Shown here: one piece after another, positions 1 to 64,000 of the stretch | Layout of the letters: each line of letters opens with the position of its first letter | How positions within the stretch are numbered: the stretch's first letter is position 1 | Source: Acidimicrobiia bacterium | Lineage (GTDB): Bacteria > Actinomycetota > Acidimicrobiia > Spongiisociales > UBA5794 | Assembly: GCA_029287195.1 (NCBI GenBank) | Contig: JARFRN010000249.1 | Location: 20,352-84,351 of the forward strand | Length of the DNA: 64,000 bases | Direction of reading: 5' to 3' | Made by a program: the position numbers and the translations under genes | Notes under the pieces: model-generated | Told to the model about the DNA's origin: nothing | Database searches by the model: none | What the model saw: the letters and a program-made list of their open reading frames with translations, nothing else

Positions 1-855
1 AGATCGGTGAGGTGAGGGGGCTCAAACGCGAAACGCGTAACTTCGCCATCGTGCCTGGCCTGCTGCAGAATCTCTTCGATCGGTGCCGTTCTGCTGAGCA
101 TGTAGCGATGGCGCCCTTTCGTCTCGATGGTCTCCACCCCGGGAACCAGTGCGGTCCACGGCTGCCCGTTGACATCGATTTCGAGATAGCGAGTCGGCGA
201 CAGCCTCCTGAGTTCGCTGACCTCGCCGGTCAGCACAGTACGACCGTGGTCGATTATCACGACGTCCTGGCAAATATCGGAGACGAGATCGAGTTGATGG
301 CTGGAGAAGACGATCGTCATGCCGCCGGCGGCCAGGCTGCGTAACACTGCGGCCATCGTCTCCATTCCTATTGGGTCGAGGCCGGCAAACGGTTCGTCGA
401 GTACTGCTACGTCAGGCTGGTGAACCAGGGCACATGCCAGCTGGACACGTTGCTGATTCCCGTGGGACAGCTCCTCGAGCTTCGAGGCACTCCTGTTCGC
501 CAGCTCGAATCGATTGAGCCATTCGGCGCCCGCTGCCGCCGCGTCCTTGCGATCCATTCCGGACAGCCGGGCGAAGTAGGCGAGTTGATCTCCAACCAGC
601 ATTTTCGGGTAGAGACCTCGTTCCTCGGGCATGTAGCCGAAGCGCAACTTGATGTCGCGATCGATGGGCGCCCCGTTCCAGGTCACCTCGCCGGAGTCGG
701 GGGTCACCAGCCCGAACACGCAGCGCATTGCGGTGGTCTTGCCGGCGCCGTTGGGACCGAGGAACCCGAGGATGCGGCCCGGGTGCACCTGGAAGCCGAG
801 TTGGTCGAGCGCGGGGACGTTGCCAAAGCGCTTTGTGAGAGCGCTGAATACCAAC
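1..855 (-). CDS. ABC transporter ATP-binding protein (ABC-2/DrrA-like). Partial, 3' end runs off the window.
   Basis: Reverse-strand translation from the ATG at 855 gives MLVFSALTKRFGNVPALDQLGFQVHPGRILGFLGPNGAGKTT. Walker A GPNGAGKTT, Q-loop, a degenerate ABC signature (LSHGNQQR) and Walker B (VAVLDEP) are all present. The ORF track omits it because there is no stop inside the window. Confidence 0.85.
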
Positions 856-942
856 ATGGCTGCCTCCGTTGCCTAGAGGGACAATCTGGCCGCCGCGCCG
901 CTGTGCCGCTAGGGCCTTCCGTCCCTGTTGCTGCGTTGCCGT

Positions 943-1410
943 CTAGCTGCGGTATTCGGTTGCCGTGGTGGGGAAGTCGGCCTCTTGCCAGGTAAGGACG
1001 CGGTGCGGCACCGCAACCAGCACCGGGTCGAAAGAGAAGTCAGCCGGTAGTCCGTATTTGGAGGCGTAGGCAGCGAGCATCGAGGCCGACCTTTCCGGGT
1101 CCTGCTCAGCGCGGACTTCGCAATCCAGTATCACCACGTTGTCGCCGCTTTCGAGATGCACCACAGCCTTGCTCGAAGCCTCCAGATTGCGCGACTTCTG
1201 CGATTGCGCATCAACCCCGAAGTAGAACCGATCCTCGTGCCACACGCCCCAGATCGGAGTGGCATGCGGCCTGCCGTCCGGGGTTACGGTTGCGATCCAG
1301 TAGTTGCGAGCCGCCGCCAGCTCCGCTGCGACGTCTCCCCAGGGGACGAGCCCGGTTGGGTCGGGCGAGATTCCATAGCCGGAGGCAAACGTAGGACGAG
1401 ATTGCTTCAT
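943..1410 (-). CDS. Pyridoxamine 5'-phosphate oxidase-like FMN-binding family protein
   Basis: A 155-aa ORF with the PNPOx-like split-barrel pattern (WIATVTPDGRPHATPIWGVW...FYF). Good GC3 bias. Confidence 0.55.
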   Translation of the reverse strand: MKQSRPTFASGYGISPDPTGLVPWGDVAAELAAARNYWIATVTPDGRPHATPIWGVWHEDRFYFGVDAQSQKSRNLEASSKAVVHLESGDNVVILDCEVRAEQDPERSASMLAAYASKYGLPADFSFDPVLVAVPHRVLTWQEADFPTTATEYRS

Positions 1411-1443
1411 GCGGTGAATCTAGGACCTCCCGTGGAGAACCGC

Positions 1444-1474
1444 TTGACCCTGACGTTACGTGAAGGTGTACGGT
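1444..1474 (+). promoter_or_regulatory. Candidate MerR-type promoter: TTGACC, a 19-bp spacer, then TACGGT
   Basis: A -35-like TTGACC (1444-1449), a 19-nt spacer containing the near-dyad GACGTTACGTG, and a -10-like TACGGT (1469-1474). The ATG lies 8 nt downstream at 1483, which would imply a leaderless or very short-leader transcript. Confidence 0.3.
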
Positions 1475-1482
1475 ACGGGCCC

Positions 1483-2247
1483 ATGAAGAAGACGGAAAGG
1501 CTCACGGTCGGCGCTCTGGCCGGAATGGCCGGGGTGACGGTGCGCACGCTGCACCATTATGACCAGATCGGTCTGGTGGTGCCGTCCGGCCGGACCCCAG
1601 CCGGGTATAGGACGTACGGTGACGCCGAGGTGAAGCGACTCCAGGAGGTGCTCTTCTTCAGGGAACTGGGGTTCGCGCTCGACGAGATCAGGCAGATCGT
1701 GAGCCGACCAAGCTACGAGCGAGTGACCGCACTGGAGCGGCAACGAGCGCTGTTGGAAGCAAGAGCGGAGCACCTGCTGGCGCTGGTAGATGCACTGGAC
1801 CGGGCGGTGCGCGCAGAACGAACGGGAACGGCCATGACAAACGAGGAAATGCTCGAAGTGTTCGGCGACTTCGACCCCCCCGAGTACGAGGAAGAAGCGA
1901 AGGAAACCTGGGGCGATAGCGATGCCTACAAGCAGTCCGCCGCCCGCACCGCGCGCTATAGCAAGCAAGACTGGGAGACGATCAAGGCCGAGGGCGACGC
2001 CATCTACCAGCGGTTCCTGGACCTGATTGCAGCAGGCGAAGCGGCCGACGGGGAGGCGGCGATGGATGTCGCTGAGCAGCATCGGGCCCATATCACGAAG
2101 TGGTACTACGACTGCCCCAAGACGATGCATGCCGGTCTCGGCCGCATGTATGTGACCGACGCTCGATTCCAAGGGAACATCGACAAATCCGGCGAGGGTC
2201 TTGCGGAGTACATGGCGGCGGCGATTGCGGCCAACGCAGATCGCTAG
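1483..2247 (+). CDS. MerR-family transcriptional regulator, TipAL-like (N-terminal HTH plus C-terminal TipAS effector-binding domain)
   Basis: The N-terminus MKKTERLTVGALAGMAGVTVRTLHHYDQIGLV is a MerR HTH. The C-terminal half carries TipAS-like motifs (WYYDCP...GLGRMYVTDARF...GLAEYMAAAI). The internal ATG at 1483 was chosen over the ORF-track start at 1156. Confidence 0.8.
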   Translation: MKKTERLTVGALAGMAGVTVRTLHHYDQIGLVVPSGRTPAGYRTYGDAEVKRLQEVLFFRELGFALDEIRQIVSRPSYERVTALERQRALLEARAEHLLALVDALDRAVRAERTGTAMTNEEMLEVFGDFDPPEYEEEAKETWGDSDAYKQSAARTARYSKQDWETIKAEGDAIYQRFLDLIAAGEAADGEAAMDVAEQHRAHITKWYYDCPKTMHAGLGRMYVTDARFQGNIDKSGEGLAEYMAAAIAANADR

Positions 2248-2274
2248 TAGCGGCGGCCGGGTGCCGCGGGTCGG

Positions 2275-2890
2275 CTAGCGGCGGAAGCTACGTACCAATG
2301 TGGCCGTTGCCAACCCGGCCGCCCAGCCCCCAACAACATCGAGTGGATAGTGAGCCCCGACATACACGCGGCCGGCACCAACGGTGGCGGCAAGGAGGGC
2401 GATTGCGCCGCGGCTACGGCGGGAGGCGCCTCTCGCTAGGACGGTACCCATCGCGGCTGCTACCGCGGCGTGACCGGAGGGGTACCCGAGCCCGGTTTGC
2501 GCCATGCCTCTGATCCTGACCACGCTCGCCTCAGGGTCGGGTCGGGGCCGGTTCACCACCCGCTTCAGCGGCTTGCAGACCAGCCAGGCGGCTCCACCGG
2601 CGAGAGCGACCGTGCCGGCGCGTTGCGGCCTCTGATCGACCAGGCGAGCCAATCCCGCAGTGATGCCGACGGAAGCCAGGCTGCCGAGCTGCATCACCGG
2701 CCACACCGGCACATAGAGCCGGTCCGGTAAGCCGTTGATCATGCGGAATGCGTCGTCGTCCCATCGCGGCACGCCGCGCCGTGCAAGCGCGGCCATCGAC
2801 GCGACCGTTGCCGCCGCCGGCAAACAGACCCAACGATCGGAACGTAGATACATGTCGTCCATGGCCGTCCTGAATGTGTTCGTGACCATG
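2275..2890 (-). CDS. PAP2-superfamily phosphatase (membrane-associated acid or lipid phosphatase)
   Basis: The complete PAP2 signature is present: KRVVNRPRP (Kx6RP), PSGH, and GRVYVGAHYPLD (SRx5Hx3D). The internal start MVTNTF was chosen, so the long N-terminal extension in the ORF track is probably not translated. Confidence 0.7.
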
Positions 2891-3372
2891 GTCGGGAGGA
2901 TACGGTCACCAGCGCAAGCTCGTTCGCTGAATTGCGGCGGCGGGCATCGATGGTGCCGGAAGACCCGATCGGCGGATCGCTTCAGCACGGCCGGTGCCGC
3001 CGATTGGAACTGCAACCCGTCGGGCCACAGCCAGAGCCGGGGAACACATCGCCGGTGCGCTCGATCCCACTTCCCGTGTTTGTAGCCTTTGCCGTCGTAC
3101 TCGGTGCGCCTGCCTGGGCAAGGGGTCAACGGCATCCGCATCGAGACGCCCCAAGAGCGAATTGGCAACCTGTTCGAGATCATCGTTCGCCGACTCTCGG
3201 ACTGGACGACGGCAAGATCGAGTTCGAGTCGGGCCCTAGGTGCGAGGGGCTGCGCTCAAGTGGGCCGACCGCCTCCAGCGATTCAGACTCGATCACGCTG
3301 CGGTAGTCTCCGACGAGGGCGACTTCCAGTGCTCTGCGCGGCGCTGAGGTCGCGGGGGAAGGCGCGCTGGCG

Positions 3373-6297
3373 TTGGTCGGAGTCTGGAGGACCGTGATGA
3401 ACGAGTCGAGCCCAACGCAGGGAATGCGTCTCTACGAATGGATCAACCGGCATGCCTGGCCGCTGGCAGCCGCACTGGTCGTGCTCGCGGTGGTGCTGGC
3501 CGGCCTCTTCCCTGTGGTTGCCGATGAAGGCGAGCCTTCATTCGACCCCAAAGGTGAGATCTACGAGACGCAGAGCCGTGTTCAAGAGGTCTTTTCGACC
3601 AGTTCCCCGATACGTGGCGTCTCGTTCATCGTCGAAAACCCCAACGGTGGCGACGTACTGACCCGTGATTCTCTGCTCGAGCTCAAGCAGAACCAGGAGG
3701 CAGTGCTGGCAGACGCCGAGTCGCAGCTGCACCTCACCACTTCGTTCGATCGCGAGCTGGGCATCACCGTTGATCGGATGTTTTCGATTGCCGACGCCGT
3801 CGATGAGGCCCTCCCCGGCGGCCTAGAAGCCGCCACCGACGGTGATGTCAAGCGAGCGCTCGATGCGCTGCTCGCCGATGATGCTCCGACCAGTTCGCTG
3901 CGGTTCCTGTTGTCGTCGACGTCGACGACGCAGACCCCTACCACGATCGGTGACGAGACCATCGTGGTGTGGGCATCGCCTGCGTTCTTTGCCCAGCTTC
4001 TCTACAACATCGAGACGTTCGATCCAGAGCAAGTCCAGGAGTCCTTTGGTGACGACACCAACCTCGATGCAGAGCGCTGGTTGCGAGATGTGCAAACCAT
4101 GCTGCGTTCCGGCGACAACGTCACGGTAACGGGCGTCGCCATCGACTTCGGCCTCGTGGCCGAAGAGCAGAACGCCGCGGCCGGCCCGTTCATCTTCTAC
4201 GCAGTCGCGTTGATTCTGGTTTTCGTCGGGGCCCTGCTCCGCTCGTATTGGGCGGCAATGCTCGTAGGCGCCGGGCTCGGCGTCACGATGATGGCCTACA
4301 ACGGCATCAACGCCCTGCTCGGGCTGAAGACCGGCTCGCCGCTATTGATCATGATCGTCCCCATTGCCCTGATCAGCTTTGGCGTGGACTTCTTCATTCA
4401 CGGCAGCGGCCGCGCCCGGGAGATGCAGGTCCAAGGGCAACCCCGCGAGCGTGCCTATCCGCTCGGCATGACCGCAGTCCACGCCGCGCTGTTGCTGGCG
4501 GCCCTGTCGTCGGCTGCGGCTTTCCTGTCGAATACGGTTTCGGGAGTCGAGGGAATCATCCAGTTCGGGATTGCTGCCGCCGTCGGTCTGCTCATTGCCT
4601 ACATGGTTCTAGGTTGGGTTGCTCCGAAGCTGCTGCTGTCGATCGAGGAGAAGCTTGGGGCCCGGCCTGCCGACCTCAGCCATATGCGCACCGCAGGTCA
4701 GAAGCTCGGGTTCGTCGTAGCCGCCTTCATTGCAGCAATGGCGGTGGTGGCAGCGATCGTGTTCCCATCGGCTGGCTGGGCGCTCTACCTTATCTTCCTG
4801 GGCTTGTTCCTCTACCTGCCGTACCGTCTCACCCGGCGCCGCAACCGGCGCGCCGCCGAGGCGGGTCGGCCGCTGACAGATGCCGTGAAAGGTGCAGGGC
4901 ATGGGTTCCGCGCAGCCGGTACGATCGTGCATTTCCTCGCCCGCTGGCGAGTCTTCACGTTGCCGGCGGTTGCCATCCTGGCGATTCTTGGAATCATCGG
5001 CGCCTCGCAGGTGGAGCGAGGGTTCGAGATCAAGGATTTCTTCTCGTCCAAGACCGACTTCGTCATCAGCCTCGACAAGCTGGAGCAGTACTACGGCAGC
5101 GGCGGCGGCGAATTCGACTACATCTTCGTGGAAGGTGATCTCACCTCTCCGCAAACGCTGATAGCCCTGGAGACCGCGCAGGCTGAGATCGGCGCTTCAG
5201 GTGCGGAGTTTGTCCGCAACTTCAACGACGAAGTCGAGTTCGGTGCTAACGCCGTGACGGTTGTGCGCATCGCAACAACGTCCGATCCGATGCGGGCCGC
5301 AATCGCGGATGTGACCGGGGTTGCGATCACCGATGCGGATGGAGACGGCCTCGCCGATACACCCGAGCAGATCGCGGCGATCTACGCGTATGCCCGCGAC
5401 AACGATGTCGTAAACAACGAGGGAGTCGTGGTTTTCCGGCCCGACCAGACCGAAAGGTTCCTCTATGTTGCCGAGGGTACCCAGGCAACCACGGTGGGCG
5501 TGAGTATCGCCACCTTCACTGATGACGTGATCATCCTCGACGCCAGGAGTGTCCTCGAGGCTGCCGCCGCCGGAATCGAACCGGAGTTGTCGACTGCGGG
5601 GGTTGCCGTCGCCGTGTCGGGAGGCGCCATCACCGGTCAGGACTCGCTGGATTCTTTCGTGCAGTCGATGCTGACGTCGCTACCCGTGGCAATCGTGATC
5701 ACATCGTTGCTCGTCTTCGTCACTCTGTTCTTCGTGTTTCGGCACTTCGGACGCCGTCTGGCGTCGATCCTGAAGCGGTCGGGCCGCTACGCGTTGATCT
5801 CGATGATTCCGATCCTGCTGGTTGTGGCCTGGATCTACGGGTTCATGTACCTGGTCGGCTACAAGATCAACCTGATCACCGCAACGATCGCGGCGATAGC
5901 GATTGGTGTCGGCGTTGACTATTCGACCCACTTCACGGTGCGGTTCATCGAGGAATTCGAGCACGAGCCGAGCCGCTTCCCGGCGCTGCGTCGGACGGGC
6001 GAGGGCACGGGTGGTGCACTTGCCATCTCGGCGGCCACTTCGATGACGGGCTTCATGGTGATGGCAACGGCGCCGATGCCGATGTTCGTGACCTTCGGAG
6101 TGTTGACCGCGGTGATGATCGCGTTCTCACTGCTGGTTTCGCTTCTCGTCCTACCCAGCTTGCTACTTCTCATCACCCCGTCCCGTAAGGGTGCGGAGCG
6201 TGAGGAGATGATCGAGCAGGTGACCGGCGGCGAGTACGAGTACGAGCCGCATTCCCGGGAACAGGCGTTCCACGAGCAGGGAGCTGAAACGGAGTAG
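3373..6297 (+). CDS. MMPL/RND-superfamily transporter (likely lipid exporter)
   Basis: A 974-aa protein with two 6-TM bundles, each preceded by a large extracytoplasmic domain. The second bundle has the RND-type motif GVGVDYSTHF. The exact start is uncertain (3373, 3397 and 3421 are all possible). Confidence 0.85.
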   Translation: MVGVWRTVMNESSPTQGMRLYEWINRHAWPLAAALVVLAVVLAGLFPVVADEGEPSFDPKGEIYETQSRVQEVFSTSSPIRGVSFIVENPNGGDVLTRDSLLELKQNQEAVLADAESQLHLTTSFDRELGITVDRMFSIADAVDEALPGGLEAATDGDVKRALDALLADDAPTSSLRFLLSSTSTTQTPTTIGDETIVVWASPAFFAQLLYNIETFDPEQVQESFGDDTNLDAERWLRDVQTMLRSGDNVTVTGVAIDFGLVAEEQNAAAGPFIFYAVALILVFVGALLRSYWAAMLVGAGLGVTMMAYNGINALLGLKTGSPLLIMIVPIALISFGVDFFIHGSGRAREMQVQGQPRERAYPLGMTAVHAALLLAALSSAAAFLSNTVSGVEGIIQFGIAAAVGLLIAYMVLGWVAPKLLLSIEEKLGARPADLSHMRTAGQKLGFVVAAFIAAMAVVAAIVFPSAGWALYLIFLGLFLYLPYRLTRRRNRRAAEAGRPLTDAVKGAGHGFRAAGTIVHFLARWRVFTLPAVAILAILGIIGASQVERGFEIKDFFSSKTDFVISLDKLEQYYGSGGGEFDYIFVEGDLTSPQTLIALETAQAEIGASGAEFVRNFNDEVEFGANAVTVVRIATTSDPMRAAIADVTGVAITDADGDGLADTPEQIAAIYAYARDNDVVNNEGVVVFRPDQTERFLYVAEGTQATTVGVSIATFTDDVIILDARSVLEAAAAGIEPELSTAGVAVAVSGGAITGQDSLDSFVQSMLTSLPVAIVITSLLVFVTLFFVFRHFGRRLASILKRSGRYALISMIPILLVVAWIYGFMYLVGYKINLITATIAAIAIGVGVDYSTHFTVRFIEEFEHEPSRFPALRRTGEGTGGALAISAATSMTGFMVMATAPMPMFVTFGVLTAVMIAFSLLVSLLVLPSLLLLITPSRKGAEREEMIEQVTGGEYEYEPHSREQAFHEQGAETE

Positions 6298-6319
6298 AAC
6301 AGCCCGACCGGCTGAACTT

Positions 6320-6354
6320 GTGGAGGTCGCCGTGAGGCGACCTCCACGTTCTTG
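6320..6354. terminator. Bidirectional stem-loop terminator between the convergent MMPL and PAP2 genes
   Basis: The perfect 12-bp stem GTGGAGGTCGCC / GGCGACCTCCAC with loop GTGA, followed by GTTCTTG. Confidence 0.5.
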
Positions 6355-6681
6355 CGCCTAGGTGTCCTAGGCACGAGCTTCGTCGCGCGATCCAGTCCCG
6401 GCGGGCCGACGCCTCGTCGACTTCGCCAGCAGGACTACAACTTCGGCTCGACCTGGCAACGTGAAGATGATGATGGTCACAACGAACGCGCCGTAGAGAA
6501 TGAGGGCGGCATCGGACTCATCAATCCGTCAGCGCCACCAAGCGTTGCGGCGGAATGGCGGGACTCTGCGTTTCGGATCGATCGATCCCATTCCCGAGGG
6601 CTGCTTCCGGGGCCTAGGGATGGGCCTGCTGCGGACTACCCACGGCAGGCTTGCACCACCGGGCCATTCGTCGAAAAGCGG

Positions 6682-7260
6682 CTACTCGGATACTGCGGGA
6701 ATGCCCACGGCGAGGTTGAGCCCAGCGGCAATGGCAATGCCGAGCGCGGCTCCGGCGATAACGTCGAGCGGGTTGTGAGCGCCCAGATAAACCCTGGCGA
6801 AGCCGTTGAGCACCGCCAGCAAGTAGACGATGACCGTGCCCCGGCGCCCCAGGTATGGGGCCAGCAGTCCGGCCAAGGCGAACGCAAAGATGGCGTGACC
6901 GGAAGGGAATCCGAGCGGGGACGTATTGACATCGCGAATCACGGCGTCCGGCACCGTGAAAGCAGGGCGCTCCCGCTCGACTAGAGCCTTGACCCCCCAC
7001 CATTCGAAGGCGAGCTTGAGCGGAATCGCCGCGATCAGAGCCAGTCCGAGCCGGTAGCGGCGGATGGCAACAGCGGCCAGTGCTACCACGGCAATGAAGA
7101 CCAACGAGCCAAAGATCTGAAACACCCACATCGGAGCCTCGAGCCAATCGGGAAGTCCGTTGATGACGTTGAATGCCGCTTGCTCGATACTCCCGACATC
7201 GCCGTTGCGTACGACAAACATGCAGAGCACCACCACCGCCAAACCGACGGCCGCGACCAT
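6682..7260 (-). CDS. PAP2-superfamily phosphatase, paralog of the gene at 2275-2890
   Basis: Motifs KALVERERP (Kx6RP), FPSGH and ARVYLGAHNPLD. The internal start MVAAVGLAVVVL was chosen. It lies downstream of, and on the same strand as, the kinase/flippase-like gene. Confidence 0.7.
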   Translation of the reverse strand: MVAAVGLAVVVLCMFVVRNGDVGSIEQAAFNVINGLPDWLEAPMWVFQIFGSLVFIAVVALAAVAIRRYRLGLALIAAIPLKLAFEWWGVKALVERERPAFTVPDAVIRDVNTSPLGFPSGHAIFAFALAGLLAPYLGRRGTVIVYLLAVLNGFARVYLGAHNPLDVIAGAALGIAIAAGLNLAVGIPAVSE

Positions 7261-7324
7261 GAGATCCCTGCGGGGATGACGCTCGAATTGAGCGGGGGCG
7301 CCGGAGCGAATGCGGGAGGCGAGG

Positions 7325-9856
7325 CTAGAGGGCTCCAAGGCGTTCCAGCCGTTTGTAGGCAAGGTACCCGGGCAAGATCGGAACCCAGAAGGTGCCGATC
7401 CGAAACAGGAACACCGCCGGGACTGCCGTTGCGGCATCGAGCCCGAAGGCGGTCAGTCCCGCGATCAGCGCAGCTTCTGCCGCCCCGATGCCGCCTGGGG
7501 TTGGCGCCACTTGTGCGAGAGCAGAGCCTGCAAGGTAGACGGCGGTGACTGCGACAAAGCCGAGACCGCCCCCAAAGGCGGCGATGCTATACCACAGAGC
7601 GAACACATAGGACATGGTGATCACAAACGAGCCGCCGAACAGCTCCAGCATCTTCAACGGATTGACGGCGACCGCGGTCACTCCGGTGACGGACTTGCGA
7701 AGAATTGGCCAGATTCGCCGCAACCACAGCTTGCGACCCCAGGGCAGCAGCATGATCAAGCCGGCTGCGGTCAGCACGAAGACCAGCCCGACAAGTACCG
7801 TCTGGCCGGACGGCAGCGAGATCACGTCGGTTGCCGACCGGCCTGCGGTGGTGACGAAGATCATCAACAGCAACACGTGGACTATCACGCCTGCCACGTT
7901 GTTGAGCCCAACGCCGGCGATGGCTACCGCCGGTTCGACACCGCTCTTCTGCAGGTAGCGAATGTTGGCGGCGATGCCGCCCACCTTCGCCGGAGCTATC
8001 CGATTGAAGAACGACGCTGCGATCTGCGCCAGGATGGTGGGGATGAATCGAAGCCGTTCGGGCATTGCCCCCATCAGAGCCACGGCGGCCCCGACGTAAG
8101 TCATCAGCGAGAAGAAGATGACCACCGGGAACCACTGCCAATCGGCTCCGACCACTTCGCCGAAGTCCACCTCGGCCAGCTGCGGAATCAGGATGTAGAA
8201 CGCCAAAGCCAGCATCAACATCATGAACACGGTGCGTGAGTTCACCCGCTCCAGCCTCTCGAGCTCGAACTCTTCCAGTCCCGTTGCCGCCTGCACCTCG
8301 GTGCGGAGGTCGTCGAGGAGCCCCTTTCGCTTCTTGAAGGCGTTGCGGGTAGTGGTGCTCAGGGCCGTCGGCTGCAGTCGCGGGGCGGCGGCAGCAACCA
8401 CCTCCGGCCCGAGCCGGTCGACCGCAGTGGCGACGGTTCTCTGCGGACCGACTACCAGTGTCAAAGTCGCCAGCAGCTGGGCCACGTCACCATTGAGATC
8501 ACCGTCCGATGCAGAGATCTCGGCGAACCCGAAGTCGATTAGTGTCGGCCGCCCGTCGGAAGTCAGCAGTATGTTGGCCGGGCTGAGGTGACGGTGGGTT
8601 ATCCGTGCCGAATGCAGCTTCGCCACCTGCGCCCACGTCGCTCCCAGTACCTGGTCTGTGATCTGCTCTGGGTCGACCTCGTCGAGGGTGGAGCCGTCGA
8701 TCTCTTCGTAGGCGATCAGCATGGCGCCTGCGGTGACATCGGCTACTCGCAGCATCTGTGGAGTGGCCACGCCGGCGGACGACGCCGCAAGGGACATGCC
8801 GGCCTCATGTTCCACCTCGCGGCGCAGCGAGGCAAAGGGCCGCTCGTCACCAAATCCCTTGAGCCGGGCCATGCGGTAGAGGCGAAACAGGATTTCCGCA
8901 GCCCGCTCTTCCAGGCTCCTCACCTTGACGAAGATGCCTTTGCCATCGTCGGTTGTCACCGAGTAGAGCGTGGTACCACCCGCTGCGGCGTGCGCCGGAG
9001 CAACGGAAGCAACTTGGAAGCCGTGATGCGCCAGCGCCCGGCCGACGTCGGATCCCTTTGGCCTTCTGTCGGGTGATCCGAACGCAAGAAGGACTCCGGC
9101 CCCGATCGCATAGCTCAGCGCCAGGATTAGCAGGGCGTCCACGGGAACCAATAGCCCGTCGATGAGGCGCACGACCAGGAATAGCAGCAGCACGATCCAG
9201 CCCGTCCGTCGCCACCGGCGACTCAGCCACGGGGTCAACGTCGAGAATGCCGCGGCCAACCCGGCCAGGTAAACGATGGACGGGAAGCCGTCGCCCGGCA
9301 CACAGGCATGAGATCCGAAGACCTGACGAATTGCCTCGTCCGGGTCTGTGACAAGCTCTCCGACGGCCCCCGGATCATCCGCCCGGACCCCTTGGACGGT
9401 CGACGCTGCAACGTTGTCGCAGACCCATGACGGGGGCTGTACAGCTAGCTCCGGCGGCGCAAATCGGGCGGTGAGTTCGCTTTGTATTCCCCAGGCGACC
9501 GCCACTGCCGCCACTACCGCAATCACCACCAGCGTCAAACGTCTATATCGCCTCCAGAACAGCAAGAGCCCGATCACCAGTAGAGGCAGAATCCAGGCGA
9601 CGAGCTGGATTGCGAGAATGGTGGTCACCACCATCGCGGTCGGCAGGCCATCGAACGCGTCGACCACTTCGATGGTGATACCGACGCTTATGTTGTCGAG
9701 GACACTGGCGAGCAGGAAGCCGAGTACCCCGGCGACGAGAGCTACAACGAGTCGCAACAGGTCGCTTGGCAGTCGGCCGCGTCGGTAGGCCTCATCCTCT
9801 CCTTCGACGCGGATGAGGCGCTGGCCCTGGTCGCGGGAGACGTTGTGATCGAGCAC
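7325..9856 (-). CDS. Fusion membrane protein: N-terminal TM segments, a protein-kinase-like domain, and a C-terminal LPG_synthase_TM (MprF/UPF0104 flippase-like) domain
   Basis: The kinase-like core has ...GKGIFVKVRS..., the catalytic-loop-like HRHLSPANILL, and IDFGFA (the DFG motif). The C-terminal ~280 aa has about 8 TM helices and the PF03706-type motif PTPGGIGAAEAALIAG. Total length is 843 aa. Confidence 0.75.
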   Translation of the reverse strand: MLDHNVSRDQGQRLIRVEGEDEAYRRGRLPSDLLRLVVALVAGVLGFLLASVLDNISVGITIEVVDAFDGLPTAMVVTTILAIQLVAWILPLLVIGLLLFWRRYRRLTLVVIAVVAAVAVAWGIQSELTARFAPPELAVQPPSWVCDNVAASTVQGVRADDPGAVGELVTDPDEAIRQVFGSHACVPGDGFPSIVYLAGLAAAFSTLTPWLSRRWRRTGWIVLLLFLVVRLIDGLLVPVDALLILALSYAIGAGVLLAFGSPDRRPKGSDVGRALAHHGFQVASVAPAHAAAGGTTLYSVTTDDGKGIFVKVRSLEERAAEILFRLYRMARLKGFGDERPFASLRREVEHEAGMSLAASSAGVATPQMLRVADVTAGAMLIAYEEIDGSTLDEVDPEQITDQVLGATWAQVAKLHSARITHRHLSPANILLTSDGRPTLIDFGFAEISASDGDLNGDVAQLLATLTLVVGPQRTVATAVDRLGPEVVAAAAPRLQPTALSTTTRNAFKKRKGLLDDLRTEVQAATGLEEFELERLERVNSRTVFMMLMLALAFYILIPQLAEVDFGEVVGADWQWFPVVIFFSLMTYVGAAVALMGAMPERLRFIPTILAQIAASFFNRIAPAKVGGIAANIRYLQKSGVEPAVAIAGVGLNNVAGVIVHVLLLMIFVTTAGRSATDVISLPSGQTVLVGLVFVLTAAGLIMLLPWGRKLWLRRIWPILRKSVTGVTAVAVNPLKMLELFGGSFVITMSYVFALWYSIAAFGGGLGFVAVTAVYLAGSALAQVAPTPGGIGAAEAALIAGLTAFGLDAATAVPAVFLFRIGTFWVPILPGYLAYKRLERLGAL

Positions 9857-9931
9857 TGATGGGACCCTATCGGCGAGTCCCCAACCCGTCCAGTTTCAAC
9901 GCGCCGGCGGAATCTGGTCCCGTGGACTGCT

Positions 9932-10426
9932 CTATTCGACGGGAGTTGCCACCAACGTGCCGTCGACCATTTCGCCGGAGATGGTGACCGAGTAGTCGGT
10001 CCACATTACGTTGCCCGCGGTTTGGAGGCTATCCGGGTCGACCTGACCGAGGTCTGTAACGGTGACGAAGGCCCCGCCGCACTGCGGCGGGAAAGACTCG
10101 GCAAGTGCCTCGCAGATCTTGATCTCGTTACCTACGGCGACGATGAAGCCTGCAACCGCGACGGGGCCGGAGACATCGGCGGCGTCCCCAGGTTGGATTG
10201 CCGCCGGAAGCGGCTCATCTGTGACATCTCCAGGCGTCGGCAAGTCGGTGGGTTCGCCGCCGGGGGTGTCGTTGCAGTCGGGCTCGCCCTCGAGGCAGGC
10301 GCTGGCGATCGGCCGGTCGTCCCCGGAGCCACTATCGATCGGCAGTTCTTCGGTGGTTTCAGAATCGCCGCCGCACGCAGTGACAACGAGAGCGAACGAA
10401 GCTATCAAGAGTAGGGGTCTCTTCAC
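9932..10426 (-). CDS. Hypothetical secreted lipoprotein
   Basis: Signal peptide with lipobox (LVVTAC-GG), an acidic Pro-rich linker, and four Cys in the C-terminal domain. Confidence 0.5.
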   Translation of the reverse strand: MKRPLLLIASFALVVTACGGDSETTEELPIDSGSGDDRPIASACLEGEPDCNDTPGGEPTDLPTPGDVTDEPLPAAIQPGDAADVSGPVAVAGFIVAVGNEIKICEALAESFPPQCGGAFVTVTDLGQVDPDSLQTAGNVMWTDYSVTISGEMVDGTLVATPVE

Positions 10427-10489
10427 GACGGTTCCTTCTTGATCAATCTATGCCGGTATGACGCCGTAGCGAGGTTGGCGGGTTCCCGG

Positions 10490-11359
10490 TCAGAGAGCCT
10501 GATACCACTCGCGGATTGCCGATCCGATCTCGTCGGGTGAGTCCTCCTGGATGAAATGTACGCCGCGAACGGTCACTTCGGTCTGGTTGGGCCAGCTCCG
10601 GCAAAACTCACGGGGCACGCCGGTGAGGATGGAACCTGGTTCGGCGTTGATGAAGAGCTTGGGAATCTCCGACTGCCGTAGCCAGCGCCCATAGTCTCTC
10701 ACGATGCTGGCAACGTCCTCAGGTTCGCCTTCGACAGGTATCTGGCGCGGCCACGTGAGGGTGGGTCTCCGGCTTTCCCCGGGCACAACGTAGGGAGCGC
10801 GGTACATCGCCATCTCTTCGTCGGTCAAGTCGCGCATGATCGACGACGGCAGGATGCGCTCTACGAAGACGTTCTTTTCCAGGATGATGGTCTCTCCCGC
10901 TGGTGATCGCATCGCCTGGAAGATGGAACGAGCTTCTTCGGGCCACATCTCCCAGCTGATGCTTTGAACGAATGCTTCCATGTAGGCGATGCCCTTGACT
11001 CGATGGCGGTGGCGGTTGGCCCAATCGAAGCCGAGTGCACTTCCCCAGTCGTGAATGACGAACGTGACCCGATCGCCGATATCGAGCTGTACCAGCAGAT
11101 CATCGAGAAACTCTCGGTGCTCCACGAAGCGGTAGCTGTCGGGGCCGGGATCATCGAGCGCGTCCGAGTCGCCCATACCGATGAGATCGGGGGCGATGCA
11201 ACGGGCGAGGTCCGAAAGGTGGGGGATTATGTTGCGCCACAGATAGGAAGAGGTCGGATTGCCGTGCAGCAACAGAATGGTGTCTCCTTCCCCCACGTCG
11301 ACATAGGCCATCTGCTTGCCGAGCACAGATGCGTATTGCTTCTTCATGGGAGCTCCCAC
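10490..11359 (-). CDS. dhaA: Haloalkane dehalogenase (HLD-II, DhaA-like alpha/beta hydrolase)
   Basis: It aligns motif-by-motif with DhaA from memory: HGNPTSSYLWRN (halide-binding Asn), HDWGS (nucleophile Asp and halide-binding Trp), YMEAF (catalytic Glu) and GVHFIQEDSPD (catalytic His). Confidence 0.85.
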   Translation of the reverse strand: MGAPMKKQYASVLGKQMAYVDVGEGDTILLLHGNPTSSYLWRNIIPHLSDLARCIAPDLIGMGDSDALDDPGPDSYRFVEHREFLDDLLVQLDIGDRVTFVIHDWGSALGFDWANRHRHRVKGIAYMEAFVQSISWEMWPEEARSIFQAMRSPAGETIILEKNVFVERILPSSIMRDLTDEEMAMYRAPYVVPGESRRPTLTWPRQIPVEGEPEDVASIVRDYGRWLRQSEIPKLFINAEPGSILTGVPREFCRSWPNQTEVTVRGVHFIQEDSPDEIGSAIREWYQAL

Positions 11360-11979
11360 TATGAGTCTGTCTTCACTCCGAGTTTGCCAAGTTCAGCCCG
11401 CAGTTGATCCGGATTCTCGAATCTGATTGCGATGAACCCGAGCCGGGTTGCGGTGGCCACATTGCGGGGAGCATCGTCGATGAAGATGCATTCCGGAGCA
11501 CTGCGGGCGATGCGTTCCAGCAGGATCTCGTAGATTCGGGGATCGGGCTTGATCACCTTCTCCTCGCCGCTCACCACGATGGTCTCGAACCAGTCGAGAA
11601 ACTCGTAGCGCTGCCGGGCAATCGGGAAGGTCTGTGTCGACCAGTTGGTTAGGGCGTGAAGCTCGTAGCCTGCGTCGCGTAGCGATGCCAGGATGGCGAC
11701 CGTCCCTTCGATGGGTCCTGCGAGCATCTCATCCCATCGTTCCCAGTAGGCGCTGATGAGCCCGGCCATATGGGGATGCTGTGCGCTGAGCAGAGCGACA
11801 CCGTCCTCCCACCGCCTACCGGCATCGTGCTGGGCGTTCCATTCGTTGGTGGCGACCTCAGCGAGGAAATTTTCCATTTCGGCTTCATCATTGAATACCT
11901 TGCGATACATGTGGCGCGGGTCCCAGTCGATCAGCACCCCTCCGAGGTCGAAGACGACCACTCTGTTGTTTGACGTCAT
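11359..11979 (-). CDS. HAD-superfamily hydrolase (subfamily IA, epoxide-hydrolase N-terminal phosphatase-like)
   Basis: HAD motif I VVVFDLGGVL, motif II LTNWS, and the motif III/IV region K...FIDD. It ends exactly where dhaA starts, with the stop and start sharing coordinate 11359. Confidence 0.75.
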   Translation of the reverse strand: MTSNNRVVVFDLGGVLIDWDPRHMYRKVFNDEAEMENFLAEVATNEWNAQHDAGRRWEDGVALLSAQHPHMAGLISAYWERWDEMLAGPIEGTVAILASLRDAGYELHALTNWSTQTFPIARQRYEFLDWFETIVVSGEEKVIKPDPRIYEILLERIARSAPECIFIDDAPRNVATATRLGFIAIRFENPDQLRAELGKLGVKTDS

Positions 11980-12000
11980 GGATGCACTCTAAGCGGGCAT

Positions 12001-12114
12001 TGCCAATTGACGTATTGACATTGTGAATCTGAGCTATATATATATAGATTATCTAACTGTCTATCGAGGATAAGTCGTGAGACGGGCAAGTCACATGGTC
12101 GATGAAAGGAGTAG
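12001..12114 (+). promoter_or_regulatory. AT-rich promoter region upstream of the Hsp20 gene, with tandem TTGAC motifs and a (TA)6 run
   Basis: TTGACGTATTGACATTGTGAATCTGAGCTATATATATATAGATTATCTAACTG is a local GC trough in an otherwise ~67% GC context. The RBS AAAGGAG lies at 12105-12111. Confidence 0.35.
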
Positions 12115-12120
12115 GTGACG

Positions 12121-12543
12121 ATGCTGCGCTTCAAGGATCCCTTTGACGAGGTGGACCGCATGCTCAACACATTCGGTGGCGGGGCTCGCTCCGGGATCAT
12201 GCCTCTCGACGCATATGAGTTGGACGGCATATACACGCTTCGCTTCGACGTGCCCGGAGTCGAGCCGGATGCAGTAGACCTCACCGTCGAGAGCGGCATG
12301 TTGACGGTTACTGTCGAACGAACCCGCGAGGAAACTGAAGGTGCCACCTGGCTGCTCCGCGAGCGACCCGCGGGAATGCACCGTCGCGAAGTCCGACTCG
12401 GTGAGCGCCTCGATACGGGTCGGGTGGACGCGAAGTACGACAATGGAGTCCTCACCGTGACCATTCCGATGCGCGAGGAAGCCAAGCCCCACAAGGTGCA
12501 GATCAAAGGCGGAGGTAGCGAGAGGCTTACCTCCGGCGACTGA
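12121..12543 (+). CDS. Hsp20/alpha-crystallin family small heat-shock protein
   Basis: An ACD-type beta-sandwich pattern (DAYELDGIYTLRFDVPGVEPDAVDLTVESGMLTV...DAKYDNGVLTVTIP). The ATG at 12121 was preferred over the GTG at 12115 because of RBS spacing. Confidence 0.85.
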   Translation: MLRFKDPFDEVDRMLNTFGGGARSGIMPLDAYELDGIYTLRFDVPGVEPDAVDLTVESGMLTVTVERTREETEGATWLLRERPAGMHRREVRLGERLDTGRVDAKYDNGVLTVTIPMREEAKPHKVQIKGGGSERLTSGD

Positions 12544-12563
12544 ACAAGACTGCATCCCGAGGG

Positions 12564-12599
12564 ATCGGCCCCATTCGCACATGTGCGAGCGGGGCCGAT
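12564..12599 (+). terminator. Stem-loop downstream of the Hsp20 gene
   Basis: ATCGGCCCC...CGCACATGTGCG...GGGGCCGAT, a GC-rich hairpin with an internally palindromic loop. Confidence 0.35.
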
Positions 12600-12662
12600 G
12601 AATCCTGGACCCAATCACCCGCCGAGCCGGAAGAATGGGGCGGCCAGAATCGGAGGCGACCT

Positions 12663-13343
12663 TCATCCTGTCAGCTGCGACCAAAATCGGCGCGGGCTGT
12701 CGATGATACGGCTGGCAGCGGTCACGGCAAGGAGAGCCGTGGCGGGGTGATCATGCCCAAATCGAGCTATGAAAGTCTGCTGCTCCAGTGAAAGCGGTCC
12801 GAACCGGAGAGCCTCGATCAGTGCGACACCCGGGGAGTGTCCCTCTCCCGCTTGCAGAGCTGCGATGACACTGCCCGTGCGTCCCACGCCCGCCTGGCAG
12901 TGCACGAATACCGGTCCCGAGGCGGCAGTGATCGTCTCTCTGATCTCGGCGAGCTGCGCTGCAGTTGGGGTCTGGCCGTCCCGAATCGGGATGTGAATCC
13001 AAGCGAGCCCGGCTTCAGTGGCTCGGTTTGACGAGGTCGTAGGTTCGGCCTCAGCCCTGAGGTCGATCACTGCGACAACGCCACCATCGGCCAGGGCCGC
13101 GTATCCCTCGGGACTAGGTGCGGCACCCCGCCAAACGTTCTCGGTCACCCGAGCGAAACCCTCGACCCCGATGAAGGCTTCGACCGGCGAACCTCGCAGT
13201 AGTCGAACTGCGAAGTGCGGCGCCGCAACCAGCAGGTGCATCACCGTAAGGACTGCAGTCATCAGCAGCAACTTCCTCAGCCCGCGAGGCGTCGGTCGTC
13301 CTGCTATCTCCGAGGCGGCATCTTTGCCCGCTGTGATCATCAT
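12663..13343 (-). CDS. Protein-tyrosine / dual-specificity phosphatase family protein with an N-terminal membrane anchor
   Basis: CX5R P-loop HCQAGVGRTG, preceded by a hydrophobic segment LLLMTAVLTVMHLLVAA. Confidence 0.65.
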   Translation of the reverse strand: MMITAGKDAASEIAGRPTPRGLRKLLLMTAVLTVMHLLVAAPHFAVRLLRGSPVEAFIGVEGFARVTENVWRGAAPSPEGYAALADGGVVAVIDLRAEAEPTTSSNRATEAGLAWIHIPIRDGQTPTAAQLAEIRETITAASGPVFVHCQAGVGRTGSVIAALQAGEGHSPGVALIEALRFGPLSLEQQTFIARFGHDHPATALLAVTAASRIIDSPRRFWSQLTG

Positions 13344-13541
13344 CTTGATCTTTGTCGGCGCCCTTCCACCTCTCCCCGAGGATTCTGTCCGACGGATGCT
13401 GTCTGTGACCTGACCTAGGTCTACAGACGGTGCCCGGCTGGACCCGCACGTGCCATGCCGGAAGGCCGCAGCAGCCGGCTAGCCAGTCCGGCAAGCGACA
13501 GCCGACGAACGCCGAACCGCGGGTTCCGCTTCTTCCGCCTG

Positions 13542-14207
13542 CTACAGCTTGCGGTTCATCCGCTGGATGTGCCTCATCCGCCTGCGTGCGGAGCGGCTGG
13601 AGCCCTGAGTTCGAGGGGGCGGTTGTGGAGTGGACTGCGGAGGCGCGTCGGACATCGGCGTCCGGGTGGTCGGCCGCCAAATGCGTATGACCAGCAGACC
13701 GGTGGCAATCACCCCGGCGGAAACGATCCCGAGTGCGGCCGTTCTCAACACCTTGGCATCGGCGGCATCGGCTGCTACCGATGAACCCTCCGGGGTCCGA
13801 CCTTCAGCGGCGCCGACGGCTTCTTGATAGGCGGCCGGGATCGCGGATCCGGTCGGTTCGTAGGGTCGGGTCGCCGAGCAGATGCTGGCCAGAAATGGAG
13901 TCCGACTGTTCTCCGGAACGACCAGGTAAGTGGCGCCGGCCACGAACTTGGCAGCGTTTTCCCCGGTGGAGTCGGTGCCGTGGACTTCGACTCGGCCGGG
14001 CAGATCGCGGCCCTTCCATATGGACACGACGCGCATGGTGGCCGTGTGGCCGTCCTCGGTCGTAGCTGCCACCTCGCCGACGAACACGGTCGAGGCCTCG
14101 CCCAAGGCCTGGGCGACGTCGGTCGGAGGGCTACAGGTAGCGATCGCAGTTGCGGGTGCGGCCAGCAGCAGCCCGACGGCCGCGGTGAGGAGCAAGCTGC
14201 GCATCAT
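13542..14207 (-). CDS. Hypothetical exported protein (signal peptide plus C-terminal TM anchor). Last gene of a TadE/TadG-like operon.
   Basis: N-terminal signal MMRSLLLTAAVGLLLAAPATA, a C-terminal TM helix, then a basic Pro-rich tail. Its start overlaps the stop of the upstream gene by 4 bp. Confidence 0.45.
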   Translation of the reverse strand: MMRSLLLTAAVGLLLAAPATAIATCSPPTDVAQALGEASTVFVGEVAATTEDGHTATMRVVSIWKGRDLPGRVEVHGTDSTGENAAKFVAGATYLVVPENSRTPFLASICSATRPYEPTGSAIPAAYQEAVGAAEGRTPEGSSVAADAADAKVLRTAALGIVSAGVIATGLLVIRIWRPTTRTPMSDAPPQSTPQPPPRTQGSSRSARRRMRHIQRMNRKL

Positions 14208-15976
14208 CGAATCAGCTGGGTGTCAGGGTCGGCGGGGAAGAGGACGGCCCGGTCGAAATTGGGTCGGACGACCAGCAGACCCTGTCCCTCGGAACTCAGG
14301 GTTCTGGAAACGAACTGAGCGGCCACCTGCTCCTGAGACCCATTGCCTCGGTAAACGACCCGGGCCCACGGGGCAAAGAACACTCCTTCGAGGTCGAGCG
14401 CCGCCTGGCCGGCAAGCTGGTGGACGGCGGGCGACTCGGACCACATCGAGAGCGCTTCGAAGTTGCCGCTCTGCGGGCCGGTCCAGGTGAGAGCTCCCGT
14501 GCCGCCCGACATTGCAATACCCGAGGAGGCCGAGTAGTACATCATCGTGTTGTAGAGAAGCACGCTCCCCTCTCCGGCCTTGATCAGGTTGCCGTTACGC
14601 ATGTAGGCAATGGCTGCATCCGAGTCCGGGCTGTAGGGGTAACCACCGGCGGGTTTGCTGTTGAGTGCCAGCACACCGCTTGACTCGACGACTACATCGC
14701 CATCGAAGATGACGTCACCGGCAGGGAACACAACTGTGCGCTTGACTTCGAACGGATCGCAGTCGATGTGCCAGTTCCCGGCAGGTGCGATGATCTCGGT
14801 CCCCGGTCCGCCTTCAATGGAGCACGGATAGCCGGCCCCGGTCCAGGAAGTGAAACCGGTCGGCGTGCCCGTACCGCCATATGCGGCCACAAGGTTGTCG
14901 ATGTGCGGCGCCGGAGCATCTGTGCAGGGATCGATTTCCCACCCCACCGGCATCGGGTAAGCGGCTTTGCAGTTGAAGCGGTGATCGACCGGCGCTCGCG
15001 TTATTCGCTCTCTACCTGCGCTCGGGTCGGGGGACACGGTCCCGGAGCTGGTGCAGGCCGGGTAGTTGCATCCCGGTGTGCCCGGCGCCAACAGCCGGAG
15101 GGCACCGCAGCCCTCTCCAACCGTTAGCCCTCCGGGGCCCACGTGTGTGCCCGTCTCTGTATCACATCCGGTGGGCCCGTCGGCCCGGATGTAGGCATTG
15201 CTGCCGTCGACGTCGAGGACACCGTCGCCGCCGCATACGCCGGAGGCATCGGAATCGATCGCAATGTAGCCGGGGTCGAGTTCGCCGGTGTCCGTATTGA
15301 GGACGGCGTCGACGACGATGCCGCCGAGACCGCCGCCGCTGCCTGCTGCGGTGATGGTGTCACAGTCGTACCGCTCGAGGATGAGCAGGTTGAGCGCAAA
15401 GTCCTCGCTCGGTGGAATGAAGGTCTTGGCTACCGAGGAGACCGTTGTGTCCTGCGAGGCGGCGCCGATAATCGAGGCGAAGAGGTGTTCATGGTTGCTG
15501 GTTATCGAGACTCCGAACCGCTCGCATGGGTCGCCGTCATCGGTGCTGATCGCCTGGCCGCTGGCTCCGATGGCGGAGGGGTCGAGCAGCGCTGCCGCAT
15601 CAGGGACGGGGTAGGTCAGCGTTACCGTCCAGTCCCCTGATGTGCCCGTCGTGGTCGTTGACGGGGTCGAGGCATCACATGAGGTAGGGAACCCGAGGCA
15701 GGAGGCGCCGCTGAGCGTGCCCACCCCGGAGAGGTTCAGCTCGAGGTAGTCGAGGGCGGTTTCACAGCCGGCGCGACCGTCTCCTTCGGCTGCGTCGAGC
15801 GCTCCGGCGGTTGATGCAGCATCGGCGGCAACGAGGCTGGCGGCTCGGTTCGATCGCACCGCACCCAGGTCGATTACCAGAGCAGCGATGGCGAGCAGCG
15901 TAACCAAGGCGATGGCAACGATGAGCAGCACCGCACCTTCTTCTCCGGTCCGGCCGGTAGTTTTGGCCGTCCGCAT
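14204..15976 (-). CDS. TadG-like / Flp-pilus-assembly TadE/G-like domain protein (large secreted Gly/Thr-rich protein)
   Basis: The N-terminus GAVLLIVAIALVTLLAIAALVIDLGAVRSNRAASLVAADAASTAGA matches the Tad (PF13400-like) pattern. The remaining 590 aa are Gly/Asp/Thr-rich and extracellular-looking. Confidence 0.6.
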   Translation of the reverse strand: MRTAKTTGRTGEEGAVLLIVAIALVTLLAIAALVIDLGAVRSNRAASLVAADAASTAGALDAAEGDGRAGCETALDYLELNLSGVGTLSGASCLGFPTSCDASTPSTTTTGTSGDWTVTLTYPVPDAAALLDPSAIGASGQAISTDDGDPCERFGVSITSNHEHLFASIIGAASQDTTVSSVAKTFIPPSEDFALNLLILERYDCDTITAAGSGGGLGGIVVDAVLNTDTGELDPGYIAIDSDASGVCGGDGVLDVDGSNAYIRADGPTGCDTETGTHVGPGGLTVGEGCGALRLLAPGTPGCNYPACTSSGTVSPDPSAGRERITRAPVDHRFNCKAAYPMPVGWEIDPCTDAPAPHIDNLVAAYGGTGTPTGFTSWTGAGYPCSIEGGPGTEIIAPAGNWHIDCDPFEVKRTVVFPAGDVIFDGDVVVESSGVLALNSKPAGGYPYSPDSDAAIAYMRNGNLIKAGEGSVLLYNTMMYYSASSGIAMSGGTGALTWTGPQSGNFEALSMWSESPAVHQLAGQAALDLEGVFFAPWARVVYRGNGSQEQVAAQFVSRTLSSEGQGLLVVRPNFDRAVLFPADPDTQLIR

Positions 15977-16479
15977 CAGGTGGCCCGTTCGAAACGGACG
16001 GTCGACTCGCCCTGCAGGGTGAGAGTCGTGCTCCAGAGCACGAGAACCAGGTCGGAATCACGCGCCAACTGCACCTGGACGCGTCGTTCATCGTTGGGTC
16101 GACCGTCGGCAAAGCACGTGTTGTTTACCGACACGGTGCGAACTCCGGTGGAATTGACCAGGATGCGGGCGGTGCGGTCATCCGCATCGCTTCCGTCCGG
16201 GTAGACGTAGGCGATACAGACCGCGCGCCCTTGAATGCCGTCGTCGAGGTCACCCGTCGCCGAGCGGATCGCCACGTCGGCTACGTCGTTGAGCCACGTC
16301 GACATGCCGCTCTCCACCGGCAGCGTAGCCCCGTAGCGGGCAGCCTCCCGTGCCGCATTGTCCACCGAAATATTGCGATTGAACGCGATGCCGCCGGTGA
16401 TGATGCCCATGAGGATCATCAGCAGCAATGGCAGAACAAACGCAAATTCGACTAGTTGAGCACCTTGTTCGTTGCGCAT
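15976..16479 (-). CDS. TadE/TadF-like pseudopilin family protein
   Basis: The TadE N-terminal motif GAQLVEFAFVLPLLLMILMGIITGG, followed by AAREAARYG. The internal start MRNEQG was chosen. Confidence 0.65.
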   Translation of the reverse strand: MRNEQGAQLVEFAFVLPLLLMILMGIITGGIAFNRNISVDNAAREAARYGATLPVESGMSTWLNDVADVAIRSATGDLDDGIQGRAVCIAYVYPDGSDADDRTARILVNSTGVRTVSVNNTCFADGRPNDERRVQVQLARDSDLVLVLWSTTLTLQGESTVRFERAT

Positions 16480-16798
16480 GCGGGTTGTCCAGGTCGTCCG
16501 CCCATAGGATTCAGACCCGCCGGTGTCCATCGGTGGAGCCGTGCTCCGCCAAGCCCTTCTCGGTTTCATTGAGATCGCCTACCCCTTGCTGGCTCTCTTT
16601 CGACCTGAACGGCGATGACCGCCGCAGACAGATCGTCTTGCCGTGTTATCGGCAACTGAGAGCGAAATCTTGAGCGCGTTCCAGAAGCTCGACCGCAGCT
16701 CTTGCGCTGGGCTCGAGCAAGAACGAGTAGGGGGTTGGCTATTGGAATGCGGCTGCCACGGCGCGACAATGAACGCAGGTCGCACGAGGAGCGATGTC

Positions 16799-17173
16799 AT
16801 GCGCCGGGTTCTCAGAGGTGGCTTGCTCGGGGCTCTCCCCGGGGCCTTGTTGATCGGTATCGTCGTCACCTTGCATTCGTTGGAAGTGATCACATCCGAT
16901 CAGTCTCAGGTCGGGTTCATCGGGGTGCCGCTCCTGTTCTTCGGCCTGCTGATTGGAATGCTCGCCGGCGCGGCGACTGCAGGTAATACAGCTTCGGTGC
17001 TGGCATGGATGGGTATCGGGCTGCTGGCCGGCATCGGCTTGGGGGTGGTGCTTGCGCGGGTGATGGTGGGAGGCTGGCTCATACTGATGCCGCTCCTCAT
17101 CCTGGGAGGCGGGGTATATGGGGCGTGGCGGCACGAGAATCGTACGTCTCCCCCTTCCGCCATCACGCACTAG
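16799..17173 (+). CDS. Hypothetical small Gly-rich membrane protein
   Basis: Three to four predicted TM helices and good GC3 bias. It competes with a probably spurious 317-aa antisense ORF. Confidence 0.3.
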   Translation: MRRVLRGGLLGALPGALLIGIVVTLHSLEVITSDQSQVGFIGVPLLFFGLLIGMLAGAATAGNTASVLAWMGIGLLAGIGLGVVLARVMVGGWLILMPLLILGGGVYGAWRHENRTSPPSAITH

Positions 17174-17204
17174 CAACAGGGAGTCCCGGAAGGTCGATGG
17201 CCGG

Positions 17205-18893
17205 CTAACGGTTCCGGAACCGTTGCACAGCCCGGTTGATGGTTGGGAACGATTGGATCGGCCCGGCCGGTGCCAGAAGGCCGGCGCGGGTGAGCCGGTC
17301 GATTGTGGTGCTGTTGGTCCGAGCGACACCCACCACTTCGATTCCCAGGCTCGGTAGCTCACCGAGGAGTTCCTCCAGCATCTCGATCGCTGTGGTGTCG
17401 ATTGAGCCCACTCCGTCGAAGTCGAAGATGATCCACTCCTCGACACCCGGGTTGGTTTCCAATGCCTGACGCACCCGCTGATGGAACCACTCTGCGTTGG
17501 CGAAGAACAGCGGCGCATCAAATCGATAGACCAGCAGTCCGGGCAGTGGCCGCGCCGTCGGGAAGTCGTCAACTGCCACCCAGCCGTCGAGCTCTGAAGC
17601 ACCGCCGAGGACGGCATCGCTGGGTCTGGCGATACGCCATAGGGCGACTGCAGCCGACAATGCGACCGCGATGAGGACTCCGGTAAGTACATCGAAGATC
17701 ATCACGCCCAACGCAGTGACGGCTGCGAGCGCGAACTCAGATCGGCTCAGTCGCCACAACTCTTTGAAACCGGCTACGTCGATGATGGCAATGGCGGCGG
17801 CCAGGATTACCGATCCCAGGGCCGCCTGGGGGAAGTTGGCCAGCACCGGTCGCAAGAACAGCAGAGTAGCGGCGACGAAGAGGGCGGCCACCACGCCCGT
17901 CAGCTGGGAGTGAGTGCCGATGGACGCCGGCACGAACGATCGGCTGGCACTCGATGAGACCGGGAAACCCTGGGATATCCCGCTCGTCAGATTGCACGTG
18001 CCGAGAGCGATGAATTCCTGGTTGGGATCGATCCGATATCCGTGTTCGGCGCTGATGGATCTGGCTGTGAGAACGTTGTCGGAGTAGCCGACCAGGGCGA
18101 TGCCGAGGGCGGCCGGGATCAGCGCCGCCATGTCACTTCCACTCACATCCGGAAAGCCAAGCGCAGGCAATCCGGCGGGGATGTTGCCGACAACTGCGAT
18201 GCCGTGGTCGGCCAGCGAGAACAAAGTTGTGACGCCGGTCGCGAGCGTCACTGCGATCAGAGCCCCGGGTACTTTGGGCCAGCGGCGCAAGAAGAGGATC
18301 AACCCCAGTGTTGCCGTCCCCATGGCCAGGGTCGCAGCCCGGATCTCATCCAGCTCGGTGATCATCTCCGCAATGCGACCGAAGAAGTCATCGTTCTCGA
18401 TCGGGATGCCCGTTACCTTCGATATCTGGCTGCTGATCAAGGTGAGCCCGATCCCCGTGATATAGCCGACGAGAACCGGACGGGATAGCAGATCAGCGAG
18501 AAAGCCGAGGCGAAACGCGGCGGCAATCAAGCACACGGCAGCCACGGCCAGAGCGAGGGCAGCCATCAGCGCCGCGTACCGCACAGGATCGCCCGCCGCC
18601 ATCCCACCGACCGCCGTGGCGGCCAGGATGGCGGTTCCGGGCTCGGGTCCCACGCCGAGGTGACGCGACGTACCGAGGATCGCATAGGCGAAGAGTGCCA
18701 GTAGCACGGCATAGAACCCGGCCTCGGGGGGCATGCCGGCAATCTCGGCGTACGCCATCGACTGCGGTATCAGCATTGCCCCAACGGTCAATCCGCCGAG
18801 GAGATCGGCTCGGAGCCAGGAGCGCTGATAGTGGAGCAGACGGTCCAGTCCCGGAGCGAGCCGCAGCGGACCGATCGGGGCCTGCCGGTTCAT
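17205..18893 (-). CDS. SulP-family anion (sulfate/bicarbonate) permease with a C-terminal STAS domain
   Basis: A 562-aa polytopic membrane protein with typical SulP N-terminal motifs (AGLTVGAMLIPQSMAYAEIAGMPPEAGFYA) and a C-terminal STAS domain (IFDFDGVGSIDTTAIEMLEEL). Confidence 0.9.
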   Translation of the reverse strand: MNRQAPIGPLRLAPGLDRLLHYQRSWLRADLLGGLTVGAMLIPQSMAYAEIAGMPPEAGFYAVLLALFAYAILGTSRHLGVGPEPGTAILAATAVGGMAAGDPVRYAALMAALALAVAAVCLIAAAFRLGFLADLLSRPVLVGYITGIGLTLISSQISKVTGIPIENDDFFGRIAEMITELDEIRAATLAMGTATLGLILFLRRWPKVPGALIAVTLATGVTTLFSLADHGIAVVGNIPAGLPALGFPDVSGSDMAALIPAALGIALVGYSDNVLTARSISAEHGYRIDPNQEFIALGTCNLTSGISQGFPVSSSASRSFVPASIGTHSQLTGVVAALFVAATLLFLRPVLANFPQAALGSVILAAAIAIIDVAGFKELWRLSRSEFALAAVTALGVMIFDVLTGVLIAVALSAAVALWRIARPSDAVLGGASELDGWVAVDDFPTARPLPGLLVYRFDAPLFFANAEWFHQRVRQALETNPGVEEWIIFDFDGVGSIDTTAIEMLEELLGELPSLGIEVVGVARTNSTTIDRLTRAGLLAPAGPIQSFPTINRAVQRFRNR

Positions 18894-19075
18894 GGTCGGC
18901 TCCCATTCTGCGCAACCGGGTCGGGCATTCGGTCACCCTAGTGATATGCAGTTGTGGGCCCGACCGCATCTCTGCGCGGGATGGGACTTTCGCTCCCGGC
19001 TGCCGGCGATGGGCTGGTGTACGGCTGAAGCGCCGCTCTGTGATTCGTCGCTCGAGTACGAAAGGGGACGGACTA

Positions 19076-19276
19076 GTGGCTACGTTCCTGTTGTGGCTGG
19101 TGCTACTCGTCGTGGCTTGGCCGCTGGCGATCCTGGCACTCATCCTGTATCCGATCGTCTGGCTGATCAGCCTCCCGTTTCGGCTGGTGGGCATCTCGGT
19201 GAAGGGGTTGCTCGAGTTGATTGGCTCGATCATCAGGCTCCCCGCCAGGGTGCCGGGCGGCCCGAGGGAGGCTTGA
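19076..19276 (+). CDS. Possible small 2-TM membrane protein (GTG start)
   Basis: VATFLLWLVLLVVAWPLAILALILYPIVWLISLPFRLVGISVKGLL, with the RBS-like AAAGGGGA upstream. Weak evidence. Confidence 0.25.
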   Translation: MATFLLWLVLLVVAWPLAILALILYPIVWLISLPFRLVGISVKGLLELIGSIIRLPARVPGGPREA

Positions 19277-19475
19277 CTCGGAGCTCTGGCCCGGTCTGGT
19301 AGGGCCCAGGGATCGTCAGTGGGCTGTCAGGGAGCCGATATCGCTCCCGCCCGTGTAGGCGGAGCCGTCGAGGTAGAGGCCGCCATCGGCGGTACCGCCG
19401 ATGTGAATGTTGCCGGTCGTGCCACTGGAACCGGCCTGCGGTTTGGCTTCGAGTCGGTGTCGGGCCGGGCGCGCC

Positions 19476-20813
19476 TCATGAGGAGACGATGCTTCGGATC
19501 CGTGCCGCCTCGGTCTCGATCGTGGCGGTATCCACGAGGCCGCTGGCGGTGACGATGGCGGACCATTCGCTGAGGATCTGTTCGGCGACGCCACTGTCGT
19601 AGAGTTCTGCCTTCAGTTCTGCAGTGCGGGTTTCGATCAGCGCAGACCAGGAGTCGTTGGCGAGGAATCGTTCCACCAGCACATTGGACTGGTCGAGCTC
19701 CGGTGCTCCAGGGTCGCCCTGACCGCCCGGTCGGTCGCCCCGCCCGCTGCCGGGACCGGGTGCGGCGGCATCGAAGCTTTCGGGTGCCGATGCAGCCTCG
19801 GGCCGGACCGCGGCGATTTCACCCGTCTCACCGGCCGGATCGCCGGGCCCGGGGGTGAGCCCGAAAGCCAGATTGTGGTCCCACGGCACGACCGTGAACT
19901 CGTCCGTATCGGTGTCGTAGAAGAGGTAGGAGTTGTTGCCTCGGCCGTCGATGTCGTCGAAGTTGTCGATCAGGTCCTGCATTGCCAGGTAGGTCACAAA
20001 GGCGTCGATGTCGAGCCATTGATCGAGCTCGGCGACGAAAGTGGTGTCGTCGGAGTTGTTGATGAAATCTAGGAACTCGATGAGCGGGGCGAGGTCGGCG
20101 TTGTCCTTGCCGGCCTCTTGGTCGAAGACCTCGTCGTATGCGTCGGGGTCGTTGCCGCGGTAGGTGTAGTCGCCGGTGCTCTCGGCCTTGTAGAGAGCGC
20201 CGTCGGCATCGAACTCCTCGGCCATCCAGAGGTCGTCCGGGTGTTCGATCACGAGCCGCAGGACCGGTTCTGCGGCATCGACACTGAACTCGACGGCGAT
20301 TGCGTCTTGTGACGCCAGCCCGGCGATTTCGAGCAGTTCGAGCGCAACGGCTTCGTTGAGGGCAGTGGTCGAACTGTTCGAACGCACCACGAGGTCGGTG
20401 AGTCCTTCGTAGTTCTGGTCGTTGATGTACTTGTCGAGCTTGATCAGCCAGGGGAGGGTTTCGGCATCGGAAGATGCAGATAGGCTGAAGAGCGACGAGT
20501 TTCCCTTGAGCCGGATCCCGGCCCGCTCGTACGTCACGCCGTCGATTGTGACTGTGGCCTCGATCCATTCTTTGTCGCCGTTCGAGCGGTAGGCCTCGAT
20601 CAACTCGTCGTAATCGGCGTTGTCGAAGCTCACGTCAATTGTGTGAACCTCACTGCTTTCGAGCGTGCCCACTGCCCCGAACTCCGATGTTGCCGAGTCA
20701 ACCTCTGCCGAGGCTGCCTCGACCGTGCCCGCGGCACTGTCGGTTGCGCAGCCGGCCGCCACGGCCCCCGCCAGGATCGCGGCGACCAACGAGTATTTGG
20801 AGTGCTTGATCAT
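19476..20813 (-). CDS. CotH family protein (spore-coat-protein-H-like atypical kinase), lipoprotein
   Basis: Lipoprotein signal LVAAILAGAVAAGC, and the CotH core NNSYLFYDTDTDEFTVVPWDHNLAFG plus WLDIDAFVTYLAMQDLIDNFD. The start MIKHSKY at 20813 was chosen. Confidence 0.8.
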   Translation of the reverse strand: MIKHSKYSLVAAILAGAVAAGCATDSAAGTVEAASAEVDSATSEFGAVGTLESSEVHTIDVSFDNADYDELIEAYRSNGDKEWIEATVTIDGVTYERAGIRLKGNSSLFSLSASSDAETLPWLIKLDKYINDQNYEGLTDLVVRSNSSTTALNEAVALELLEIAGLASQDAIAVEFSVDAAEPVLRLVIEHPDDLWMAEEFDADGALYKAESTGDYTYRGNDPDAYDEVFDQEAGKDNADLAPLIEFLDFINNSDDTTFVAELDQWLDIDAFVTYLAMQDLIDNFDDIDGRGNNSYLFYDTDTDEFTVVPWDHNLAFGLTPGPGDPAGETGEIAAVRPEAASAPESFDAAAPGPGSGRGDRPGGQGDPGAPELDQSNVLVERFLANDSWSALIETRTAELKAELYDSGVAEQILSEWSAIVTASGLVDTATIETEAARIRSIVSS

Positions 20814-20995
20814 TGTCCGTTTCCTTTGCATGGAAGATGTCTTCAATGCTTCGAAGGTATGCCCCGATCCTGGGAAGTCGCTGGGAGCCGGCTGCGAGTT
20901 GGCTCCAGGATCGGGCGTGAGGACTCCAGCCGAGGTCGGGGACCCGGTTTGAACCGGGTCCCCGTTGGGAGTCTTGGCGAGTGTGCGTCTTCATC

Positions 20996-21910
20996 TCATG
21001 GCCGGACTCCTTCCACGAGGGGTCGCGCCTTGCCCGGCGACCGGCCTTGGGGACTGTGGCTCAGGCGAGCGGCTGATTTGGCGATGATCGGGGCAACAGG
21101 TCCAACCGGTAGGGGTCTCGAGTGACGGCGTATCTCGGCGCTGCCGGGCCGGGGGGACCACCCGAAGTACTCGCGGAGAACCCGATTCCACTTGTTGGCG
21201 GGCAACGCCGGGGTCAGGGCGGCCAACCCGGTGCCGTACTTGCTGATCTTGGCGGGCCGCCGATGGATTTCCCACAAGAGATGGTCGACAAGACACGGCC
21301 GACCTCCGGTCTTCGTCTCCACCACGGCAACTCGAGGCAAGGTCACGCTCGATCCGTCGGTAGCGACACATTCGAGATCGGTATCGACAGTGATGCGGCT
21401 CGTCGAGTTGGTCTCGAGCAGCGTCGTGCGCTGGTAGCGGGTGGTTAGGGAGGGTTGGAGGGCGCGGCCGACCGGCGCAATGACGTCGAATTGGTCAATG
21501 AAATCGAGAGCTTCTTCGCTCAGACTATGTCGGTTCTCGAACTCATGCGGAAAGCGATGCTTCACGGTCAGCCCGCGATGTTCTCGGGTCTTGACCTCGA
21601 GAAGACACGTATTGCTGTCTAGATAGGAACGGGTGCGAACCTTGAAGCGACGCCGCCGGCGGTGCGCCGCCGCCAGGTATGAGATGTGGTCGGGGGTATC
21701 GAAGTACACGGACTCGTAGCGGAAAGTGCGTCGCCCATCGATCTCCAGCACCTCGAGGTTGGCGCGTTCGATGATCTGTGCCAGGTGCGGCAGCAGGACC
21801 AGGTACTTGCGGTCCTTGCGGGTTTGCAGGGCGGCGACGCTATCGAGATCCGCGAGCCCGATCGCATCGAGTTCCGCTATGGGCAGTCGATTGGATGCGG
21901 TCATTGTCAT
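20996..21910 (-). CDS. VTC (CYTH-like, polyphosphate-polymerase-like) domain-containing protein
   Basis: VTC/CYTH pattern RKYLVLLP...RYESVYFDTPD...RFKVRTRSY...LEVKTREHRG. It overlaps the upstream DUF4956 gene by 4 bp. Confidence 0.7.
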   Translation of the reverse strand: MTMTASNRLPIAELDAIGLADLDSVAALQTRKDRKYLVLLPHLAQIIERANLEVLEIDGRRTFRYESVYFDTPDHISYLAAAHRRRRRFKVRTRSYLDSNTCLLEVKTREHRGLTVKHRFPHEFENRHSLSEEALDFIDQFDVIAPVGRALQPSLTTRYQRTTLLETNSTSRITVDTDLECVATDGSSVTLPRVAVVETKTGGRPCLVDHLLWEIHRRPAKISKYGTGLAALTPALPANKWNRVLREYFGWSPRPGSAEIRRHSRPLPVGPVAPIIAKSAARLSHSPQGRSPGKARPLVEGVRP

Positions 21911-22509
21911 CGCCCCTGTTTCATCGATGCGAAGCCCGCATCGCGGCGGCTCCACCCGGTTCCCGCCGTGGGGAGCTGGTAGCGCACATCGACCGAGGTC
22001 GTATCGTTGACCAGGTCGATCTTGCGAACGGTGATGTTGTGCACCTTGGCGCCGAGCAGGCTCTCCAGGTGCATCGCGAGAGCGGTTTCGTCGGTGTAGG
22101 CGGCGTCGACGTTGATGATCTGGTTGCGATACTCCCCGAAGAGAGCGGGGTGATCGCCGACATACAGCGCGGCGAGGATCGCAGCGGCCATCAACGGCAT
22201 TGCCCAGGAGAAGGACCCGCCGAGCCCGGCAAACAGCCCCATAGCCAATGCTCCGAAGTAGTAGGCGATCTCGGTGTGGTCGAGCTCATCGGAGCGGAGT
22301 CGGATGATCGACAGTATTCCGAACAGGCCGAGCCCAAGCCCCGCCTGGATGGCCGAGGACGCCAGGATGCTGGCAACGGCGACCACGCCGATATTTGCGG
22401 TCAGATACGCAACGATCATGCCCTTGCGCCTATGGCGCGGGAAGTAGAGGCCAAACGTCAGAATCAGGATGGCGACTATGTCGATGAGAATCAGGATTGA
22501 GAACGACAT
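21907..22509 (-). CDS. DUF4956 domain-containing membrane protein
   Basis: An N-terminal TM segment (ILILIDIVAILILTFGLYF) plus the conserved region RRKGMIVAYLTANIGVVAV...GILSIIRLRS. The start at 22509 is supported by the RBS GAAAGGGA 7 nt upstream. Confidence 0.7.
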   Translation of the reverse strand: MSFSILILIDIVAILILTFGLYFPRHRRKGMIVAYLTANIGVVAVASILASSAIQAGLGLGLFGILSIIRLRSDELDHTEIAYYFGALAMGLFAGLGGSFSWAMPLMAAAILAALYVGDHPALFGEYRNQIINVDAAYTDETALAMHLESLLGAKVHNITVRKIDLVNDTTSVDVRYQLPTAGTGWSRRDAGFASMKQGR

Positions 22510-22728
22510 GCTGGTAGTCCCTTTCGGCTTCGTTGAGCCCATCGTGTGACACGACCCTGGGGATCACCTGAGAGCAGCCTCCGGGCCTACTGAGACTTGA
22601 CCCGGTTTGGTATTTGGGGCACAAGGCGTCTTACAGCGATCCCGCGGCAATCGGACCTAGGGTCTGAGAGCTACGCTGACAGGACTATGACGGTCGAACT
22701 GCTGACCAAATGACTAGCGAAGAGGACC

Positions 22729-23091
22729 GTGACAAATAGGAACACAAAGAGGGCCACCGGCGACGAACCGTTCCTGCTCTCGGGCGGCAACCCGCAGATC
22801 GCCAAGGGTGATGGCGATGTCCCGGTGCAGGCGTATCTCGAGGCGATGTCGGGTTGGAAACGCGAAGTCGGCTACCTCCTCGACTCTCTCATCGTCGCCG
22901 CGGTGCCCGACGTGCGCAAAGCCGTGCGGTGGAACTCGCCGTTCTACGGGATCGACGGCGAGGGCTGGTTTCTCAGCTTCCATTGCTTCGAGAAGTACAT
23001 CAAGGTCACCTTCTTGAAGCGTGCCTCACTGGACCCTCCGCCCCCCATATACTCCAAGCACGAACCTGTGCGTTACCTCCACGTCTATTAG
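22729..23091 (+). CDS. DUF1801 (YdhG/YdeI-like) family protein
   Basis: W..PFYGIDGEGWFLSFHCFEKYIKVTF fits the DUF1801 pattern. Confidence 0.5.
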   Translation: MTNRNTKRATGDEPFLLSGGNPQIAKGDGDVPVQAYLEAMSGWKREVGYLLDSLIVAAVPDVRKAVRWNSPFYGIDGEGWFLSFHCFEKYIKVTFLKRASLDPPPPIYSKHEPVRYLHVY

Positions 23092-23486
23092 GTGGAACAG
23101 CTCGACCGAACGCAATTCGCAGACTGGGTGACGCAGGCCGGCGCCCTGCCCGGAGAAGCCCTCTTCTAGAGACTGAGCGCCGCCGGCACCCGGCGTTGTT
23201 CGCCGGCGAGACGGCGGATGTGGCTTCACTTACTGTCCCGTCGGCTCGACTGGTTGAGCGATGTGCCGAAACGGGCGGGTGCGTCAACGGGCCGCGAGGT
23301 GCTGTGACGGTCTGCCCACCGGGATTCCGAGAAGGCATATACTCGCGACGTTCCCAGCGTGCTCTCAGAGCGTCTTCAGGATGGCTTCAGCAGGCAGTGT
23401 TGGGGTGACCTGGTCCAACGATTGGAGCATCCTTGTCTGCACCCGCCGATCCAGCACATCGACAGCGATTTCACCGCAGCCGCTTG

Positions 23487-24371
23487 ATGGGCACGGCTAT
23501 CGATGTGATTGTGGATTCCTATCCGGAGATCGCAGAGCGCTTTGCCCTCACCGTATTCGCAGAGATCGAGCGACTGGAGCGAGTCTTCAATTGGTTTGAC
23601 CGTGACAGCGAGTTACGCCGCTGGAGTCGCGGCGAGACCAAGCCGGGCAAGGAGCTCGCCGAAGTGTTGGCGCTGGCGGAGCTCTGGAAGCGGCGCAGCC
23701 GCAAAGGCTTCGACCCCGCTGCCGGTTCGCTCGTTGCGCTGTGGGCTCGTGCTGTGGAGGAGGGCTGCGTCCCGAGCAAGACTGAGATTGCCGAGACGCT
23801 GGGCGCCATGAACTCCTCAGTTGATGGCCATAGCCTCAATGCCATCGCAAAGGGATGGATCGTCGATCAGGCCGTCCGGCAAGGTCTGTCCGAGGGCCCC
23901 GTGGGCAATCTGGTCGTGAACGCCGGCGGCGACCTGCTCCACCACGGTGCAGCCCCGATCATCGCCGGGATCGAGGATCCGCGGCGTCCGTTCGACAACG
24001 TCCCGCCGCTGCTCAGGGTAAGGGTGGACAACATGGCTCTTGCCACCAGCGGTGGTTCGCGGCGTGGCTGGACCATCGATGGCGAGCGCTACAGCCACAT
24101 CATCGACCCCAGGACAGGATGGCCGCAAAGCCATGTCGAATCTGCTTCGGTGATCGCCCAGGACGTGGCGACCGCCGATGCAATGGCCACCATTCTCACC
24201 GTTGTGGAAGTCGAAGAAGGGCTGGCCCTGAGCGAGGAGATCGACGTCGGCTGTTGCATCATCGATGCATCCGGCGCGATGCGCCGCAATGAGCGATGGC
24301 GGCACGCCGAGCACATGACGTGGGACACCGACGACCCGGCACTCACGCAGGGAGTTCTCAGGTTCCGTTAA
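23487..24371 (+). CDS. apbE: FAD:protein FMN transferase (ApbE family), apparently without a signal peptide
   Basis: ApbE pattern MGTAIDVIV...DPAAGSLVALW...AIAKGWIVDQA...ATSGGSRRGW...HIIDPRTGWP. No hydrophobic N-terminal signal is present between the first in-frame start (23433) and the domain. Confidence 0.8.
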   Translation: MGTAIDVIVDSYPEIAERFALTVFAEIERLERVFNWFDRDSELRRWSRGETKPGKELAEVLALAELWKRRSRKGFDPAAGSLVALWARAVEEGCVPSKTEIAETLGAMNSSVDGHSLNAIAKGWIVDQAVRQGLSEGPVGNLVVNAGGDLLHHGAAPIIAGIEDPRRPFDNVPPLLRVRVDNMALATSGGSRRGWTIDGERYSHIIDPRTGWPQSHVESASVIAQDVATADAMATILTVVEVEEGLALSEEIDVGCCIIDASGAMRRNERWRHAEHMTWDTDDPALTQGVLRFR

Positions 24372-24418
24372 GGGGCGTCTCCTAGATTTGACCGAAACAG
24401 AGAACCCAGGAGCTAGAA

Positions 24419-25138
24419 ATGACGACCGCTCGATCCGGAGAGTCCCGATACCGGGAGCTCACCCGTCGCGCCTTTCTTCGGCGCAGTGCCGCGCTCGGCG
24501 CCACTGTTGCCATTCCGAGTTCGATCCTTGCTGCTTGTGGAGGGTCCGACGCAGCAACCTTCGAAGACGGCAGTGCCGGCTCGACCACCACTCCGGGCTC
24601 GACAACAGCTGCGACCGCTCCTACGACAACGACGACCACCTCACCCACAACCACCGAGGCCCCGGCCCCGACGACCGCCATTCCCACCGGGGGAGAACTG
24701 GTCGTTGACTTTACCTATGAAGCGGATGGCACCTCGACCGGCGGGGTGAAGAACCCGTATGTCGCCGTGTGGCTGGAGGACGAGGCTGGAGAGCTGGTGG
24801 CCACTATCGCGCTCTGGTTCATGCAATCGCGGAAGGGCACCAAGTGGCTGAGCGATCTGCGGCGCTGGGCCACGATCGACGGCAGCGACGAAACCATCGA
24901 CGCCATCTCGAGCGCCACCAGGCGGCCCGGCAGCTACAGCGTGGTGTGGGACGGCACCGACATCGATGGAAACCGCGTCCTCGCCGGCGACTACTTCATC
25001 GCCATCGAATCCGCCCGGGAACATGGTCCCTACTCGCTGATTCGGGAACAGATCCGCCTGGGCGCCGAGGCCTTCTCACAAACCCTCGAAGCCGAGGGGG
25101 AGCTGAGCAGCGCAACCGTTTCGCTCGTCCTCGCCTAG
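24419..25138 (+). CDS. DUF2271-like Tat-signal lipoprotein
   Basis: Tat motif RRAFLRRSAALGATVA followed by a lipobox (LAACGG). There is a Thr/Pro-rich linker, and the conserved core is KNPYVAVWLEDEAGELVATIALWF...IDAISSATRRPGSY. The DAISSAT stretch resembles a Dxx(S/T)GA(S/T) flavinylation motif. Confidence 0.6.
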   Translation: MTTARSGESRYRELTRRAFLRRSAALGATVAIPSSILAACGGSDAATFEDGSAGSTTTPGSTTAATAPTTTTTTSPTTTEAPAPTTAIPTGGELVVDFTYEADGTSTGGVKNPYVAVWLEDEAGELVATIALWFMQSRKGTKWLSDLRRWATIDGSDETIDAISSATRRPGSYSVVWDGTDIDGNRVLAGDYFIAIESAREHGPYSLIREQIRLGAEAFSQTLEAEGELSSATVSLVLA

Positions 25139-25142
25139 CGCT

Positions 25143-25802
25143 GTGATGGATTCCCCGGGAACATCTGCGGACAGTGAACCCACCGAACCCGGTCCAGAGC
25201 GGCGGACTCGAGGCGGAATCTGGAAGAACGGCCTCAACTGGACGCGAATCCTCCACGTGTATACCTCGATGCTGGCCCTTCTCGTGGTGCTGTTCTTTGG
25301 CGCCACCGGAGTCACATTGAATCACCCGGAATGGACGTTCGGGTTCGACCCGACGAGTGCGTCTTACTCCGGGACACTTCCCGCTGGGTGGCTGGCCGAC
25401 GACGGATCGGTGGAATTCCTCACCGTGAGCGAATACCTCCGCGACACCTACGGTGTCGATGGTGAGGTAGCCGACTTCGGCACCGACCTCGGGGACGGCT
25501 ACATCAGCTACCGGGAACCTGGTTACACCGCCGACGCTTTCTTCGACCTCGAGACCGGCGACTATCGGCTCGCTATCGAACAGCAGGGGTGGATTGGAGT
25601 CCTCAACGAGCTCCATAAGGGACGGGACACGGGCTCGTCGTGGAGCTGGCTGATAGATGTGTCCGGGTTGTTCCTCGTGGTAATCGCCACGACCGGTCTC
25701 GGGCTGCAGCTGTTCCTGGCCAAGCGCCGCAGAGCGGCGCTGCTGTGGGCCTTGGCGGGCTCGCTGGCGACCATCGCTCTCATCGCCATCGCCGTCGCAT
25801 AG
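25143..25802 (+). CDS. PepSY-associated TM helix (PepSY_TM) domain protein
   Basis: LHVYTSMLALLVVLFFGATGVTLNHPEW, plus the C-terminal helix GLFLVVIATTGLGLQLF, is typical of PepSY_TM (PiuB/FoxB-like) proteins. Confidence 0.7.
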   Translation: MMDSPGTSADSEPTEPGPERRTRGGIWKNGLNWTRILHVYTSMLALLVVLFFGATGVTLNHPEWTFGFDPTSASYSGTLPAGWLADDGSVEFLTVSEYLRDTYGVDGEVADFGTDLGDGYISYREPGYTADAFFDLETGDYRLAIEQQGWIGVLNELHKGRDTGSSWSWLIDVSGLFLVVIATTGLGLQLFLAKRRRAALLWALAGSLATIALIAIAVA

Positions 25803-25965
25803 CGATTCACCCTCCGGGAGACCGATTCCCATGTGGTTCTCACTATGTCCACGGTGGTCTCTCGATCAGGCAGGGGACACTGCTGCTGGAGAAAGGAAGA
25901 AACGATGTCCCCCACAATTGTGGCCGGGACGGAGAGTCCAATCCCTACACCCTCTGGAGACCCCG

Positions 25966-26301
25966 ATGGGGTCCGGCCGGCATGCCGAGGCAGCGGATTC
26001 TGCCCTGACATTCACCCTCGGCTTGTCTGTCGTCGGCATCGAAGGCGCACCCTCGGATACGACTGCGATCGTCTCCGCCCTGGGTCGTGTCTTGGAGGAT
26101 ACATCGGTGTCGCTCACCGGCGTCATTCAGGCTGATGCTGCCATCACTGAAGGTTCGAGCGGTGGCGCTCTCCTCGATGTCCAAGGCTCGCTGATCGGGG
26201 CCACCACCGCGGTGGGGGTCGGCAGTGTTGGTGTGGAGGGGATTGGCTTCGCCATCCCGGTGGAGACCGTCATAGCCGTCGTTGCCCAACTCACCTCTTG
26301 A
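25966..26301 (+). pseudogene. Remnant of an HtrA/S1C trypsin-like serine protease (C-terminal part of the protease domain only)
   Basis: AIVSALGRVLED...VIQADAAITEGSSGGALLDVQGSLIGATTA...GIGFAIPVETV matches the Ser-containing end of the S1C protease domain. The His/Asp parts of the triad and any PDZ domain are absent. Confidence 0.4.
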
Positions 26302-26357
26302 GCGACAACCCAGCGAATTCTCAGGGAACTCCCAGAAACCAATCGTAAGCTCACGGC

Positions 26358-27056
26358 ATGGCTGCGCCCGATCACAACGCAACGATCCTCGTCGTCGACG
26401 ACGAGGAGTCGCTCACTAACCTCGTCTCGAGCGCGCTCCGTTTTGCCGGCTACACCGTCCGTTGCGAGGACAATGGATTCGATGCGCTGCGATCCGTCAA
26501 GGAACAGAACCCCGACCTCATCGTTCTCGACGTGAATATGCCGGAGATGGATGGCTTCGACGTATGCCGGAGGTTGCGGCGCGACGGCAACACGGTCCCC
26601 GTCATATTCCTCACCGCCCGCGACGACATCGATGACAAGCGGGTCGGTTTCCGTCAGGGCGGCGACGACTACCTGACGAAGCCGTTCAGCCTCGAAGAGC
26701 TCGGCTTGCGAATCGAAGCCCTGCTCCGTCGTACCGGAAACGCGGCCGAGCGTTCCCGACTGACGGTGGGCGACATCGTTCTCGACGAGGATGCCTACCA
26801 GGTGTGGAAGGACGACACAGAGATCTCGCTGACACCCACCGAATTTCGGCTTCTCCGGTTTCTCCTCCTCAATCGGGGTCGGGTCATGTCGAAGAGCCAG
26901 ATCGTCGATTACGTGTGGGAATACGACTTCGACGGCAACTACGGGATCGTCGAGACCTACGTTTCCTATCTGCGCAAGAAGCTCGGCGACCCCGAAGGGT
27001 CGATCATCCAGACGGTCCGTGGCGTTGGATATGTCATTCGCGAGACGGTGGCATGA
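26358..27056 (+). CDS. OmpR/PhoB-family response regulator
   Basis: Receiver domain (LVVDDEESL...DLIVLDVNMPEMDGF...KPF) plus a winged-helix domain (LTPTEFRLLRFLL...VRGVGYVI). Confidence 0.9.
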   Translation: MAAPDHNATILVVDDEESLTNLVSSALRFAGYTVRCEDNGFDALRSVKEQNPDLIVLDVNMPEMDGFDVCRRLRRDGNTVPVIFLTARDDIDDKRVGFRQGGDDYLTKPFSLEELGLRIEALLRRTGNAAERSRLTVGDIVLDEDAYQVWKDDTEISLTPTEFRLLRFLLLNRGRVMSKSQIVDYVWEYDFDGNYGIVETYVSYLRKKLGDPEGSIIQTVRGVGYVIRETVA

Positions 27057-28474
27057 CCCTGCAGACCAAGCTGGTCATCTCCTTCACCATTCTCCTGTTG
27101 GCGATTATCGCCGCCGTCGGTATTGCTGCCTCCAGATCGATCGAGAACATTCTGGTGGCCCAGACCGACAGGGCGCTGACCAGCTTTGTCACTCGCGGGC
27201 CGGACCCGCGGCCCGACCGCGGTGTACCCGAGTCTCTGCCCAATCAACCCGAGCTCCCGCCCGAAGAGGTAGCCGATGTGACCGACGGACTCTTTCTCCG
27301 CCCATTCGCCGAACTCGTTATCGCCCCCGATGGCACGGTGCTCCGCAGCGAGCCATCCGGCTTTGCCGACGACCCCGATCCTCTGCCCGACACCTCTGAT
27401 CTTCCTGCGACCTCCGGCCTTGTGTTCCTCGACAGTGTGGACGGCACGCTCCGCTATCGGGCCAGCATCAGCACCTTCGATGATGGAGTCGTCGTGGTGC
27501 GCGCCGCGCCACTCAGTGATGTCGCGACGGCCACCAGCTCACTGATCCGGGCGCTGCTCCTCACCGGCGGCGGAGTACTCCTCCTGGGCGGTACTGCCAC
27601 CTGGTGGACCGTTCATCACGCCTTTCGACCCGTCGACGAGATGGTCGAAACAGCCGAAGAGATCGCGGCCGGCGATCTCACCAGCCGGGTGCCTGAAACT
27701 GCAGCGACGATCGAGCTGAATCGGCTCGGCAGCGCCCTCAACGAAATGCTGGCGCACATCGAGAAGGCGGTCGACAACGAGCGCGCCGGGCGGGAGCAGC
27801 TCCGCCGGTTTGTGGCGGATGCTTCCCATGAGCTGCGCACCCCGGTTGCTGCCATTTCCGGCTACGCCGAGCTGCGCCGCTCCGGCGGGCTCACCACTTC
27901 CGCTGCCAGAGATGACGCATGGTCGCGCATCGAACGGGAGAGCAACCGGATGGGCAAGCTCATCGAGGAACTCCTCACACTCGCCCGCCTCGGCCAAGCC
28001 CAGCCTCTCAACAAGCAGCCGGTCGACCTGGTCCAAGTGGCTCGCGATGCGGCCGCCGACCACGCGACTATTGATCCAAGCCGCCCGGTCGAACTCACCG
28101 GCGCCGATCACGCCGTGCTCTTGGGCGATCGAGAACGGCTGCACCAGGTCGTTTCCGGCCTCCTCTCCAACGTCAGAGCCCACACGCCTGAAGGCACCAC
28201 CGCCCGGATCGCAGTGGCATCAGACGACGAGTCCGTCGAACTCACAGTCACCGACGACGGCCCCGGCATACCCGAACCGGCTCTCCAACACATCTTCGAC
28301 CGGTTCTACCGGGCCGACCCTTCCCGCTCCCGCCACACCGGCGGCAGCGGTCTCGGGCTCGCCATCGTCGACGCCATCGTTTCCGCCCATAGCGGCACCG
28401 TCGCGGCATCCAACGCCCACAACAAGGGAGCCAGGATCATCGTCACCCTTCCGCGCCGCACGACAGATGTCTGA
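27053..28474 (+). CDS. Sensor histidine kinase, partner of the response regulator at 26358
   Basis: TM1, a periplasmic region, TM2, a HAMP domain, the H-box SHELRTPVAAI, N/G1 boxes, and G2 GGSGLGLAIVDAIV. The ATG at 27053 overlaps the response-regulator stop in an ATGA arrangement. Confidence 0.85.
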   Translation: MTLQTKLVISFTILLLAIIAAVGIAASRSIENILVAQTDRALTSFVTRGPDPRPDRGVPESLPNQPELPPEEVADVTDGLFLRPFAELVIAPDGTVLRSEPSGFADDPDPLPDTSDLPATSGLVFLDSVDGTLRYRASISTFDDGVVVVRAAPLSDVATATSSLIRALLLTGGGVLLLGGTATWWTVHHAFRPVDEMVETAEEIAAGDLTSRVPETAATIELNRLGSALNEMLAHIEKAVDNERAGREQLRRFVADASHELRTPVAAISGYAELRRSGGLTTSAARDDAWSRIERESNRMGKLIEELLTLARLGQAQPLNKQPVDLVQVARDAAADHATIDPSRPVELTGADHAVLLGDRERLHQVVSGLLSNVRAHTPEGTTARIAVASDDESVELTVTDDGPGIPEPALQHIFDRFYRADPSRSRHTGGSGLGLAIVDAIVSAHSGTVAASNAHNKGARIIVTLPRRTTDV

Positions 28475-28570
28475 GCGGTCGGTGTTCGCTCCACGAGAAT
28501 TGCCTCGCGTTTCCCATCAGCGGCCGGATTGAGTTGCAGCAGAGTACGGTGTCGGGAAGAGAGGAGCGGC

Positions 28571-30781
28571 ATGAAGCGGACTGCCTATCGAACTTGTCCA
28601 CTGTGTGAGGCAACCTGCGGACTCGAGATCACCATCGAGGACGAGCAGGTCAAGCTGATTCGAGGCGACCAAGCGGACCCGTTCTCAGGCGGGTTTCTGT
28701 GTCCCAAGGGCTCGACGCTGGGTCGGCTTCGGGACGATCCTGATCGGCTGCGAGCCCCGCTCATCAAGCGTGACGGGGGCCATGTGGAGGTGGCCTGGGA
28801 GGAGGCGTGGGAGGCAGTCGCCGCTGGGCTCGATCCCTACCTTGCCGCCGACCGCAACGCTGTGGCCGTGTACGTCGGCAATCCCAATGCCCATTCGTTC
28901 CAGAACTCGCTGGCGCTGCGGCCCTTCATCAAGGCGGTCGGAACTCGCAATTTCTTCTCTGCCTCCACCGTTGATCAGATGCCGCGCCAGGTCGCATGTG
29001 CGTACATGTTCGGCGGCGGGTTGATCACACCGGTGCCGGACATCGACCGCACCGACTATCTCCTGATCTTGGGGGCGAATCCGTACGAGTCGAACGGTTC
29101 ACTCGCCACCGCCCCGGACTGGCCGGGTCGTCTCGAGGCAATTCGGGCCCGCCGGGGTACGGTGGTTGTGGTCGACCCCCGTCGGACGAAGACTGCGGAG
29201 ACCGCCGACCGCCATCTCGCCATCAAACCGGGAACGGACGCAGCACTCCTTCTATCGATCGTCTCGGTGCTTGTGTCCGAGGACCTTGTCGACCTCGGGC
29301 GCCTCGACGATCACGTCGTGGGGGCCGAGCAGGTGGCGGCTGCTGCCGCCAGATTCACACCGGAGACGGTGGCCGGGCGAACCGGGATCGCGGCCATCGA
29401 GATCCGCCGTCTGGCTCGGGAGATCGCCGCAGCCCCTTCGGCGGCCGTGTACGGCCGGATCGGCAACCACACGGTGGAGTTCGGCACCGTGGCCGCCTGG
29501 GCTGCCGACGTCATCAACGTCCTCACCGGCAATCTCGATCGGCCCGGGGGTGTGATGTTCACCCGACCGATCCATCAGCCTACGACCCGGGCTCCGAGAA
29601 GGTTCCAGCCGGGACGTTGGAGATCGCGTGTGCGTGACCTCCCCGAGTTCTTCGGGGAGCTCCCGGTGGCGACGATGGCCGACGAGATGCTGGTCGAAGG
29701 AGAGGGCCGGGTTCGGGCGTTCATCACGGTCGGGGGCAACCCGGTGCTCACGACGCCGCATGCCGGTCGGTTGGACGAGGCGCTTGCCGGTCTCGATTTC
29801 ATGGTGTCGGTCGATCCCTATCTCAATGAGACCACCCGCCACGCAGATGTGATACTTCCGGTGCCGCCGGCGCTCGAAACCTCCCATTTTGACCTGGCGT
29901 TCACGATCCTGGCGATTCGAAACGTTGCGAAATACTCACCCGCCGTCTTCGAGCCCTCCGGCCCGTCCGAGTTCGACATCCTCGTCAAGCTCACCGGAAT
30001 CGTCATGGGCATGGGACCGGAGGCCGATCCGGCGGCGCTATTCCAGATGTCGCTCGCTTCTCAGGTGCAGCGGGCCGTATCCGATCCGGGATCGCCGGTC
30101 CATGGCCGCGACCCTGCAGATATCCTCGAGGCTCTGGCGGACTGGGAGGGCCCGGAACAGGCGCTGGATCTGATGATCAGGATGGGGGCCTGGGGGGATG
30201 GATTTGGCGCGGATCCCGATGGCTGGACCCTGGCCGAGGTTGCCGCCCACCCGCACGGTGTGGATCTGGGAGCGCTCGAGCCGCGGGTGCCCGAAGTTCT
30301 GGCAACGGAGTCGGGCAAGATCGAACTCGCGCCCGAGCCGGTGATCGCCGATCTCGATCGACTCTGGGGCTGGCTCGAAGCCCCGGAGCCGGAGATGGTC
30401 CTGGTAGGTCGGCGCGAGCTCCGCTCCAACAACTCGTGGTTGCACAACGTGAGCGTCCTAGTCAAGGGCAAACACCGTTGCACGCTCGAGCTCAACCCGC
30501 AGGACGCCGCTGGTCTCGGGCTCGACGATGGAAACCTGGCCACCGTGACCTCCAAGGTCGGCTCCGTCGAACTGCCGGTCTCACTGTCCGAACGTATCCG
30601 GCCGGGAGTGGTATCGATTCCCTACGGATGGGGCCATGCGATGCCCGGCACGCAGCTCTCGGTTGCGTCCCAACGACCGGGTGTCAACACCAACCTGCTC
30701 ACCGACTCGGGTCCCATTGATCCGTTGTCGGGGAACGCAGTACTCAACGGCATCCCTGTAGAGGTGGCTGCATCATCCTGA
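28571..30781 (+). CDS. Molybdopterin-dependent oxidoreductase (MopB superfamily, cytoplasmic formate-dehydrogenase/FdhF-like)
   Basis: N-terminal 4Fe-4S motif CPLCEATCGLEI...FLCPKG. Internal molybdopterin-binding motifs include LILGANPYESNG, VVVDPRRT and the C-terminal MopB_CT domain. Confidence 0.8.
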   Translation: MKRTAYRTCPLCEATCGLEITIEDEQVKLIRGDQADPFSGGFLCPKGSTLGRLRDDPDRLRAPLIKRDGGHVEVAWEEAWEAVAAGLDPYLAADRNAVAVYVGNPNAHSFQNSLALRPFIKAVGTRNFFSASTVDQMPRQVACAYMFGGGLITPVPDIDRTDYLLILGANPYESNGSLATAPDWPGRLEAIRARRGTVVVVDPRRTKTAETADRHLAIKPGTDAALLLSIVSVLVSEDLVDLGRLDDHVVGAEQVAAAAARFTPETVAGRTGIAAIEIRRLAREIAAAPSAAVYGRIGNHTVEFGTVAAWAADVINVLTGNLDRPGGVMFTRPIHQPTTRAPRRFQPGRWRSRVRDLPEFFGELPVATMADEMLVEGEGRVRAFITVGGNPVLTTPHAGRLDEALAGLDFMVSVDPYLNETTRHADVILPVPPALETSHFDLAFTILAIRNVAKYSPAVFEPSGPSEFDILVKLTGIVMGMGPEADPAALFQMSLASQVQRAVSDPGSPVHGRDPADILEALADWEGPEQALDLMIRMGAWGDGFGADPDGWTLAEVAAHPHGVDLGALEPRVPEVLATESGKIELAPEPVIADLDRLWGWLEAPEPEMVLVGRRELRSNNSWLHNVSVLVKGKHRCTLELNPQDAAGLGLDDGNLATVTSKVGSVELPVSLSERIRPGVVSIPYGWGHAMPGTQLSVASQRPGVNTNLLTDSGPIDPLSGNAVLNGIPVEVAASS

Positions 30782-31133
30782 TCCTGCGATGATCATCCCG
30801 CATAGCGGGGTTCGGTTGTGCAACGAGCGAAGCCGACGTCGAGGGGACGAGTGATCCGTCGACCTCTCCATAATTCCCGGCGATGCGAGCCGATTGCCGA
30901 CGGGCACCGCCACTTTCTTCTTCTCGGGCATCCAAGGCTCGACCCGTTTGGCGCAGCGGATGGGTGCCGACCCGCGCGGTCTTCGGCATGCGGTGAACGA
31001 TGTCTATGTCGCTTCCGGAAGTACGCCATTCCCTGTTGAATGTCGTTGGTTCTGGTGAGACGATGTTGCGCCAGAGGGGCATCGAGCGGCGTCATGGTTG
31101 GGTGGGTATGGGAGCTTCGCTGGAGGTACTTCC

Positions 31134-31636
31134 ATGCGTCGCCTACTTGTCCTTGTGTTTGCTCCGGTGCTCACTGTTGGGGTGCCCGCGACTGCCGTGT
31201 CCGCTGAAGAACCGATCGAGCCGACGACCGCTGCGGTGGGAGGTGCGATCGAGGGAACGGTGACGGACGAGGTTACGGCTTGCCTGTACCGGGCGCCGGT
31301 GTGATGGCGTACTGGTACTGCCTGGTTCAGCGTGCCCTCATCCCGGTGGATCTCTTCCTGAAGTGGACCGACGACGATGGCGGGTACCGACTCGGCGGCC
31401 TTGACGACAACACCTATTACTCGGCCTTCCACGGCGATTACGCGGGCTACGAGTCCGAGTGGTACGACGACTATTGCGGCGCCGCCAAGACCAACGAACA
31501 CGAGGAACGAGATGGTCCCAGCAAGCGTGAACTACCCAACGACCGCCCCGGCTTCTGTCGTGAACCCGTGTGCCGAACGATCGATCTGGGCCGACAGCCG
31601 CATCGCGAGACGACCTCCTACCCCTGCCGTCACTAA
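31134..31636 (+). pseudogene. Secreted protein with a carboxypeptidase-regulatory-like N-terminal fold, interrupted by a -1/+2 frameshift near 31285-31300
   Basis: ORF1 (ATG 31134, RBS GGAGG) gives a signal peptide MRRLLVLVFAPVLTVGVPATAVSA, then ...GGAIEGTVTDEVTA and a stop at 31304. The overlapping frame continues LPVPGAGVMAYWY..., with coding-like GC3, to 31636. Confidence 0.35.
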
Positions 31637-31710
31637 ATCAGCCGCGGCGCCGGACAAGGCCGTAGCCGCCACTCGGGGAGGCATCTGAGTCCGCTCCTGC
31701 GTCGTCGACC

Positions 31711-32451
31711 TCATCCCCCCATCCCCAGACCAAGAACGATCCCGAGCACTGCGATCACCATCTGCAATAGGACGTACGCCGCAACGATCCATACTCCAAC
31801 CGTCACGCCCCGGTCGATTCTGGCAGCCACGCCGTCGTTGCTCGTCGCACCTTCTGCAATCCGAGCTCTGCGTAGGTTCGCGCTGTGGACGAGGCCGGCC
31901 ACGGGCAGCGCGAGAAGGAGTACGACATGGAGAATGCCCATGAGCAGGAACAGGCCGTCGAGCCGTTCGGTCTCGAAGAGGAGCGTGTCGGTGAACTGTC
32001 GATCAAGGGGCGGAAGGCCCCGAGGCGGCTCGAACATGAGCGTCATGAGGATGTAGGCGCCAAAGATGAGGTAGTAGGCGATGTCGAGAAGCCTGAGCAC
32101 CTTTGTGCCCGTATCAGGCGTGCCGGCGAATGCTTGCTTCTCGTACATTTGGCCAAACCGGCGGATGGCCGGGCCCATGACGGCGACGATCGCTGTCATC
32201 GCCGCCGTTACGAGCAGCTCGAGGCTTGCAAACGACATGTCGACCCGCCCGTCGTCTACGTTTACCGTGGCTACCAGGTACACGATGACCGCGGCAGCGG
32301 CGGCTCCGAGCCAGAGGATCGCACTTCGGATGCGGCGCCTGTGTGCTCTATCTTCCTCGATTGAACGCCTGACCTTGGCGAATAGATCAGCGCTCGGGAC
32401 GTAGTCGTCAGCCGTGTGCAAAGTGTCGGTGAGTTGCTGTTCCAGGCTCAT
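31711..32451 (-). CDS. Anti-sigma-factor-like membrane protein, paralogous in its core to the gene at 33035-33433
   Basis: Cytoplasmic N-terminus, a TM helix, then the shared core KVLRLLDIAYYLIFGAYILMTLMFE...LLMGILHVVLLLALPVAGLV. Its ATG overlaps the sigma-factor stop in an ATGA arrangement. Confidence 0.5.
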   Translation of the reverse strand: MSLEQQLTDTLHTADDYVPSADLFAKVRRSIEEDRAHRRRIRSAILWLGAAAAAVIVYLVATVNVDDGRVDMSFASLELLVTAAMTAIVAVMGPAIRRFGQMYEKQAFAGTPDTGTKVLRLLDIAYYLIFGAYILMTLMFEPPRGLPPLDRQFTDTLLFETERLDGLFLLMGILHVVLLLALPVAGLVHSANLRRARIAEGATSNDGVAARIDRGVTVGVWIVAAYVLLQMVIAVLGIVLGLGMGG

Positions 32452-32981
32452 GTGGTCACTCCCAGTCGGCTCCGAAGCGCCTCCATACCGCGGCGACAGT
32501 GTGTCTTCACCGAGTTTCTGGATATGTCGAGTGTCTCAGCGATCTCGGACTCCGATAACTCGAGGTAGAACCGGAGCAGCAGGCAGTCACGCTGCCGCGG
32601 GGAGAGGGCGCGTACCTCTCCGAGCAATCGCCTGCGCTCGTCATCCATGACGAGTACATCTTCTGGCGCGTCGGGTTCGGCTCCCGCCGGGATCGCCTCC
32701 TGATGGCGGAGCGACATGAGCCCGCGCCGGTTGTGATCACGTGCGAGGTTGATGACGATAGAACGCAGATACGGTGCGGCTTTCGATGGATCTTTGATCC
32801 GGTGAGCAGCCCGGTGGAGTCTGATGAAGGCCTCTTGCACGAGGTCCTCGGCCGCATTCCGGTCGTCGGTGAAGAGGCGCGCCAACCTCACGAGTCGGGC
32901 GCCTTCCAGCCGGAACAGCTCGGTGACGAGCGCGTCGCGATCGGTGGCAACGAACGCGGCGGCAACCTGATCGGTCACCAT
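32448..32981 (-). CDS. ECF (sigma-70 family, group 4) RNA polymerase sigma factor
   Basis: Region 2 (EDLVQEAFIRLHRAAHRIKDPSKAAPYLRSIVINLARD) and region 4 (LSPRQRDCLLLRFYLELSESEIAETLDISRNSVKTHCRRG). The start MVTDQV was preferred; MIAIP at 33035 is also possible. Confidence 0.8.
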   Translation of the reverse strand: MVTDQVAAAFVATDRDALVTELFRLEGARLVRLARLFTDDRNAAEDLVQEAFIRLHRAAHRIKDPSKAAPYLRSIVINLARDHNRRGLMSLRHQEAIPAGAEPDAPEDVLVMDDERRRLLGEVRALSPRQRDCLLLRFYLELSESEIAETLDISRNSVKTHCRRGMEALRSRLGVTT

Positions 32982-33034
32982 GAGCAACCATTCCTTGAGC
33001 TGCCGCCGTCGGGGGCGGACGGGGATAGCGATCA

Positions 33035-33433
33035 TTAGGCAGCCTTCGGACCTTTGGCGTCCTCGTCGAGACGTTTCCCCAATCCGAGCAAGCGCCCGAT
33101 GATGGGAAGGCTGAGGACATTGGCGCCGTGCAAGATGCCCATGATGAGCAACATGCCGCCAATCCGCAGTGCTTCGTGGCGAAGTTGTGCGGCGCCGACG
33201 GTCTGTGCCCACGCGTCTTGCTGCTCAAACACCGTTGTGAACAGGATGTAAGCCGAGAAGATCAGGTAGTAGGCGATGTCCATTAGAACGATGTAGCTCT
33301 TGCCGGTCCTCGGGTTGGCCCGAAACACGTCCGCGGCGTAGCTCCGACCGAATCGCTTGATGAGTGGACCAAGTGCGACAAGTGTCAACACCAAGCCGCC
33401 GAACGTGATGAGTTCCAGCACCCACCAGTTCAT
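33035..33433 (-). CDS. Small membrane protein, paralog of the core of the gene at 31711-32451
   Basis: MNWWVLELITFGGLVLTLVALGPLIKRFGRSY...IVLMDIAYYLIFSAYILFTTVFE...LLIMGILHGANVLSLPIIG. Confidence 0.5.
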   Translation of the reverse strand: MNWWVLELITFGGLVLTLVALGPLIKRFGRSYAADVFRANPRTGKSYIVLMDIAYYLIFSAYILFTTVFEQQDAWAQTVGAAQLRHEALRIGGMLLIMGILHGANVLSLPIIGRLLGLGKRLDEDAKGPKAA

Positions 33434-33491
33434 AAGCTCTCCTTCCCTCTCAACATCATGCCAGGCTGAGTCACTGGTTGGCTGCCCGATT

Positions 33492-33842
33492 TCACGAGGG
33501 AGCCATCTGCCGCTCGACCTCGCTCCCTGATCGGTACGCCGCCCAGCTCGTGACGAGGGCAAGTATTCCTATCGCAACCGCCGGCGGGAACCAGAAGAAT
33601 GCGATCCCTATCGATCCGGGGAGCACCCCGACCGCCACGAGCCTGCTGCCTTGTACTTGGTTGCGACGCAACAGAATGAGGCCGGACAGGACGAGCGCTG
33701 CGCCCGTTGCCATGACAGTCAGCAGGATCAACTGACCGTAGAGCGGTCCCGTGTCATCGGGGTCTACGAGATTGCCTATGCCCAGCATGAGCATCAGGAC
33801 GCCGATGACTGCTGCGCTGACAAACCACCAACGAGTCTTCAT
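33492..33842 (-). CDS. Small hypothetical membrane protein, first gene of the ECF sigma operon
   Basis: Four predicted TM helices (MKTRWWFVSAAVIGVLMLMLGIG...). Confidence 0.4.
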   Translation of the reverse strand: MKTRWWFVSAAVIGVLMLMLGIGNLVDPDDTGPLYGQLILLTVMATGAALVLSGLILLRRNQVQGSRLVAVGVLPGSIGIAFFWFPPAVAIGILALVTSWAAYRSGSEVERQMAPS

Positions 33843-34005
33843 GTGAAGCTCCTCCTCTAGGGCCGCGGATCGGCCCACTCACACAATCAGACGATCGAGG
33901 ACGGCCGTTGGGTGACAGATGATTTTGTTCTCGAGTACCAGCAAGTTGCGTCAGGACGGCGGAGCTTCAGCAAGGACGAAGAACGGACCGCCCCGGCGGG
34001 TGGCC

Positions 34006-34055
34006 CGCGTGGTCGGGGACCGCGGGGATCCGTCGCTCTCTGGTTTCTGAGACCC
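34006..34055 (-). repeat. Degenerate direct repeat of the tRNA-Phe 3' half (att-like footprint)
   Basis: GCGTGGTCGGGGACCGCGGGGATCCGTCGCTCTCTGGTTTCTGAGACC aligns at about 80% identity with the plus-strand sequence of the tRNA-Phe 3' half (35838-35890), in the same orientation. Confidence 0.55.
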
Positions 34056-34477
34056 ACAGCGGATATCGCGCTACGCGTCAGTAGAAATCCGACTGGGTCC
34101 ATCTTGCGGGGATTGGGAAACGCAGCGGGATGTACCGACACCCAGTGAGTTCGCCGAATGGCACATAACGGGCACCAATCGGTGCCACCCGCAAAACGGT
34201 CGGCAGACGCAGTCCCGGTGTGGACTGCGTCTGCCGACATCTGTCCCGTCACCACAGTGCGCCGGGTATGGATGTCGTTGACCGTCTGCATAGCCACCGG
34301 CCCGCAACACCCGGCGTGAGCCATCGAAGGGCAGGGCGGATAGCCGCGGAGTGGCCGACGGGCAGGAAACAGAAACGAGTCATGCAATCAACGGCTACCA
34401 AGGCCATCTTCTTGACCAGACAACGTGGCGCAAGTGTAGGTTGGCCTGAGATGCAGTAGCGAGGGAGAGGAACTGCG

Positions 34478-34864
34478 ATGTTTGCCAACATACCTATTCA
34501 TGCCGTGCTACCAGCTTCCGATCTGGACCGTGCCAAACGGTGGTACTCGGAGAAGCTTGGTCTGGAGCCGGTCAGCGAGTACGAATACGGCGGAGTCCAA
34601 TACGAAACCGGCGGAGTCATGTTCCTTGTATATCCGTCTCAGTTCGCGGGAACCAACAAAGCGACCGCCGCCGGCTTCCGCGTCGACGACTTCGATGAAG
34701 CGGTGTCGGTGCTCCGATCCAATGGCGTTGTCTTCGAAGATGTTGATTTTGGGGAGATGGGCTCGACGGTCGACGGTGTGATCACCTTGGCCGACGGCAA
34801 GGACAAGGCGGCCTGGTTCAAGGACAGTGAGGGGAATGTGCTCTCGCTCTCGAGCATCGGTTGA
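34478..34864 (+). CDS. VOC-family (glyoxalase / bleomycin-resistance / dioxygenase-fold) protein
   Basis: A 128-aa protein: MFANIPIHAVLPASDLDRAKRWYSEKLGLEP...GGVMFLV.... Confidence 0.75.
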   Translation: MFANIPIHAVLPASDLDRAKRWYSEKLGLEPVSEYEYGGVQYETGGVMFLVYPSQFAGTNKATAAGFRVDDFDEAVSVLRSNGVVFEDVDFGEMGSTVDGVITLADGKDKAAWFKDSEGNVLSLSSIG

Positions 34865-34930
34865 CGCCGGTATCCCGTCAAGAGGCACCGTCTCGCCTCA
34901 ACTCAATGTCGGCGGCGGAGGGAGCACGGG

Positions 34931-35902
34931 GTGATTGCTGGTGTGCCGACCGGGGACGAGGTGGCCACTTTCTGTCCGTTGTGTGTTTCCCGTTGTGGAG
35001 CGCGGGCGAGCGTGTCGAATGGAACGTTCACGTTATCTCGCGATCCGTCGCACCCCACCGGGAAGGCGCTGTGCGTCAAGGGTAAGGCCGCACCGGAGAT
35101 CTCTGCTCATCCGGACCGGTTGCATCATCCGCTGCAGCGCGCCAACTCGAAGGGGGTGTCGGATCCCGGCTGGCAGCGAATCGGATAGGAACATTCGCCG
35201 CCGCCGACCAGAGCGTCGGCCCGCAAGAGCCATCGCGGCTTGCCCACGCAAGCCTGGGACGAAGTTTCCGAGCAGCCGGTCCGTGTCGATGCGGCCGCCG
35301 GCGGCACCGACATCGATGAACCTGATCGGTTGGCGCTGGTTGGAAGCGTCGAGGTGGCTACGACCGGAGGGACGGTCGCCTGTCGGCCGGCATTCGACCT
35401 CGTGGCAGAGCAGAGCCGCGCCTCGTCGCCTCCCATTGCCGAGGAGGTCACCGGTGTACCCGCGGCCGAGATCGAACGTACCGCCGAGGTACTGTGGCAG
35501 CACCGCCCTATCGCCTTCTACACGTGGAGTGGTCTCGAGCAGCACAGCGACACTACCCAGATCATCCGGGCTATCAACGTGCTCTATGCGCTGACCGGCT
35601 GCCTTGATGCTCCGGGAGGCAACGTACGGTTCACCTCGGTCCCGTCGAACCCGATCAACGGCGCCGAACTACTCGCCTCGGCGCAGGCGGCGAAAACCAT
35701 CGGCGTGGCTGATCGACCGCTGGGCCCTGCTCGATTCGGGTTCGTGACGGGGGAGGATTTCTACACGGCGGCGCTCGAGGGTGCGACGCCAGAAGCCTTG
35801 CGAAATGCCAAGGAACCCCGCTCTCTGAGCGGGGTTCGCGTGGTCAGGGACGGCGTCGATCCGTCGACCTCTGGTTTTTCAGACCAGCGCTCTACCAACT
35901 GA
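34931..35902 (+). pseudogene. Decayed paralog of the molybdopterin oxidoreductase at 28571-30781. Frameshifted, internally deleted, and 3'-truncated at tRNA-Phe.
   Basis: Frame 1 gives FCPLCVSRCGARASV...ALCVKGKAAPE (the N-terminal 4Fe-4S motif of the intact paralog). Frame 2 gives WDEVSE...INVLYALTGCLDAPGGNVRFT, which matches ADVINVLTGNLDRPGGVMFT. The ORF stops about 60 bp inside the tRNA-Phe gene. Confidence 0.55.
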
Positions 35903-35913
35903 GCTACCTGACC
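35841..35913 (-). tRNA. tRNA-Phe (GAA)
   Basis: Reverse complement: GGTCAGGTAGCTCAGTTGGTAGAGCGCTGGTCTGAAAAACCAGAGGTCGACGGATCGACGCCGTCCCTGACCA. It folds as a cloverleaf with anticodon GAA. The T-loop reads ATCGACG (A at position 54), which is atypical. Confidence 0.75.
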
Positions 35914-35953
35914 TTGCACAACCACGCCCGGACCGAGGTCCGGGCGCAGTGTG

Positions 35954-36031
35954 TGGCGGGAGCGACGGGATTTGAACCCGCGACCTCCGGCTTGACAGGC
36001 CGGCGTGAACTCCAGACTTCACCACGCCCCC
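35954..36031 (-). tRNA. tRNA-Asp (GTC), with CCA encoded
   Basis: Reverse complement: GGGGGCGTGGTGAAGTCTGGAGTTCACGCCGGCCTGTCAAGCCGGAGGTCGCGGGTTCAAATCCCGTCGCTCCCGCCA. Anticodon loop CTGTCAA, T-loop TTCAAAT. Confidence 0.85.
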
Positions 36032-36035
36032 GTTG

Positions 36036-36108
36036 CGCCCCCAAGGGAATTCGAATCCCTGTTGCCGCCTTGAAAGGGCGGAGTCCTAGGCCGCTAGACG
36101 ATGGGGGC
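36036..36108 (-). tRNA. tRNA-Glu (TTC)
   Basis: Reverse complement: GCCCCCATCGTCTAGCGGCCTAGGACTCCGCCCTTTCAAGGCGGCAACAGGGATTCGAATTCCCTTGGGGGCG. This is near-identical in architecture to canonical bacterial tRNA-Glu. Confidence 0.85.
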
Positions 36109-36279
36109 CCGAGAGTTCGGGATATTACACCGTCACCGCGTCCTACAACCGAGCGAGCCGAGTATAGATGGTCCCCACCCGCCACCGTCCAGCCGGTTCG
36201 GTCCTATCCGTGTTGCGGCGACTTGCCCGTACTCCGTACGATACGGCCGGGAGAATGACCTAACCGGAGGGAGACAAGA

Positions 36280-36771
36280 GTGCATCGCAACCGTCTGATC
36301 GCGCTCGCCGGCGTCATCATCGGCATCATCGGGCTCTTCATGAAGTCGTTGGACACCGACGGCGAAGAGTTGCTACCGGCACTGAACGCATCCAATCCAG
36401 ACTTCCCCGATGGAGTACCGACCATCTGGGGCGGTCTCGATCTGTGGGCGCAGTGGGCGGTGGTGATCCTGATCATCGCTGTTGTAGTGATTTGCCTGCG
36501 TCCGGTCATATCGGAGGCGCTCGATCGCAACTCTTCGATGATCGTTGCCGTCATCGGCGTAGCACTGCTGGCGTATGCGGTCGTCAAGTGGATGGATGCC
36601 GGTGACAAGGCCGACACCCTGCAAGCCGCCTTTGCGCAGGCTGCCGGGGCCGGGGCAATTCCCGGGGCCTTCGAAGTCAGTCGCAGCGTCGGGTTCCTGA
36701 TCCTCATCATCGGAACGGTCCTGGTGACTTTCGCCGGTGCGATGGGATTCATGAGCAGCGACGACGAGTAG
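36280..36771 (+). CDS. Hypothetical membrane protein (GTG start)
   Basis: Four TM helices and strong GC3 bias. It competes with two probably spurious antisense ORFs. Confidence 0.45.
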   Translation: MHRNRLIALAGVIIGIIGLFMKSLDTDGEELLPALNASNPDFPDGVPTIWGGLDLWAQWAVVILIIAVVVICLRPVISEALDRNSSMIVAVIGVALLAYAVVKWMDAGDKADTLQAAFAQAAGAGAIPGAFEVSRSVGFLILIIGTVLVTFAGAMGFMSSDDE

Positions 36772-36829
36772 AACCGCACGCACCTGTGCCAATCGAGTTG
36801 GCCGCCGGATGCGGCCCACTTCTGCGTTC

Positions 36830-37996
36830 TCAACTCGACCAGGCCACCCAAGTCCCGTCGCTGACCAGGACCGGTGGTTCTCCGAGTTCCTGTACCCAGA
36901 TGCCCGCTTCGCCGTCGATCGAACCTGGAAAGGCAAAGGCCGTGCCGTCCGGCGCCCACAGCGACATGCTCTGAGCGTATTGATCGAAGAAGGGCAGCAG
37001 GTCACGCACGAAACTCGGCTCGAACTCGAAGCGCACCAGTTCCTCCAGCACCTCACCCGACCAGACCTGCCAGCGCATCTCCCCAGAATCCACCAAATCG
37101 AGCAGCAAAAGCCGATCGCCGGCCGGTGACCAGAAGAACGCCAGGACGGGCGACTCGCTCACGACCGTGACGGTGCCGTCGCTATCGGCGACCACGAGCT
37201 GGTTGGTGGGCAGCACCGGAATCTCCTGGAAGAGGACGCTGAGTCCGTCTGGCTCACCGCCGGCAACCTGCGCAGCGACGCGCGAGCCGTCGCCGGTGGG
37301 TACCAGATAGGTTGGGCCCGGCGTGCGGGCCAGCGGGATGCTGGTTCCGTCCGCTGAAATCACCGCCAGCTTCTGATCCAGTCCATCCTGCGCAACGGCC
37401 ACGATGCCGGCGTCGGTCCAGTGGGGTGCCTGGAAGTCGCCGGGGACCGGGCCTAGTGGTTGGCGGGCACCGTCCTCGTTCAACTCGAGACGGTCGATCC
37501 CGATGTGGGTCACCAGGCGCTCTCCGCTCGGTTCCCACGAGAAGTACAGAGGTTGCCCCTCGTCGACAGGCTCCAGTCCTTCCGCCAGGCTCTCTCGAGT
37601 GGTCGTCTCGAGGCGCAGACCGTTGTCTCCGTTGCGGAGAGTGGCGAGGGTGTTGGTATCGGACCATGACATGTAGAACGGCAGCGTGCCGAGGTCGAGC
37701 GACGACATAATGCCGTCGTCGGGTGATGCGATGTGCAGCCTGGTGGCGGGACTGATCTCCGAGAACGCCAAAAGGGTGCCGTCCGGCGACCATGTGGGCT
37801 GGAAGTAGAAGGCCCGTTCCGGCCCGGAGGACGGACTTTCGGTTACATCGATGCGATTGCCGCCATCCGGATCCATGACGATTACGTTGCCGTCGTCGAC
37901 GACCACAAGTCGACCAGCGGTGTCTTCGTCGGCGGCTGTGCATGAGGCCATGAAGAGTGTGCCGAGGAGCAGCCAAACAAGCGATCGCATGTTCAT
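36830..37996 (-). CDS. TolB-like / PD40 beta-propeller repeat lipoprotein
   Basis: Lipoprotein signal MNMRSLVWLLLGTLFMASC. Repeated W/F-SPDG motifs (FQPTWSPDGTLLAF, AFFWSPAGDRLLL, MSLWAPDGTAFAF) are typical of WD40-like beta-propellers. Confidence 0.6.
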   Translation of the reverse strand: MNMRSLVWLLLGTLFMASCTAADEDTAGRLVVVDDGNVIVMDPDGGNRIDVTESPSSGPERAFYFQPTWSPDGTLLAFSEISPATRLHIASPDDGIMSSLDLGTLPFYMSWSDTNTLATLRNGDNGLRLETTTRESLAEGLEPVDEGQPLYFSWEPSGERLVTHIGIDRLELNEDGARQPLGPVPGDFQAPHWTDAGIVAVAQDGLDQKLAVISADGTSIPLARTPGPTYLVPTGDGSRVAAQVAGGEPDGLSVLFQEIPVLPTNQLVVADSDGTVTVVSESPVLAFFWSPAGDRLLLLDLVDSGEMRWQVWSGEVLEELVRFEFEPSFVRDLLPFFDQYAQSMSLWAPDGTAFAFPGSIDGEAGIWVQELGEPPVLVSDGTWVAWSS

Positions 37997-38147
37997 CATT
38001 CGAGACAACCCAGTGGTGCGGATCTGTGACACCCACGATAAGGGCCGATTCCCGGAAAAGGCCACACAGAAGGGGACCTTTCGGCCCTGCAACCTCACCC
38101 CGTTGCGCGCATAGGATGCTTGGCGAGCAGTACGTCTAGGAGGACCG

Positions 38148-40100
38148 ATGGCTGATCAGCCAAAGACACTCGAAAACCTTCTCACCGAGGATCGCCTATT
38201 CCCACCGACAGATGAGTTCGCCGCCGCGGCAAATGCCAAGCCGGATATTTATGAAAAGGCTGACGCCGACTACCTGGCTTTCTGGCAGGAACAAGCGCTT
38301 GACCGTGTGACGTGGTTCAAAGAGCCGACGGTCGTGCTGGATGACTCGAATCCGCCGTTCTTCAAGTGGTTCAGCGACGGGGAACTCAACGTGTCATACA
38401 ACTGTCTCGACCGTCATCTCGACACCATTGGGGACAAGGTTGCCTATCACTGGGTCGGCGAGCCGGGCGACACCAAGGACATCACCTATCGCGACCTCTA
38501 TGAAGAGGTGGCCAAGCTGGCCAACGGCTTGAAGAGTCTCGGCGTAGAGAAGGGCGATCGTGTCGCCATCTACCTCGGCATGATTCCGGAGCTTCCCGTC
38601 GCCCTATTGGCTTGTGCTCGGATCGGCGCCATCCACTCGGTCGTCTTCGGTGGTTTCTCTGCTGATTCGCTCGCCGACCGGATCCAGGACTCGAGCTGCA
38701 AGGTCCTCATCACCGGTGACGGCGCCTGGCGACGCGGCAGTGTGGTTTCGCTGAAGGATGTCGCCGACGAAGCGCTGAAGACCTCCCCGTCGGTGGAGAA
38801 CGTCGTTGTGGTCAAACGCACGGAGAACGACGTCGCCTGGTCGGACAAGGACATCTGGTATCACGATCTGGTTGCCGATCAATCGACGGAGTGCCCGGCC
38901 GAGGTGATGAACGCCGAGGATCCGCTCTACATCCTGTACACGTCCGGCACGACCGGTAAGCCAAAGGGCATCGTCCATACCCAGGGCGGCTACCTCACAT
39001 CGATCAGCGCTACGCACGACTACGTCTTCGACCTCAAGGATGACGATGTCTACTGGTGCACGGCCGACATCGGCTGGGTCACCGGCCACTCCTACATCGT
39101 TTATGGTCCGCTTGCCAATGGTGCGACCAGCATCATGTACGAGGGTGCTCCGAACCATCCTGGACTCGACCGTCTGTGGCAGATCGTCGAGGACTACGAG
39201 TGCACTATCTTCTACACCGCACCGACGGCCATCCGTGCGTTCATGAAGTGGGGCGACGAGCACGTCACCAAGCACGATCTATCGTCGCTGCGTCTGCTCG
39301 GCACGGTTGGTGAGCCCATCAACCCAGAGGCGTGGATGTGGTATCACGAGCTCATCGGCGGCGGCAAGTGCCCCATCGTCGATACCTGGTGGCAAACCGA
39401 AACCGGCGCCATCATGATCACCCCGCTGCCCGGAGCGGTTTCCACCAAGCCCGGATCGGCCACCAAGCCCTTCCCCGGCGTCGGCGCCGACGTCGTCGAC
39501 GAGGAGGGCAACTCCGTGCCGTGGGGAGGTGGCGGTTTCCTCGTTATGCGGCGTCCCTGGCCATCGATGTTGCGGACCATCTACGGAGATGATCAGCGTT
39601 ACGTCGACACCTACTGGTCGCGGTTCGACAACATGTACTTCGCCGGCGATGGCGCCAAGCGCGATCAGGACGGGTACTTCTGGCTGCTGGGCCGCGTCGA
39701 CGACGTCATGCTGATTGCCGGCCACAACATCTCGACCACCGAGGTGGAGTCGGCGCTCGTCAGCCACGACGCTGTGGCCGAAGCGGCCGTCGTCGGGCGC
39801 GCCGACCCTGTGACGGGTCAAGCCATCGCAGCTTTCGTGACATTGCGCGGCGATGTCGAGGGCAGCGACGATCTGCTTGCCGAGCTGCGCAATCATGTCG
39901 GCAGAACGATCGGACCAATCGCCAAGCCGAAGAGCATCGTCTTCACCGACGATCTCCCCAAGACACGATCCGGCAAGATCATGCGGCGCCTGCTGAAGGA
40001 TATCTCCGAGCAGCGGCAACTGGGTGACGTCACCACCCTCGCCAACGCCGATATCGTGCAGGAGATTGCGGCCAAGTCTTCGACGTCAACGGACGATTAG
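38148..40100 (+). CDS. acs: Acetyl-coenzyme A synthetase (AMP-forming)
   Basis: A 650-aa protein with a canonical Acs N-terminus (WFKEPT...FKWFSDGELNVSYNCLDRHL), the AMP-binding motif YTSGTTGKPKG, and the conserved Lys in PKTRSGKIMRR. Confidence 0.95.
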   Translation: MADQPKTLENLLTEDRLFPPTDEFAAAANAKPDIYEKADADYLAFWQEQALDRVTWFKEPTVVLDDSNPPFFKWFSDGELNVSYNCLDRHLDTIGDKVAYHWVGEPGDTKDITYRDLYEEVAKLANGLKSLGVEKGDRVAIYLGMIPELPVALLACARIGAIHSVVFGGFSADSLADRIQDSSCKVLITGDGAWRRGSVVSLKDVADEALKTSPSVENVVVVKRTENDVAWSDKDIWYHDLVADQSTECPAEVMNAEDPLYILYTSGTTGKPKGIVHTQGGYLTSISATHDYVFDLKDDDVYWCTADIGWVTGHSYIVYGPLANGATSIMYEGAPNHPGLDRLWQIVEDYECTIFYTAPTAIRAFMKWGDEHVTKHDLSSLRLLGTVGEPINPEAWMWYHELIGGGKCPIVDTWWQTETGAIMITPLPGAVSTKPGSATKPFPGVGADVVDEEGNSVPWGGGGFLVMRRPWPSMLRTIYGDDQRYVDTYWSRFDNMYFAGDGAKRDQDGYFWLLGRVDDVMLIAGHNISTTEVESALVSHDAVAEAAVVGRADPVTGQAIAAFVTLRGDVEGSDDLLAELRNHVGRTIGPIAKPKSIVFTDDLPKTRSGKIMRRLLKDISEQRQLGDVTTLANADIVQEIAAKSSTSTDD

Positions 40101-40116
40101 CTCCAATCGACCGAGA

Positions 40117-40160
40117 ACGAGAAAGCGCCTCCCTACTGGGAGGCGCTTTCTCGTTTGGCT
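40117..40160 (+). terminator. Intrinsic terminator downstream of acs
   Basis: Perfect 17-bp stem ACGAGAAAGCGCCTCCC / GGGAGGCGCTTTCTCGT with loop TACT, followed by TTGGCT. Confidence 0.6.
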
Positions 40161-40275
40161 CGATCGCTCTAGGCAGGCGAGGCTCGAACCTAGATGTGGC
40201 TTGCAGCCGCCCCTCCCTCCTGGGAGGTCTCTTTGTTGTTCCCCCGACTTCTGGTTGCGTCAACCATCTGCTAAA

Positions 40276-40290
40276 TTGGACTAAGTCCAA
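40276..40290 (+). promoter_or_regulatory. Candidate operator palindrome 25 bp upstream of the dps start codon
   Basis: TTGGACT-A-AGTCCAA is a perfect 7-1-7 inverted repeat and AT-richer than its surroundings. A Fur-family regulator is encoded immediately downstream of dps. Confidence 0.3.
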
Positions 40291-40314
40291 AGAAGCTCGA
40301 CGGAGGAGACTCTC

Positions 40315-40779
40315 ATGGCATGGACGGTGCTTCCGCAAGAGACCGCCCGCAAAGTTGCCGATTCGCTGCAGCCCACGATGCTGGACTTGATCGACCTTCA
40401 CCTCGTTGGAAAGCAGGCTCATTGGACGGTTGTTGGGGAAAACTTCCAACCGGTTCACGAGCGGCTCGATGTGTTGATCGATGCATGGCGGCTGTGGAGC
40501 GACAGCGTCGCCGAACGAATCGTCATCCTCGGTGCGTTGCCGAAGGGGCGTGCCCAGGACATCGTCAATGAAGGAGTTGGAGACGAAATTCCAATTGCCT
40601 GGCTCGACGGTGCGGAGGCCATGTCCTATCTGGCCGATCGTGTTGAGCTCGTCGCCAAGCGGGCTCGGGATCATCAGCAGACCGTCGAGGATCTGGACGT
40701 CATCAGCGATGGATTGCTGCAGACGATCGTCGAAGGGCTGGAAGAGCAGCTCTGGATGTTGCGCGCCCATATTCGCTGA
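40315..40779 (+). CDS. dps: Dps-family DNA-binding ferritin-like protein
   Basis: A 154-aa protein: LIDLHLVGKQAHWTVVGENFQPVHERLD...ERIVILGALP, the classic Dps ferroxidase-site helices. Confidence 0.9.
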   Translation: MAWTVLPQETARKVADSLQPTMLDLIDLHLVGKQAHWTVVGENFQPVHERLDVLIDAWRLWSDSVAERIVILGALPKGRAQDIVNEGVGDEIPIAWLDGAEAMSYLADRVELVAKRARDHQQTVEDLDVISDGLLQTIVEGLEEQLWMLRAHIR

Positions 40780-40805
40780 ATGACCCCCGACATCGTTGAT
40801 CTCTC

Positions 40806-41225
40806 ATGAGTGACTCAGTGACGGGGCGCATCCGCAACGCCGGACTCCGGGTAACCAGGGGGCGCGTAGCGGCCATCGAGACGCTGCAGGCTCTCGGCGG
40901 GCACCGCACTGTCGATGAAATCGCGAGAGGTCTCACCGGACGCGGCGTGAAGGTGGCGCGAGCAACCGTATTCAATGTGCTCGGCGATTTGGCTACAGCC
41001 GGGCTCGTCGTCATTGCCGATGCCGGGCCCGGCCCGACCCGCTATGAGGTTGCTACCTACGATCACCACCACTTCGTCTGCACAATCTGTGGGTCGATCA
41101 CAGATGTGCCCTGCGCAGAGAACGGCGGGCAATGCATTGAACCCGCCGTTGTTGACGGGACCGTCTCCAATGTGCAGGTGATCTATCGCGGGGTATGTAG
41201 TAGCTGTGAGGCAGGCGACACCTAG
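40806..41225 (+). CDS. Fur-family transcriptional regulator (Fur/PerR/Zur-like)
   Basis: Winged-helix N-terminus (RVTRGRVAAIETL...HRTVDEI), metal sites HHHFVCTICG, and a C-terminal CxxC (VCSSCE). Confidence 0.85.
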   Translation: MSDSVTGRIRNAGLRVTRGRVAAIETLQALGGHRTVDEIARGLTGRGVKVARATVFNVLGDLATAGLVVIADAGPGPTRYEVATYDHHHFVCTICGSITDVPCAENGGQCIEPAVVDGTVSNVQVIYRGVCSSCEAGDT

Positions 41226-41276
41226 GCAGCTCAGTGTCGGCTGGCAACGTTGAGTTGCAGACTCGATAATGAAGCC

Positions 41277-42986
41277 ATGAGTAGCGTCCCTGATGATCTC
41301 CGCCGCCGCACCGACGAATGGATTGCGGCCGATCCGCAGAAGAAGACTCGCCGGGAGTTGACCGGGCTCTTGGCGGCAGGCAACTCCGTGGAGCTGACCG
41401 AACGTATGGACGGCTCGCTCGAGTTCGGCACCGCCGGTCTGCGTGGCAAAGTCGAGGCCGGCTCTAACCGCATGAACCGGGCGGTTGTCATCCGCACCAG
41501 TCGGGGCCTCTCCGAATACCTGATCGAGCGGGAGCCGGATTCTGAGAAGCCGGTCGTGATCGGCCGCGACGCCAGGCTGTCGAGCAAACGGTTCCAGAAG
41601 GACGCTATCGGTGTTCTCACCGGTGCGGGAATCCTGGTCCGTTTCTTCCGAGACCCGGTACCGACGCCGCTGGTGGCATATGCCGCCCGTCAGCTCGGAG
41701 CGCGGGCTGCGATTGTCATAACCGCGAGTCACAACCCCCCATACGACAACGGGTACAAGGTCTACGACGCCAACGGTGCGCAGATCATTCCGCCTACCGA
41801 CGAGGAGATAGCAGCCAAGATCAATGCGGCGCCCCCGGCAAAGGATGTGCCCCGGCTCTCCAAGAAGTACCGCGGCGGTATGGCTTACCCGGTTCCGGAC
41901 TACATGTTCGAGCGCTACCTCCAGGACCTCGCCGCGGTGCGCCCCGCAAGTGCCACAGGCTCCGATCTGAAGATCGTCTACACGCCGATGCACGGCGTCG
42001 GCGGCGCCTTTGTCACCGACGGCCTGCACTACTTCGGCCACCCCAACGTGCTGCCGGTCACCGAGCAGTATGAACCCGACGGTCGCTTTCCCACAGTCGA
42101 CTTCCCCAATCCAGAGGAACCGGGGGCACTCGATCTGGCGACGGCCCTGGCCCGGCGTGAGGGAGCCGACCTCATCATCGCAAATGACCCGGATACCGAT
42201 CGGCTCGCCGTCAGTCTGCCGCGTCGTGAAGGGTGGCAATCGCTGACCGGAAACCAGATCGGGGTACTGCTAGCGGACTTCCTGCTGGAGAATGCCGAGG
42301 TGGACCATCCCCTCGTTCTCAACAGCATCGTCTCATCCCCCATGCTCGAGAGCGTTGCGCACGGTCACGGCGCCAGGTTTGTACAAACGCTCACGGGCTT
42401 CAAGTGGATCTGGAACGCCGCGCTCGATCTTGCCGACCAAGCGACGTTCGTTTTCGGTTACGAAGAGGCGCTCGGCTACTCGGTCGGCCCTGCGGTCCGT
42501 GACAAGGACGGCATCTCGGCTGCGATCATCTTTGCCGACCTAGCCGCAGCGTGTCGCGAGCGCGATGAGACGGTGTGGGATTATCTGGCGCGTCTTTACG
42601 GCGAACATGGCCTCTGGGTGTCCACCCAGAAGAGCATCGTGCGGCCCGGCAGCGAAGGTGCCGCCCAAATCGCGGCCGCCATGGAGAGGATCGGGGCAGC
42701 GCCGCCGTCCGAACTATCCGGGATCACCGTGGCCGAAGTCACCGACTATCGAGTCGGGGCCGAGGACCGCCCCCGCTACCTAGCGGCGACACCGCTGGTC
42801 GCACTGGATCTCGGAGCCAGAGGGAGAGCCCTGGTCCGGCCCAGCGGAACCGAGCCCAAGCTCAAGATCTATGTCGACCTCGTGGCAGACCGGGACGATG
42901 CCGTCTCGGCCGTTCAGCAGGAGCAGGCACTGACGGCGGAGGCCGACGAGGTCGCAACGGCCCTCGCCGCCAAACTCGGTTTGTAG
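41277..42986 (+). CDS. Phosphohexomutase (phosphomannomutase / phosphoglucomutase family)
   Basis: Active-site loop [23 protein letters not shown], and the C-terminal phosphate-binding [12 protein letters not shown]. Confidence 0.85.
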
Positions 42987-43090
42987 CGCGTTCCACCAGT
43001 GGCGTCGCCACATTTGGAGCCCGACCACAATCAGCAATAATGCGGACTGGAAATCGCTCGGTGCAATCGCGCCACAACCAAGGAGCTGTC

Positions 43091-44137
43091 ATGGATCTAG
43101 CCGCCCTTCTCGGAGATCAAGCCGACGATCTTCTCACCTACAAGCCGAAGATCTCGAAGGATCAACTGGCGCTTCCCGGCCCTGATTTCGTAGATCGAGT
43201 CACAGCGAAGAGCGACCGGTCGCCGCAGGTGTTGCGTAGCCTGCAGAGCCTGTATGACCACGGCCGTCTCGGAGGTACCGGCTATGTCTCCATCCTCCCG
43301 GTCGACCAGGGCATCGAACACTCGGCGGCGGCCTCGTTCGCCCCGAATCCGGCCTACTTCGATCCGAAGAACATCGTCGAGTTGGCCATCGAGGGCGGCT
43401 GCAACGCTGTTGCTTCTACTTTCGGAGTGCTGGCAATGGTGTCCCGCAGCTACGCCCACAAGATCCCCTTCATCGTCAAGATCAATCACAATGAGCTGCT
43501 CACCTATCCGGCGACCCACGATCAGGTCATGTACGGCTCGGTCGAGCAAGCCTTCGAGCTGGGGGCAGCCGGCGTAGGAGCCACCATCTACTTCGGTTCC
43601 GACGAATCGATGCGGCAGCTGCAAGAGACTGCCGAGGCGTTCGAGCGGGCTCATCAGCTCGGCATGTTCACGGTATTGTGGTGCTACGTCCGCAACAGCG
43701 CCTTCAAGAAGGACGGCGTGAACTACGAGGGCTCGGCCGACCTCACGGGACAGGCGAACCATCTCGGGTCCACCATTCGGGCCGACATCGTCAAGCAGAA
43801 GCAGCCCGACTGCAACAACGGTTATGGAGTCATAGGCTTCGGGCGGACACATCCGCTGGTTTACGACGAGTTGACCTCCGACCATCCCATTGATCTGACC
43901 CGTTGGCAGGTCGTCAACACCTACATGGGAAGGGTCGGCTTGATCAACTCCGGTGGAGCCTCCGGTGGCGAGAGCGACTTGGCCGATGCCGTGCGCACCG
44001 CGGTCATCAACAAGCGGGCCGGTGGCACCGGCCTCATATCCGGTCGCAAGGCTTTCCAGCGTCCGATGAGCGAGGGCGTCGAGCTACTGAATGCGATCCA
44101 GGATGTCTATCTCGACGAATCGGTGACCATCGCCTAG
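43091..44137 (+). CDS. Class I fructose-bisphosphate aldolase (DhnA/FbaB-type)
   Basis: DhnA-family pattern [10 protein letters not shown]...IVKINHNE...ATIYFGS. The start at 43091 was chosen over the long in-frame upstream extension that overlaps the mutase gene. Confidence 0.75.
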
Positions 44138-44263
44138 CCGAACCGATGTAGCAAGCAACAGCCCGGCGGACTCTTTGCGACTTCGCTGGGCTGCGGCCGT
44201 CGGTAGCGGCTACAGTCGACCTCACAGCCGTCAAACGAAAAACAAGGCCCTATAGGAGGACCT

Positions 44264-45790
44264 ATGTCTATCGCGCTGCCCGCAGCACGTTCGGTCGCGG
44301 TAAACCCAACTCAGGCCCAGATGCGAGAGTGGGTTCTGGAGCACATGCCGCGCATTACCGAGACCGAATTCGGCAATCTCAATTACAAGGCAGAGGTCAA
44401 GGCCCGGCTTGCTTCCTCCACGTTCTTCATTGCCGAGGAGGAGATCTATCAGAATCGTATGCCGCGCGCCGAGCACGACGAGTGGGCTGCCAGGCAGGAC
44501 GAATACATAGCGGACAAGGACATGATCCTCATCGAGGGATACATCGGCCCCGATCCATCTTTCCAGACGGGCGCCGCCTTGTACATGGAGCGCACCCAGG
44601 CCAACATCCCGGCGATGCAGCAGCAGCTGTATTTCCCCAAGGACGGCAACTGGACTCGTGAGTTCACAGTCATCTACACCCCCGGCTTGCCGGCTCCCGG
44701 CAAGCCAAACGATCGATTGATCCTGGTGGACCTGGAGAACTACGTAACGCGAGTTTTTGGGTCCGACTACTTCGGTGAGTCCAAGATGGGTGGTCTGCGC
44801 ATGTGGAACCATCTCGTATACAAACGGGGTGGTCTCGCATTGCACTCCGGTCTCAAGACGTTTCCAGATGTCAATGGTGAGGAGAAGGTTGCGCTGATTC
44901 TGGGCCTCTCCGGAACCGGCAAGACGACGACGACCTTCCGGCAGCAGCTCGGGTCGCTGCCGGTACAGGACGACTTCAATGCCCTCATGCCGGGTGGTTA
45001 TGTCTACACGACCGAGAACGGCTGCTTTGCCAAGACTTTCGGTCTGGATCCTGACGACGAGCCGACGATCTATGGGGGCACCACCCGGCCCGATGCCTGG
45101 TTGGAGAACACTCACGTCAACCCGGATGGCAGGGTCGACTTCTTCGACGACTCGGATACAGCCAACGGTCGCTCCACTTTTGGCTTGGCCAGTATTCGCC
45201 ATCGCAGCCCGGTAGATGTGCCCCCGGCGAGTTACCTGCTGCTGCTCAACCGCAACGAGAACCTGATTCCGGCGGTTGCCAAGCTGAAGCGGGAGCAGGC
45301 TGCGGCCTATTTCATGCTCGGTGAGACCAAGGGGACTTCGGCGGGCGGCAAGGAAGAGATGGGGAAGAACCTGCGGGTGCCGGGCACAAATCCCTTCTTC
45401 TTCAACAACGATGCCATGCAGGGCAACAGGTTGTTGGAGTTGCTCGAGACCATGCCCGATCTCGAGGTGTATTTGATGAACACCGGTCGCGTTGGGGGCA
45501 CCGACGGAGATGAGCGTTCCAAGAAGGTGAAGATTCGACACAGCTCGGCCGTGGTCGAAGGCATTGTCTCGGGGACGATCGAATGGGAGGAGGACCCCGA
45601 CTTCGGCTATTACGTCGCCAAGTCGCTGCCCGGCTTTCCGGACGAGGAGATCCTCCGTCCCCACAAGCTCTACGAAAGGCAGGGTCGTCTCGACGAGTAT
45701 GCGCTGATCGTGGAGAATCTGAACGACGAGCGGCGGGAATACTTGCGCTCCTACCCGGGTCTCGACGAGAGCATCGTCAACGCGATCTGA
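44264..45790 (+). CDS. pckA: Phosphoenolpyruvate carboxykinase (ATP)
   Basis: Kinase-1a motif LILGLSGTGKTTTT, NGCFAKT, and TFGLASIRHRSP; overall PckA architecture. Confidence 0.9.
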   Translation: MSIALPAARSVAVNPTQAQMREWVLEHMPRITETEFGNLNYKAEVKARLASSTFFIAEEEIYQNRMPRAEHDEWAARQDEYIADKDMILIEGYIGPDPSFQTGAALYMERTQANIPAMQQQLYFPKDGNWTREFTVIYTPGLPAPGKPNDRLILVDLENYVTRVFGSDYFGESKMGGLRMWNHLVYKRGGLALHSGLKTFPDVNGEEKVALILGLSGTGKTTTTFRQQLGSLPVQDDFNALMPGGYVYTTENGCFAKTFGLDPDDEPTIYGGTTRPDAWLENTHVNPDGRVDFFDDSDTANGRSTFGLASIRHRSPVDVPPASYLLLLNRNENLIPAVAKLKREQAAAYFMLGETKGTSAGGKEEMGKNLRVPGTNPFFFNNDAMQGNRLLELLETMPDLEVYLMNTGRVGGTDGDERSKKVKIRHSSAVVEGIVSGTIEWEEDPDFGYYVAKSLPGFPDEEILRPHKLYERQGRLDEYALIVENLNDERREYLRSYPGLDESIVNAI

Positions 45791-46075
45791 TTCTGGTCGA
45801 AACAGAGTTCGTACGAGTCCTCTGTCGGCTTCGCCGGCCCTCTGACGATCGCTCAGGTGTCAGGCCGTCCCGGCCCGGTCGAGAGGCCGGCCTGCCCCTG
45901 TGCCGCCTTGCTGCCGGCCCGCCCCTCGAGATCTTCCCTCGCGACTTCCCCGGTCCCGGGAGCATCCCCATCATCGGGTTCGGCTGTGCTTGGCGGAGGA
46001 AAGCCAGCTCCTTCAACATCCCGTGACCGGACCGGACAAAGCCGGCCCGTTGTCCTAGCTTTGCCGCCGCCGGTA

Positions 46076-47584
46076 TCAGCGGTTGTGCCAGAACTCCGGG
46101 CGTGCCAGCAGCAGTACCGGCAGAATCTCCAGTCGGCCGATGATCATGACCACAGATAGGAGCCACTTTCCCGGGTTGGGTATTGCTGCGTAGGTGAACG
46201 TTGGCCCGACGGATCCAAGGCCGGGCCCAATGTTTCCTAGTGATGCGGCCACGGCCGATGCGGTCGAGACGACATCCATGTCGGCTTTGATCATCGACGA
46301 GATTGCACCGAGCAGTGCCGTCCCCGTCATGAATATGAGCAAATAGAGCACAACGAAGACCCGAATCGAGCGAGCAAGGTCATCGCTGATCGGTTTGCCT
46401 CCGACACGAGCTACAAAGACTCCGCGAGGATGAAGGACACGACGCAGACGGGCACGACCGGAACTCCACAGGATGTCGATTCGGAACACCTTCACCGACC
46501 CCGACGTGGAACCGGCCATGGCACCGATGAACATCAGACCCAGCAGGATCACCTGCAGCGTGGGTATCCATACACCGAAGTCGGCTGTGGCGAAGCCTGT
46601 GGTCGTGATGATCGAAGTCACCGTGAAGACGGCGTCCCGGATGCGGAGGTGGGAAGTCGCGCTCCAGGTGCCCAGGACAACTGCGGCTGCTGCGAGAACA
46701 AGGATGAAGATGAAGAGGCGGAACTCGGAGTTGCGAACGTAGTTCCTTGGCTGTCGTAGGCCGCGGTAGTGGAGCGCAAAGGATGTTCCGCCGATGATCA
46801 TGAATGTGACTACCACCCACTGCGAGTAGGCGGAGAATCCTCCGATAGATTTGGCGCTCGTGCTGAAGCCTCCGCCGGAGATTGTGGCAAAGGAGTGGGC
46901 GATCGAGTCGAACAGGTTCATGTCACCCACGGCGAGTAGCACGGTCTGGGCGAGTGTGAAACCCGCGTAGAGCAGCCAGAGTCGCTTAGCGGTCTCGCTG
47001 AATCGCGGCGTCACGCGCTCCGGGTCGGGGCCGGGCGATTCGGCCTTGGCCAGCATCACCGCACCGACACCTAGTAGAGGTAGCAGCGAAACCGCAAGGA
47101 CGATCACCCCCATTCCGCCCAGCCAGTGCGTCAGTGCCCTCCAGAACAGAACACCGTGCGTAAGCGTTGCCGGGTCTGCAACTACCGATGAGCCGGTGGC
47201 CGTGAAGCCGGAGGCCGACTCGAAGAAAGCGTCGGTTACCGAAGGGATTGAGCCGGTGAGCAGATATGGGAGTGACCCGAACGCCGACATCGCAAACCAG
47301 CTGAGGCCGACGGCGCCAAACGCCTGAACCGTCGAGAGGTTCCTGTGGTCGCGCAGGTGCCACCACAGCGCGCCCCCGATTGTCGCCGTTATGGCAGCTG
47401 CCAGCAGCAGTGCCTCCATCACAGCTGTTTCGCCGTAGATGGCTGCGACCGATGCCGGAGTGAGCATGAAGCCGCCGGTGATCGCTACGACCGCTCCGAC
47501 GACCCGCAATGGGGAACCCCATCTTGCCTGGGACGCAGTATTGCCGTTGCCATTGGTAACACGGGCAGGGCGGAAGTCTCTCAT
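46076..47584 (-). CDS. trkH: TrkH/KtrB-family potassium uptake transporter subunit
   Basis: A 502-aa protein with four repeats of the M1-P-M2 architecture carrying selectivity-filter-like glycine motifs (TATGFA, GTSGSVK etc.). Confidence 0.85.
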   Translation of the reverse strand: MRDFRPARVTNGNGNTASQARWGSPLRVVGAVVAITGGFMLTPASVAAIYGETAVMEALLLAAAITATIGGALWWHLRDHRNLSTVQAFGAVGLSWFAMSAFGSLPYLLTGSIPSVTDAFFESASGFTATGSSVVADPATLTHGVLFWRALTHWLGGMGVIVLAVSLLPLLGVGAVMLAKAESPGPDPERVTPRFSETAKRLWLLYAGFTLAQTVLLAVGDMNLFDSIAHSFATISGGGFSTSAKSIGGFSAYSQWVVVTFMIIGGTSFALHYRGLRQPRNYVRNSEFRLFIFILVLAAAAVVLGTWSATSHLRIRDAVFTVTSIITTTGFATADFGVWIPTLQVILLGLMFIGAMAGSTSGSVKVFRIDILWSSGRARLRRVLHPRGVFVARVGGKPISDDLARSIRVFVVLYLLIFMTGTALLGAISSMIKADMDVVSTASAVAASLGNIGPGLGSVGPTFTYAAIPNPGKWLLSVVMIIGRLEILPVLLLARPEFWHNR

Positions 47585-47610
47585 CGAGTGATGGCAGGCG
47601 ACACCTGCCG

Positions 47611-48018
47611 CTAGCCGTCCTCGCCGGCCATTGCCAGCACGGCTGTGACTTCGGCTTCGAGGCGGGCGAGTTCCTGATATACGTATTCGAGGTCCGGAAA
47701 CCGGCTACTTGACGGCGGGCACTCGAACATGGCGTCCTCGGCAACGGTGAACCATTCGCGAACCACCGGATCGAGGGCAAGGTCAGGAGTGGGGAGCAGT
47801 TCTGCTTGCCCCTCCCGAATGTCTCCCAAGGCGTGACCGCAGAGCTCGTAGTCGGGCGGACTACCAAGCTTGTCCAGAGTCGGGATTGTTCCGATCAGCG
47901 CCTCCCAGTTGGTAGCCCAGTCGGACACATCAGGTCGACCTCCTTCGCCGCAGCCGGCGAATGTGATGATTCCCGCTAACAACAACAGAGCCGGCATTGA
48001 CGTGGCCGGCCGTTTCAT
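47611..48018 (-). CDS. Hypothetical lipoprotein (last gene of the two-component-system operon)
   Basis: Signal and lipobox LLLLAGIITFAGCGEGG. It overlaps the upstream gene by 4 bp. Confidence 0.45.
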   Translation of the reverse strand: MKRPATSMPALLLLAGIITFAGCGEGGRPDVSDWATNWEALIGTIPTLDKLGSPPDYELCGHALGDIREGQAELLPTPDLALDPVVREWFTVAEDAMFECPPSSSRFPDLEYVYQELARLEAEVTAVLAMAGEDG

Positions 48019-48473
48019 GCTGAGCCAACCGGTGTCTTCAGGTACCCGGCATACCGCTCTGTCACGGCGCTCCGCATCTCGATGCTTGGGCGCCAGGGCT
48101 CAGGGGGACTTGCGTTCAGTCGGAGGATCGAGGTGGTGTCCTCTGGTGTTCTGACGTCCGCTTCCCACAAGTGCTTGCTGTCGTGGCAGCGATGTGGCTC
48201 CCCGGTCCATAACTGGATCACCTCGGATTCCTCATCAACGCTGCGTCGGGGATCGATGGTTATCCGGTACCAGACGCCGTCTGGGTTGCGCTCGGCGCCT
48301 TCACACACGAGACGGCCGGTGGCGCACGACTCATCTTCTTCGATCCGGCCTTCCACCCTGGTCATCACCGCACAAAGCGCTCCCTCGGGGAACTCCCGGT
48401 CGAGGATCTCTTGCAGGCGGCGGCGATCCGGATCAGCACCACTTGAACCTGCGGGCTGCTGTTGCTCATTCAT
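48015..48473 (-). CDS. Hypothetical cytoplasmic Cys/His-containing protein
   Basis: A 152-aa protein with good GC3 and no recognisable family; it contains CAVM...CATGRLVCEG...HRCHDSKHLWEADVR. Confidence 0.45.
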   Translation of the reverse strand: MNEQQQPAGSSGADPDRRRLQEILDREFPEGALCAVMTRVEGRIEEDESCATGRLVCEGAERNPDGVWYRITIDPRRSVDEESEVIQLWTGEPHRCHDSKHLWEADVRTPEDTTSILRLNASPPEPWRPSIEMRSAVTERYAGYLKTPVGSA

Positions 48474-48547
48474 CTTGCTGCTCGCTGATTGTCGATACTG
48501 TCAATGGTTCCAGTCTGCAAGAAGCCCGATGAGAGAACGATGAAAGC

Positions 48548-49933
48548 TCAGCCCGGCTGTGCTATCGGCAACGTGACGGTCACCTGGGCCCCGCGGGCAC
48601 CCCGGTTGGTCGCATCGATGGTGCCGTCGTGTGCCGTGACGATGGCCGCTGCGATCGCTAGTCCCAGGCCGCTCCCATTGCCGACGCGCCCGCGCCCGTG
48701 ACCAAATCGTGGGAACGATGAACCGATGTGCGCCTCCGCAAAACCCGGCCCGTCGTCGGTGATGGTGCAAACGGCGCGGCCGTCCTCTTCCGCAAGCGTG
48801 ACGTCGACCCGACGCTCGCAGTGAGTGACCGCATTCTCGATCGCATTGCGGAAGACTCTCTCCAGGGCGTTGTCATCGCCCTGCGCCGCGGCTGAGCCGC
48901 GTACACAAACCTTCACGTCGCGCTGGCCCGGTTCGCGCATGATGGTTGCAGTGGCTCGGCGCGCAATCGCGGCCAGGTCACACGGTCGAAGTCGAGGATA
49001 CGACTCGCGGGCGCGCGCCAAGGTGAGCAAGTCCGCAGCGAGGCGATCCAATCGATCCAGCTCCTCGATGGATGACAGCACTGCGTCGCGGGCGGCGGAG
49101 TCTCCATCGACCTCGTGGAGCAGCAAGTCGAGCTCACCGCGGGCCACCGCGATCGGCGTTCGCAGCTCATGGCTGGCGTCGTCTAGGAATTGACGCTCCC
49201 CTTCGAATGCATCCCGTAGATGATCAAGCAGGTTGTCGAGGCTCACAGCAAGCGAACTGATCTCCACCGTGTCCGGTTCGACCTCCAATCGCCACGGAGC
49301 CTTTCCCTTGGCGACGGCATCAGCCTGGCTTGCCAGCTCATGCACAGGTCGCATGGCGTAGGTGACGGCAAGCCATACCCCCCATCCGATGAGGCCAGCA
49401 AGCAACGGCACTGCCAGCCCGATTATCCATAGTGAGGTCGCCCTGGCGGCTGCCTCCGGTTCCAGCGACGCACCAACGATTCCGATCAGCTCTTCTCCAT
49501 CAATCGTCATGGTGCGCGCCATCACCAGGGCTTGCGCGCTGCTGTCGCTGGGGTCGCTGATCTCCGCCACAAAGTCACCGGGCGCTGCGGTGACCTCGGC
49601 AGGGGACAGCACTGGGCCCAGGCTCGCCAGCTCAGATGAAGCGGCCACCACTTGACCCGTCCGGGTGACAACCTGCACGAAGCGCTCCGGCGTCGGCAGC
49701 ACGACCGGGTCGGGTGCCGAGGATGGGCCTAACGCCGCTAGGTCGAGTTCTGCCTCCAGTGCGCCCAAGTGATCCGAAACGCCGTCTTCGATTGCGTCCT
49801 TGACCTGGCTTTCCCAGTACACGATGCTGGCGATTCCAACGGCAGCGACTACGACGGCGGTCGTAAGCGCCGCCCGCCAGGCAAAACGTGCGCGCAGCGT
49901 TCGCCTAGCTTGGTGTGCCATTGGAATCTGCAT
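48548..49933 (-). CDS. Sensor histidine kinase (second two-component system)
   Basis: TM1, a periplasmic domain, TM2, a HAMP domain, H-box SHELRTPIAVARGELD, N-box NAIENAVTH, and G2 GSGLGLAIAAAIV. It overlaps the response-regulator 3' end. Confidence 0.8.
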   Translation of the reverse strand: MQIPMAHQARRTLRARFAWRAALTTAVVVAAVGIASIVYWESQVKDAIEDGVSDHLGALEAELDLAALGPSSAPDPVVLPTPERFVQVVTRTGQVVAASSELASLGPVLSPAEVTAAPGDFVAEISDPSDSSAQALVMARTMTIDGEELIGIVGASLEPEAAARATSLWIIGLAVPLLAGLIGWGVWLAVTYAMRPVHELASQADAVAKGKAPWRLEVEPDTVEISSLAVSLDNLLDHLRDAFEGERQFLDDASHELRTPIAVARGELDLLLHEVDGDSAARDAVLSSIEELDRLDRLAADLLTLARARESYPRLRPCDLAAIARRATATIMREPGQRDVKVCVRGSAAAQGDDNALERVFRNAIENAVTHCERRVDVTLAEEDGRAVCTITDDGPGFAEAHIGSSFPRFGHGRGRVGNGSGLGLAIAAAIVTAHDGTIDATNRGARGAQVTVTLPIAQPG

Positions 49934-50609
49934 CGTTGAGGCGGTATCCGACGCCGCGCACAGTCTCAATCGACTCGATCCCAAAGGGCCGGTCGATCTT
50001 GGCGCGCAGGTAGCGGATGTAGACATCGATCACATTCGATGTGCCGTCGAATTCGAAGTCCCAGACATGATCCATGATCTCTGTGCGCGTCACCACCTCG
50101 CCTTTGTGGGTCAGGAGGAATTCCAGAAGGGCGAATTCTCTAGGGCTGAGTTCGATAGGGAAATCCCCCCGGCTCACCGAGTGGGCGGCACGGTCGAGCT
50201 GCAGATCGCCACATTGAAGAACGCCCGGGCGCGGCGCCGGCTTGCGACGCAACAAGGCACGGACCCGAGCGTGGAGCTCGTCGAATGCAAAAGGCTTGGT
50301 CAAGTAGTCGTCGGCACCTGCGTCTAGACCTCGTACCCGGTATTCGACCGAATCGCGCACCGTCAGCAACAATATCGGTACCCAATTGCCTTCCTCGCGA
50401 AGCTCTCGGGCCACGGAGAACCCATCGGGTGGTGGAATCCCAACGTCCAGGATCACACAGTCGTAAGGCCACTCCCGGGCGGCCCAGATGGCATCTGCGC
50501 CGTTGGTCACAACGTCGACGGCATAGGCATCACGCTCCAGCCCGCGCTTCAGCAGCGAAGCCATCTTGGGTTCATCTTCGACAATGAGAATACGAATGGC
50601 TACCACCAA
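49905..50609 (-). CDS. OmpR/PhoB-family response regulator (second two-component system)
   Basis: ILIVEDEPKMASLL...CVILDVGIPPPDGF...KPF plus a winged-helix domain (LSPREFALLEFLL...VRGVGYRL). Confidence 0.9.
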   Translation of the reverse strand: MVVAIRILIVEDEPKMASLLKRGLERDAYAVDVVTNGADAIWAAREWPYDCVILDVGIPPPDGFSVARELREEGNWVPILLLTVRDSVEYRVRGLDAGADDYLTKPFAFDELHARVRALLRRKPAPRPGVLQCGDLQLDRAAHSVSRGDFPIELSPREFALLEFLLTHKGEVVTRTEIMDHVWDFEFDGTSNVIDVYIRYLRAKIDRPFGIESIETVRGVGYRLNDADSNGTPS

Positions 50610-51099
50610 CGCTGCGTCTTCATCATGTTCTCACATGCATGAGAGGACGATGAAAGGGAGGGAAGCAGAAGGTGAAGGAGCTCTCTAGCACCGGGTGCAT
50701 TTGCGGAGAGCCGGGGCCGAGATCACCGGCCTCCAGACGCAACCCGACCATGAGAAGCGGCAAGACAAGGAGCCTGCGCGAGGTCGCCGAGGACTTCGAT
50801 CGGGTCCGGCACCAGTTCGAACAGAAGGCGCCGTATCGCAGGAGGAAGTATTGCGCGCCGAGGCTGCCGGCGCACAACTCGAAGCGAGGGAAGCACTGCC
50901 CGAACATAGATGGGAGCGGGGAGTTCGTCTGCGAACGGGGCCGGCGACATCCTCGTCTAGAGCTGTGCAGTGAGCCCTCTCCTGTGACTACCAATGCGGC
51001 GCCGAGGGATGTCAACCAGCCCGGCACCCGGGCGTGATTCACCGTGAATCAATCCCGGGCTTCCGGCGCGGCAGCTGGTTACCTTGCTATCAAGCCCAA

Positions 51100-53529
51100 T
51101 TGCGAACTGCCGATAGCTACGGAGTGAGCGATGAACGTATTCACTTCGCCCAAAGGATCGATGAACGCGCCTTCAGCCGGAGCCGACGGGGGTACGACAA
51201 GGCCGAAGTCAAGTCGTACCTCGAGGATCTGGAGCAGGCCTTCCGCGAGCTCGAAGGCCATTCTCGCCGCCTTTCACAGAAAGTCGCAGAACTCGAACAG
51301 GAAGTCTCCAAGGCGCGCGCCACTGAGAAGGTCTCCGTCGACAACGCCATGATGGCGGTGTTCGACGCCAAGGATCGGATTCTGGAGAGAGCGCGCCGCA
51401 AGGCGGATGCCATCGAGGAAGATGCGCGGCTCGAGGCAGGTCGGATCCGTCAGGCTGCTATCGCAGAGGCCGGCGACGCCGGCGCTAGTGGGGAAATCGC
51501 CGCCGCCCGGGCCCAGGCCAACGAGATCATCGCCGAAGCTCGGCGGGAGGCAGGTCAATTGCGTCAGGAGTCCGCTGCTGCCTCCAACGACGGTGCCGAG
51601 GCAGATCTAGCCGATATGGCCGAGAGGGTGCGCCGAGCACATGACGACAGCACAGTCGCCCGAGCAGAACTGGATGAGGCCCGGAAGCGCATTGCCGAAC
51701 TCGAAAACGTCGCTCCGGGAAGGGAATTCGAGCAGTCGGGGCAGAAGATGGCCGAACTCGAAGAGGCGGCGAGCGCGGCGAGCGCCGACGCGGCTCGTCT
51801 TCAGCAGGATCTCGCCAAGGCACAAGACGATCTGGAGGCGGTACGGCGGGAGGCAGTGGCCGCGGAGACGGCGCGGTCGCGGCTGCAGGACAGCCTCGAA
51901 GCTGCCGTCGCCGAGCTCAACGAGGCAAAGGTCCGCATCAACCAGCTAGCCGATTCCGATCGGCTCCGCCGCGAAGCCGAGAGCCGTCTTGCAGATGCCG
52001 AGACCCGAGCAGCCGAGGCGGCAGCGGCCGCCACTGCATCACAAGCTGAGTCTGCCGCCGGCCAGTCGTTCCGAACCGATCCCGCTGAGACCACGGCGCG
52101 AGACGTGGAACAGGCCGAGTTTGCGGGAACCATGGCAGCGTTCGAGGCCCGCATCCTCGGTACTCTCGCTGCCCGGGAGAATCTCGACCTGATCGCAGAA
52201 ATCTCGCGGGCGGTGGTGGGGGTTCTACCCGAGTTGTCCGTCGGGGCCGAGCACGCTGATGCTCGAGCCGAGGCAGAGCGCATCCTTGTTGCCGCCCGGG
52301 AGGAAGCGGAGGATATCAAGGTCGAGGCGCAGGAACAGGCCGACCAGCGAGCCGCCAAGGTGATAGCTCGGGCGCGACAGGAAGCGGATCAGGTTCGGCA
52401 GACCGTTGCCATGCTGACGGCGCAAGCCGAGGACGCGCGCTCGGCTGCCCTCCGATCCAAGCTCGAAGCCGAAGACCTCGCCGAAGCGCAAAAGGCGATG
52501 AGCGAGGCGCGAAACCAGATCATTGCGACGGCCGAGAGGCGAGCCGAGGAAATAGCTCATGATGCTGAGCGAGCTGCTGCGGACCTGCGCACCGAGGCCG
52601 CAGCCGTGCTCGAAGAGGCGCTCACCGAGGCCGAGCGTATCGTTGCCACTGCGGTCGGACAGGCTGGGGAGAAGAAGGCCGGCGCTGCGTCAGCTGCTGA
52701 AGCCGATGCCGAGCCCGAGCCGGCCTCCGAACTGGAGCTCGAGCAGGAGAGCACTGCAGAGCCGGATTCGCCTGAACCGCAGCAAGCCGGAACCGGAGAT
52801 GAGTTGGCCGGCCTGCCGGCAGATTCGGAGCATGACCTCGCCGCAGACCACAAGGTGCACCGGGAACGTGAAAGGCTTGACGCACCGGAATCCGAGCCGG
52901 CCGCACGGCAATCCGAGCCGGCCGCACAGCAAGCTGAGGCCGTTCCTCCTGCCGCGACACAGGAGGGCGGTGTCGTCGACTCCGCAGTCTTCTTCGGTAC
53001 AGCGGGCGCGGGCGCTGAAGCGGGCGTCCCGGGACCGGAGATAGACGTCGTCGAGCCTCCAGGCGCCGGGGAGACCGAGGATGCTGTAGATGATTTCTCG
53101 CCGGGCGTGGAGCTCGATGACACACTGGACACGCACGACGCTGCGAGTGTCGAGGATCGAGTGGAGGGGGACGACGACGGGCACGAAGAGGATTCCACAC
53201 ATTTGCAGGCGGCACTGGTGGAGGAACCCGGGACCGGAGTTTCGGCCGATGACGCCGTTGCTGAGCCAGACGAAGCGGAATTGGAAACAGCGCTGGTAGC
53301 TGAGGAAGATGTTGCTGACGACCTGTCGGAAGGCCCCGGACCGCGCGTAGCGTGGCCGTCGCCGGTCGATCTGGGTGAGGAACCGGAGGAGGGTTCTGGC
53401 GGGGGTAGCAAGCAGAGCCGCTATCGCAGCCGCTCTGCCCAATTGCCCCGTCTCGGCCGGCAGGCGAAGTCGGACATGACCACGATGGAGAACCTCCGCA
53501 AGAAGAGCCGCAGTAGCGGCGACGACTAG
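51100..53529 (+). CDS. DivIVA-domain coiled-coil protein with a long acidic low-complexity C-terminus
   Basis: The N-terminus FAQRIDERAFSRSRRGYDKAEVKSYLEDLEQAFRELE is a DivIVA domain. It is followed by about 450 aa of Ala/Glu/Arg-rich coiled coil, then a roughly 250-aa stretch rich in D, E, P and G. The start is uncertain (TTG 51100 or GTG 51124). Confidence 0.65.
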   Translation: MRTADSYGVSDERIHFAQRIDERAFSRSRRGYDKAEVKSYLEDLEQAFRELEGHSRRLSQKVAELEQEVSKARATEKVSVDNAMMAVFDAKDRILERARRKADAIEEDARLEAGRIRQAAIAEAGDAGASGEIAAARAQANEIIAEARREAGQLRQESAAASNDGAEADLADMAERVRRAHDDSTVARAELDEARKRIAELENVAPGREFEQSGQKMAELEEAASAASADAARLQQDLAKAQDDLEAVRREAVAAETARSRLQDSLEAAVAELNEAKVRINQLADSDRLRREAESRLADAETRAAEAAAAATASQAESAAGQSFRTDPAETTARDVEQAEFAGTMAAFEARILGTLAARENLDLIAEISRAVVGVLPELSVGAEHADARAEAERILVAAREEAEDIKVEAQEQADQRAAKVIARARQEADQVRQTVAMLTAQAEDARSAALRSKLEAEDLAEAQKAMSEARNQIIATAERRAEEIAHDAERAAADLRTEAAAVLEEALTEAERIVATAVGQAGEKKAGAASAAEADAEPEPASELELEQESTAEPDSPEPQQAGTGDELAGLPADSEHDLAADHKVHRERERLDAPESEPAARQSEPAAQQAEAVPPAATQEGGVVDSAVFFGTAGAGAEAGVPGPEIDVVEPPGAGETEDAVDDFSPGVELDDTLDTHDAASVEDRVEGDDDGHEEDSTHLQAALVEEPGTGVSADDAVAEPDEAELETALVAEEDVADDLSEGPGPRVAWPSPVDLGEEPEEGSGGGSKQSRYRSRSAQLPRLGRQAKSDMTTMENLRKKSRSSGDD

Positions 53530-53581
53530 TACCGGTGTCTGCTGAGCAGACGGGTCTCCCATCTGGTCGTAACATCTCTGC

Positions 53582-54556
53582 ATGGCGAAGTCGGTCCTGG
53601 TAACTCGGCAACCTCTAGGTCGGGCTCTCGAGATCATCTCGGCGGATGCTTCAGTGGACCTGTGGGGTGGCGACGTATCGATGCCGCGAGCGGAGTTGCT
53701 TGCTCGAGTGGCTTCTGTCGATGGCCTCTATTGCATGCTCAATGATCGAATCGACCGCGAGCTGCTGGCTGCGGCTCCGCAGCTGCGGGTCGTCTCGACG
53801 ATGGCCGTCGGTGTCGACAACATCGACCTGGCGGTGTGCACAAGGCGGGATGTAGTTGTTGGACACACGCCGGGAGTCCTTACCGAAGCCACTGCCGATC
53901 TGGCTGTTGCCCTGCTGCTGGCTACCGCCCGTCGTCTCGGTGAGGGGATCGAGCACGTCCGCTCCGGCAGGTGGGGAGAGTTCCAACCCGACCTGCTGCT
54001 CGGCCGGGATGTTCATTCCTCGGTGATCGGCATCGTGGGACCAGGCCGAATCGGCTCGGCCGTCGCCAGGCGAGCCGCCGGTTTCGGCGCCTCGATCCTG
54101 TACACGGGTCCCACGGCTAAACCGACGCTGGAACAGGAGTTCGGCGCAAAGCGTCGGGACCTATCGGGGCTGCTCAGCGAGGCTGATCATGTGATGTTGA
54201 CTGCACCCCTCAGGCCGGATACTCACCATCTCATCGATGCGTCTGCGCTGCGTCTGATGAAATCAACGGCAACACTCATCAATGTAGCCCGGGGACCGCT
54301 GGTCGATACGGCAGCGCTCTACGAAGCCTTGCGCTCGGGATGGATTGCCGCCGCCGGGCTCGATGTGACCGATCCCGAGCCGCTGCCGGCCGATCATCCG
54401 TTGCTCGGTCTACCCAACTGCGTTGTGCTTCCGCACCTGGGAAGCGCTTCCGTGCAAACCCGAACCGAGATGGCAGAGATGGCAGCAAGGAACCTCGTAC
54501 TCGGTCTCAACGGCGAGCCGATGGAGGCGTGTGCCAATCCCGAGGTCTATGCCTGA
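53582..54556 (+). CDS. D-isomer-specific 2-hydroxyacid dehydrogenase (glyoxylate/hydroxypyruvate reductase-like)
   Basis: NAD-binding IGIVGPGRIGSAVARR, with catalytic residues in RGPLVDTAAL and the following His. Confidence 0.85.
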   Translation: MAKSVLVTRQPLGRALEIISADASVDLWGGDVSMPRAELLARVASVDGLYCMLNDRIDRELLAAAPQLRVVSTMAVGVDNIDLAVCTRRDVVVGHTPGVLTEATADLAVALLLATARRLGEGIEHVRSGRWGEFQPDLLLGRDVHSSVIGIVGPGRIGSAVARRAAGFGASILYTGPTAKPTLEQEFGAKRRDLSGLLSEADHVMLTAPLRPDTHHLIDASALRLMKSTATLINVARGPLVDTAALYEALRSGWIAAAGLDVTDPEPLPADHPLLGLPNCVVLPHLGSASVQTRTEMAEMAARNLVLGLNGEPMEACANPEVYA

Positions 54557-54805
54557 TCGGGTGGGTACGCCTCCGGCGACCCTGGCGGGGTTCTCTGGTC
54601 GCATTGTTGTGGGCCGTAGGGCGAACAACTCGTGTTGCTGGAGCGTGTGTCAATCCGAGTCCTGTGACATGACTCCCACCCTTCGCTGGTTGTGCTGCGG
54701 TCGACCAGGATTCGAAACTCTGGGGTTCTGACTCAACTCTCGCGCGGGTGCGGCAGCTGCTCGGGGAATGCCTAGAGTCGATTAGCACGCAACCAGGCCC
54801 GACAC

Positions 54806-55636
54806 ATGGCGGACACCGCCCTACTCGCATCCCCGCTCCCCTTCGACTACGTCTTCTTTGACTGTGACAGCACGCTGAGCAGCATCGAGGGCATAGACGA
54901 ACTTGCCCGCATGAAGGGCAAATTCGACGAGATAAAGGCCATGACAGATGCCGCGATGGATGGCGAGGTCTATCTCGACGCAGTGTATGACCGACGTCTC
55001 GAGATACTTGCACCAACGCACGAGGAGATCGTGGCCATTGAGCCGCTCTATCGCTCGACCGTCGTCCGGCATGCTGCGGGCGTGATCGCGGCGTTGCAGG
55101 AGGTAGGCAAGGAAGTTTTCATTGTCTCTGGGGGACTGCTTGCCGCGGTCCGGCCGTTTGGGCGATGGCTCGGCGTTCCCCACGACCACATCCGGGCAGT
55201 GAGTCTCGAATACGACGAACTGAGCGGCGAATGGTGGGACTACCTGGCGGATCAATGGGATCAGCGCCTCGACGTCGAATACAAGGACTCGGAGGACACG
55301 CCACTGGTGCAAGCCAGCGGGAAGTCGGACGTTGTAGCCCAGATGCTTGGAGATCGCAGGGGGCGCTCGATTCTCGTCGGCGATGGCGTCAGCGACCTGG
55401 CAGCGCGTCATGTCGTTGATCTTTTCGTCGGTTTCACCGGCGTCGTGTCCCGTCCCCATGTTGTGGACCAGTCGGACGTGCTCGTTACGGCAGACTCGTT
55501 GGCCCCTCTGCTCTGTGTAGTGCTCACAGAATCGGAGCAACAAGCCCTTTCGGGTAGCGTGTATGGAGAGGTGTTGGAAGAGGGCCGTGCCCGGTTCCAG
55601 GCCGGCGAGGTCATCGTTCGGAAAGGCGCATCATGA
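54806..55636 (+). CDS. serB: Phosphoserine phosphatase-like HAD hydrolase
   Basis: HAD motif I FFDCDSTL, motif II SGG, and the motif III/IV region GDGVSD. It lies upstream of serA and overlaps it by 4 bp. Confidence 0.7.
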   Translation: MADTALLASPLPFDYVFFDCDSTLSSIEGIDELARMKGKFDEIKAMTDAAMDGEVYLDAVYDRRLEILAPTHEEIVAIEPLYRSTVVRHAAGVIAALQEVGKEVFIVSGGLLAAVRPFGRWLGVPHDHIRAVSLEYDELSGEWWDYLADQWDQRLDVEYKDSEDTPLVQASGKSDVVAQMLGDRRGRSILVGDGVSDLAARHVVDLFVGFTGVVSRPHVVDQSDVLVTADSLAPLLCVVLTESEQQALSGSVYGEVLEEGRARFQAGEVIVRKGAS

Positions 55637-57222
55637 CGTTCCGACTGCTCGTTACCGACGATTTATCTCCGGAAGCTGTGGACCTACTCGACGCCGATGA
55701 CGACATCGACTACGACGTTGTCAAGGGGCTGAGCCCCGAGCAGCTGGCCGAGCGGATCCCGGGTTATCACGGCTTGGTGGTCCGCAGCAGCGCCAGAGCT
55801 ACTGCCGAAGTGATTGCTGCGGGTGACACCCTCGAGGTCATCGGTCGGGCAGGGGTGGGTGTAGACAACATCGATCTGCGAGCGGCCAGCGAGCGGGGGG
55901 TAATCGTCATGAACACCCCCGGCGCCAACACGGTGGCAACTGCAGAGCACACTATGGCGCTGCTGCTTGCGATGTGCCGCAATGTCCCCATCGCCGTTGC
56001 CAGCCTGCGTGCCGGCAAATGGGAGAGGAAGAAATACAAGGGAGTCGAGCTCCGCGGCAAGACTCTTGGCATTATTGGCCTGGGTCGAATCGGGCGTAGG
56101 GTTGCTCGCCGCTGTCGCGCCTTTGGCATGGAAGTCATCTGCTTCGACCCCTACCTCAGCGACGACCGGGCTCACGAGATGCACCTCGAGCGAGTCGTAC
56201 TCGATGAGCTGTTGCAACGATCGGACTTCATCACGCTGCACGCTGCGTTGACTCCCAAGACTCGTGGGATGATCAACCGCCATGTCATTGCCAAGATGAA
56301 GCCGGGTGTCAGGATCGTCAACGCAGCCCGGGGCGGCCTCATCGATGAAGCCGCACTCGTGGAGGCACTCGAGAGCGGGCACGTGGCCGGGGCAGCCCTC
56401 GACGTGTTGACAAAGGAACCCCCGGACTTCGATAACCCGCTGCTGCACATGGACAACGTCGTGGTTACACCGCATCTGGCTGCCAGCACAGACGAAGCGC
56501 AGCGCGAGGTGGGGATTCAGATCGTCAAGCAGGTGATAGACGCCCTTCATGGTGTTGACTTTCGCAATGCGGTCAACATGCCTGTGGTCGACGGCCATGT
56601 GCTCAAGGAGCTTCGCCCGTTTCTGTCGATGGCCGAACGTCTCGGCAGCCTGCAGACCCAGCTCGCCGAGGATGCCATTACCAAGGTGGAAGTCGCCGTC
56701 GAGGGTGAGGTCATCGACGACTACATCAAACCGATTACCGTTGCATTACTCAAAGGACTGCTCGAACCGGTACCGACGGGATCGGTCAACTACGTCAACG
56801 CGCCACACGTGGCGATGACTCGGGGCATCGTTGTTTCCCAGACAACGGGTCTGCACACGACCGACTACCCCAACATCATCTCCTGCCGGGTCGAGTGGAG
56901 CGGGGGTAAACGCACGATTGCCAGCACGCTCTTCAGCCATGATGAACCGCGCATCGTGGACGTCGACGGCTTGCGGATCGACGTGATTCCCGAGGGCACC
57001 ATCCTGGTCTCGTGGAGCCGCGATGAGCCGGGTTTCATCGGGAAAGTGGGCACACTGCTGGGCGACCGGGGAATCAACATCGCTACCTGGCGCACAGGTC
57101 GGTCGGGGAAAGGGGAGAAGGCGCTTTCGTTCATCTCCGTCGACTCGGATGTGCCGGATGAGATCATCACAAAGCTGGCCGAGCTCGCATGGGTGGAGCG
57201 CATCAGTAAAGTGAGATTCTGA
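55633..57222 (+). CDS. serA: D-3-phosphoglycerate dehydrogenase (long form with ASB and ACT domains)
   Basis: GIIGLGRIGRRVARR, an RGG motif, and a C-terminal ACT domain (GTILVSWSRDEPGFIGKVGTLLGDRGINI). Confidence 0.9.
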   Translation: MTFRLLVTDDLSPEAVDLLDADDDIDYDVVKGLSPEQLAERIPGYHGLVVRSSARATAEVIAAGDTLEVIGRAGVGVDNIDLRAASERGVIVMNTPGANTVATAEHTMALLLAMCRNVPIAVASLRAGKWERKKYKGVELRGKTLGIIGLGRIGRRVARRCRAFGMEVICFDPYLSDDRAHEMHLERVVLDELLQRSDFITLHAALTPKTRGMINRHVIAKMKPGVRIVNAARGGLIDEAALVEALESGHVAGAALDVLTKEPPDFDNPLLHMDNVVVTPHLAASTDEAQREVGIQIVKQVIDALHGVDFRNAVNMPVVDGHVLKELRPFLSMAERLGSLQTQLAEDAITKVEVAVEGEVIDDYIKPITVALLKGLLEPVPTGSVNYVNAPHVAMTRGIVVSQTTGLHTTDYPNIISCRVEWSGGKRTIASTLFSHDEPRIVDVDGLRIDVIPEGTILVSWSRDEPGFIGKVGTLLGDRGINIATWRTGRSGKGEKALSFISVDSDVPDEIITKLAELAWVERISKVRF

Positions 57223-57261
57223 GGGACGCCGACCGCCCGACGCGGTACCCTCAAAGGAGGA

Positions 57262-58422
57262 ATGAAAGTCGCCAATCGTGCCTCCGTTGCCCCGTTCTAC
57301 GTCATGGAAGTGATGAAGGCGGCAGCTGAACGAGAGCGCACTACGGGTGATGTGCTTCATCTGGAGGTCGGTCAGCCGAGTACCCCGGCGCCCGCCGCGG
57401 TGCTGGCTGCCGCCCATGCGGCACTCGACTCCAACCGGCTCGGGTACACGGCTGCAACCGGTGTAGAAGAACTGAAGGACCGTATTGCGGTTTACTACGA
57501 GGAGCGATACGGCCTAGAAGTTTCCCCGGCCCGGATCGTGGTGACGATGGGAGCTTCCGGGGGCTTCGTGCTCACTTTCCTGGCTGCGTTTGATGTGGGT
57601 GACCGGGTGGCGGTCACCCAGCCCGGCTATCCCTGCTACCGCAATACTCTCGAGGCATTCGGGGTAGAGGTGGTGGCCATCCCCGTCGGGCCCGAAACCC
57701 GGTTTGTGCCGACTAGCCGCCTTCTCGAGCATTCCGGACCCCTCGACGGCTTGATGGTGGCAAGCCCTGCCAATCCGACGGGGACCGCACTGACCTCGGA
57801 CGAATTGGCCGACATCGCCACCTACTGCCGCAGCAATGGTGTTCGCCTGATTGCCGACGAGATCTATCACGGTATCGAGTACGGCGCCCAGATCCCGACC
57901 GCACTTTCTATCGAGCCCGACGCCGTCGTGCTGCAGAGCTTCTCCAAGTACTTCTCGATGACGGGATGGCGGCTGGGATGGGTCATCGCCCCGGAGGAAC
58001 TCATCCGTCCCATGGAGCGCCTTGCGCAGAACCTCTTCATTGCTCCACCGACGCTGTCGCAGCTCGCGGCGGTCGCCGCTTTCGATGCCGTCGATGAGTT
58101 GGATCGCAACGTAGCCCGATACGCCGAGAACCGCCGGGTGCTCATCGACGGCCTCGGAGCAGTCGGTCTCGATCACTTCGCATCGCCGGATGGGGCGTTC
58201 TACTTCTACATCGACGTCTCCCATCTCACCGATGACAGTCAAGAGTTGTGCGCCACTTGGCTCGACGAGCTTGGTGTTGCCTGCACCCCCGGCATCGACT
58301 TCGACCCGGAGCAGGGCCATCGCTATGTGCGGTTGTCGTACAGCGAATCGACGAAGGACGTCAGGACGGCGACAGAGCGGATTGCGGGCTGGGTGAGCGA
58401 GTTCGACTCAAATCCTGGGTGA
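57262..58422 (+). CDS. PLP-dependent aminotransferase, class I (AspC-like)
   Basis: The PLP lysine in SFSKYFSMTGWRLGW, NPTG, and YGLE near the N-terminus. Confidence 0.85.
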   Translation: MKVANRASVAPFYVMEVMKAAAERERTTGDVLHLEVGQPSTPAPAAVLAAAHAALDSNRLGYTAATGVEELKDRIAVYYEERYGLEVSPARIVVTMGASGGFVLTFLAAFDVGDRVAVTQPGYPCYRNTLEAFGVEVVAIPVGPETRFVPTSRLLEHSGPLDGLMVASPANPTGTALTSDELADIATYCRSNGVRLIADEIYHGIEYGAQIPTALSIEPDAVVLQSFSKYFSMTGWRLGWVIAPEELIRPMERLAQNLFIAPPTLSQLAAVAAFDAVDELDRNVARYAENRRVLIDGLGAVGLDHFASPDGAFYFYIDVSHLTDDSQELCATWLDELGVACTPGIDFDPEQGHRYVRLSYSESTKDVRTATERIAGWVSEFDSNPG

Positions 58423-58597
58423 CTCAACGAATCGCTGAGCTGTGTGGCCTCCCGCTGTGTCCGATCCTGCAACTCCTTGCACGATATTTCGTGCACAGTC
58501 CCGAGAAGAACCATGTGCCAGGCGGTCGTTCGCCTCTGCTTTTCGCGCTCTAAGCGAAAACCAGTTGAACCCCCTGCCCTGCAGGTCGTAACATGGC

Positions 58598-58626
58598 AAA
58601 ACTGAATACTGATTCAGTATTCAGTT
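58598..58626 (+). promoter_or_regulatory. Perfect 29-bp palindrome (14-1-14) upstream of the TetR gene; candidate TetR operator
   Basis: AAACTGAATACTGA-T-TCAGTATTCAGTTT lies 22 bp upstream of the first possible TetR start and is locally AT-rich. Confidence 0.5.
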
Positions 58627-58647
58627 TCTCGGAGGAGGGACCGAGAC

Positions 58648-59286
58648 ATGGAGGGAGGAGGAATGGCTGATATCGTTGCGGCTGGTCACAAGCCGCCGGC
58701 TACGGCAAAGGGCCGCGCCACCCGCCAAGCCATCCTCGAAGCTGCTGAAGAGGTCTTCGGCGAACTGAGCTACGACCGAGCCTCGATAGCCGAGATAACC
58801 CGGCGGGCCGGCGTCGCCCAGGGGACCTTCTACGTCTACTTCCCGGACAAAAAGGCTGCCTTCATAGAGTTGGTCCACGTTCTCAATCACAACCTGCGTC
58901 GGGCCATCTCGGAGGAAGTCGCCGGTCTGGAAAGCCGGTTCGAGGTGGAGCGCGTCGGATTTCGCACGTTCTTCGACTACGTCGTGCACCACCGTCCCCT
59001 CTACCGCATCGTGCGCGAGTCCGAGTTTGTCGATCCGGAAACACACAGATGGCATTACCACACGATTGCCGAGAGCTACATCCGCGGTCTCGCCAAGGCG
59101 CAAGGCGAAGGTCAGATAGCCGATCACGTTTCAGCCGAGACGATGGCGTGGGCGCTGATGGGTATCGCCGAACTCATCGGTGCCCGCTACGTCCAATGGG
59201 AAGGGCGTCCTCCCCCCGACGACATCCTCGACGAGGTCATGACCTTCATCGCCTGTGCCATCAGTGCGCCAAGGAGTGAGCAATGA
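58648..59286 (+). CDS. TetR/AcrR-family transcriptional regulator
   Basis: HTH RATRQAILEAAEEVFGELSYDRASIAEITRRAGVAQGTFYVYFPDKKAAF. The alternative start at 58663 has a stronger RBS (GGAGGGAGGAGGA). Confidence 0.85.
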   Translation: MEGGGMADIVAAGHKPPATAKGRATRQAILEAAEEVFGELSYDRASIAEITRRAGVAQGTFYVYFPDKKAAFIELVHVLNHNLRRAISEEVAGLESRFEVERVGFRTFFDYVVHHRPLYRIVRESEFVDPETHRWHYHTIAESYIRGLAKAQGEGQIADHVSAETMAWALMGIAELIGARYVQWEGRPPPDDILDEVMTFIACAISAPRSEQ

Positions 59287-60329
59287 CCGACGACTTCACG
59301 ATGGGCATCGTCTCCACGGGGATGTACCTACCGGAGACTGTGATGACGGCCGAGGAAATCGCCGAAGAGAGCGGTCTGCCCCTCTGGGTGGTGAACGAGA
59401 AGCTCGGCATCAACCAGAAGCACATCCCTGCTCCCGGCTTGCATCCAAATGCAATGGCCCTAGAAGCGGGGAAGCAGGCAATCGAAAAGGCCGGGATCGA
59501 CCCCAAGGAGATCGACGTTCTGCTCTGCACCACCGAGGAGTGGAAGGAATACAACCTGTGGACGGCCGGCATCGATCTCGCCTACGAACTCGGCGCAACC
59601 AACGCCTGGGGCATGGACATGCACATGCGCTGCGCCACCACCATCGCCGCCCTCAAGCTGTCGCGATCGCTGATGCGGGAGGACCCCGACATCGACACAA
59701 TCATGATCGCCGGCGGCTACGTCATCGGCCACTTCATCGACCACAGCAACCTGCGTACCTCGTTCCTGTTCAACATCGGAGCAGGGGCGGGTGCCATGAT
59801 CGTCAAACGAGACTGGCCCGAGAACCGTGTCCTCGGCACTCATCTCATGTCCGACGGATCGATGAGTCGCCACGTCATCGTCCCTGCTAGTGGCACCGTG
59901 AAACACCCCACCGACGAGGCGGTTGCCGCCGGCGAATTCAAGTTCGATTTGGTCGAGCCGGAGGCGATGAAGAACCGACTGAATGAAGTCAGCATCGACA
60001 ACTGGATGCACTGTGTCGATGAGGCGCTGCGCAAATCCGGATCCAAGTCGGACGGCACCCCCTACACCAGGGAAGACCTCGACTACCTGAACATGTTGCT
60101 GGTCAAGCCATCGGCCCACAAGCAGATACTCGATCTGCTGGGCCTTACCGAAGACCAGTCCTTCTACCAGAGTGATATCGGCCATATCGGCGAACAAGAC
60201 TCGATCATCTCGATCATCGAAGGGGAGCGCACCGGCAAGCTGAAGCCGGGCGACCTCATGGTCATCGTGGGAGCTGGGATCGGGTACGTCTGGGGCGCCG
60301 GTGTCGTGCAATGGGGAGCGCCCCGGTGA
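59283..60329 (+). CDS. 3-oxoacyl-ACP synthase III-like (KAS III / FabH-fold) condensing enzyme family protein
   Basis: Thiolase-fold pattern with candidate active-site Cys in MDMHMRCATT, the Gly-rich C-terminal IVGAGIGYVWGAG, and a FabH-like N-terminus GIVSTGMYLPE. Confidence 0.7.
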   Translation: MTDDFTMGIVSTGMYLPETVMTAEEIAEESGLPLWVVNEKLGINQKHIPAPGLHPNAMALEAGKQAIEKAGIDPKEIDVLLCTTEEWKEYNLWTAGIDLAYELGATNAWGMDMHMRCATTIAALKLSRSLMREDPDIDTIMIAGGYVIGHFIDHSNLRTSFLFNIGAGAGAMIVKRDWPENRVLGTHLMSDGSMSRHVIVPASGTVKHPTDEAVAAGEFKFDLVEPEAMKNRLNEVSIDNWMHCVDEALRKSGSKSDGTPYTREDLDYLNMLLVKPSAHKQILDLLGLTEDQSFYQSDIGHIGEQDSIISIIEGERTGKLKPGDLMVIVGAGIGYVWGAGVVQWGAPR

Positions 60330-61861
60330 GCTACGAACAGACCTCGCTGTACGTGACCGATTTCCTGGCGAAGCGAAGTCTACTCACCCCGGACCGGGTG
60401 GCGCTGGTCGAGGGACTCGGTGGACCGGAGATCACCTACCGGGAGTGGAACGAGCGCGTCAACCGCACGGCCAATTACCTGCGATCGATGGGCGTCGAGA
60501 AGGGTGATCGGGTCTCGGTATACGCCTCCAACTGCGCCGAATACCTCGACTTGTTCTGGGCGGCAGGGAAGATCGGCTTCGTACTGCACAACCTCAACTG
60601 GCGGCTGACGGTGCACGAACTCAGCCAAGTAGTTGCCGACGCCGAACCCGTAGCCCTCTTCTACAGTGACGATTGGCGGGATCGGGTCGAGGAGCTGCGG
60701 ACCTCCTTCACCACTATCCGCCATGTCGTAGCGTTCGGTCGGCCGCTTGCGGGCGATCGCAGCTTCGCAGAGCGAGACGAGTTTCCCAGCGAGCTCGACG
60801 GTCGTCCCGAGCTCGACATGGATGACATCTGGGGGATCTACTACACAGGCGGCACCACCGGTCTCCCCAAGGGGGCGATTCTCACCCACGGCAATCTCAC
60901 CTGGAATTCGGTGAATACGATCACCTCGTGGGGCCTCGCCGCCGATCACGTGGCCCCGCTGCAACTTCCCTTCTTCCACATCGGCGGGCCGAACATATTC
61001 ATGGTGCCGCTCGTCCACCTCGGTGGGAAGACGATCCTCTGCGCCGGGTTCGACATCGATGAGTCCTACGACCTCATCGAAAAGGGCGGGATCACTCACT
61101 ATGTGGCAGTCCCCACCATGTATCAGATGCTGCAGTCGCATCCCCGCTGGGAGGACGCCGATTTCTCGAAGCTGGCACTGGTGATATCGGGAGGGGCGCC
61201 GTGCCCGCTCCCGGTGATGCAGAAGTTCTGGGACCGCGGCATCGACTTCAAGATGGGTTACGGGCTCACTGAAGCCGCTGGCAACAACTTCTGGCTGCCT
61301 GCAGAACGGGTGCGCGACAAGACCACCTCTGTCGGATTCCCGATCATGCACATCGACATGAAGATCATCGACGAGGACGGCAACGAAGTCGGGCCCGACG
61401 AGACGGGGGAGCTTCTGATTCGCGGCCCGCACGTCACTCCCGGCTATTGGCGACGGTCCCAAGCGACGGCTGAGACCATCAAGGACGGCTGGCTGTACAC
61501 CGGAGATCTGGCCGTCAAGGACGAAGAGGGATTCTTCACCATCAAGGGCAGGTCCAAGGATATGTTCATTTCGGGCGGGGAGAATGTATACCCAGCCGAG
61601 GTCGAGTCGGTGATGCTGGCATACCCGGGGGTCGCCGAGGCGGCACTCGTCGGCATTCCGCACGAGACCTGGGGTGAAGTGGGCAAGGCGGTCCTAGTGC
61701 TCGAAGCCGGTGTCGGTTTCTCGGAGGATGCCTTCCGCGAGTTCCTCGGGGAACGGCTCGCCAGGTACAAGTTGCCGCAGACAGTTGTCGTGCTGTCGGA
61801 GATCCCAAAGACCGCTATCGGCAAGATCGACAAGAAGCTGCTCGCAGGAGAGTCATCATGA
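60311..61861 (+). CDS. Acyl-CoA synthetase / AMP-dependent ligase (fatty-acid-CoA ligase family)
   Basis: AMP-binding motif YYTGGTTGLPKGA, YGLTE, TGDL and the conserved Lys near KTAIGKIDKK. Confidence 0.85.
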   Translation: MGSAPVSYEQTSLYVTDFLAKRSLLTPDRVALVEGLGGPEITYREWNERVNRTANYLRSMGVEKGDRVSVYASNCAEYLDLFWAAGKIGFVLHNLNWRLTVHELSQVVADAEPVALFYSDDWRDRVEELRTSFTTIRHVVAFGRPLAGDRSFAERDEFPSELDGRPELDMDDIWGIYYTGGTTGLPKGAILTHGNLTWNSVNTITSWGLAADHVAPLQLPFFHIGGPNIFMVPLVHLGGKTILCAGFDIDESYDLIEKGGITHYVAVPTMYQMLQSHPRWEDADFSKLALVISGGAPCPLPVMQKFWDRGIDFKMGYGLTEAAGNNFWLPAERVRDKTTSVGFPIMHIDMKIIDEDGNEVGPDETGELLIRGPHVTPGYWRRSQATAETIKDGWLYTGDLAVKDEEGFFTIKGRSKDMFISGGENVYPAEVESVMLAYPGVAEAALVGIPHETWGEVGKAVLVLEAGVGFSEDAFREFLGERLARYKLPQTVVVLSEIPKTAIGKIDKKLLAGESS

Positions 61862-62919
61862 GCGTACCGACCCTCGATGGAATCACCGCGGAGGCAATCA
61901 CGACACGGCGGCTCGCCACCCGGGTGCTCACTGCCGGTCCGGCTTCCGGCACTCCGGTGCTGTTCCTACACGGCAACCTGTCATCCGCCACGTGGTGGGA
62001 AGAGACGATGTTGCGTCTCCCCGGCAGCTACCACGGGATCGCCCCGGACCAGCGCGGCTTCGGCCAAGCCGACCCTGCGGCCAAGGTCGACGCCACCCGT
62101 GGCATGGGCGACTTCGTCGACGACGCCGTTACCCTCATGGATCATCTTGGTCACGACCGGTTCCATCTCGTCGGCAACTCGCTTGGTGGCGTTACGGCCT
62201 GGTGGATGCTTGCCGACCATTCGGAGCGGATCCTGTCGGTGACCCAGGCCGATCCGGGATCGCCCTATGGATTCGGCGGCACCAAGAACGCGACGGGAAC
62301 ACCAACCACGGACGATTTTGCAGGTTCAGGCGGTGGGTTGATCAACCCGGAGCTGGTCCGGCTCATCTCTGAGGGTGACACTTCGACAGACTCGATGTTC
62401 TCGCCGCGGGCGGCGCTGCGATCCCTGGTTTGGAAGCCCCCATTCATTCCCGATAGGGAGGACGAATACGTGGCGGCGCTACTTCAGACCCACCTCGGCG
62501 AGGACGCCTACCCCGGCGACAAGGTGGTTTCTCCCAACTGGCCGTTCGTCGCCCCGGGGGATATGGGAGTCAACAACGCGCTCTCTCCGAAGTATGCGCT
62601 CGATGTGTCGCGAATGGTCGGTGCGGCGGCCAAGCCGCCGGTGCTTTGGGTCAGGGGGGCCCAGGACCTCGCGGTGTCCAACAACGCAGCATCCGACCCC
62701 GGCTCTTGGGGCCCAATGGGTTTGGTGCCGGGCTACCCGGGTGCAGAAACGTACCCACCCCAACCGATGCTCGACCAGATTCGCAAGGCCCTAGACGACT
62801 ACACCGCGACCGGCGGGCGCTACGAGGAGGTCGTTATAGACGACTGCGGTCATGTCCCATTCATCGAAAAGCCTGAAGAGTTCGACAAGGTCTTCCATGC
62901 CCAACTGGCAAATGGATGA
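61858..62919 (+). CDS. Alpha/beta-fold hydrolase
   Basis: HGN oxyanion region LFLHGNLSS, nucleophile elbow GNSLGG, and a C-terminal His in DDCGHVPF. Confidence 0.8.
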   Translation: MSVPTLDGITAEAITTRRLATRVLTAGPASGTPVLFLHGNLSSATWWEETMLRLPGSYHGIAPDQRGFGQADPAAKVDATRGMGDFVDDAVTLMDHLGHDRFHLVGNSLGGVTAWWMLADHSERILSVTQADPGSPYGFGGTKNATGTPTTDDFAGSGGGLINPELVRLISEGDTSTDSMFSPRAALRSLVWKPPFIPDREDEYVAALLQTHLGEDAYPGDKVVSPNWPFVAPGDMGVNNALSPKYALDVSRMVGAAAKPPVLWVRGAQDLAVSNNAASDPGSWGPMGLVPGYPGAETYPPQPMLDQIRKALDDYTATGGRYEEVVIDDCGHVPFIEKPEEFDKVFHAQLANG

Positions 62920-62950
62920 GAAACGAGAGAGGGAAAGAGGAGGAAAACGG

Positions 62951-64000
62951 ATGAGGAAAGCAACCAAGTTGCTGATGCTGCTCGTGGTGTTGGCCCTGCT
63001 GGCTGCTGCCTGTGGCGGCGAAGATGACGAGGCCACTCCAGACACACTACCGGAGACGACCGCAGCGCCGGCCGAGACAACCGCGGCGCCGGCCGAGACG
63101 ACCGCGGCGCCGGCTGAGACAACCGCGGCGCCGGCGGGGATCAGTTGCGCCGAGCCGGTCACGGTTGGCGTCATCACCGACCAGAGCGGTGCTCTGGCGA
63201 TCTACGGATCGCACATCAACCGCGGCGTGCCAATCGGGTTCGCCTATGCGACCGGAAGCGATGTTCAGGGTGATGGCCTCAGCGCTCCCGAGCAGACATA
63301 CATGCTCGAGGATTGCGAGATTCGAGTCATCTTCAAGGACGACCAGTCCAACGCCGAGCTGAGCGCAACCGCTGCCCGTGAACTGATCGAGGTCGAAGGC
63401 GCTCAGATCATCATCGGGTCGGTCAGTTCCGGAGTGACTGCGACGCTGCAGGAGATCGCACGCGAGAACAATGTGATTCTCGTCGCTGCCCCTGCCGCCG
63501 CAACCGATCTGACCGGATCGACCTTCGATCCGAACACGTTCCGGGCAAGCCGTAGCAACTACCAGGACGGTATGGCAATTTGCGATCAGTTCGTCAACAA
63601 CGATGGGTACAAGACGTTCGTGCAAATCGCGCCCGACTACTCCTTCGGCTACGGAGGTGCGCAGGCGTATGAGGACGCTTGCACCTACTTCGGCGGCGAG
63701 TTCCTGCAGGAAACGGTGTTCGCCCCAGCCGATACCACCGACTTCACGTCCTACATGACTCCGCTGGCGGAGTCGGGCGCCGACGCCTTCCTAGTGACAT
63801 GGGCCGGCGGCGGGTTTGTCCCATTGCTGCAGGCCGCGATCGACCTCAGCGTTATCAATGAGGACACGGTGCTGGGCTCGCCGTTTGTCGATAACGTCGT
63901 CATGCCGGCGTTCTTCGGCAACGCGGTCGGGACGACTTCGGTGATCTTGTACCACTTCGGTGCGCCGAGTAATCCGGCCAACGACTACTTGATCGCCAAC
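62951..64000 (+). CDS. ABC transporter substrate-binding lipoprotein (branched-chain amino acid / LivK-like type I PBP). Partial, 3' end off the window.
   Basis: Signal and lipobox LLAAACGG, and PBP1 pattern VTVGVITDQSGALAIYG...IIIGSVSSGVT. The ORF is open to the window end. Confidence 0.8.
   Translation, partial: MRKATKLLMLLVVLALLAAACGGEDDEATPDTLPETTAAPAETTAAPAETTAAPAETTAAPAGISCAEPVTVGVITDQSGALAIYGSHINRGVPIGFAYATGSDVQGDGLSAPEQTYMLEDCEIRVIFKDDQSNAELSATAARELIEVEGAQIIIGSVSSGVTATLQEIARENNVILVAAPAAATDLTGSTFDPNTFRASRSNYQDGMAICDQFVNNDGYKTFVQIAPDYSFGYGGAQAYEDACTYFGGEFLQETVFAPADTTDFTSYMTPLAESGADAFLVTWAGGGFVPLLQAAIDLSVINEDTVLGSPFVDNVVMPAFFGNAVGTTSVILYHFGAPSNPANDYLIAN
63053..63136 (+). repeat. Four copies of a 21-bp in-frame tandem repeat encoding (ETTAAPA)x4 in the binding-protein linker
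   Basis: GAGAC(G/A)ACCGC(A/G)GCGCCGGC(C/T/G) x4. The same repeat produces the spurious (SAGAAVV)n ORF on the opposite strand. Confidence 0.85.

Follow-up and report, generated by a model that had tools for sequence, protein, structure and literature searches.

A fusion of a pseudo-phosphatase, a kinase-like fold and a PplT domain linked to PAP2 lipid phosphatases in actinobacteria, with an RND transporter as an occasional neighbour

Do four adjacent genes in the 64,000-nucleotide stretch of DNA analysed here (the window) form one dedicated system that modifies and exports an envelope lipid, as the initial annotation suggested? A profile search located Pfam domains in all four, namely a PAP2 gene (PAP2a, minus strand), an RND-superfamily transporter gene of the MMPL family (plus strand), a second PAP2 gene (PAP2b, minus strand) and a fusion gene (FUS, minus strand). 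The domains and orientations originally assigned to these neighbours were confirmed, as was the position of PAP2b directly downstream of FUS and in the same direction. A comparison of about 100 related FUS loci, in which neighbours were detected from stop-to-stop ORFs with single-query phmmer thresholds and many contigs were short, showed that the conserved core consists of FUS and working PAP2 lipid phosphatases, with the RND gene as an occasional neighbour only. This core is an uncharacterised system that is present in many actinobacteria.

FUS (7325–9856, minus strand) combines a PF03706 match (E 1e-27) with a kinase-like region and had been described as a two-domain fusion of a kinase and an LPG_synthase_TM domain. 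It has three domains, the N-terminal one being a PAP2 homologue that had escaped notice. This first domain (aa 25–262; 9071–9784, minus strand) is a six-helix PAP2-like pseudo-phosphatase. No Pfam PAP2 match is obtained for FUS, and hhalign aligns the domain to the neighbouring PAP2 proteins over 175 columns with a probability of 99.2% (E 1.3e-19). In the BLASTP alignment of FUS with PAP2b, GFPSIVY is paired with GFPSGHA and RLIDGLLVPVD with RVYLGAHNPLD. The catalytic His and Lys are gone: PSGH has become PSIV, the His of motif 3 is replaced by Val, and the Lys of motif 1 is not conserved. The domain was modelled by AlphaFold with a pLDDT of 83; the four best PDB matches of the model in Foldseek are PgpB-type PAP2 enzymes, with E values (0.05–0.9) that by themselves give the PAP2 fold weak backing. 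An INGLPD-type N-terminal segment is common to this domain and the PAP2a/PAP2b subfamily. The domain also carries an inserted loop of about 55 amino acids with two conserved cysteines, Cys146 and Cys185, each at least 90% conserved among homologues.

The second domain (aa 270–528; 8273–9049, minus strand) is predicted to have a cytoplasmic protein-kinase fold of the Bud32/RIO-like type. It matches the Pfam profiles Pkinase, APH, RIO1 and Kdo as well as the NCBIfam Bud32 model (E 5e-15), and its top Foldseek matches include Bud32 (4ww7) and PRPK (7szc). The β3 Lys (K311), the catalytic-loop Asn (N428) and D441-F442-G443 are kept and are conserved in the Acidimicrobiia group, and the HRD motif reads H421-R422-H423 in the window, so that the catalytic Asp is missing. 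The corresponding residue is Asp in 24, His in 13 and Arg in 38 of 83 FUS homologues. Most lineages have replaced the catalytic Asp of the kinase, in contrast to the PplT domain, which hardly varies. This third domain (aa 551–843; 7328–8206, minus strand), an MprF-type flippase-like (PplT/LPG_synthase_TM) membrane domain, scores 97.8 bits against the PF03706 cut-off of 33.4 (aa 551–830), is more strongly conserved than any other part of the family and contains the invariant motif APTPGGxGAxE. Basic stretches follow TM2, TM4 and TM6, from which, by the positive-inside rule, we infer a cytoplasmic kinase domain, which would leave the pseudo-active site and the two conserved Cys facing outward in the modelled structure.

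PAP2 enzymes are common housekeeping genes. The two in the window encode stand-alone membrane lipid-phosphate phosphatases of six-TM size: PAP2a (2275–2889, minus strand; about 204 aa; PF01569 E 8e-20) and PAP2b (6682–7338, minus strand; 218 aa, TTG start; PF01569 E 2e-19), which score 71 and 70 bits, respectively, against a cut-off of 27.2. Of the signature Kx6RP/PSGH/SRx5Hx3D attributed to them, every catalytic residue is present in both proteins (KRVVNRPRP, YPSGH and GRVYVGAHYPLD in PAP2a; KALVERERP, FPSGH and ARVYLGAHNPLD in PAP2b), but the Arg of the last motif is preceded by Gly or Ala rather than by Ser. Their proposed paralogy is supported by 39% identity. PAP2a and PAP2b resemble PgpB, BcrC/YbjG, LpxE and LpxT in this three-motif organisation and in size, but they form a subfamily of their own, far below every equivalog cut-off; these characterised enzymes, in turn, differ from the PAP2 copy in FUS, which has lost its catalytic residues.

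The start of PAP2b overlaps the stop of FUS by 14 nucleotides, and PAP2b is therefore probably translationally coupled to FUS. Its gene is 78% identical to that of locus L084, which overlaps its own FUS by the same 14 nucleotides; the overlap recurs in locus L104, which has the same PAP2b–FUS arrangement and the same gene length of 218 aa, and the PAP2 ORFs downstream of FUS in L008 and L011 overlap it as well. The TTG at 7338 is, on these sequence comparisons, the most likely start of PAP2b. We rejected a longer PAP2b ORF as an over-extension, given the overlap in L084 and the gene length in L104.

The suggested co-occurrence of PAP2, MMPL and kinase-fusion genes holds for PAP2 and FUS but not for MMPL/RND. 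Over the roughly 100 loci, the Acidimicrobiia and other actinobacterial MAGs show PAP2 as the sole recurrent family next to FUS. Of the 141 genes that directly adjoin FUS homologues outside Streptomyces, 11 are PAP2 members, the largest number for any family (the next has 5), and 13 of 32 loci of other Acidimicrobiia and Actinomycetota have a PAP2 gene no more than 3 kb from FUS. These neighbours often form a pair of one a-type and one b-type gene, as they do beside FUS in five loci (L012, L014, L019, L058 and L067). The second recurrent partner is a PAP2-kinase paralogue accompanied by a lipoprotein, which adjoins FUS in 17 loci and constitutes a second independent linkage of PAP2 to a kinase. 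No PAP2 gene was found near FUS in any of 41 Streptomyces and Streptosporangiales-type loci, nor in L083 or L003. As FUS lacks a nearby PAP2 gene in many loci, the partnership is not obligatory in cis.

These observations are best read as a module for the translocation and dephosphorylation of a phosphorylated lipid, with the RND transporter as a lineage-specific add-on, a reading that we draw from the sequences with moderate confidence. FUS, with its pseudo-PAP2, Bud32-like kinase or pseudokinase and PplT domains, would act as a functional unit with the active PAP2b and PAP2a. Its PplT domain would carry a phosphorylated lipid between the membrane leaflets. The dead PAP2 domain, whose former active-site pocket would face outward, may bind the lipid-phosphate head group and link the translocase with the catalytically competent PAP2 enzymes, by which a phosphate would be removed on the outer side of the membrane. 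In the cytoplasm, the kinase-like domain may bind nucleotide and, in this lineage, would serve as a regulator rather than as an enzyme. As the substrate, the most economical guess would be either a carrier lipid of the polyprenyl (di)phosphate type or a phospholipid of the phosphatidylglycerol-phosphate type, and the RND protein may draw the product out of the outer leaflet. Resting on sequence and structural models, the mechanism of FUS-mediated translocation and PAP2-mediated dephosphorylation is a proposal that we put at roughly even chances.

The FUS–PAP2 module would be a variant of PplT/MprF-type systems. The C-terminal 300 amino acids of FUS resemble MprF and PplT/YbhN (UPF0104) in forming a clear PF03706 domain, and PplT domains occur either in fusions with lipid-modifying enzymes or encoded alongside them. 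FUS nevertheless covers only the flippase part of MprF (positions 6–292 of 841 in the NCBIfam bifunc_MprF model, 44 bits vs 600), and the partner domains differ, being a dead PAP2 domain and a kinase-like fold. Mycobacterial MviN/MurJ (Rv3910), which reportedly fuses a lipid II flippase to a cytoplasmic pseudokinase, is likewise an actinobacterial lipid translocase with a cytoplasmic kinase fold that lacks catalytic residues and serves as a regulatory module. It differs from FUS in belonging to the MOP superfamily rather than to PplT, in having a PknB-like rather than a Bud32/RIO-like kinase fold and in having no PAP2 domain, and the likeness is architectural only. Two-hybrid assays have shown an interaction of Escherichia coli PplT/YbhN with the PAP2 enzyme PgpB, and kinase–PplT fusions in Actinobacteria were noted in the same PplT survey (bioRxiv 10.1101/2022.03.11.483950). 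None of the papers in the literature searched described the domain combination of FUS or its association with active PAP2 genes.

The RND transporter gene (3397–6297, plus strand) matches PF03176 in two stretches (E 7e-21, 75 bits). An identical public protein (P0121, 100% identity) has 966 aa, which places the start at ATG 3397 instead of TTG 3373 and corrects the previously given length of 974 aa. Hydropathy indicates TM1, a loop, TM2–6, TM7, a loop and TM8–12, that is, 12 TM segments and two large extracytoplasmic loops. The protein fits no characterised subfamily in NCBIfam, scoring 138.7 bits against a cut-off of 351.9 for HAE3, 86.6 against 874.7 for MMPL (actII), 72.2 against 751.9 for HpnN and 49 against 1400 for BstA. 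Its best solved relatives are the sterol-sensing regions of Patched and NPC1, MmpL3 and HpnN. With mycobacterial MmpL proteins (MmpL3 and others) it shares the Pfam family, the 12 TM segments and the two outward loops, but the MmpL3 match is very distant (E 7e-6), eukaryotic Patched and NPC1 regions are the best PDB matches, and the NCBIfam MMPL score is 87 bits against 875. The parallel drawn with lipid export in mycolata is only generic, because the host is of the Acidimicrobiia type, without mycolic acids, and is not a mycolate producer. Hopanoid clusters, by the TIGRFAM definitions, contain HpnL, a UPF0104-type membrane protein, and HpnN, an RND lipid exporter, and thus also encode a PplT-family membrane protein with an MMPL-type RND lipid transporter. 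The RND protein of the window, however, reaches only 72 bits against the HpnN cut-off of 752, the NCBIfam HpnL model gives no FUS match at E ≤ 0.01, no hopanoid genes lie near the cluster, and the RND linkage here is not conserved.

It is unlikely that all four genes, RND included, belong to a single dedicated pathway for making or modifying an envelope lipid and exporting it. Of 18 loci in the marine clade to which the window belongs, 7 have an RND gene no more than 3 kb away from FUS, as does the window itself, and four arrangements occur. RND and FUS converge as direct neighbours in L003 and on either side of PAP2b in the window, L084 and L104; in L004, L005 and L090, RND is upstream of FUS and points the same way, and in L096 it lies upstream of the PAP2-kinase paralogue. 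The persistence of this linkage through rearrangement suggests selection; PAP2a adjoins the RND gene in a second genome as well, and the RND sequence is closest to lipid-transporting RNDs. Against a dedicated pathway, RND is missing from 11 of the 18 clade loci and from all 73 FUS loci outside the clade, three RND orthologues (77, 72 and 69% identity) have unrelated neighbours, and a close relative at 87% identity (L083) has FUS alone. Among the related loci compared, only the window has the full set PAP2/RND/PAP2/FUS; partial sets comprise FUS, PAP2b and RND (L084 and L104) or FUS and RND (L003, L004, L005 and L090), and L003, the closest syntenic genome, has neither PAP2 gene. The cluster genes, furthermore, show no acyl-, glycosyl- or aminoacyltransferase in Pfam. 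The idea of an aminoacylated lipid is without basis, FUS and all its neighbours being devoid of Pfam matches to an aminoacyl-PG synthase domain (LPG_synthase_C/DUF2156). We read the RND transporter as a lineage-specific accessory outside the conserved core rather than as a member of a dedicated system.

The junction between RND and PAP2b in the window also argues against a dedicated pathway, as it is recent and bears the scar of another gene. The stops of the two genes (6297 and 6682) are 384 bp apart, and the gap is filled by a pseudogene remnant of a TMEM175-family membrane protein (6367–6681, minus strand), identified by tblastx of the spacer against L098:740–1387. In L098, the gene is intact downstream of FUS (a 225-aa ORF, L098:746–1423; Pfam TMEM175 E 2e-27). 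The bidirectional terminator that RND and PAP2b were thought to share finds no support. A perfect 12-bp hairpin (inverted repeat I1; 6320–6347, plus strand) begins 23 nucleotides past the RND stop and follows that gene only, for which it is a possible terminator; the terminator scan called none between the two stops, the hairpin being passed over because it has no T run.

A more specific version of the translocation–dephosphorylation module, distinctly improbable in our estimate, is the recycling of a carrier lipid, in which the PAP2 enzymes are undecaprenyl (polyprenyl) diphosphate phosphatases and FUS returns polyprenyl phosphate to the inner leaflet as a functional counterpart to the flippases DedA/UptA and DUF368/PopT. 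The PAP2 enzymes would dephosphorylate C55-PP (or decaprenyl-PP) outside, the dead PAP2 domain would capture the monophosphate, and the PplT domain would flip it back, gated by the nucleotide-sensing pseudokinase. LpxE and PgpB hydrolyse C55-PP, and LpxE (6ebu) and Bacillus subtilis PgpB (5jki) are the nearest solved structures to PAP2b; the same two enzymes are the closest solved homologues of PAP2a. The best NCBIfam matches of both PAP2 proteins are undecaprenyl-diphosphatases, all far below the cut-offs (SepP, 46–48 bits vs 250; PRK11837, 26–30 bits vs 229), and neither protein reaches the NCBIfam cut-off of an undecaprenyl-diphosphatase equivalog (BcrC/YbjG/SepP). PAP2a and PAP2b may nonetheless be ordinary undecaprenyl-PP phosphatases of cell-wall synthesis. 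Loss of nothing but the catalytic residues from a phosphatase domain would be expected if that domain were a product-binding module. In Streptomyces, FUS is conserved and embedded in housekeeping synteny, as would suit a basic role in the envelope. On the other hand, the PplT/MprF domains characterised so far handle glycerophospholipids (PMC11980842; 10.1101/2022.03.11.483950). There is a slim prospect that FUS with a- and b-type PAP2 enzymes is an unrecognised actinobacterial machine for recycling polyprenyl-phosphate carriers, and FUS would then add a third class to the carrier-lipid flippases DedA/UptA and DUF368/PopT.

Very unlikely, finally, is a chance neighbourhood in which FUS is an autonomous lipid-sensing or signalling protein, the PAP2 enzymes are generic housekeeping proteins and RND is an unrelated exporter, all joined by rearrangement: the region varies greatly between closely related genomes, many genomes have FUS by itself, and the TMEM175 remnant and the frameshift in a small ORF testify to recent reshuffling, but this reading conflicts with the conserved 14-nucleotide PAP2b–FUS overlap, the enrichment of PAP2 among FUS neighbours across distant lineages, the homology of the FUS N-terminal domain to exactly this PAP2 subfamily and the existence of the PAP2-kinase paralogue.

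PAP2a probably starts at ATG 2889, giving 204 aa. A 302-aa ORF that runs on to 3183 was rejected as an over-extension whose upstream part is probably untranslated, the orthologue being called at 195 aa. This orthologue, on a JGI contig, has the same MerR–PAP2–small ORF–MMPL arrangement; PAP2a is absent from the syntenic genome L003. The small ORF, which encodes 49 aa with a single TM segment, normally precedes RND and is intact upstream of the RND orthologues in L084, L104, L101, L103 and the JGI contig. In the window it survives as a relic (3064–3199, plus strand) split over two frames, with tblastn matches of the L084 ORF at 3064–3120 and 3125–3199.

The ORF listing and the Pfam/NCBIfam scans bear out the four adjacent membrane-protein genes described in the initial annotation: a PAP2 phosphatase (PAP2a, stop at 2275, minus strand), a transporter of the Pfam MMPL family (the RND gene, end at 6297, plus strand), a second PAP2 phosphatase (PAP2b, stop at 6682, minus strand) and the 843-residue fusion protein FUS (7325–9856, minus strand), in which a kinase-like region is combined with an LPG_synthase_TM (PplT) domain at the C-terminus. 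PAP2a and PAP2b are 39% identical, and each retains the complete Kx6RP, PSGH and Rx5Hx3D catalytic residues ascribed to it. The same scans display no synthase domain, and the proposal that the cluster makes an aminoacylated lipid is therefore unsupported. The closest homologues are labelled Acidimicrobiia MAG, and the organism therefore does not produce mycolic acids.

A public protein with 100% identity has 966 amino acids, which places the start of the RND gene at ATG 3397. The most likely start codons of the phosphatase genes are ATG 2889 for PAP2a, of which an orthologue elsewhere is called at 195 amino acids, and TTG 7338 for PAP2b, so that PAP2b would overlap the FUS stop codon by 14 nucleotides. 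An identical 14-nucleotide overlap is present at the related locus L084, and at a second one, L104, the PAP2b gene likewise encodes 218 amino acids and overlaps the local FUS stop codon. A permissive Rfam scan of positions 1500–11000 returned a single chance-level miRNA match, and the two long intergenic gaps thus contain no known RNA element. A scan for sigma-70 promoters and terminators gave nothing beyond the shuffle expectation. There are 28 bp between the end of a gene for a MerR/TipAS-type regulator (1156–2247, plus strand) and the stop codon of PAP2a.

The main interest of the cluster lies not in the four-gene arrangement itself, but in a previously unnoticed pseudo-PAP2 domain of FUS and in the conserved partnership of FUS with PAP2 enzymes. 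The first 270 residues of FUS have no Pfam match. In an alignment, they are collinear with PAP2b, with GFPSIVY of FUS opposite GFPSGHA and RLIDGLLVPVD opposite RVYLGAHNPLD. In hhalign, the profile built from 76 FUS N-termini and the one from 24 neighbouring PAP2 proteins match with a probability of 99.2% and an E-value of 1.3e-19 over 175 columns. Since a Foldseek search with the full-length FUS model drew only kinases, the N-terminal domain was modelled separately; the best four PDB matches of this AlphaFold model (pLDDT 83) are PgpB-type PAP2 enzymes, with weak E-values. The domain lacks both catalytic histidines and the motif-1 lysine. Cys 146 and Cys 185 (about nucleotides 9300–9420) mark an inserted loop of about 55 residues and are kept in at least 90% of homologues. 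The insert probably sits where the active site of the pseudo-PAP2 domain would face outward; the two cysteines may form an extracytoplasmic disulfide. Basic stretches follow TM2, TM4 and TM6, and by the positive-inside rule the kinase-like domain would be cytoplasmic.

The kinase-like domain has a Bud32/RIO-like fold and retains the β3 lysine, the catalytic-loop asparagine and the DFG motif. The HRD motif of kinases is replaced by HRH (8587–8595, minus strand; FUS amino acids 421–423), and histidine occupies the aspartate position throughout the window's clade. Aspartate is found there in 24 of 83 FUS homologues, and the residue varies between lineages of the family (D, H, N, A, G, V or R). 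The Streptomyces/Streptosporangiales group carries the arginine and has also lost the lysine, the asparagine and DFG. Given this variation and these losses, the catalytic residues have decayed more than once and phosphotransfer is dispensable for the family. The PplT domain is almost invariant. We read the kinase fold of the window's lineage as a regulatory or nucleotide-sensing module.

The initial annotation had proposed, as a check, to see whether PAP2, MMPL and the fusion gene co-occur in other genomes. Species-representative genomes supplied 80 loci, metagenomes 15 and exact-protein look-ups several more; their six-frame ORFs were searched with the window proteins, and partners located within 3 kb of FUS were counted. 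The linkage holds for PAP2 but not for the RND gene, which is near FUS in the window's own clade only. That clade (at least 66% identity) comprises 18 loci, with PAP2 at three, the RND gene at seven and a PAP2-kinase paralogue at ten; partial PAP2 genes occur on further short contigs. Among the 32 loci from other Acidimicrobiia and Actinomycetota, 13 have PAP2, seven have the PAP2-kinase paralogue and none has the RND gene. PAP2 is often divergent upstream of FUS in this group, or downstream and overlapping it, and five of the loci have one PAP2 of the a-type and one of the b-type. The Streptomyces and Streptosporangiales type (41 loci) has none of the three partners; in Streptomyces-type loci, FUS occupies a housekeeping synteny beside an AdnAB-like helicase, a TAP hydrolase and MoeZ.

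A Pfam census of the 141 immediate FUS neighbours outside Streptomyces ranked PAP2 first (n = 11) and ABC transporters next (n = 5), and contained neither an RND protein nor a recurrent transferase. MerR-family genes also recur among these neighbours (4 of 141). Six clusters of neighbouring ORFs (c18, c20, c21, c23, c33 and c65) were discarded as antisense shadows that overlap real genes on the opposite strand. FUS is conserved among actinobacteria: among pattern matches in the species-representative genome collection, 559 FUS relatives were confirmed by tblastn, Streptomyces included. In many lineages, FUS adjoins live PAP2 phosphatases of the subfamily to which its dead domain belongs. As far as sequence comparison can tell, the conserved unit is FUS together with these active enzymes.

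The PAP2-kinase paralogue adjoins FUS as part of a gene pair at 17 related loci (L104:6666–9226, L085:2762–5352 and L006:7278–9895; also L004, L005, L096, L097 and others). In this protein of about 580 amino acids, the PAP2 domain is partly degenerate, the HRD[IV]KPAN motif is intact and the C-terminus carries a TM helix. The second gene of the pair encodes a lipoprotein of about 280 amino acids with a weak HGTP_anticodon-like match. This lipoprotein was considered as a split-off PplT domain and rejected, its hhalign probability being below 1% against all three FUS domains. The gene pair is missing from the 64-kb window, the whole of which was searched for the PAP2-kinase paralogue with no match.

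The cluster is variable. L003 shares its flanking genes with the window, and its FUS and RND genes are about 80% identical to those of the window at the nucleotide level. It has neither PAP2 gene, since FUS and RND are 44 bp apart and the MerR/TipAS gene abuts the RND start. FUS stands alone at L083 (87%). L084 and L104 have FUS, PAP2b and RND plus a divergent PAP2-kinase pair; the RND gene lies upstream of FUS on the same strand at L004, L005 and L090, and upstream of the PAP2-kinase paralogue at L096. A JGI contig preserves the window's order of MerR, PAP2a, a small ORF and RND, and the MerR/TipAS gene stays beside either PAP2a or the RND gene on this contig and in L003. RND orthologues with 77, 72 and 69% identity have unrelated neighbours. 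Considering (i) the varying FUS/RND arrangements and (ii) these unrelated neighbours, the RND linkage is real but clade-limited and optional; its survival through four arrangements is the main argument for its having any meaning. An insertion of 2.9 kb lies upstream of FUS in L003; it was considered as a site of the PAP2-kinase pair and rejected, since it encodes LutABC-type lactate-utilisation proteins. The large ORF that follows FUS in L004, L005 and L090 is an unrelated NAD-glutamate dehydrogenase.

The convergent RND and PAP2b stop codons are separated by 384 bp. The idea that the two genes share a bidirectional terminator is not borne out: a perfect 12-bp hairpin (6320–6347) lies 3′ of the RND gene only, and a consensus terminator scan found no site in the gap. 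The gap is occupied by what is left of a decayed gene for a TMEM175-family membrane protein (6367–6681, minus strand); a 91%-identical relative has this gene in intact form immediately downstream of FUS (L098:746–1423). Furthermore, the RND gene is normally preceded by a 49-residue single-TM ORF with a conserved ETPQER..FE.IVRRL tail (L084:7868–8017, L104:20–163, L101:5452–5598, L103:6641–6766), even in genomes where neither FUS nor PAP2 is close by. In the window, this ORF (3064–3199, plus strand) is broken across two reading frames by either a frameshift or an assembly error. These two scars indicate that the window's gene order is recent. Rather than a fixed four-gene operon, the cluster is a variable mosaic that has assembled recently around a FUS/PAP2 core; the initial annotation was largely right in its observation and half right in its interpretation.

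We propose that FUS and its PAP2 partners act as a coupled module that translocates and dephosphorylates a phosphorylated lipid. In this scheme, translocation would fall to the PplT domain, head-group binding or docking to the pseudo-PAP2 domain and regulation from the cytoplasmic side to the kinase fold; the RND transporter would be an accessory in the window's marine clade. The model takes domain identities, homology, catalytic residue loss, gene overlap and neighbourhood statistics as observed; topology, physical coupling, transport direction and substrate are inferred. A putative role in carrier-lipid recycling is an attractive, more specific version.

A survey of PplT proteins lists kinase-PplT fusions of Actinobacteria and describes an interaction in two-hybrid assays between E. 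coli PplT and PgpB, a PAP2 enzyme, with no mention of PAP2 domains or PAP2 neighbours (bioRxiv 10.1101/2022.03.11.483950). The full-text literature searched yielded no description of the FUS architecture or the FUS/PAP2 pairing; as its coverage is incomplete, this is absence of evidence only. Nothing relevant was found there for SepP. The Segetibacter PAP2-kinase ‘module’ differs from FUS/PAP2 in kinase family and arrangement. In architecture, FUS resembles the mycobacterial MviN-pseudokinase fusion, and FUS/RND the HpnL/HpnN pair, but both of these belong to different families. FUS/PAP2 is best filed among PplT-type lipid translocase systems.

PplT/MprF-type domains are, to our knowledge, the sole dedicated bacterial phospholipid translocase family, and, MprF aside, we know of almost no member with an assigned substrate. 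The FUS/PAP2 pairing thus offers a testable handle on PplT cargo and on the coupling of flipping to head-group chemistry, and, if the substrate were the polyprenyl-phosphate carrier, it would have implications for the synthesis of the cell wall and for antibiotic targets.

Other proteins with a PplT domain typically partner with GT2 enzymes. In a 66%-identical relative (L001:8026–9615), the genes immediately upstream of FUS code for a GT2 glycosyltransferase and a HEAT-repeat protein. In the window, the gene immediately upstream of FUS on the same strand encodes a 164-residue lipoprotein (9932–10426, minus strand) with a VVTAC lipobox and no family match. The lipoprotein is conserved in L003, but the inserted LutABC-type cluster parts it from FUS. 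A few genes from the cluster, the window encodes a membrane-anchored dual-specificity/PTP-like phosphatase (12663–13343, minus strand; Pfam PTP-NADK, Tc-R-P).

Follow-up and report, generated by a model that had tools for sequence, protein, structure and literature searches.

The 843-aa membrane protein encoded at positions 7325–9856 of the window (the whole 64,000-nucleotide stretch of DNA analyzed here), on the minus strand and from a GTG start, combines a degenerate PAP2 domain, a kinase-like domain depleted of catalytic residues, and an intact MprF-type PplT domain. Our preferred reading, to which we assign a probability of roughly 55%, is that of a PplT-type lipid translocase carrying two pseudo-enzyme accessory domains, for which phosphatase activity is supplied in trans. 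The original prediction, of a membrane protein with a kinase-like middle and a flippase-like C-terminus, was correct for both of these domains but overlooked that residues ~28–262 form a degenerate PAP2 domain. Its overall interpretation is supported in part; the points that need correcting or lack support are the rarity of the fusion, the number of domains, the coupling to phosphotransfer, and the breadth of the links to MMPL and PAP2 neighbors.

A large and conserved three-domain family

The gene is real, and all motifs previously quoted for it are present in the translation, namely GIFVKV (containing Lys311), HRHLSPANILL (residues 421–431), IDFGFA (440–445), and GGIGAAEAAL (788–797). The kinase–flippase fusion had been described as unusual, which it is not: homologues make up ~1,009 clusters (50% identity, E ≤ 1e-30) carried by at least 500 species genomes, and more than 200 full-length homologues of 780–850 aa have an identical domain order. 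The family, found in Actinomycetota and Chloroflexi, is large and already catalogued, with a "protein kinase N-terminally fused to PplT" listed among the commonest PplT architectures in a 2022 preprint (bioRxiv 10.1101/2022.03.11.483950). This is the same family, with the same kinase-then-PplT order, although the preprint lists the architecture only, without the PAP2 domain, pseudo-enzyme states, or functional work; beyond it, we find that the N-terminal third is PAP2-derived and that the clade of the window protein is doubly degenerate. Literature searches for the pairing of LPG_synthase_TM with a kinase did not return this combination, and neither the pseudokinase review nor the Lipocone paper that we consulted covers the PAP2–kinase–PplT family.

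Either the fusion or its HRH motif could in principle be an artifact, if a missing stop had run two unrelated genes together or if the frame or sequence were in error, and we give this explanation virtually no credence. No point in its support was found. The ortholog survey shows a conserved fusion, with the domain order shared across the full-length homologues, and so rules out two separate halves joined by a lost stop. As an independent NCBI record, an 88.5-kb contig, encodes an identical protein, and HRH recurs in 52 of the 120 closest homologues (with the HRD type in 35), the motif is neither a frame nor a sequencing error, and the full-length AlphaFold model (pLDDT 80.8) likewise speaks against an artifact. 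The whole protein is under purifying selection, with 88% identity of close relatives over the full length and the strongest conservation in the PplT domain (0.46 bits).

This most conserved part, the LPG_synthase_TM/PplT flippase-like domain (residues 551–830; 7367–8206, minus strand), contains the invariant APTPGGIGAAEAALI. The earlier assignment of a C-terminal LPG_synthase_TM/UPF0104 domain is borne out by Pfam, with PF03706 scoring 97.8 bits (cutoff 33.4; E 1e-27) over profile positions 7–302 of 302, and the domain has the fold of the MprF flippase domain. The protein is nevertheless distinct from MprF, the bifunctional Lys-PG synthase/flippase: the Pfam scan found no C-terminal aminoacyl-phosphatidylglycerol synthase domain in the window protein, the bifunc_MprF model (NCBIfam NF033480) aligns to the flippase part alone, with 44 bits where 600 are required, and the domain order differs, with the accessory domains of the window protein being N-terminal.

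A degenerate PAP2 domain at the N-terminus

The six-helix PAP2-fold membrane domain (residues ~28–262; 9071–9775, minus strand, as for all of its elements) shares the fold of PgpB, BcrC, and LpxE, which are membrane PAP2 lipid-phosphate phosphatases, and is related to them at the level of sequence profiles. Both homology to PF01569 and the fold of its six-helix core are present, but none of the catalytic motifs of that family, C1 (KxxxxxxRP), C2 (PSGH), and C3 (SRxxxxxHxxxD), which are intact in distant members of the present family. By alignment, C1 is reduced to S126...A133-P134 (9455–9481); C2 reads P-S193-I194-V195, having lost its His (9272–9283); and C3, RxxxxxHxxxD, has become R230...L236...D240 with loss of the nucleophile His (9137–9169). 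All three motifs are lost in 221 of the 269 members sampled as well as in the window protein, which for this reason cannot be classified as carrying an active PAP2. A further difference from PgpB, BcrC, and LpxE is a Cys-flanked 38-aa insertion in the active-site loop (residues 146–185 with the flanking cysteines; 9302–9421), which is modeled at low confidence and predicted to be extracytoplasmic. Cys146 and Cys185 are nearly invariant, making a disulfide between them possible.

We note that it took profile methods and distant relatives to bring out the PAP2 homology of this domain. Scanned on their own against Pfam, the first 270 aa matched only TM7S3_TM198, below threshold, and not PAP2.

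The kinase-like domain and the decay of its active site

Residues ~270–528 (8273–9049; all coordinates in this section are on the minus strand) form a minimal protein-kinase-like domain with a helical extension, joined to the PplT domain by a low-confidence linker (residues 529–568; 8153–8272; pLDDT <50). The middle of the protein had been described as a eukaryotic-like Ser/Thr-kinase core, and the Lys, Asn, DFG, and HRH elements cited for it are all as quoted; the fold, however, is of the minimal Bud32/RIO/APH-like type. PF00069 (Pkinase; cutoff 31.7 bits) scores 30.6 bits on the whole protein and 32.9 bits on the isolated domain, covering only profile positions 97–153 of 263 (residues 397–453 of the window protein). 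Lys311 of the VKV motif, the β3 Lys (8924–8926), Asn428, and Asp441 of the retained D441-F-G (8528–8536) are conserved, as is Glu317, while in the catalytic loop H421-R-H423-L-S425-P-A-N428 (8573–8596) the HRD Asp has been replaced by His423 and the basic +2 residue by Ser425. Neither GxGxxG nor an APE after the DFG could be found in the window domain, which has no activation segment or G-H-I subdomains of the canonical kind; the equivalent of the glycine-rich loop (residues 288–300; 8957–8995) reads AAGGTTLYS here and DARGSTPYF in HRD-type relatives.

The closest fold is that of the Bud32 and RIO atypical kinases, and the structural neighbors are minimal kinases including APH, MTR kinase, WaaP, and choline kinase. 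Scores against the specific models for Bud32, RIO, Kdo/WaaP, and APH nonetheless lie far under the curated cutoffs and do not assign the domain to any of these families (Bud32 TIGR03724, 55.4 bits vs a cutoff of 125); RIO1 PF01163 scores 19.9–22.6 bits vs a cutoff of 22. Those families also carry HGDL, whereas the ancestral form here is the ePK-like HRDLRLAN, the catalytic Asp of which is lost in the window protein. With a kinase fold and a substituted HRD Asp, the domain fits the operational definition of a pseudokinase, a kinase fold with at least one catalytic residue missing. Assignment to the ActPs2 class (HRN, K-to-R, DFG deleted) was considered and rejected, since the window protein keeps K311 and the DFG.

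Comparison across the family places this substitution in a series. Among the 120 closest homologues, the +2 Arg accompanies HRD in 35 of 35 cases and is absent from every HRH and HRN member (the HRH clade comprising 49 HRH+S and 3 HRH+T); in a wider sample, Arg or Lys at +2 beside HRN or HRH was seen only three times. Loss of the catalytic Asp has gone together with loss of the +2 Arg. In a neighbor-joining tree with six changes, the root state is D and the HRH clade is nested inside the HRN clade, and HRH is the end of a decay series running from the ancestral HRDLRLAN through HRN to HRH. As for the PAP2 site, all 19 members with three intact PAP2 motifs in the sample examined keep the Asp, and the Asp-less single-module members have a dead PAP2 in all but one case. 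The family ancestor was an active PAP2, an HRDLRLAN kinase, and PplT, and in the lineage of the window protein the PAP2 site decayed first, after which the kinase Asp gave way to Asn and then to His.

These data bear on whether the kinase-like domain could instead be an enzyme with altered chemistry, in which His423 serves as general base or phospho-acceptor, and a lipid headgroup or protein is phosphorylated at the expense of ATP in a step coupled to flipping. His423 is strictly conserved across 60–88% identity and invariant inside the HRH clade, Lys311, Asn428, and Asp441 are kept, and weak activity persists in HRN-type kinases such as HER3; residual or altered catalysis is therefore conceivable, and both the conserved Glu317 and Phe-Gly and the small-molecule kinases among the structural neighbors are in line with it. 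Against this, the His arose from Asn-bearing ancestors, a state already without the base, and the residue switches between N and H among sister lineages (inside the H clade lie P0043, P0044, and P0051). In addition to the missing +2 Arg, the segment corresponding to the DARGSTPYF loop is the most variable part of the kinase in the HRH clade, with an entropy of 2.17 bits compared to 0.62 bits for HRD-type members; outside this loop the HRH clade shows the least diversity, yet its nucleotide loop is unconstrained. We consequently regard altered chemistry as quite improbable and the previously suggested phosphotransfer-coupled function as unlikely for this clade, and retain the pseudokinase reading.

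Gene neighborhood, proposed mechanism, and significance

Directly downstream lies PAP2_b (6682–7337, minus strand), by sequence a stand-alone PAP2 phosphatase with intact KALVERERP, PSGH, and RVYLGAHNPLD motifs. It probably starts at a TTG that overlaps the main gene's stop codon, an arrangement also called in the related loci L083 and L085, and the two genes are for this reason probably co-transcribed. A second stand-alone PAP2 with intact motifs, PAP2_a (2275–3183, minus strand), probably has its true start downstream of 3183, and an MMPL/RND-type transporter (3373–6297, plus strand) is convergent with PAP2_b. Upstream, a predicted 164-aa lipoprotein with a signal peptide and the Cys in ...VVTACGG (9932–10426, 75 nt from the main gene, conserved in L004 and L085) is followed by an α/β-hydrolase (10490–11359) and a HAD hydrolase (11359–11979), all on the minus strand, with the synteny of the two hydrolases common to L004 and L085. 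Between 6200 and 10600, there were no promoter-like sites, and terminator-like sites occurred at background rate.

Of the neighbors that had been singled out, PAP2 is linked to the family as a whole, but MMPL occurs only beside the closest relatives (the window, L004, L006, L007, L083, and L085). By a count of domain envelopes in species-representative loci, 46 of 62 HRD-type loci have an intact PAP2 gene no more than 2.5 kb away, and 0 of 17 Asp-less loci have a stand-alone PAP2 neighbor, to which pattern the subclade of the window, L083, and L085 is the exception. The idea of a PAP2 acting in trans is therefore limited to this subclade, and fails in L001 and L004. When neighbor genes from 80 loci were clustered, PAP2 was the only pathway-specific partner to emerge, followed in frequency by MarR, DUF7144, and DUF389.

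Taking this into account, our preferred reading is of an inner-membrane protein working as follows. From PAP2 topology and the positive-inside rule, we infer that the kinase-like domain is inside and the PAP2 remnant outside. The former PAP2 active site would thus face outward, where the shell, now without its two catalytic histidines and the Lys/Arg of C1, may serve as an outer-face docking or binding site for a lipid-phosphate headgroup. The cytoplasmic pseudokinase would act as a conformational or scaffolding switch, perhaps still binding nucleotide, and the PplT domain as a lipid translocase or lipid handler, with the phosphatase chemistry coming in trans from PAP2_b and perhaps also PAP2_a. 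The lipid handled could be a phospholipid (PG/PGP, for example) or else a polyprenyl phosphate. There are two precedents: in E. coli, a two-hybrid assay picked up an interaction of PplT/YbhN with PgpB, a PAP2 enzyme, and in M. tuberculosis a pseudokinase domain with a regulatory role is part of MviN/MurJ, the lipid II flippase.

The MviN/MurJ case also suggests a different role, in which the pseudokinase is mainly a phospho-regulated docking platform, phosphorylated by a separate Ser/Thr kinase or an HRD-type paralogue and recruiting a regulator that turns the translocase on or off, much as the MviN pseudokinase is phosphorylated by PknB and recruits FhaA. Potential partners exist in some genomes: MAGs carry an Asp-less copy alongside a canonical HRD one (L009 with L014, L055 with L020), and close relatives have an adjacent two-domain PAP2–kinase gene with HRDVKPAN. 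However, no FHA-domain or Ser/Thr kinase gene adjoins the window gene, and tblastn and HMM scans of the window for a paralogue or second kinase-like gene matched only the two PAP2 genes. The likeness to MviN/MurJ, an actinobacterial lipid flippase with a noncatalytic kinase-fold regulatory domain, is one of outline: its flippase belongs to the MOP superfamily, unrelated to PplT, its domain order is the opposite, it has no PAP2 domain, and its pseudokinase is of the ActPs3 class, with all motifs destroyed and no ATP binding, rather than the Bud32/RIO-like minimal fold seen here in place of an ActPs3-type bSTK. We consider a docking platform unlikely, and keep to the translocase with two pseudo-enzyme accessory domains and a phosphatase in trans.

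What the intact ancestral members do (e.g., P0243 of Anaerolineae, P0186, and P0266) invites a more speculative proposal, which we think rather doubtful, that they are self-contained lipid-phosphate cycling machines of which the window protein is a doubly "dead" descendant. In such machines, a carrier lipid or phospholipid would lose its phosphate at the outer face, be flipped, and be phosphorylated again at the inner one, and the window protein would have kept translocation and binding while handing the phosphatase step to the overlapping PAP2_b. If true, this would amount to a recycling system of a new type for carrier lipids or phospholipids.

In practice, the window gene should be annotated neither as an active Ser/Thr kinase, nor as an undecaprenyl-diphosphatase, nor as an MprF. 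It adds a membrane-embedded double pseudo-enzyme, a pseudo-PAP2 with a pseudokinase, to a field in which a recent review of bacterial pseudokinase families mentions neither PAP2, MprF, nor flippases. PplT/UPF0104 is very widespread, and flippase activity of PplT domains outside MprF has only been proposed (bioRxiv 10.1101/2022.03.11.483950). In this family, PplT, a lipid-phosphate phosphatase, and a cytoplasmic kinase are permanently joined, and its natural variants, with the phosphatase site switched off first and then the kinase site, are a comparative series on PplT transport and its control.

Domain composition and spread of the fusion

The gene at 7325–9856 (−) opens with a GTG start and encodes 843 aa, and all motifs on which the original prediction rested are present in the window sequence, namely GIFVKV (containing Lys311), HRHLSPANILL (421–431), IDFGFA (440–445), and GGIGAAEAAL (788–797). 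The protein comprises three domains, each with homology, the first two of which lack catalytic residues; the original prediction captured the kinase-like and flippase-like parts but missed the third, a PAP2 domain. The C-terminal LPG_synthase_TM (PplT) domain is borne out by Pfam across residues 551–830 (97.8 bits vs a cutoff of 33.4), and is both intact and the most conserved part of the protein. The kinase-like middle is matched by several profiles, but less firmly: the Pkinase match is partial, limited to the catalytic-loop/DFG part, and borderline (30.6 bits for the whole protein and 32.9 bits for the isolated domain, cutoff 31.7), the APH, RIO1, and Kdo models in Pfam all lie close to threshold, and Bud32, the top NCBIfam kinase model (5e-15), falls far under its cutoff.

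The kinase–flippase fusion, originally regarded as unusual, is neither unusual nor an artefact, because many homologues conserve it and the architecture is already on record. Of 232 homologues from a word-indexed search, the 120 best-scoring are nearly all 780–850 aa long, with full-length coverage and 42–88% identity; the nearest relatives are Acidimicrobiia MAGs. With the N-terminal 545 aa as profile (flippase part excluded), a search of 1.84 billion representatives yielded 1,009 clusters (50% identity) at E ≤ 1e-30, the majority ~800 aa in length. Among species-representative genomes the profile had relatives in at least 500 stretches, from Thermoleophilia and from Acidimicrobiia, Ilumatobacter and Microthrixaceae among them; one cluster with intact PAP2 originates from Chloroflexi/Anaerolineae. 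An artefactual fusion or HRH is refuted by the conserved full-length homologues and by an NCBI record of the identical protein, encoded on a contig of 88.5 kb; the G+C content of the window is 60–65%. As the kinase–PplT architecture is already catalogued (bioRxiv 10.1101/2022.03.11.483950), the protein does not count as a new kind.

We assign the N-terminal domain to PAP2 because both profile–profile comparison and Foldseek support it: 91 N-terminal domains, all catalytically dead, match 49 stand-alone PAP2 proteins with 98% probability (E 3e-13, 182 columns), and the five top PDB matches of a separate AlphaFold model of residues 1–268 (pLDDT 76) are E. coli and B. subtilis PgpB and LpxE. Several JGI records also name homologues "undecaprenyl-diphosphatase", and five distant members retrieved by an N-terminal-plus-kinase profile (P0186, P0266, P0124, P0130, and P0133) contain a genuine Pfam PAP2 domain (1e-15 to 1e-36) in exactly the region homologous to residues ~30–260. 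By alignment, these members and PAP2_a and PAP2_b, the two stand-alone PAP2 genes of the window, have all three PAP2 motifs intact, whereas in the three-domain protein they are substituted: C1 (KxxxxxxRP) reads S126...A133-P134, C2 (PSGH) reads P-S-I194-V195, and C3 (RxxxxxHxxxD) reads R230...L236...D240.

We note that the former PAP2 active-site loop holds a 38-aa low-confidence insertion (window 9302–9421 (−), residues 146–185), which has the nearly invariant Cys146 and Cys185 on either side, a possible extracytoplasmic disulfide, and does not occur in the most distant relatives of HRD type. PAP2 topology and the RRYRR/RRWRR loops would place the N-terminus, the kinase-like domain, and the beginning of PplT in the cytoplasm and turn the PAP2 remnant with its insertion outward.

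Loss of the kinase and PAP2 sites

The ortholog survey of HRH versus HRD shows that HRH recurs: among the 120 closest homologues, 52 carry HRH-L-S/T, 29 HRN-L-G/S/A/N/T, and 35 HRD-L-R-LAN. Within this set the Asp and the +2 Arg, which occupies the Lys position of HRDLKxxN, are without exception both kept or both lost. On a neighbour-joining tree computed without these two columns, the root is HRD+R, and parsimony counts six changes; the derived Asp-less clade bears Asn and the HRH clade is nested inside it, with a few N/H alternations, and thus His423 replaced Asn, not Asp. The equivalent of the Gly-rich loop is a nearly invariant DARGSTPYF in the HRD clade (mean entropy 0.62 bits), but in the HRH clade it varies more than any other kinase-domain segment (2.17 bits), even though the HRH clade is the least diverse in both the PplT (0.46 vs 1.06 bits) and PAP2-like (0.79 vs 1.51 bits) domains. 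Lys311, Glu317, Asn428, and Asp441-Phe-Gly are still conserved. At the sequence level, the domain carries the signature of a pseudokinase, which would retain its fold, and perhaps bind nucleotide, while having lost phosphotransfer. The retained Lys, Asn, and DFG set beside a substituted Asp could also be read as altered, His-dependent catalysis, which we consider improbable.

The order of decay was examined in a sample of 269 proteins, made up of the window protein together with its 120 closest relatives and 148 more from the representative search. The catalytic Asp is kept in 19/19 kinase modules with all three PAP2 motifs, and 221 are without any PAP2 motif: in 76 of these the kinase is fully canonical, in 102 (including the window's) the Asp is lost and K/N/D kept, in 28 the loss goes further, and in 15 the Asp remains but another residue is lost. 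Second modules of two tandem giants aside, a single protein combines loss of the Asp with two of three PAP2 motifs kept. In this sample the PAP2 site decays first and the kinase site later, which suggests that the ancestral PAP2 and kinase activities were functionally coupled. Two tandem PAP2–kinase–PplT modules, the second degenerate in some, occur in P0124 (1978 aa, HUF31647.1), P0126, P0130, and P0133. MAGs MFD09964.bin.1.311 (loci L009 + L014) and Ww271 (L055 + L020) each hold an Asp-less (HRN) and a canonical HRDLRLAN copy of the three-domain protein, and thus the two types are paralogues able to coexist.

Genomic neighbourhood

An alpha/beta-hydrolase, a HAD hydrolase, a small lipoprotein, the three-domain gene, and PAP2_b follow one another on the (−) strand. 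PAP2_b has intact motifs, its probable TTG start (7337) overlaps the main-gene stop (7325–7327), and no terminator-like site lies between the two, which are probably co-transcribed. An MMPL transporter is convergent with PAP2_b, followed by the intact PAP2_a and a MerR/TipAS regulator. The PAP2/MMPL setting noted in the original prediction holds for the window and for L083 and L085, the closest two of the metagenomic relatives examined, where main gene, overlapping PAP2, MMPL, and second PAP2 recur, but the full arrangement is absent from L001 and from L004, which is 88% identical and has a directly adjoining MMPL gene.

In a set of 80 species-representative loci, 46/62 of HRD type vs 0/17 of HRH/HRN type have an intact stand-alone PAP2 no further than 2.5 kb away (Fisher p = 1.5e-8); having PAP2 neighbours, the window subclade is an exception in the Asp-less group. 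L081 and L082, two cases only, have an intact fused PAP2 and no stand-alone neighbour. MarR, DUF7144, and DUF389 are the next most frequent neighbours, and no further conserved neighbour indicates a specific lipid pathway.

In place of a stand-alone PAP2, several Asp-less loci adjoin a ~585-aa two-domain PAP2–kinase gene without PplT (HRDVKPAN). Close relatives of the window gene have it at L002:5245–6993 (+), L009:10501–12267 (+), and L084:3607–5352 (−), also in L003, L006, L007, and L032, with PAP2 at the Pfam threshold, the C3 His lost, and "DVA" replacing DFG; the window has none. The window also encodes a DSP/PTP-like phosphatase (12663–13343 (−), PF22741/PF22785, about 1e-20) upstream of the HAD/hydrolase/lipoprotein genes on the same strand, as L085 also does, TadE/TadG-like pilus assembly genes (14204–16569 (−)), and a SulP-family transporter with STAS domain (17205–18893 (−)). 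The MerR-family regulator with TipAS antibiotic-recognition domain (1156–2247 (+)) adjoins PAP2_a and MMPL, a MerR–MMPL pairing common to L004. The 210-aa ORF at 6352–6984 (+) has no family match, overlaps PAP2_b in antisense, and is probably spurious (a high-GC ORF).

Proposed role

Taking these observations together, we favor, with a probability of roughly 0.55, a scheme in which the main protein would be a PplT-type lipid translocase or lipid handler. Its dead PAP2 shell would serve, without catalysis, to bind or dock lipid phosphates at the outer face, and its pseudokinase would be a conformational or scaffolding switch in the cytoplasm, with PAP2_b supplying phosphatase chemistry in trans. 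Two precedents fit this scheme: by two-hybrid assay, E. coli PplT (YbhN) interacts with PgpB, a PAP2 enzyme, and mycobacterial MviN/MurJ is a lipid flippase carrying a regulatory pseudokinase domain. MviN-like regulation by phospho-docking, through a paralogous or separate kinase, seems to us rather unlikely.

In the literature searched, we found neither the PAP2 identity of the N-terminal third nor the two-step decay, in which the PAP2 site goes before the kinase site and the latter passes from D through N to H while the +2 Arg is lost alongside and the nucleotide loop is released, nor the clade-dependent linkage to stand-alone PAP2 genes. Beyond the translocase scheme favored for the window protein, intact members of the family could conceivably, if at long odds, be self-contained machines in which a lipid is dephosphorylated, flipped, and re-phosphorylated, which, if true, would be of high interest.

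Follow-up and report, generated by a model that had tools for sequence, protein, structure and literature searches.

Three consecutive minus-strand open reading frames within the 64,000-nt Acidimicrobiia stretch analyzed here (the window) encode a DUF4956 membrane protein, a protein with a VTC domain and a lipoprotein of the CotH family (Table 1), as a first-pass annotation of the letters alone had described. Genes within 10 kb encode DUF1801, ApbE, DUF2271 and PepSY_TM proteins, a trypsin fragment, a response regulator (RR), a sensor histidine kinase (HK), and SulP, TadE and PTP-like phosphatase proteins. The trypsin/HtrA-like protease, a remnant here, is full length (316 aa) in the related locus L005, where it lies between the two-component system (TCS) and the DUF4956 promoter. 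PADLOC found no match to a defence system, and NCBIfam provided no model for the DUF4956, VTC or CotH protein.

Table 1. Positions of genes and candidate regulatory features in the window
Feature	Position	Strand	Details
CotH-family (atypical protein-kinase fold) lipoprotein gene	19476..20813	-	445 aa
Operator 5' of CotH	20870..20897	-	TCGCAG/TCCCAG/TCCCAG, 11-nt spacing
Perfect 12-bp GC-rich hairpin	20938..20963	-	33 nt past VTC stop; no U-tract
VTC-domain (Vtc4-like triphosphate-tunnel) protein gene	20996..21910	-	304 aa
DUF4956 membrane protein gene	21907..22509	-	200 aa; start ATG 22509; identical 200-aa protein in public records
Operator 5' of DUF4956	22557..22595	-	TCTCAG-N16-TCTCAG-N5-CCCCAG; 48-86 nt upstream of ATG 22509
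Trypsin/HtrA-like protease gene remnant	25966..26301	+	111 aa
Operator 5' of response-regulator gene	26308..26351	+	ACCCAG/TCTCAG/TCCCAG, 11-nt spacing
OmpR/PhoB-family response regulator gene	26358..27056	+	Response_reg + Trans_reg_C
HAMP-HisKA-HATPase sensor histidine kinase gene	27053..28474	+	two TM segments flank ~170-aa extracytoplasmic domain

Overlaps of 4 bp had been proposed at each junction. The first exists: the DUF4956 stop and the VTC start share the ATGA at 21910-21907 (an alternative VTC start, ATG 21904, would give 302 aa). The second does not, because the ATGA at 20999-20996 runs into an in-frame TGA two codons on and is not the start of CotH. The earliest possible CotH start is TTG 20846, a further ATG lies at 20831, and ATG 20813 is the best of the possible starts, given its AAGGAA ribosome-binding site and its agreement with a 445-aa product in public records (P0241, 100% identical). 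Measured from the VTC stop at 20996 to these limits, the two genes are therefore separated by a spacer of 149-182 nt.

Domains and active sites of the three proteins

All three family assignments of the first-pass annotation were confirmed by Pfam. The VTC protein matches PF09359 over profile positions 2-234 of 235 (E=7.7e-27, 94.8 bits against a cut-off of 23), and this is its only domain; an SPX domain was not found. Residues ~30-250 form the catalytic domain, and residues 269-303 a disordered C-terminal tail. A phmmer search of PDB sequences with the single VTC sequence returned no match, so that a profile was needed, and the profile matched the Vtc4 chain 3g3q (E=8.9e-6). When the AF2 model of the protein (pLDDT 84.6) was compared with the PDB by Foldseek, the top eight matches were Vtc4 structures (E 8.9e-12 to 3.1e-10), with ygiF, thiamine triphosphatase, class IV cyclases and CYTH enzymes at lower ranks.

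The idea of a polyphosphate-polymerase-like protein had been tied to retention of the tunnel residues, and all nine Mn-triphosphate-binding residues of Vtc4 are present and invariant in 26 homologues (this protein/Vtc4: K35/K200, R92/R264, R94/R266, K107/K281, Y159/Y359, R161/R361, E198/E426, S223/S457 and K224/K458). The alignment of E426, S457 and K458 is weak by score alone (domain score 1.2) but collinear with the fold-level match. Vtc4 residue numbering and roles follow bioRxiv 10.1101/2023.01.27.525886, according to which K458 is replaced by Ile or Leu in the inactive Vtc2 and Vtc3. K224, the apparent equivalent of this mark of active polymerases, is retained.

The DUF4956 protein matches PF16316 over its full length (profile positions 1-169 of 169, E=2.7e-57, 193.6 bits), with 4-5 predicted transmembrane (TM) helices and a C-terminal beta-alpha-beta-beta (ACT-like) domain. 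Two invariant basic clusters in the alignment, PRHRR (24-28) and IIRLRS (68-73), fall on predicted cytoplasmic loops. Its AF2 model reached a pLDDT of 62 and was therefore used for secondary structure only. Foldseek returned nothing below E=0.037 and weak ACT-like fragments only, phmmer against the PDB gave a chance-level match only, and a Pfam search at E<=10 found neither DUF202 nor any other transporter family. Given the lack of DUF202 similarity, the poor model and the absence of a significant structural match, a channel role for DUF4956 is pure inference.

The CotH protein matches PF08757 (E=4.7e-30, 105.6 bits) and, as had been annotated, carries a lipoprotein-type signal peptide (MIKHSKYSLVAAILAGAVAAGC, lipobox AAGC), predicting an extracytoplasmic location. 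It aligns with B. cereus CotH (5jd9, E=5.9e-5 over ~165 residues) through the NFD, N and PWD motifs, and its catalytic Asp, Asn and Asp are in place. Each of K103, E154, D286, N294, D312 and N314 is shared by at least 97% of 120 homologues, and a Gly/Pro-rich insertion follows the PWD motif. D286 and D312 correspond, with numbering inferred from motif and spacing, to B. subtilis CotH D228 and D251, two residues at which mutation leaves the kinase inactive; residue roles are based on that study (PMC7821199) and on our alignment. These comparisons show the third gene product to be a predicted extracytoplasmic lipoprotein in which a kinase-type active site is preserved. The Bacillus spore-coat Ser/Thr kinase CotH (5JD9/5JDA) shares its Pfam family and its catalytic Asp (NFD), Asn and metal-binding Asp (PWD), but has CotB and CotG as its substrates and works within the mother cell, at the surface of the spore, where it has access to ATP, whereas the CotH of the window is a lipoprotein that a non-sporulating actinobacterium exports across its cytoplasmic membrane. 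Outside the cell, CotH has no obvious ATP supply.

Spacer hairpin, operators and two-component system

The spacer between VTC and CotH contains a perfect GC-rich hairpin (-27.1 kcal/mol, z=-3.75; whole spacer z=-4.0) that occurs nowhere else in the window. For the DUF4956-VTC transcript it could serve as a terminator without a U-tract, as an attenuator or as a stabilizer of the mRNA 3' end. In L005 the spacer carries a strong but different hairpin in the equivalent place, with no sequence conservation between the two spacers. The hairpin was detected by folding and the -10-like boxes described below by comparison; scans for consensus sigma-70 promoters and U-tract terminators returned nothing relevant and did not call the hairpin a canonical terminator, and Rfam gave it a sub-threshold sRNA match only (BjrC68, E=0.17).

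A direct repeat, YCNCAG-N5-YCCCAG in 11-nt phase, precedes the DUF4956, CotH and OmpR-type regulator genes. Each copy is followed 10 nt on by a -10-like box: CACGAT (22541-22546) for DUF4956, TACCTT (20854-20859) for CotH, and TAAGCT for the RR gene, after which comes ATG 26358, so that the RR transcript looks leaderless. The DUF4956 operator is conserved in the upstream-region alignment and occupies the same position in the loci of 8 other species, while the placement before the RR gene is repeated in L005, L013, L014 and L040. The DUF4956 operator was the only match in the window in one motif search (0.09 expected), and in a second search the operator matched four times (0.30 expected), always at the DUF4956, CotH or RR promoters. 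Across 1.5 Mb of related loci, all 22 strict matches and 51 of 64 relaxed ones lay upstream of DUF4956, CotH, Cthe_2159 or RR genes, windows that make up 3.9% of the sequence scanned, and a NANNNT box stood exactly 10 nt downstream at 15 of 39 sites (1.0 expected). A fifth relaxed match in the window (23352-23368, 5' of ApbE) lacks a third hexamer and a -10-like box, is within chance, and was rejected.

The TCS encoded beside the third operator is syntenic in related loci; its proteins reached no NCBIfam equivalog cut-off, PhoB being the best sub-threshold match. Helical-phase direct repeats at the candidate target and RR promoters, together with adjacent RR and HK genes, are the features of an OmpR/PhoB-type regulon, and we propose the OmpR-type RR as the putative regulator of the module. 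From repeats standing in for the -35 box, it would activate each of the three promoters, and the presence of the same operator at its own gene implies autoregulation. The arrangement resembles class II promoters of the PhoB/OmpR type (pho boxes), in which direct repeats of 11-bp period abut the -10 in place of the -35, but the repeat unit here is YCNCAG and binding by the RR is putative. This unit differs, we presume, from both the E. coli pho box and the actinobacterial PHO box.

The first-pass annotation had read the locus as a three-gene operon. Tight junctions without internal terminators or promoters, as expected of a single operon, were not found between VTC and CotH: CotH lies behind a hairpin and has its own operator and -10-like box, which makes simple co-transcription doubtful. 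The locus is thus not a simple three-gene operon, and CotH is probably co-regulated with DUF4956-VTC rather than simply co-transcribed.

A conserved gene pair with interchangeable surface partners

That the triad recurs in diverse bacteria had been claimed, and it does. DUF4956 is followed by VTC in 77 of 80 species, with the 4-nt overlap possible in 59 of 71 related species; these data show that the two genes are translationally coupled and nearly always adjacent. The third gene is CotH in 27 of the 80 species and a Cthe_2159 beta-helix lipoprotein in 46, both occurring together in 1 only, and one or the other is found within 3 kb in 72 of 80. The conserved core is therefore the DUF4956-VTC pair, with CotH as one of two partners that can replace each other and vary in position. 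The Cthe_2159 family, which is polysaccharide-lyase-like and carbohydrate-binding, replaces CotH in most actinobacteria. Lipobox or Tat signals were detected in 19 of 27 CotH partners and 39 of 50 Cthe_2159 partners. The Actinomycetota and Chloroflexota species that carry the module number at least several hundred, and the neighbours conserved in the relatives inspected are the TCS and sometimes an HtrA-like protease.

Fusions of the VTC domain to either partner were also found. Five single ORFs (P0310, P0333, P0338, P0361 and P0362) have the order VTC-linker-TM(lipobox)-CotH, and one (P0480) has the order VTC-TM-Cthe_2159. Such an arrangement places VTC inside the membrane and the partner outside, although the fusions could be gene-calling read-throughs with internal starts.

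The literature searched mentions the triad as accessory genes only, in agreement with the earlier statement that no function has been assigned to it. It has been reported in streptococci, clostridia and bifidobacteria, with DUF4956 alone in Bacteroides. Gram-positive pel operons carry cotH, a 'poly-phosphate polymerase' and DUF4956 (in some cases with DUF4832) as accessory genes (Whitfield et al., bioRxiv 10.1101/768473); SIR_1594-1592 of S. intermedius is such a pel accessory triad (bioRxiv 10.1101/2024.04.20.589940), and NELoc-2 of C. perfringens carries the same families side by side (PMC2879425). The pel clusters resemble our locus in the adjacency of the three families and in a secreted CotH with intact catalytic residues. 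They differ in gene order, which here is DUF4956-VTC-CotH, and in that an OmpR-type TCS is linked to the module here through a common operator; neither pel genes nor DUF4832 were found within 10 kb of the module.

A putative polyphosphate pathway and its alternatives

The closest known counterpart is the eukaryotic VTC complex (yeast Vtc4/Vtc3 or Vtc2/Vtc1). Both systems have PF09359 with its tunnel fold and nine triphosphate/Mn-binding residues including Lys458, a flexible hydrophilic tail after the catalytic domain, and a small multi-pass membrane protein with conserved cytoplasmic basic residues. They differ in that the bacterial catalytic protein is soluble and separate, without SPX or a DUF202 TM domain, and in that its membrane partner is DUF4956, which has an ACT-like C-terminal domain and in which no resemblance to DUF202 could be detected. 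The bacterial system further includes a lipoprotein partner outside the cytoplasm and a two-component regulator, and its activity and export are putative. The locus may be, with a chance we put just short of even, a bacterial, split counterpart of the eukaryotic polyphosphate machine under a dedicated TCS. The best reading would be a polyphosphate synthase/exporter of VTC-like type, controlled by the TCS and working for an extracytoplasmic partner.

In such a machine, the cytoplasmic VTC protein, docked on a DUF4956 oligomer, would polymerize polyphosphate from ATP, and DUF4956, its Arg/His clusters facing the cytoplasm, would pass the chain across the membrane. A membrane-tethered partner on the outer face, CotH here and Cthe_2159 in most other actinobacteria, would receive it. 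More speculatively, CotH might use polyphosphate as its phosphoryl donor, or might graft or anchor it onto envelope proteins or glycans; we know of no protein-kinase-fold enzyme with polyphosphate as donor. The first-pass annotation had suggested an envelope-associated phosphoryl- or polyphosphate-transfer system. Its observations and its interpretation as a whole hold in part, and this suggestion is still the favoured one, being strengthened by the extracytoplasmic lipoprotein nature of both partners, the VTC-TM-partner fusions and the common operator.

Export is not required by the chemistry, since the isolated central domain of Vtc4 makes polyphosphate without a channel. The module could therefore make polyphosphate or oligophosphate for the cytoplasm only, with DUF4956 as an anchor or ACT-type regulator and CotH either as a secreted kinase that works on its own with ATP or as a lipoprotein accessory to the TCS sensor, merely co-regulated with the pair. 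The S. intermedius authors suggested that the polyphosphate product stays in the cytoplasm (bioRxiv 10.1101/2024.04.20.589940), DUF4956 shows no similarity to the VTC channel domain and has weak ACT-like C-terminal matches, and in 18 of 27 CotH-type loci CotH lies within the RR-HK operon, like accessory lipoproteins of actinobacterial TCSs. Retention in the cytoplasm nevertheless leaves unexplained both the linkage of the pair to extracytoplasmic lipoproteins in 72 of 80 species and the TM-linked fusions of VTC to either partner, and it is silent on the ATP source of an extracytoplasmic kinase. We consider it unlikely, at roughly one chance in four.

A polysaccharide role would make the triad an accessory module for the modification (such as glycan phosphorylation) or regulation of a secreted polysaccharide, with polyphosphate incidental. 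The triad adjoins pelDEADAFG in streptococci, clostridia and bifidobacteria, a GT2-GtrA_TM-CotH fusion (P0412) ties the CotH subfamily to lipid-linked glycan pathways, and the alternative partner belongs to a carbohydrate-binding family; against this, neither pel nor any other gene for polysaccharide synthesis is present within 10 kb, whether here or in the relatives inspected, whose conserved neighbours are of other kinds, and we regard such a role as improbable. A slightly smaller probability is assigned to the VTC protein being a tripolyphosphatase, NTP phosphohydrolase or cyclase-like signalling enzyme in a module that senses or signals and builds no polymer: its superfamily (TTM/CYTH) includes triphosphatases and cyclases, which appear among the lower-ranked structural matches, but the best matches in sequence and structure are specifically Vtc4, and the Lys458 equivalent that separates active Vtc4 from inactive paralogues is invariant. 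Chance adjacency of unrelated genes, favoured only by the non-overlapping VTC/CotH junction, is contradicted by co-conservation across 80 species, the fusion ORFs and the common operator, and is very improbable.

PPK1 and PPK2 are the established bacterial polyphosphate kinases, and release their product in the cytoplasm; to our knowledge they have no dedicated membrane or extracytoplasmic partners. They share with the VTC protein a presumed product, polyphosphate from a nucleoside triphosphate, and have folds that we take to be unrelated to its own. Bacterial polyphosphate has been attributed to these enzymes, and the literature searched characterizes no bacterial VTC-domain protein and reports no biochemical data on any such protein, on DUF4956 or on a secreted CotH. 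The full synthase/exporter reading would amount to a third, PPK-independent bacterial polyphosphate route, from VTC polymerase through a DUF4956 channel to a surface receiver, either Cthe_2159 or a CotH that takes polyphosphate rather than ATP as donor or grafts it, switched by a dedicated envelope-sensing TCS; in this complete form we hold it to be a long shot, about one in five. The nine VTC catalytic residues, the fusion-backed topology, the either/or surface partners, and the defined operator and regulator provide handles on the module. If true, the proposed route would explain the phosphoryl supply of an extracytoplasmic kinase-fold enzyme and would mean that the Gram-positive envelope has an additional pathway, for polyanion export.

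Arrangement of the triad genes

Open reading frames and Pfam matches unambiguously identify three consecutive, co-directional minus-strand genes, encoding a DUF4956 membrane protein, a VTC-domain protein and a CotH lipoprotein, as the first-pass annotation had described. The naming of the nearest homologues points to an Acidimicrobiia (Actinomycetota) genome as the source. The 200-aa DUF4956 product has an identical copy in several metagenome assemblies, and the 445-aa CotH product, whose start codon is preceded by AAGGAA, is 100% identical to a public record. A 4-bp overlap had been claimed for both junctions. It holds at the first, where the ATG opening the VTC frame overlaps the DUF4956 TGA stop and couples the two genes translationally; public gene calls start VTC at the next ATG, 21904. 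It fails at the second, where the ATGA is followed by an in-frame TGA two codons on. The CotH reading frame opens only at 20846, which, given the VTC stop and the best CotH start, leaves a spacer of 149-182 nt between the two genes.

This spacer contains a perfect GC hairpin, unique in the window, that is not called as a terminator by a consensus scan because it lacks a U-tract. In L005, the corresponding locus of a close relative, a different strong hairpin occupies the same position, the spacer sequences themselves not being conserved. Together with an operator and a −10-like box ahead of CotH, the hairpin suggests, as the most economical reading, two co-regulated transcription units, DUF4956-VTC and then CotH, with some read-through possible. 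The three-gene operon originally proposed did not survive this analysis and, as read from the sequence, gives way to a DUF4956-VTC pair with translational coupling and a CotH gene that is probably separately promoted and co-regulated. A transporter gene lies directly downstream of CotH but is not a constant neighbour among the related loci examined; past it and a group of TadE-like genes sits a gene for a phosphatase-like protein.

Features of the module and its surroundings in the window
Feature	Coordinates (nt)	Strand	Description
DUF4956 (PF16316)	22509 (ATG) to 21909-21907 (TGA)	-	Pfam E=2.7e-57, full-length profile
VTC (PF09359)	21910 (ATG) to 20996 (stop)	-	Pfam E=7.7e-27, covering positions 2-234 of the 235-position profile
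Spacer hairpin	20938-20963		12 bp, 33 nt past VTC stop; folding -27.1 kcal/mol, z=-3.75
CotH (PF08757)	20813 (best start, ATG) to 19476	-	Pfam E=4.7e-30
SulP-family anion transporter	17205-18893	-	With STAS domain
TadE-like genes	14204-16569	-	Flp pilus assembly; downstream of CotH
Phosphatase-like gene	~12663-13262	-	199 aa, protein-tyrosine/atypical dual-specificity; ~6 kb beyond CotH; Pfam Y_phosphatase2, DSPc and related; coordinates by correspondence with related locus L088:15203-15802
Three-hexamer operator	22557-22595		Upstream of DUF4956
CotH operator	20870-20897		In the VTC-CotH spacer
Response-regulator operator	26308-26335		Ahead of the regulator start codon
DUF1801-ApbE-DUF2271-PepSY_TM_like_2 block	22729-25802	+	ApbE is of the FAD:protein FMN transferase family
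Relaxed operator-like match	23352-23368	+	TCCCAG-N5-TCTCAG, ~120 nt upstream of ApbE
Trypsin/HtrA-like remnant	25966-26301	+	111 aa, C-terminal; upstream of response regulator
Two-component system	26358-28474	+	Response regulator and histidine kinase; HMM/domain matches
Second regulator-kinase pair	48557-50603	-	OmpR-type, unrelated to the module pair

The encoded proteins and their topology

A search with the VTC protein as a single sequence found no match among PDB sequences, but a profile of 26 homologues matched the catalytic domain of yeast Vtc4 (E=8.9e-6), and the eight best PDB matches of its AlphaFold model (pLDDT 84.6; residues 269-303 form a disordered tail) are all Vtc4 polymerase structures (Foldseek, best E=8.9e-12). 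According to a cryo-EM study of the VTC complex, triphosphate is bound in Vtc4 by K200, R264, R266, K281, Y359, R361, S457 and K458, and Mn by E426 (bioRxiv 10.1101/2023.01.27.525886). In the alignments, after correction for the 185-residue offset between Vtc4 numbering and the PDB chain, these residues pair in the same order with K35, R92, R94, K107, Y159, R161, S223, K224 and E198; towards the C-terminus the alignment scores weakly, yet it stays collinear and agrees with the numbering. A check for missing catalytic and tunnel residues found instead that all nine equivalents are kept, invariant in 26/26 homologues. The non-catalytic subunits Vtc2 and Vtc3 carry Ile/Leu at the K458 position (bioRxiv 10.1101/2023.01.27.525886). 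By sequence and model, the protein thus looks like an active Vtc4-type polymerase.

By sequence, the active site of CotH is likewise intact. The protein aligns with Bacillus cereus CotH (5JD9, E=5.9e-5) with the NFD, Asn and PWD motifs kept, and the NFD/PWD Asp pair is separated by 23 residues in the B. cereus chain, as are D228 and D251 of Bacillus subtilis CotH, residues whose mutation inactivates the kinase (PMC7821199). K103 (GIRLKGNSS), E154, D286, N294, D312 and N314 show conservation of 97% or more across 120 homologues of the subfamily. At the N-terminus, a lipoprotein signal runs from a basic segment through a hydrophobic one to AAGC, which would place the enzyme outside the cytoplasmic membrane.

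The DUF4956 protein is highly conserved, sharing 57-87% identity with the homologues sampled. Its model is poor (pLDDT 62) and was therefore used for secondary structure only: five helices within residues 3-119, followed by a beta-alpha-beta-beta domain (127-178). By the positive-inside rule, the loops that hold all the conserved basic residues (P24-R25-H26-R27-R28 and R70/R72) would be cytoplasmic, as would the C-terminal domain. Foldseek returned only weak ACT-like matches for this domain, in agreement with a remark in a Streptococcus intermedius preprint (bioRxiv 10.1101/2024.04.20.589940). A Pfam search at cut-offs as loose as E<=10 gave the protein no match to DUF202, which forms the channel in yeast.

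A conserved core, interchangeable partners and a shared operator

A one-genome-per-species scan detected DUF4956 relatives in at least 574 species, and local HMMs were applied to the best 80 of these loci, which come from Actinomycetota and Chloroflexota. The proposal that the triad is a recurring neighbourhood was upheld above all for the first two genes: among these best loci, 77 of 80 have VTC downstream of DUF4956 and co-directional with it, and in 59/71 a start codon could overlap the DUF4956 stop by 4 nt. CotH is found within 3 kb in 27 loci, in three different positions: upstream and divergent (18), upstream and co-directional (7), or downstream as in the window (2). A gene of the Cthe_2159 family of beta-helix lipoproteins (Pfam, E=2.9e-92 and 2.2e-83) lies within the same distance in 46/80; one or the other partner occurs in 72/80 and both in only 1. 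This comparison defines DUF4956-VTC as the conserved core and CotH as one of two interchangeable surface partners. Lipoboxes were found on 19/27 CotH and 39/50 Cthe_2159 hits. In some Chloroflexota, twin-arginine signals replace them: the CotH partners of L072, L039 and L076 carry RRxFL/RRQLL signal peptides, implying export in a folded state. Five single ORFs (P0310, P0333, P0338, P0361 and P0362) join VTC, a linker, a lipobox-type hydrophobic segment and CotH, and P0480 joins the same elements to Cthe_2159, a topology that places VTC inside the cell and its partner outside. Elsewhere, P0412 (775 aa) fuses a CotH of the same subfamily, via a lipobox-like segment, to a GT2 glycosyltransferase and GtrA/DPMS transmembrane domain, a further instance in which an enzyme that makes a donor in the cytoplasm is tied to a CotH on the outside, and P0369 has a lamin-tail domain N-terminal to CotH. 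A paralogous second copy of the module is present on one Acidimicrobiia contig (L003:2426-4366, L004:2581-4379; shorter gene calls of 158, 227 and 255 aa), ~3 kb upstream of its DUF4956-VTC pair, in the order VTC-DUF4956-CotH of Clostridium perfringens NELoc-2.

In 27/80 loci, including 17/27 of the CotH type, the genes within 5 kb include those for an OmpR-type response regulator and a HAMP histidine kinase. In L005 a trypsin-regulator-kinase unit is directly divergent from DUF4956; in the window, the ApbE-containing block separates the DUF4956 promoter from the two-component system, and the trypsin/HtrA-like gene, 316 aa in L005, is a remnant, which suggests truncation by insertion or rearrangement. 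The second regulator-kinase pair scores 199 and 160 bits with HMMs of the module system, against 482 and 803 for the module's own.

Alignment of DUF4956 upstream regions revealed conserved hexamers at 22- and 11-nt spacing. The window holds a single match to the three-hexamer pattern (0.09 expected), and the loci of eight other species have it at the same position. For the two-hexamer core, YCNCAG-N5-YCCCAG, the window has four matches (0.30 expected; 0/100 shuffles reached four): one upstream of DUF4956, two that overlap to give three hexamers between VTC and CotH, and one 23 nt before the response regulator start codon. Across 1.5 Mb of related loci, 22/22 strict and 51/64 relaxed matches are correctly oriented upstream of module genes (DUF4956, CotH, Cthe_2159 and the regulator, with two relaxed matches at the trypsin-like gene), the eligible regions making up 3.9% of the sequence. 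NANNNT follows the last repeat by exactly 10 nt at 15/39 sites (1.0 expected), including all three in the window (CACGAT, TACCTT and TAAGCT). Class II promoters of the PhoB/OmpR type are laid out in this way, which implies a putative regulon that is autoregulated and takes in DUF4956-VTC, its surface partner and the two-component system itself. The relaxed match near ApbE has neither a third hexamer nor a −10-like box at +10 and is within chance expectation (~1 per window).

Possible functions of the module

The locus is a further member of an uncharacterised kind of triad, reported in C. perfringens NELoc-2 (PMC2879425) and in S. intermedius, where intact catalytic residues were noted (bioRxiv 10.1101/2024.04.20.589940). 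The first-pass interpretation, an envelope-associated phosphoryl- or polyphosphate-transfer system, is partly supported: it withstands the check on the Vtc4-type residues, gains from the lipoprotein signals on both kinds of partner, the fusion ORFs and the shared operator, and loses its three-gene operon. Lacking SPX and DUF202, the module is not a strict member of the eukaryotic VTC complex family; plausibly, it works like that complex. VTC, sitting at the cytoplasmic side of an assembly of DUF4956, would synthesise polyphosphate and, by analogy with yeast VTC, in which the Vtc4 tunnel opens onto a pore with Lys/Arg rings in its vestibule, the polymer would be passed outward; CotH might then use, graft or anchor it outside the cell. 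As a whole, this model of coupled synthesis and export is advanced tentatively.

Cytoplasmic polyphosphate synthesis beside an unrelated secreted kinase is unlikely and would leave unexplained the fusion ORFs, which join VTC to either partner. A role in polysaccharide modification is improbable. In other bacteria, cotH, a 'poly-phosphate polymerase' and DUF4956 (with DUF4832) adjoin Gram-positive pel operons (bioRxiv 10.1101/768473); the present locus has no pel genes within 10 kb, and it also differs in gene order, in its dedicated two-component system and operator, and in belonging to a lineage that more often has the Cthe_2159 lipoprotein in CotH's place. Other TTM chemistry is at least as improbable; Escherichia coli YgiF, thiamine triphosphatase and class IV cyclases rank below Vtc4 as matches of the VTC model. 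Chance adjacency can be dismissed as extremely improbable beside the recurrence of the core pair. With coupled synthesis and export as the tentative reading, what the sequences suggest is a widespread candidate route to bacterial polyphosphate that now has explicit, testable parts.
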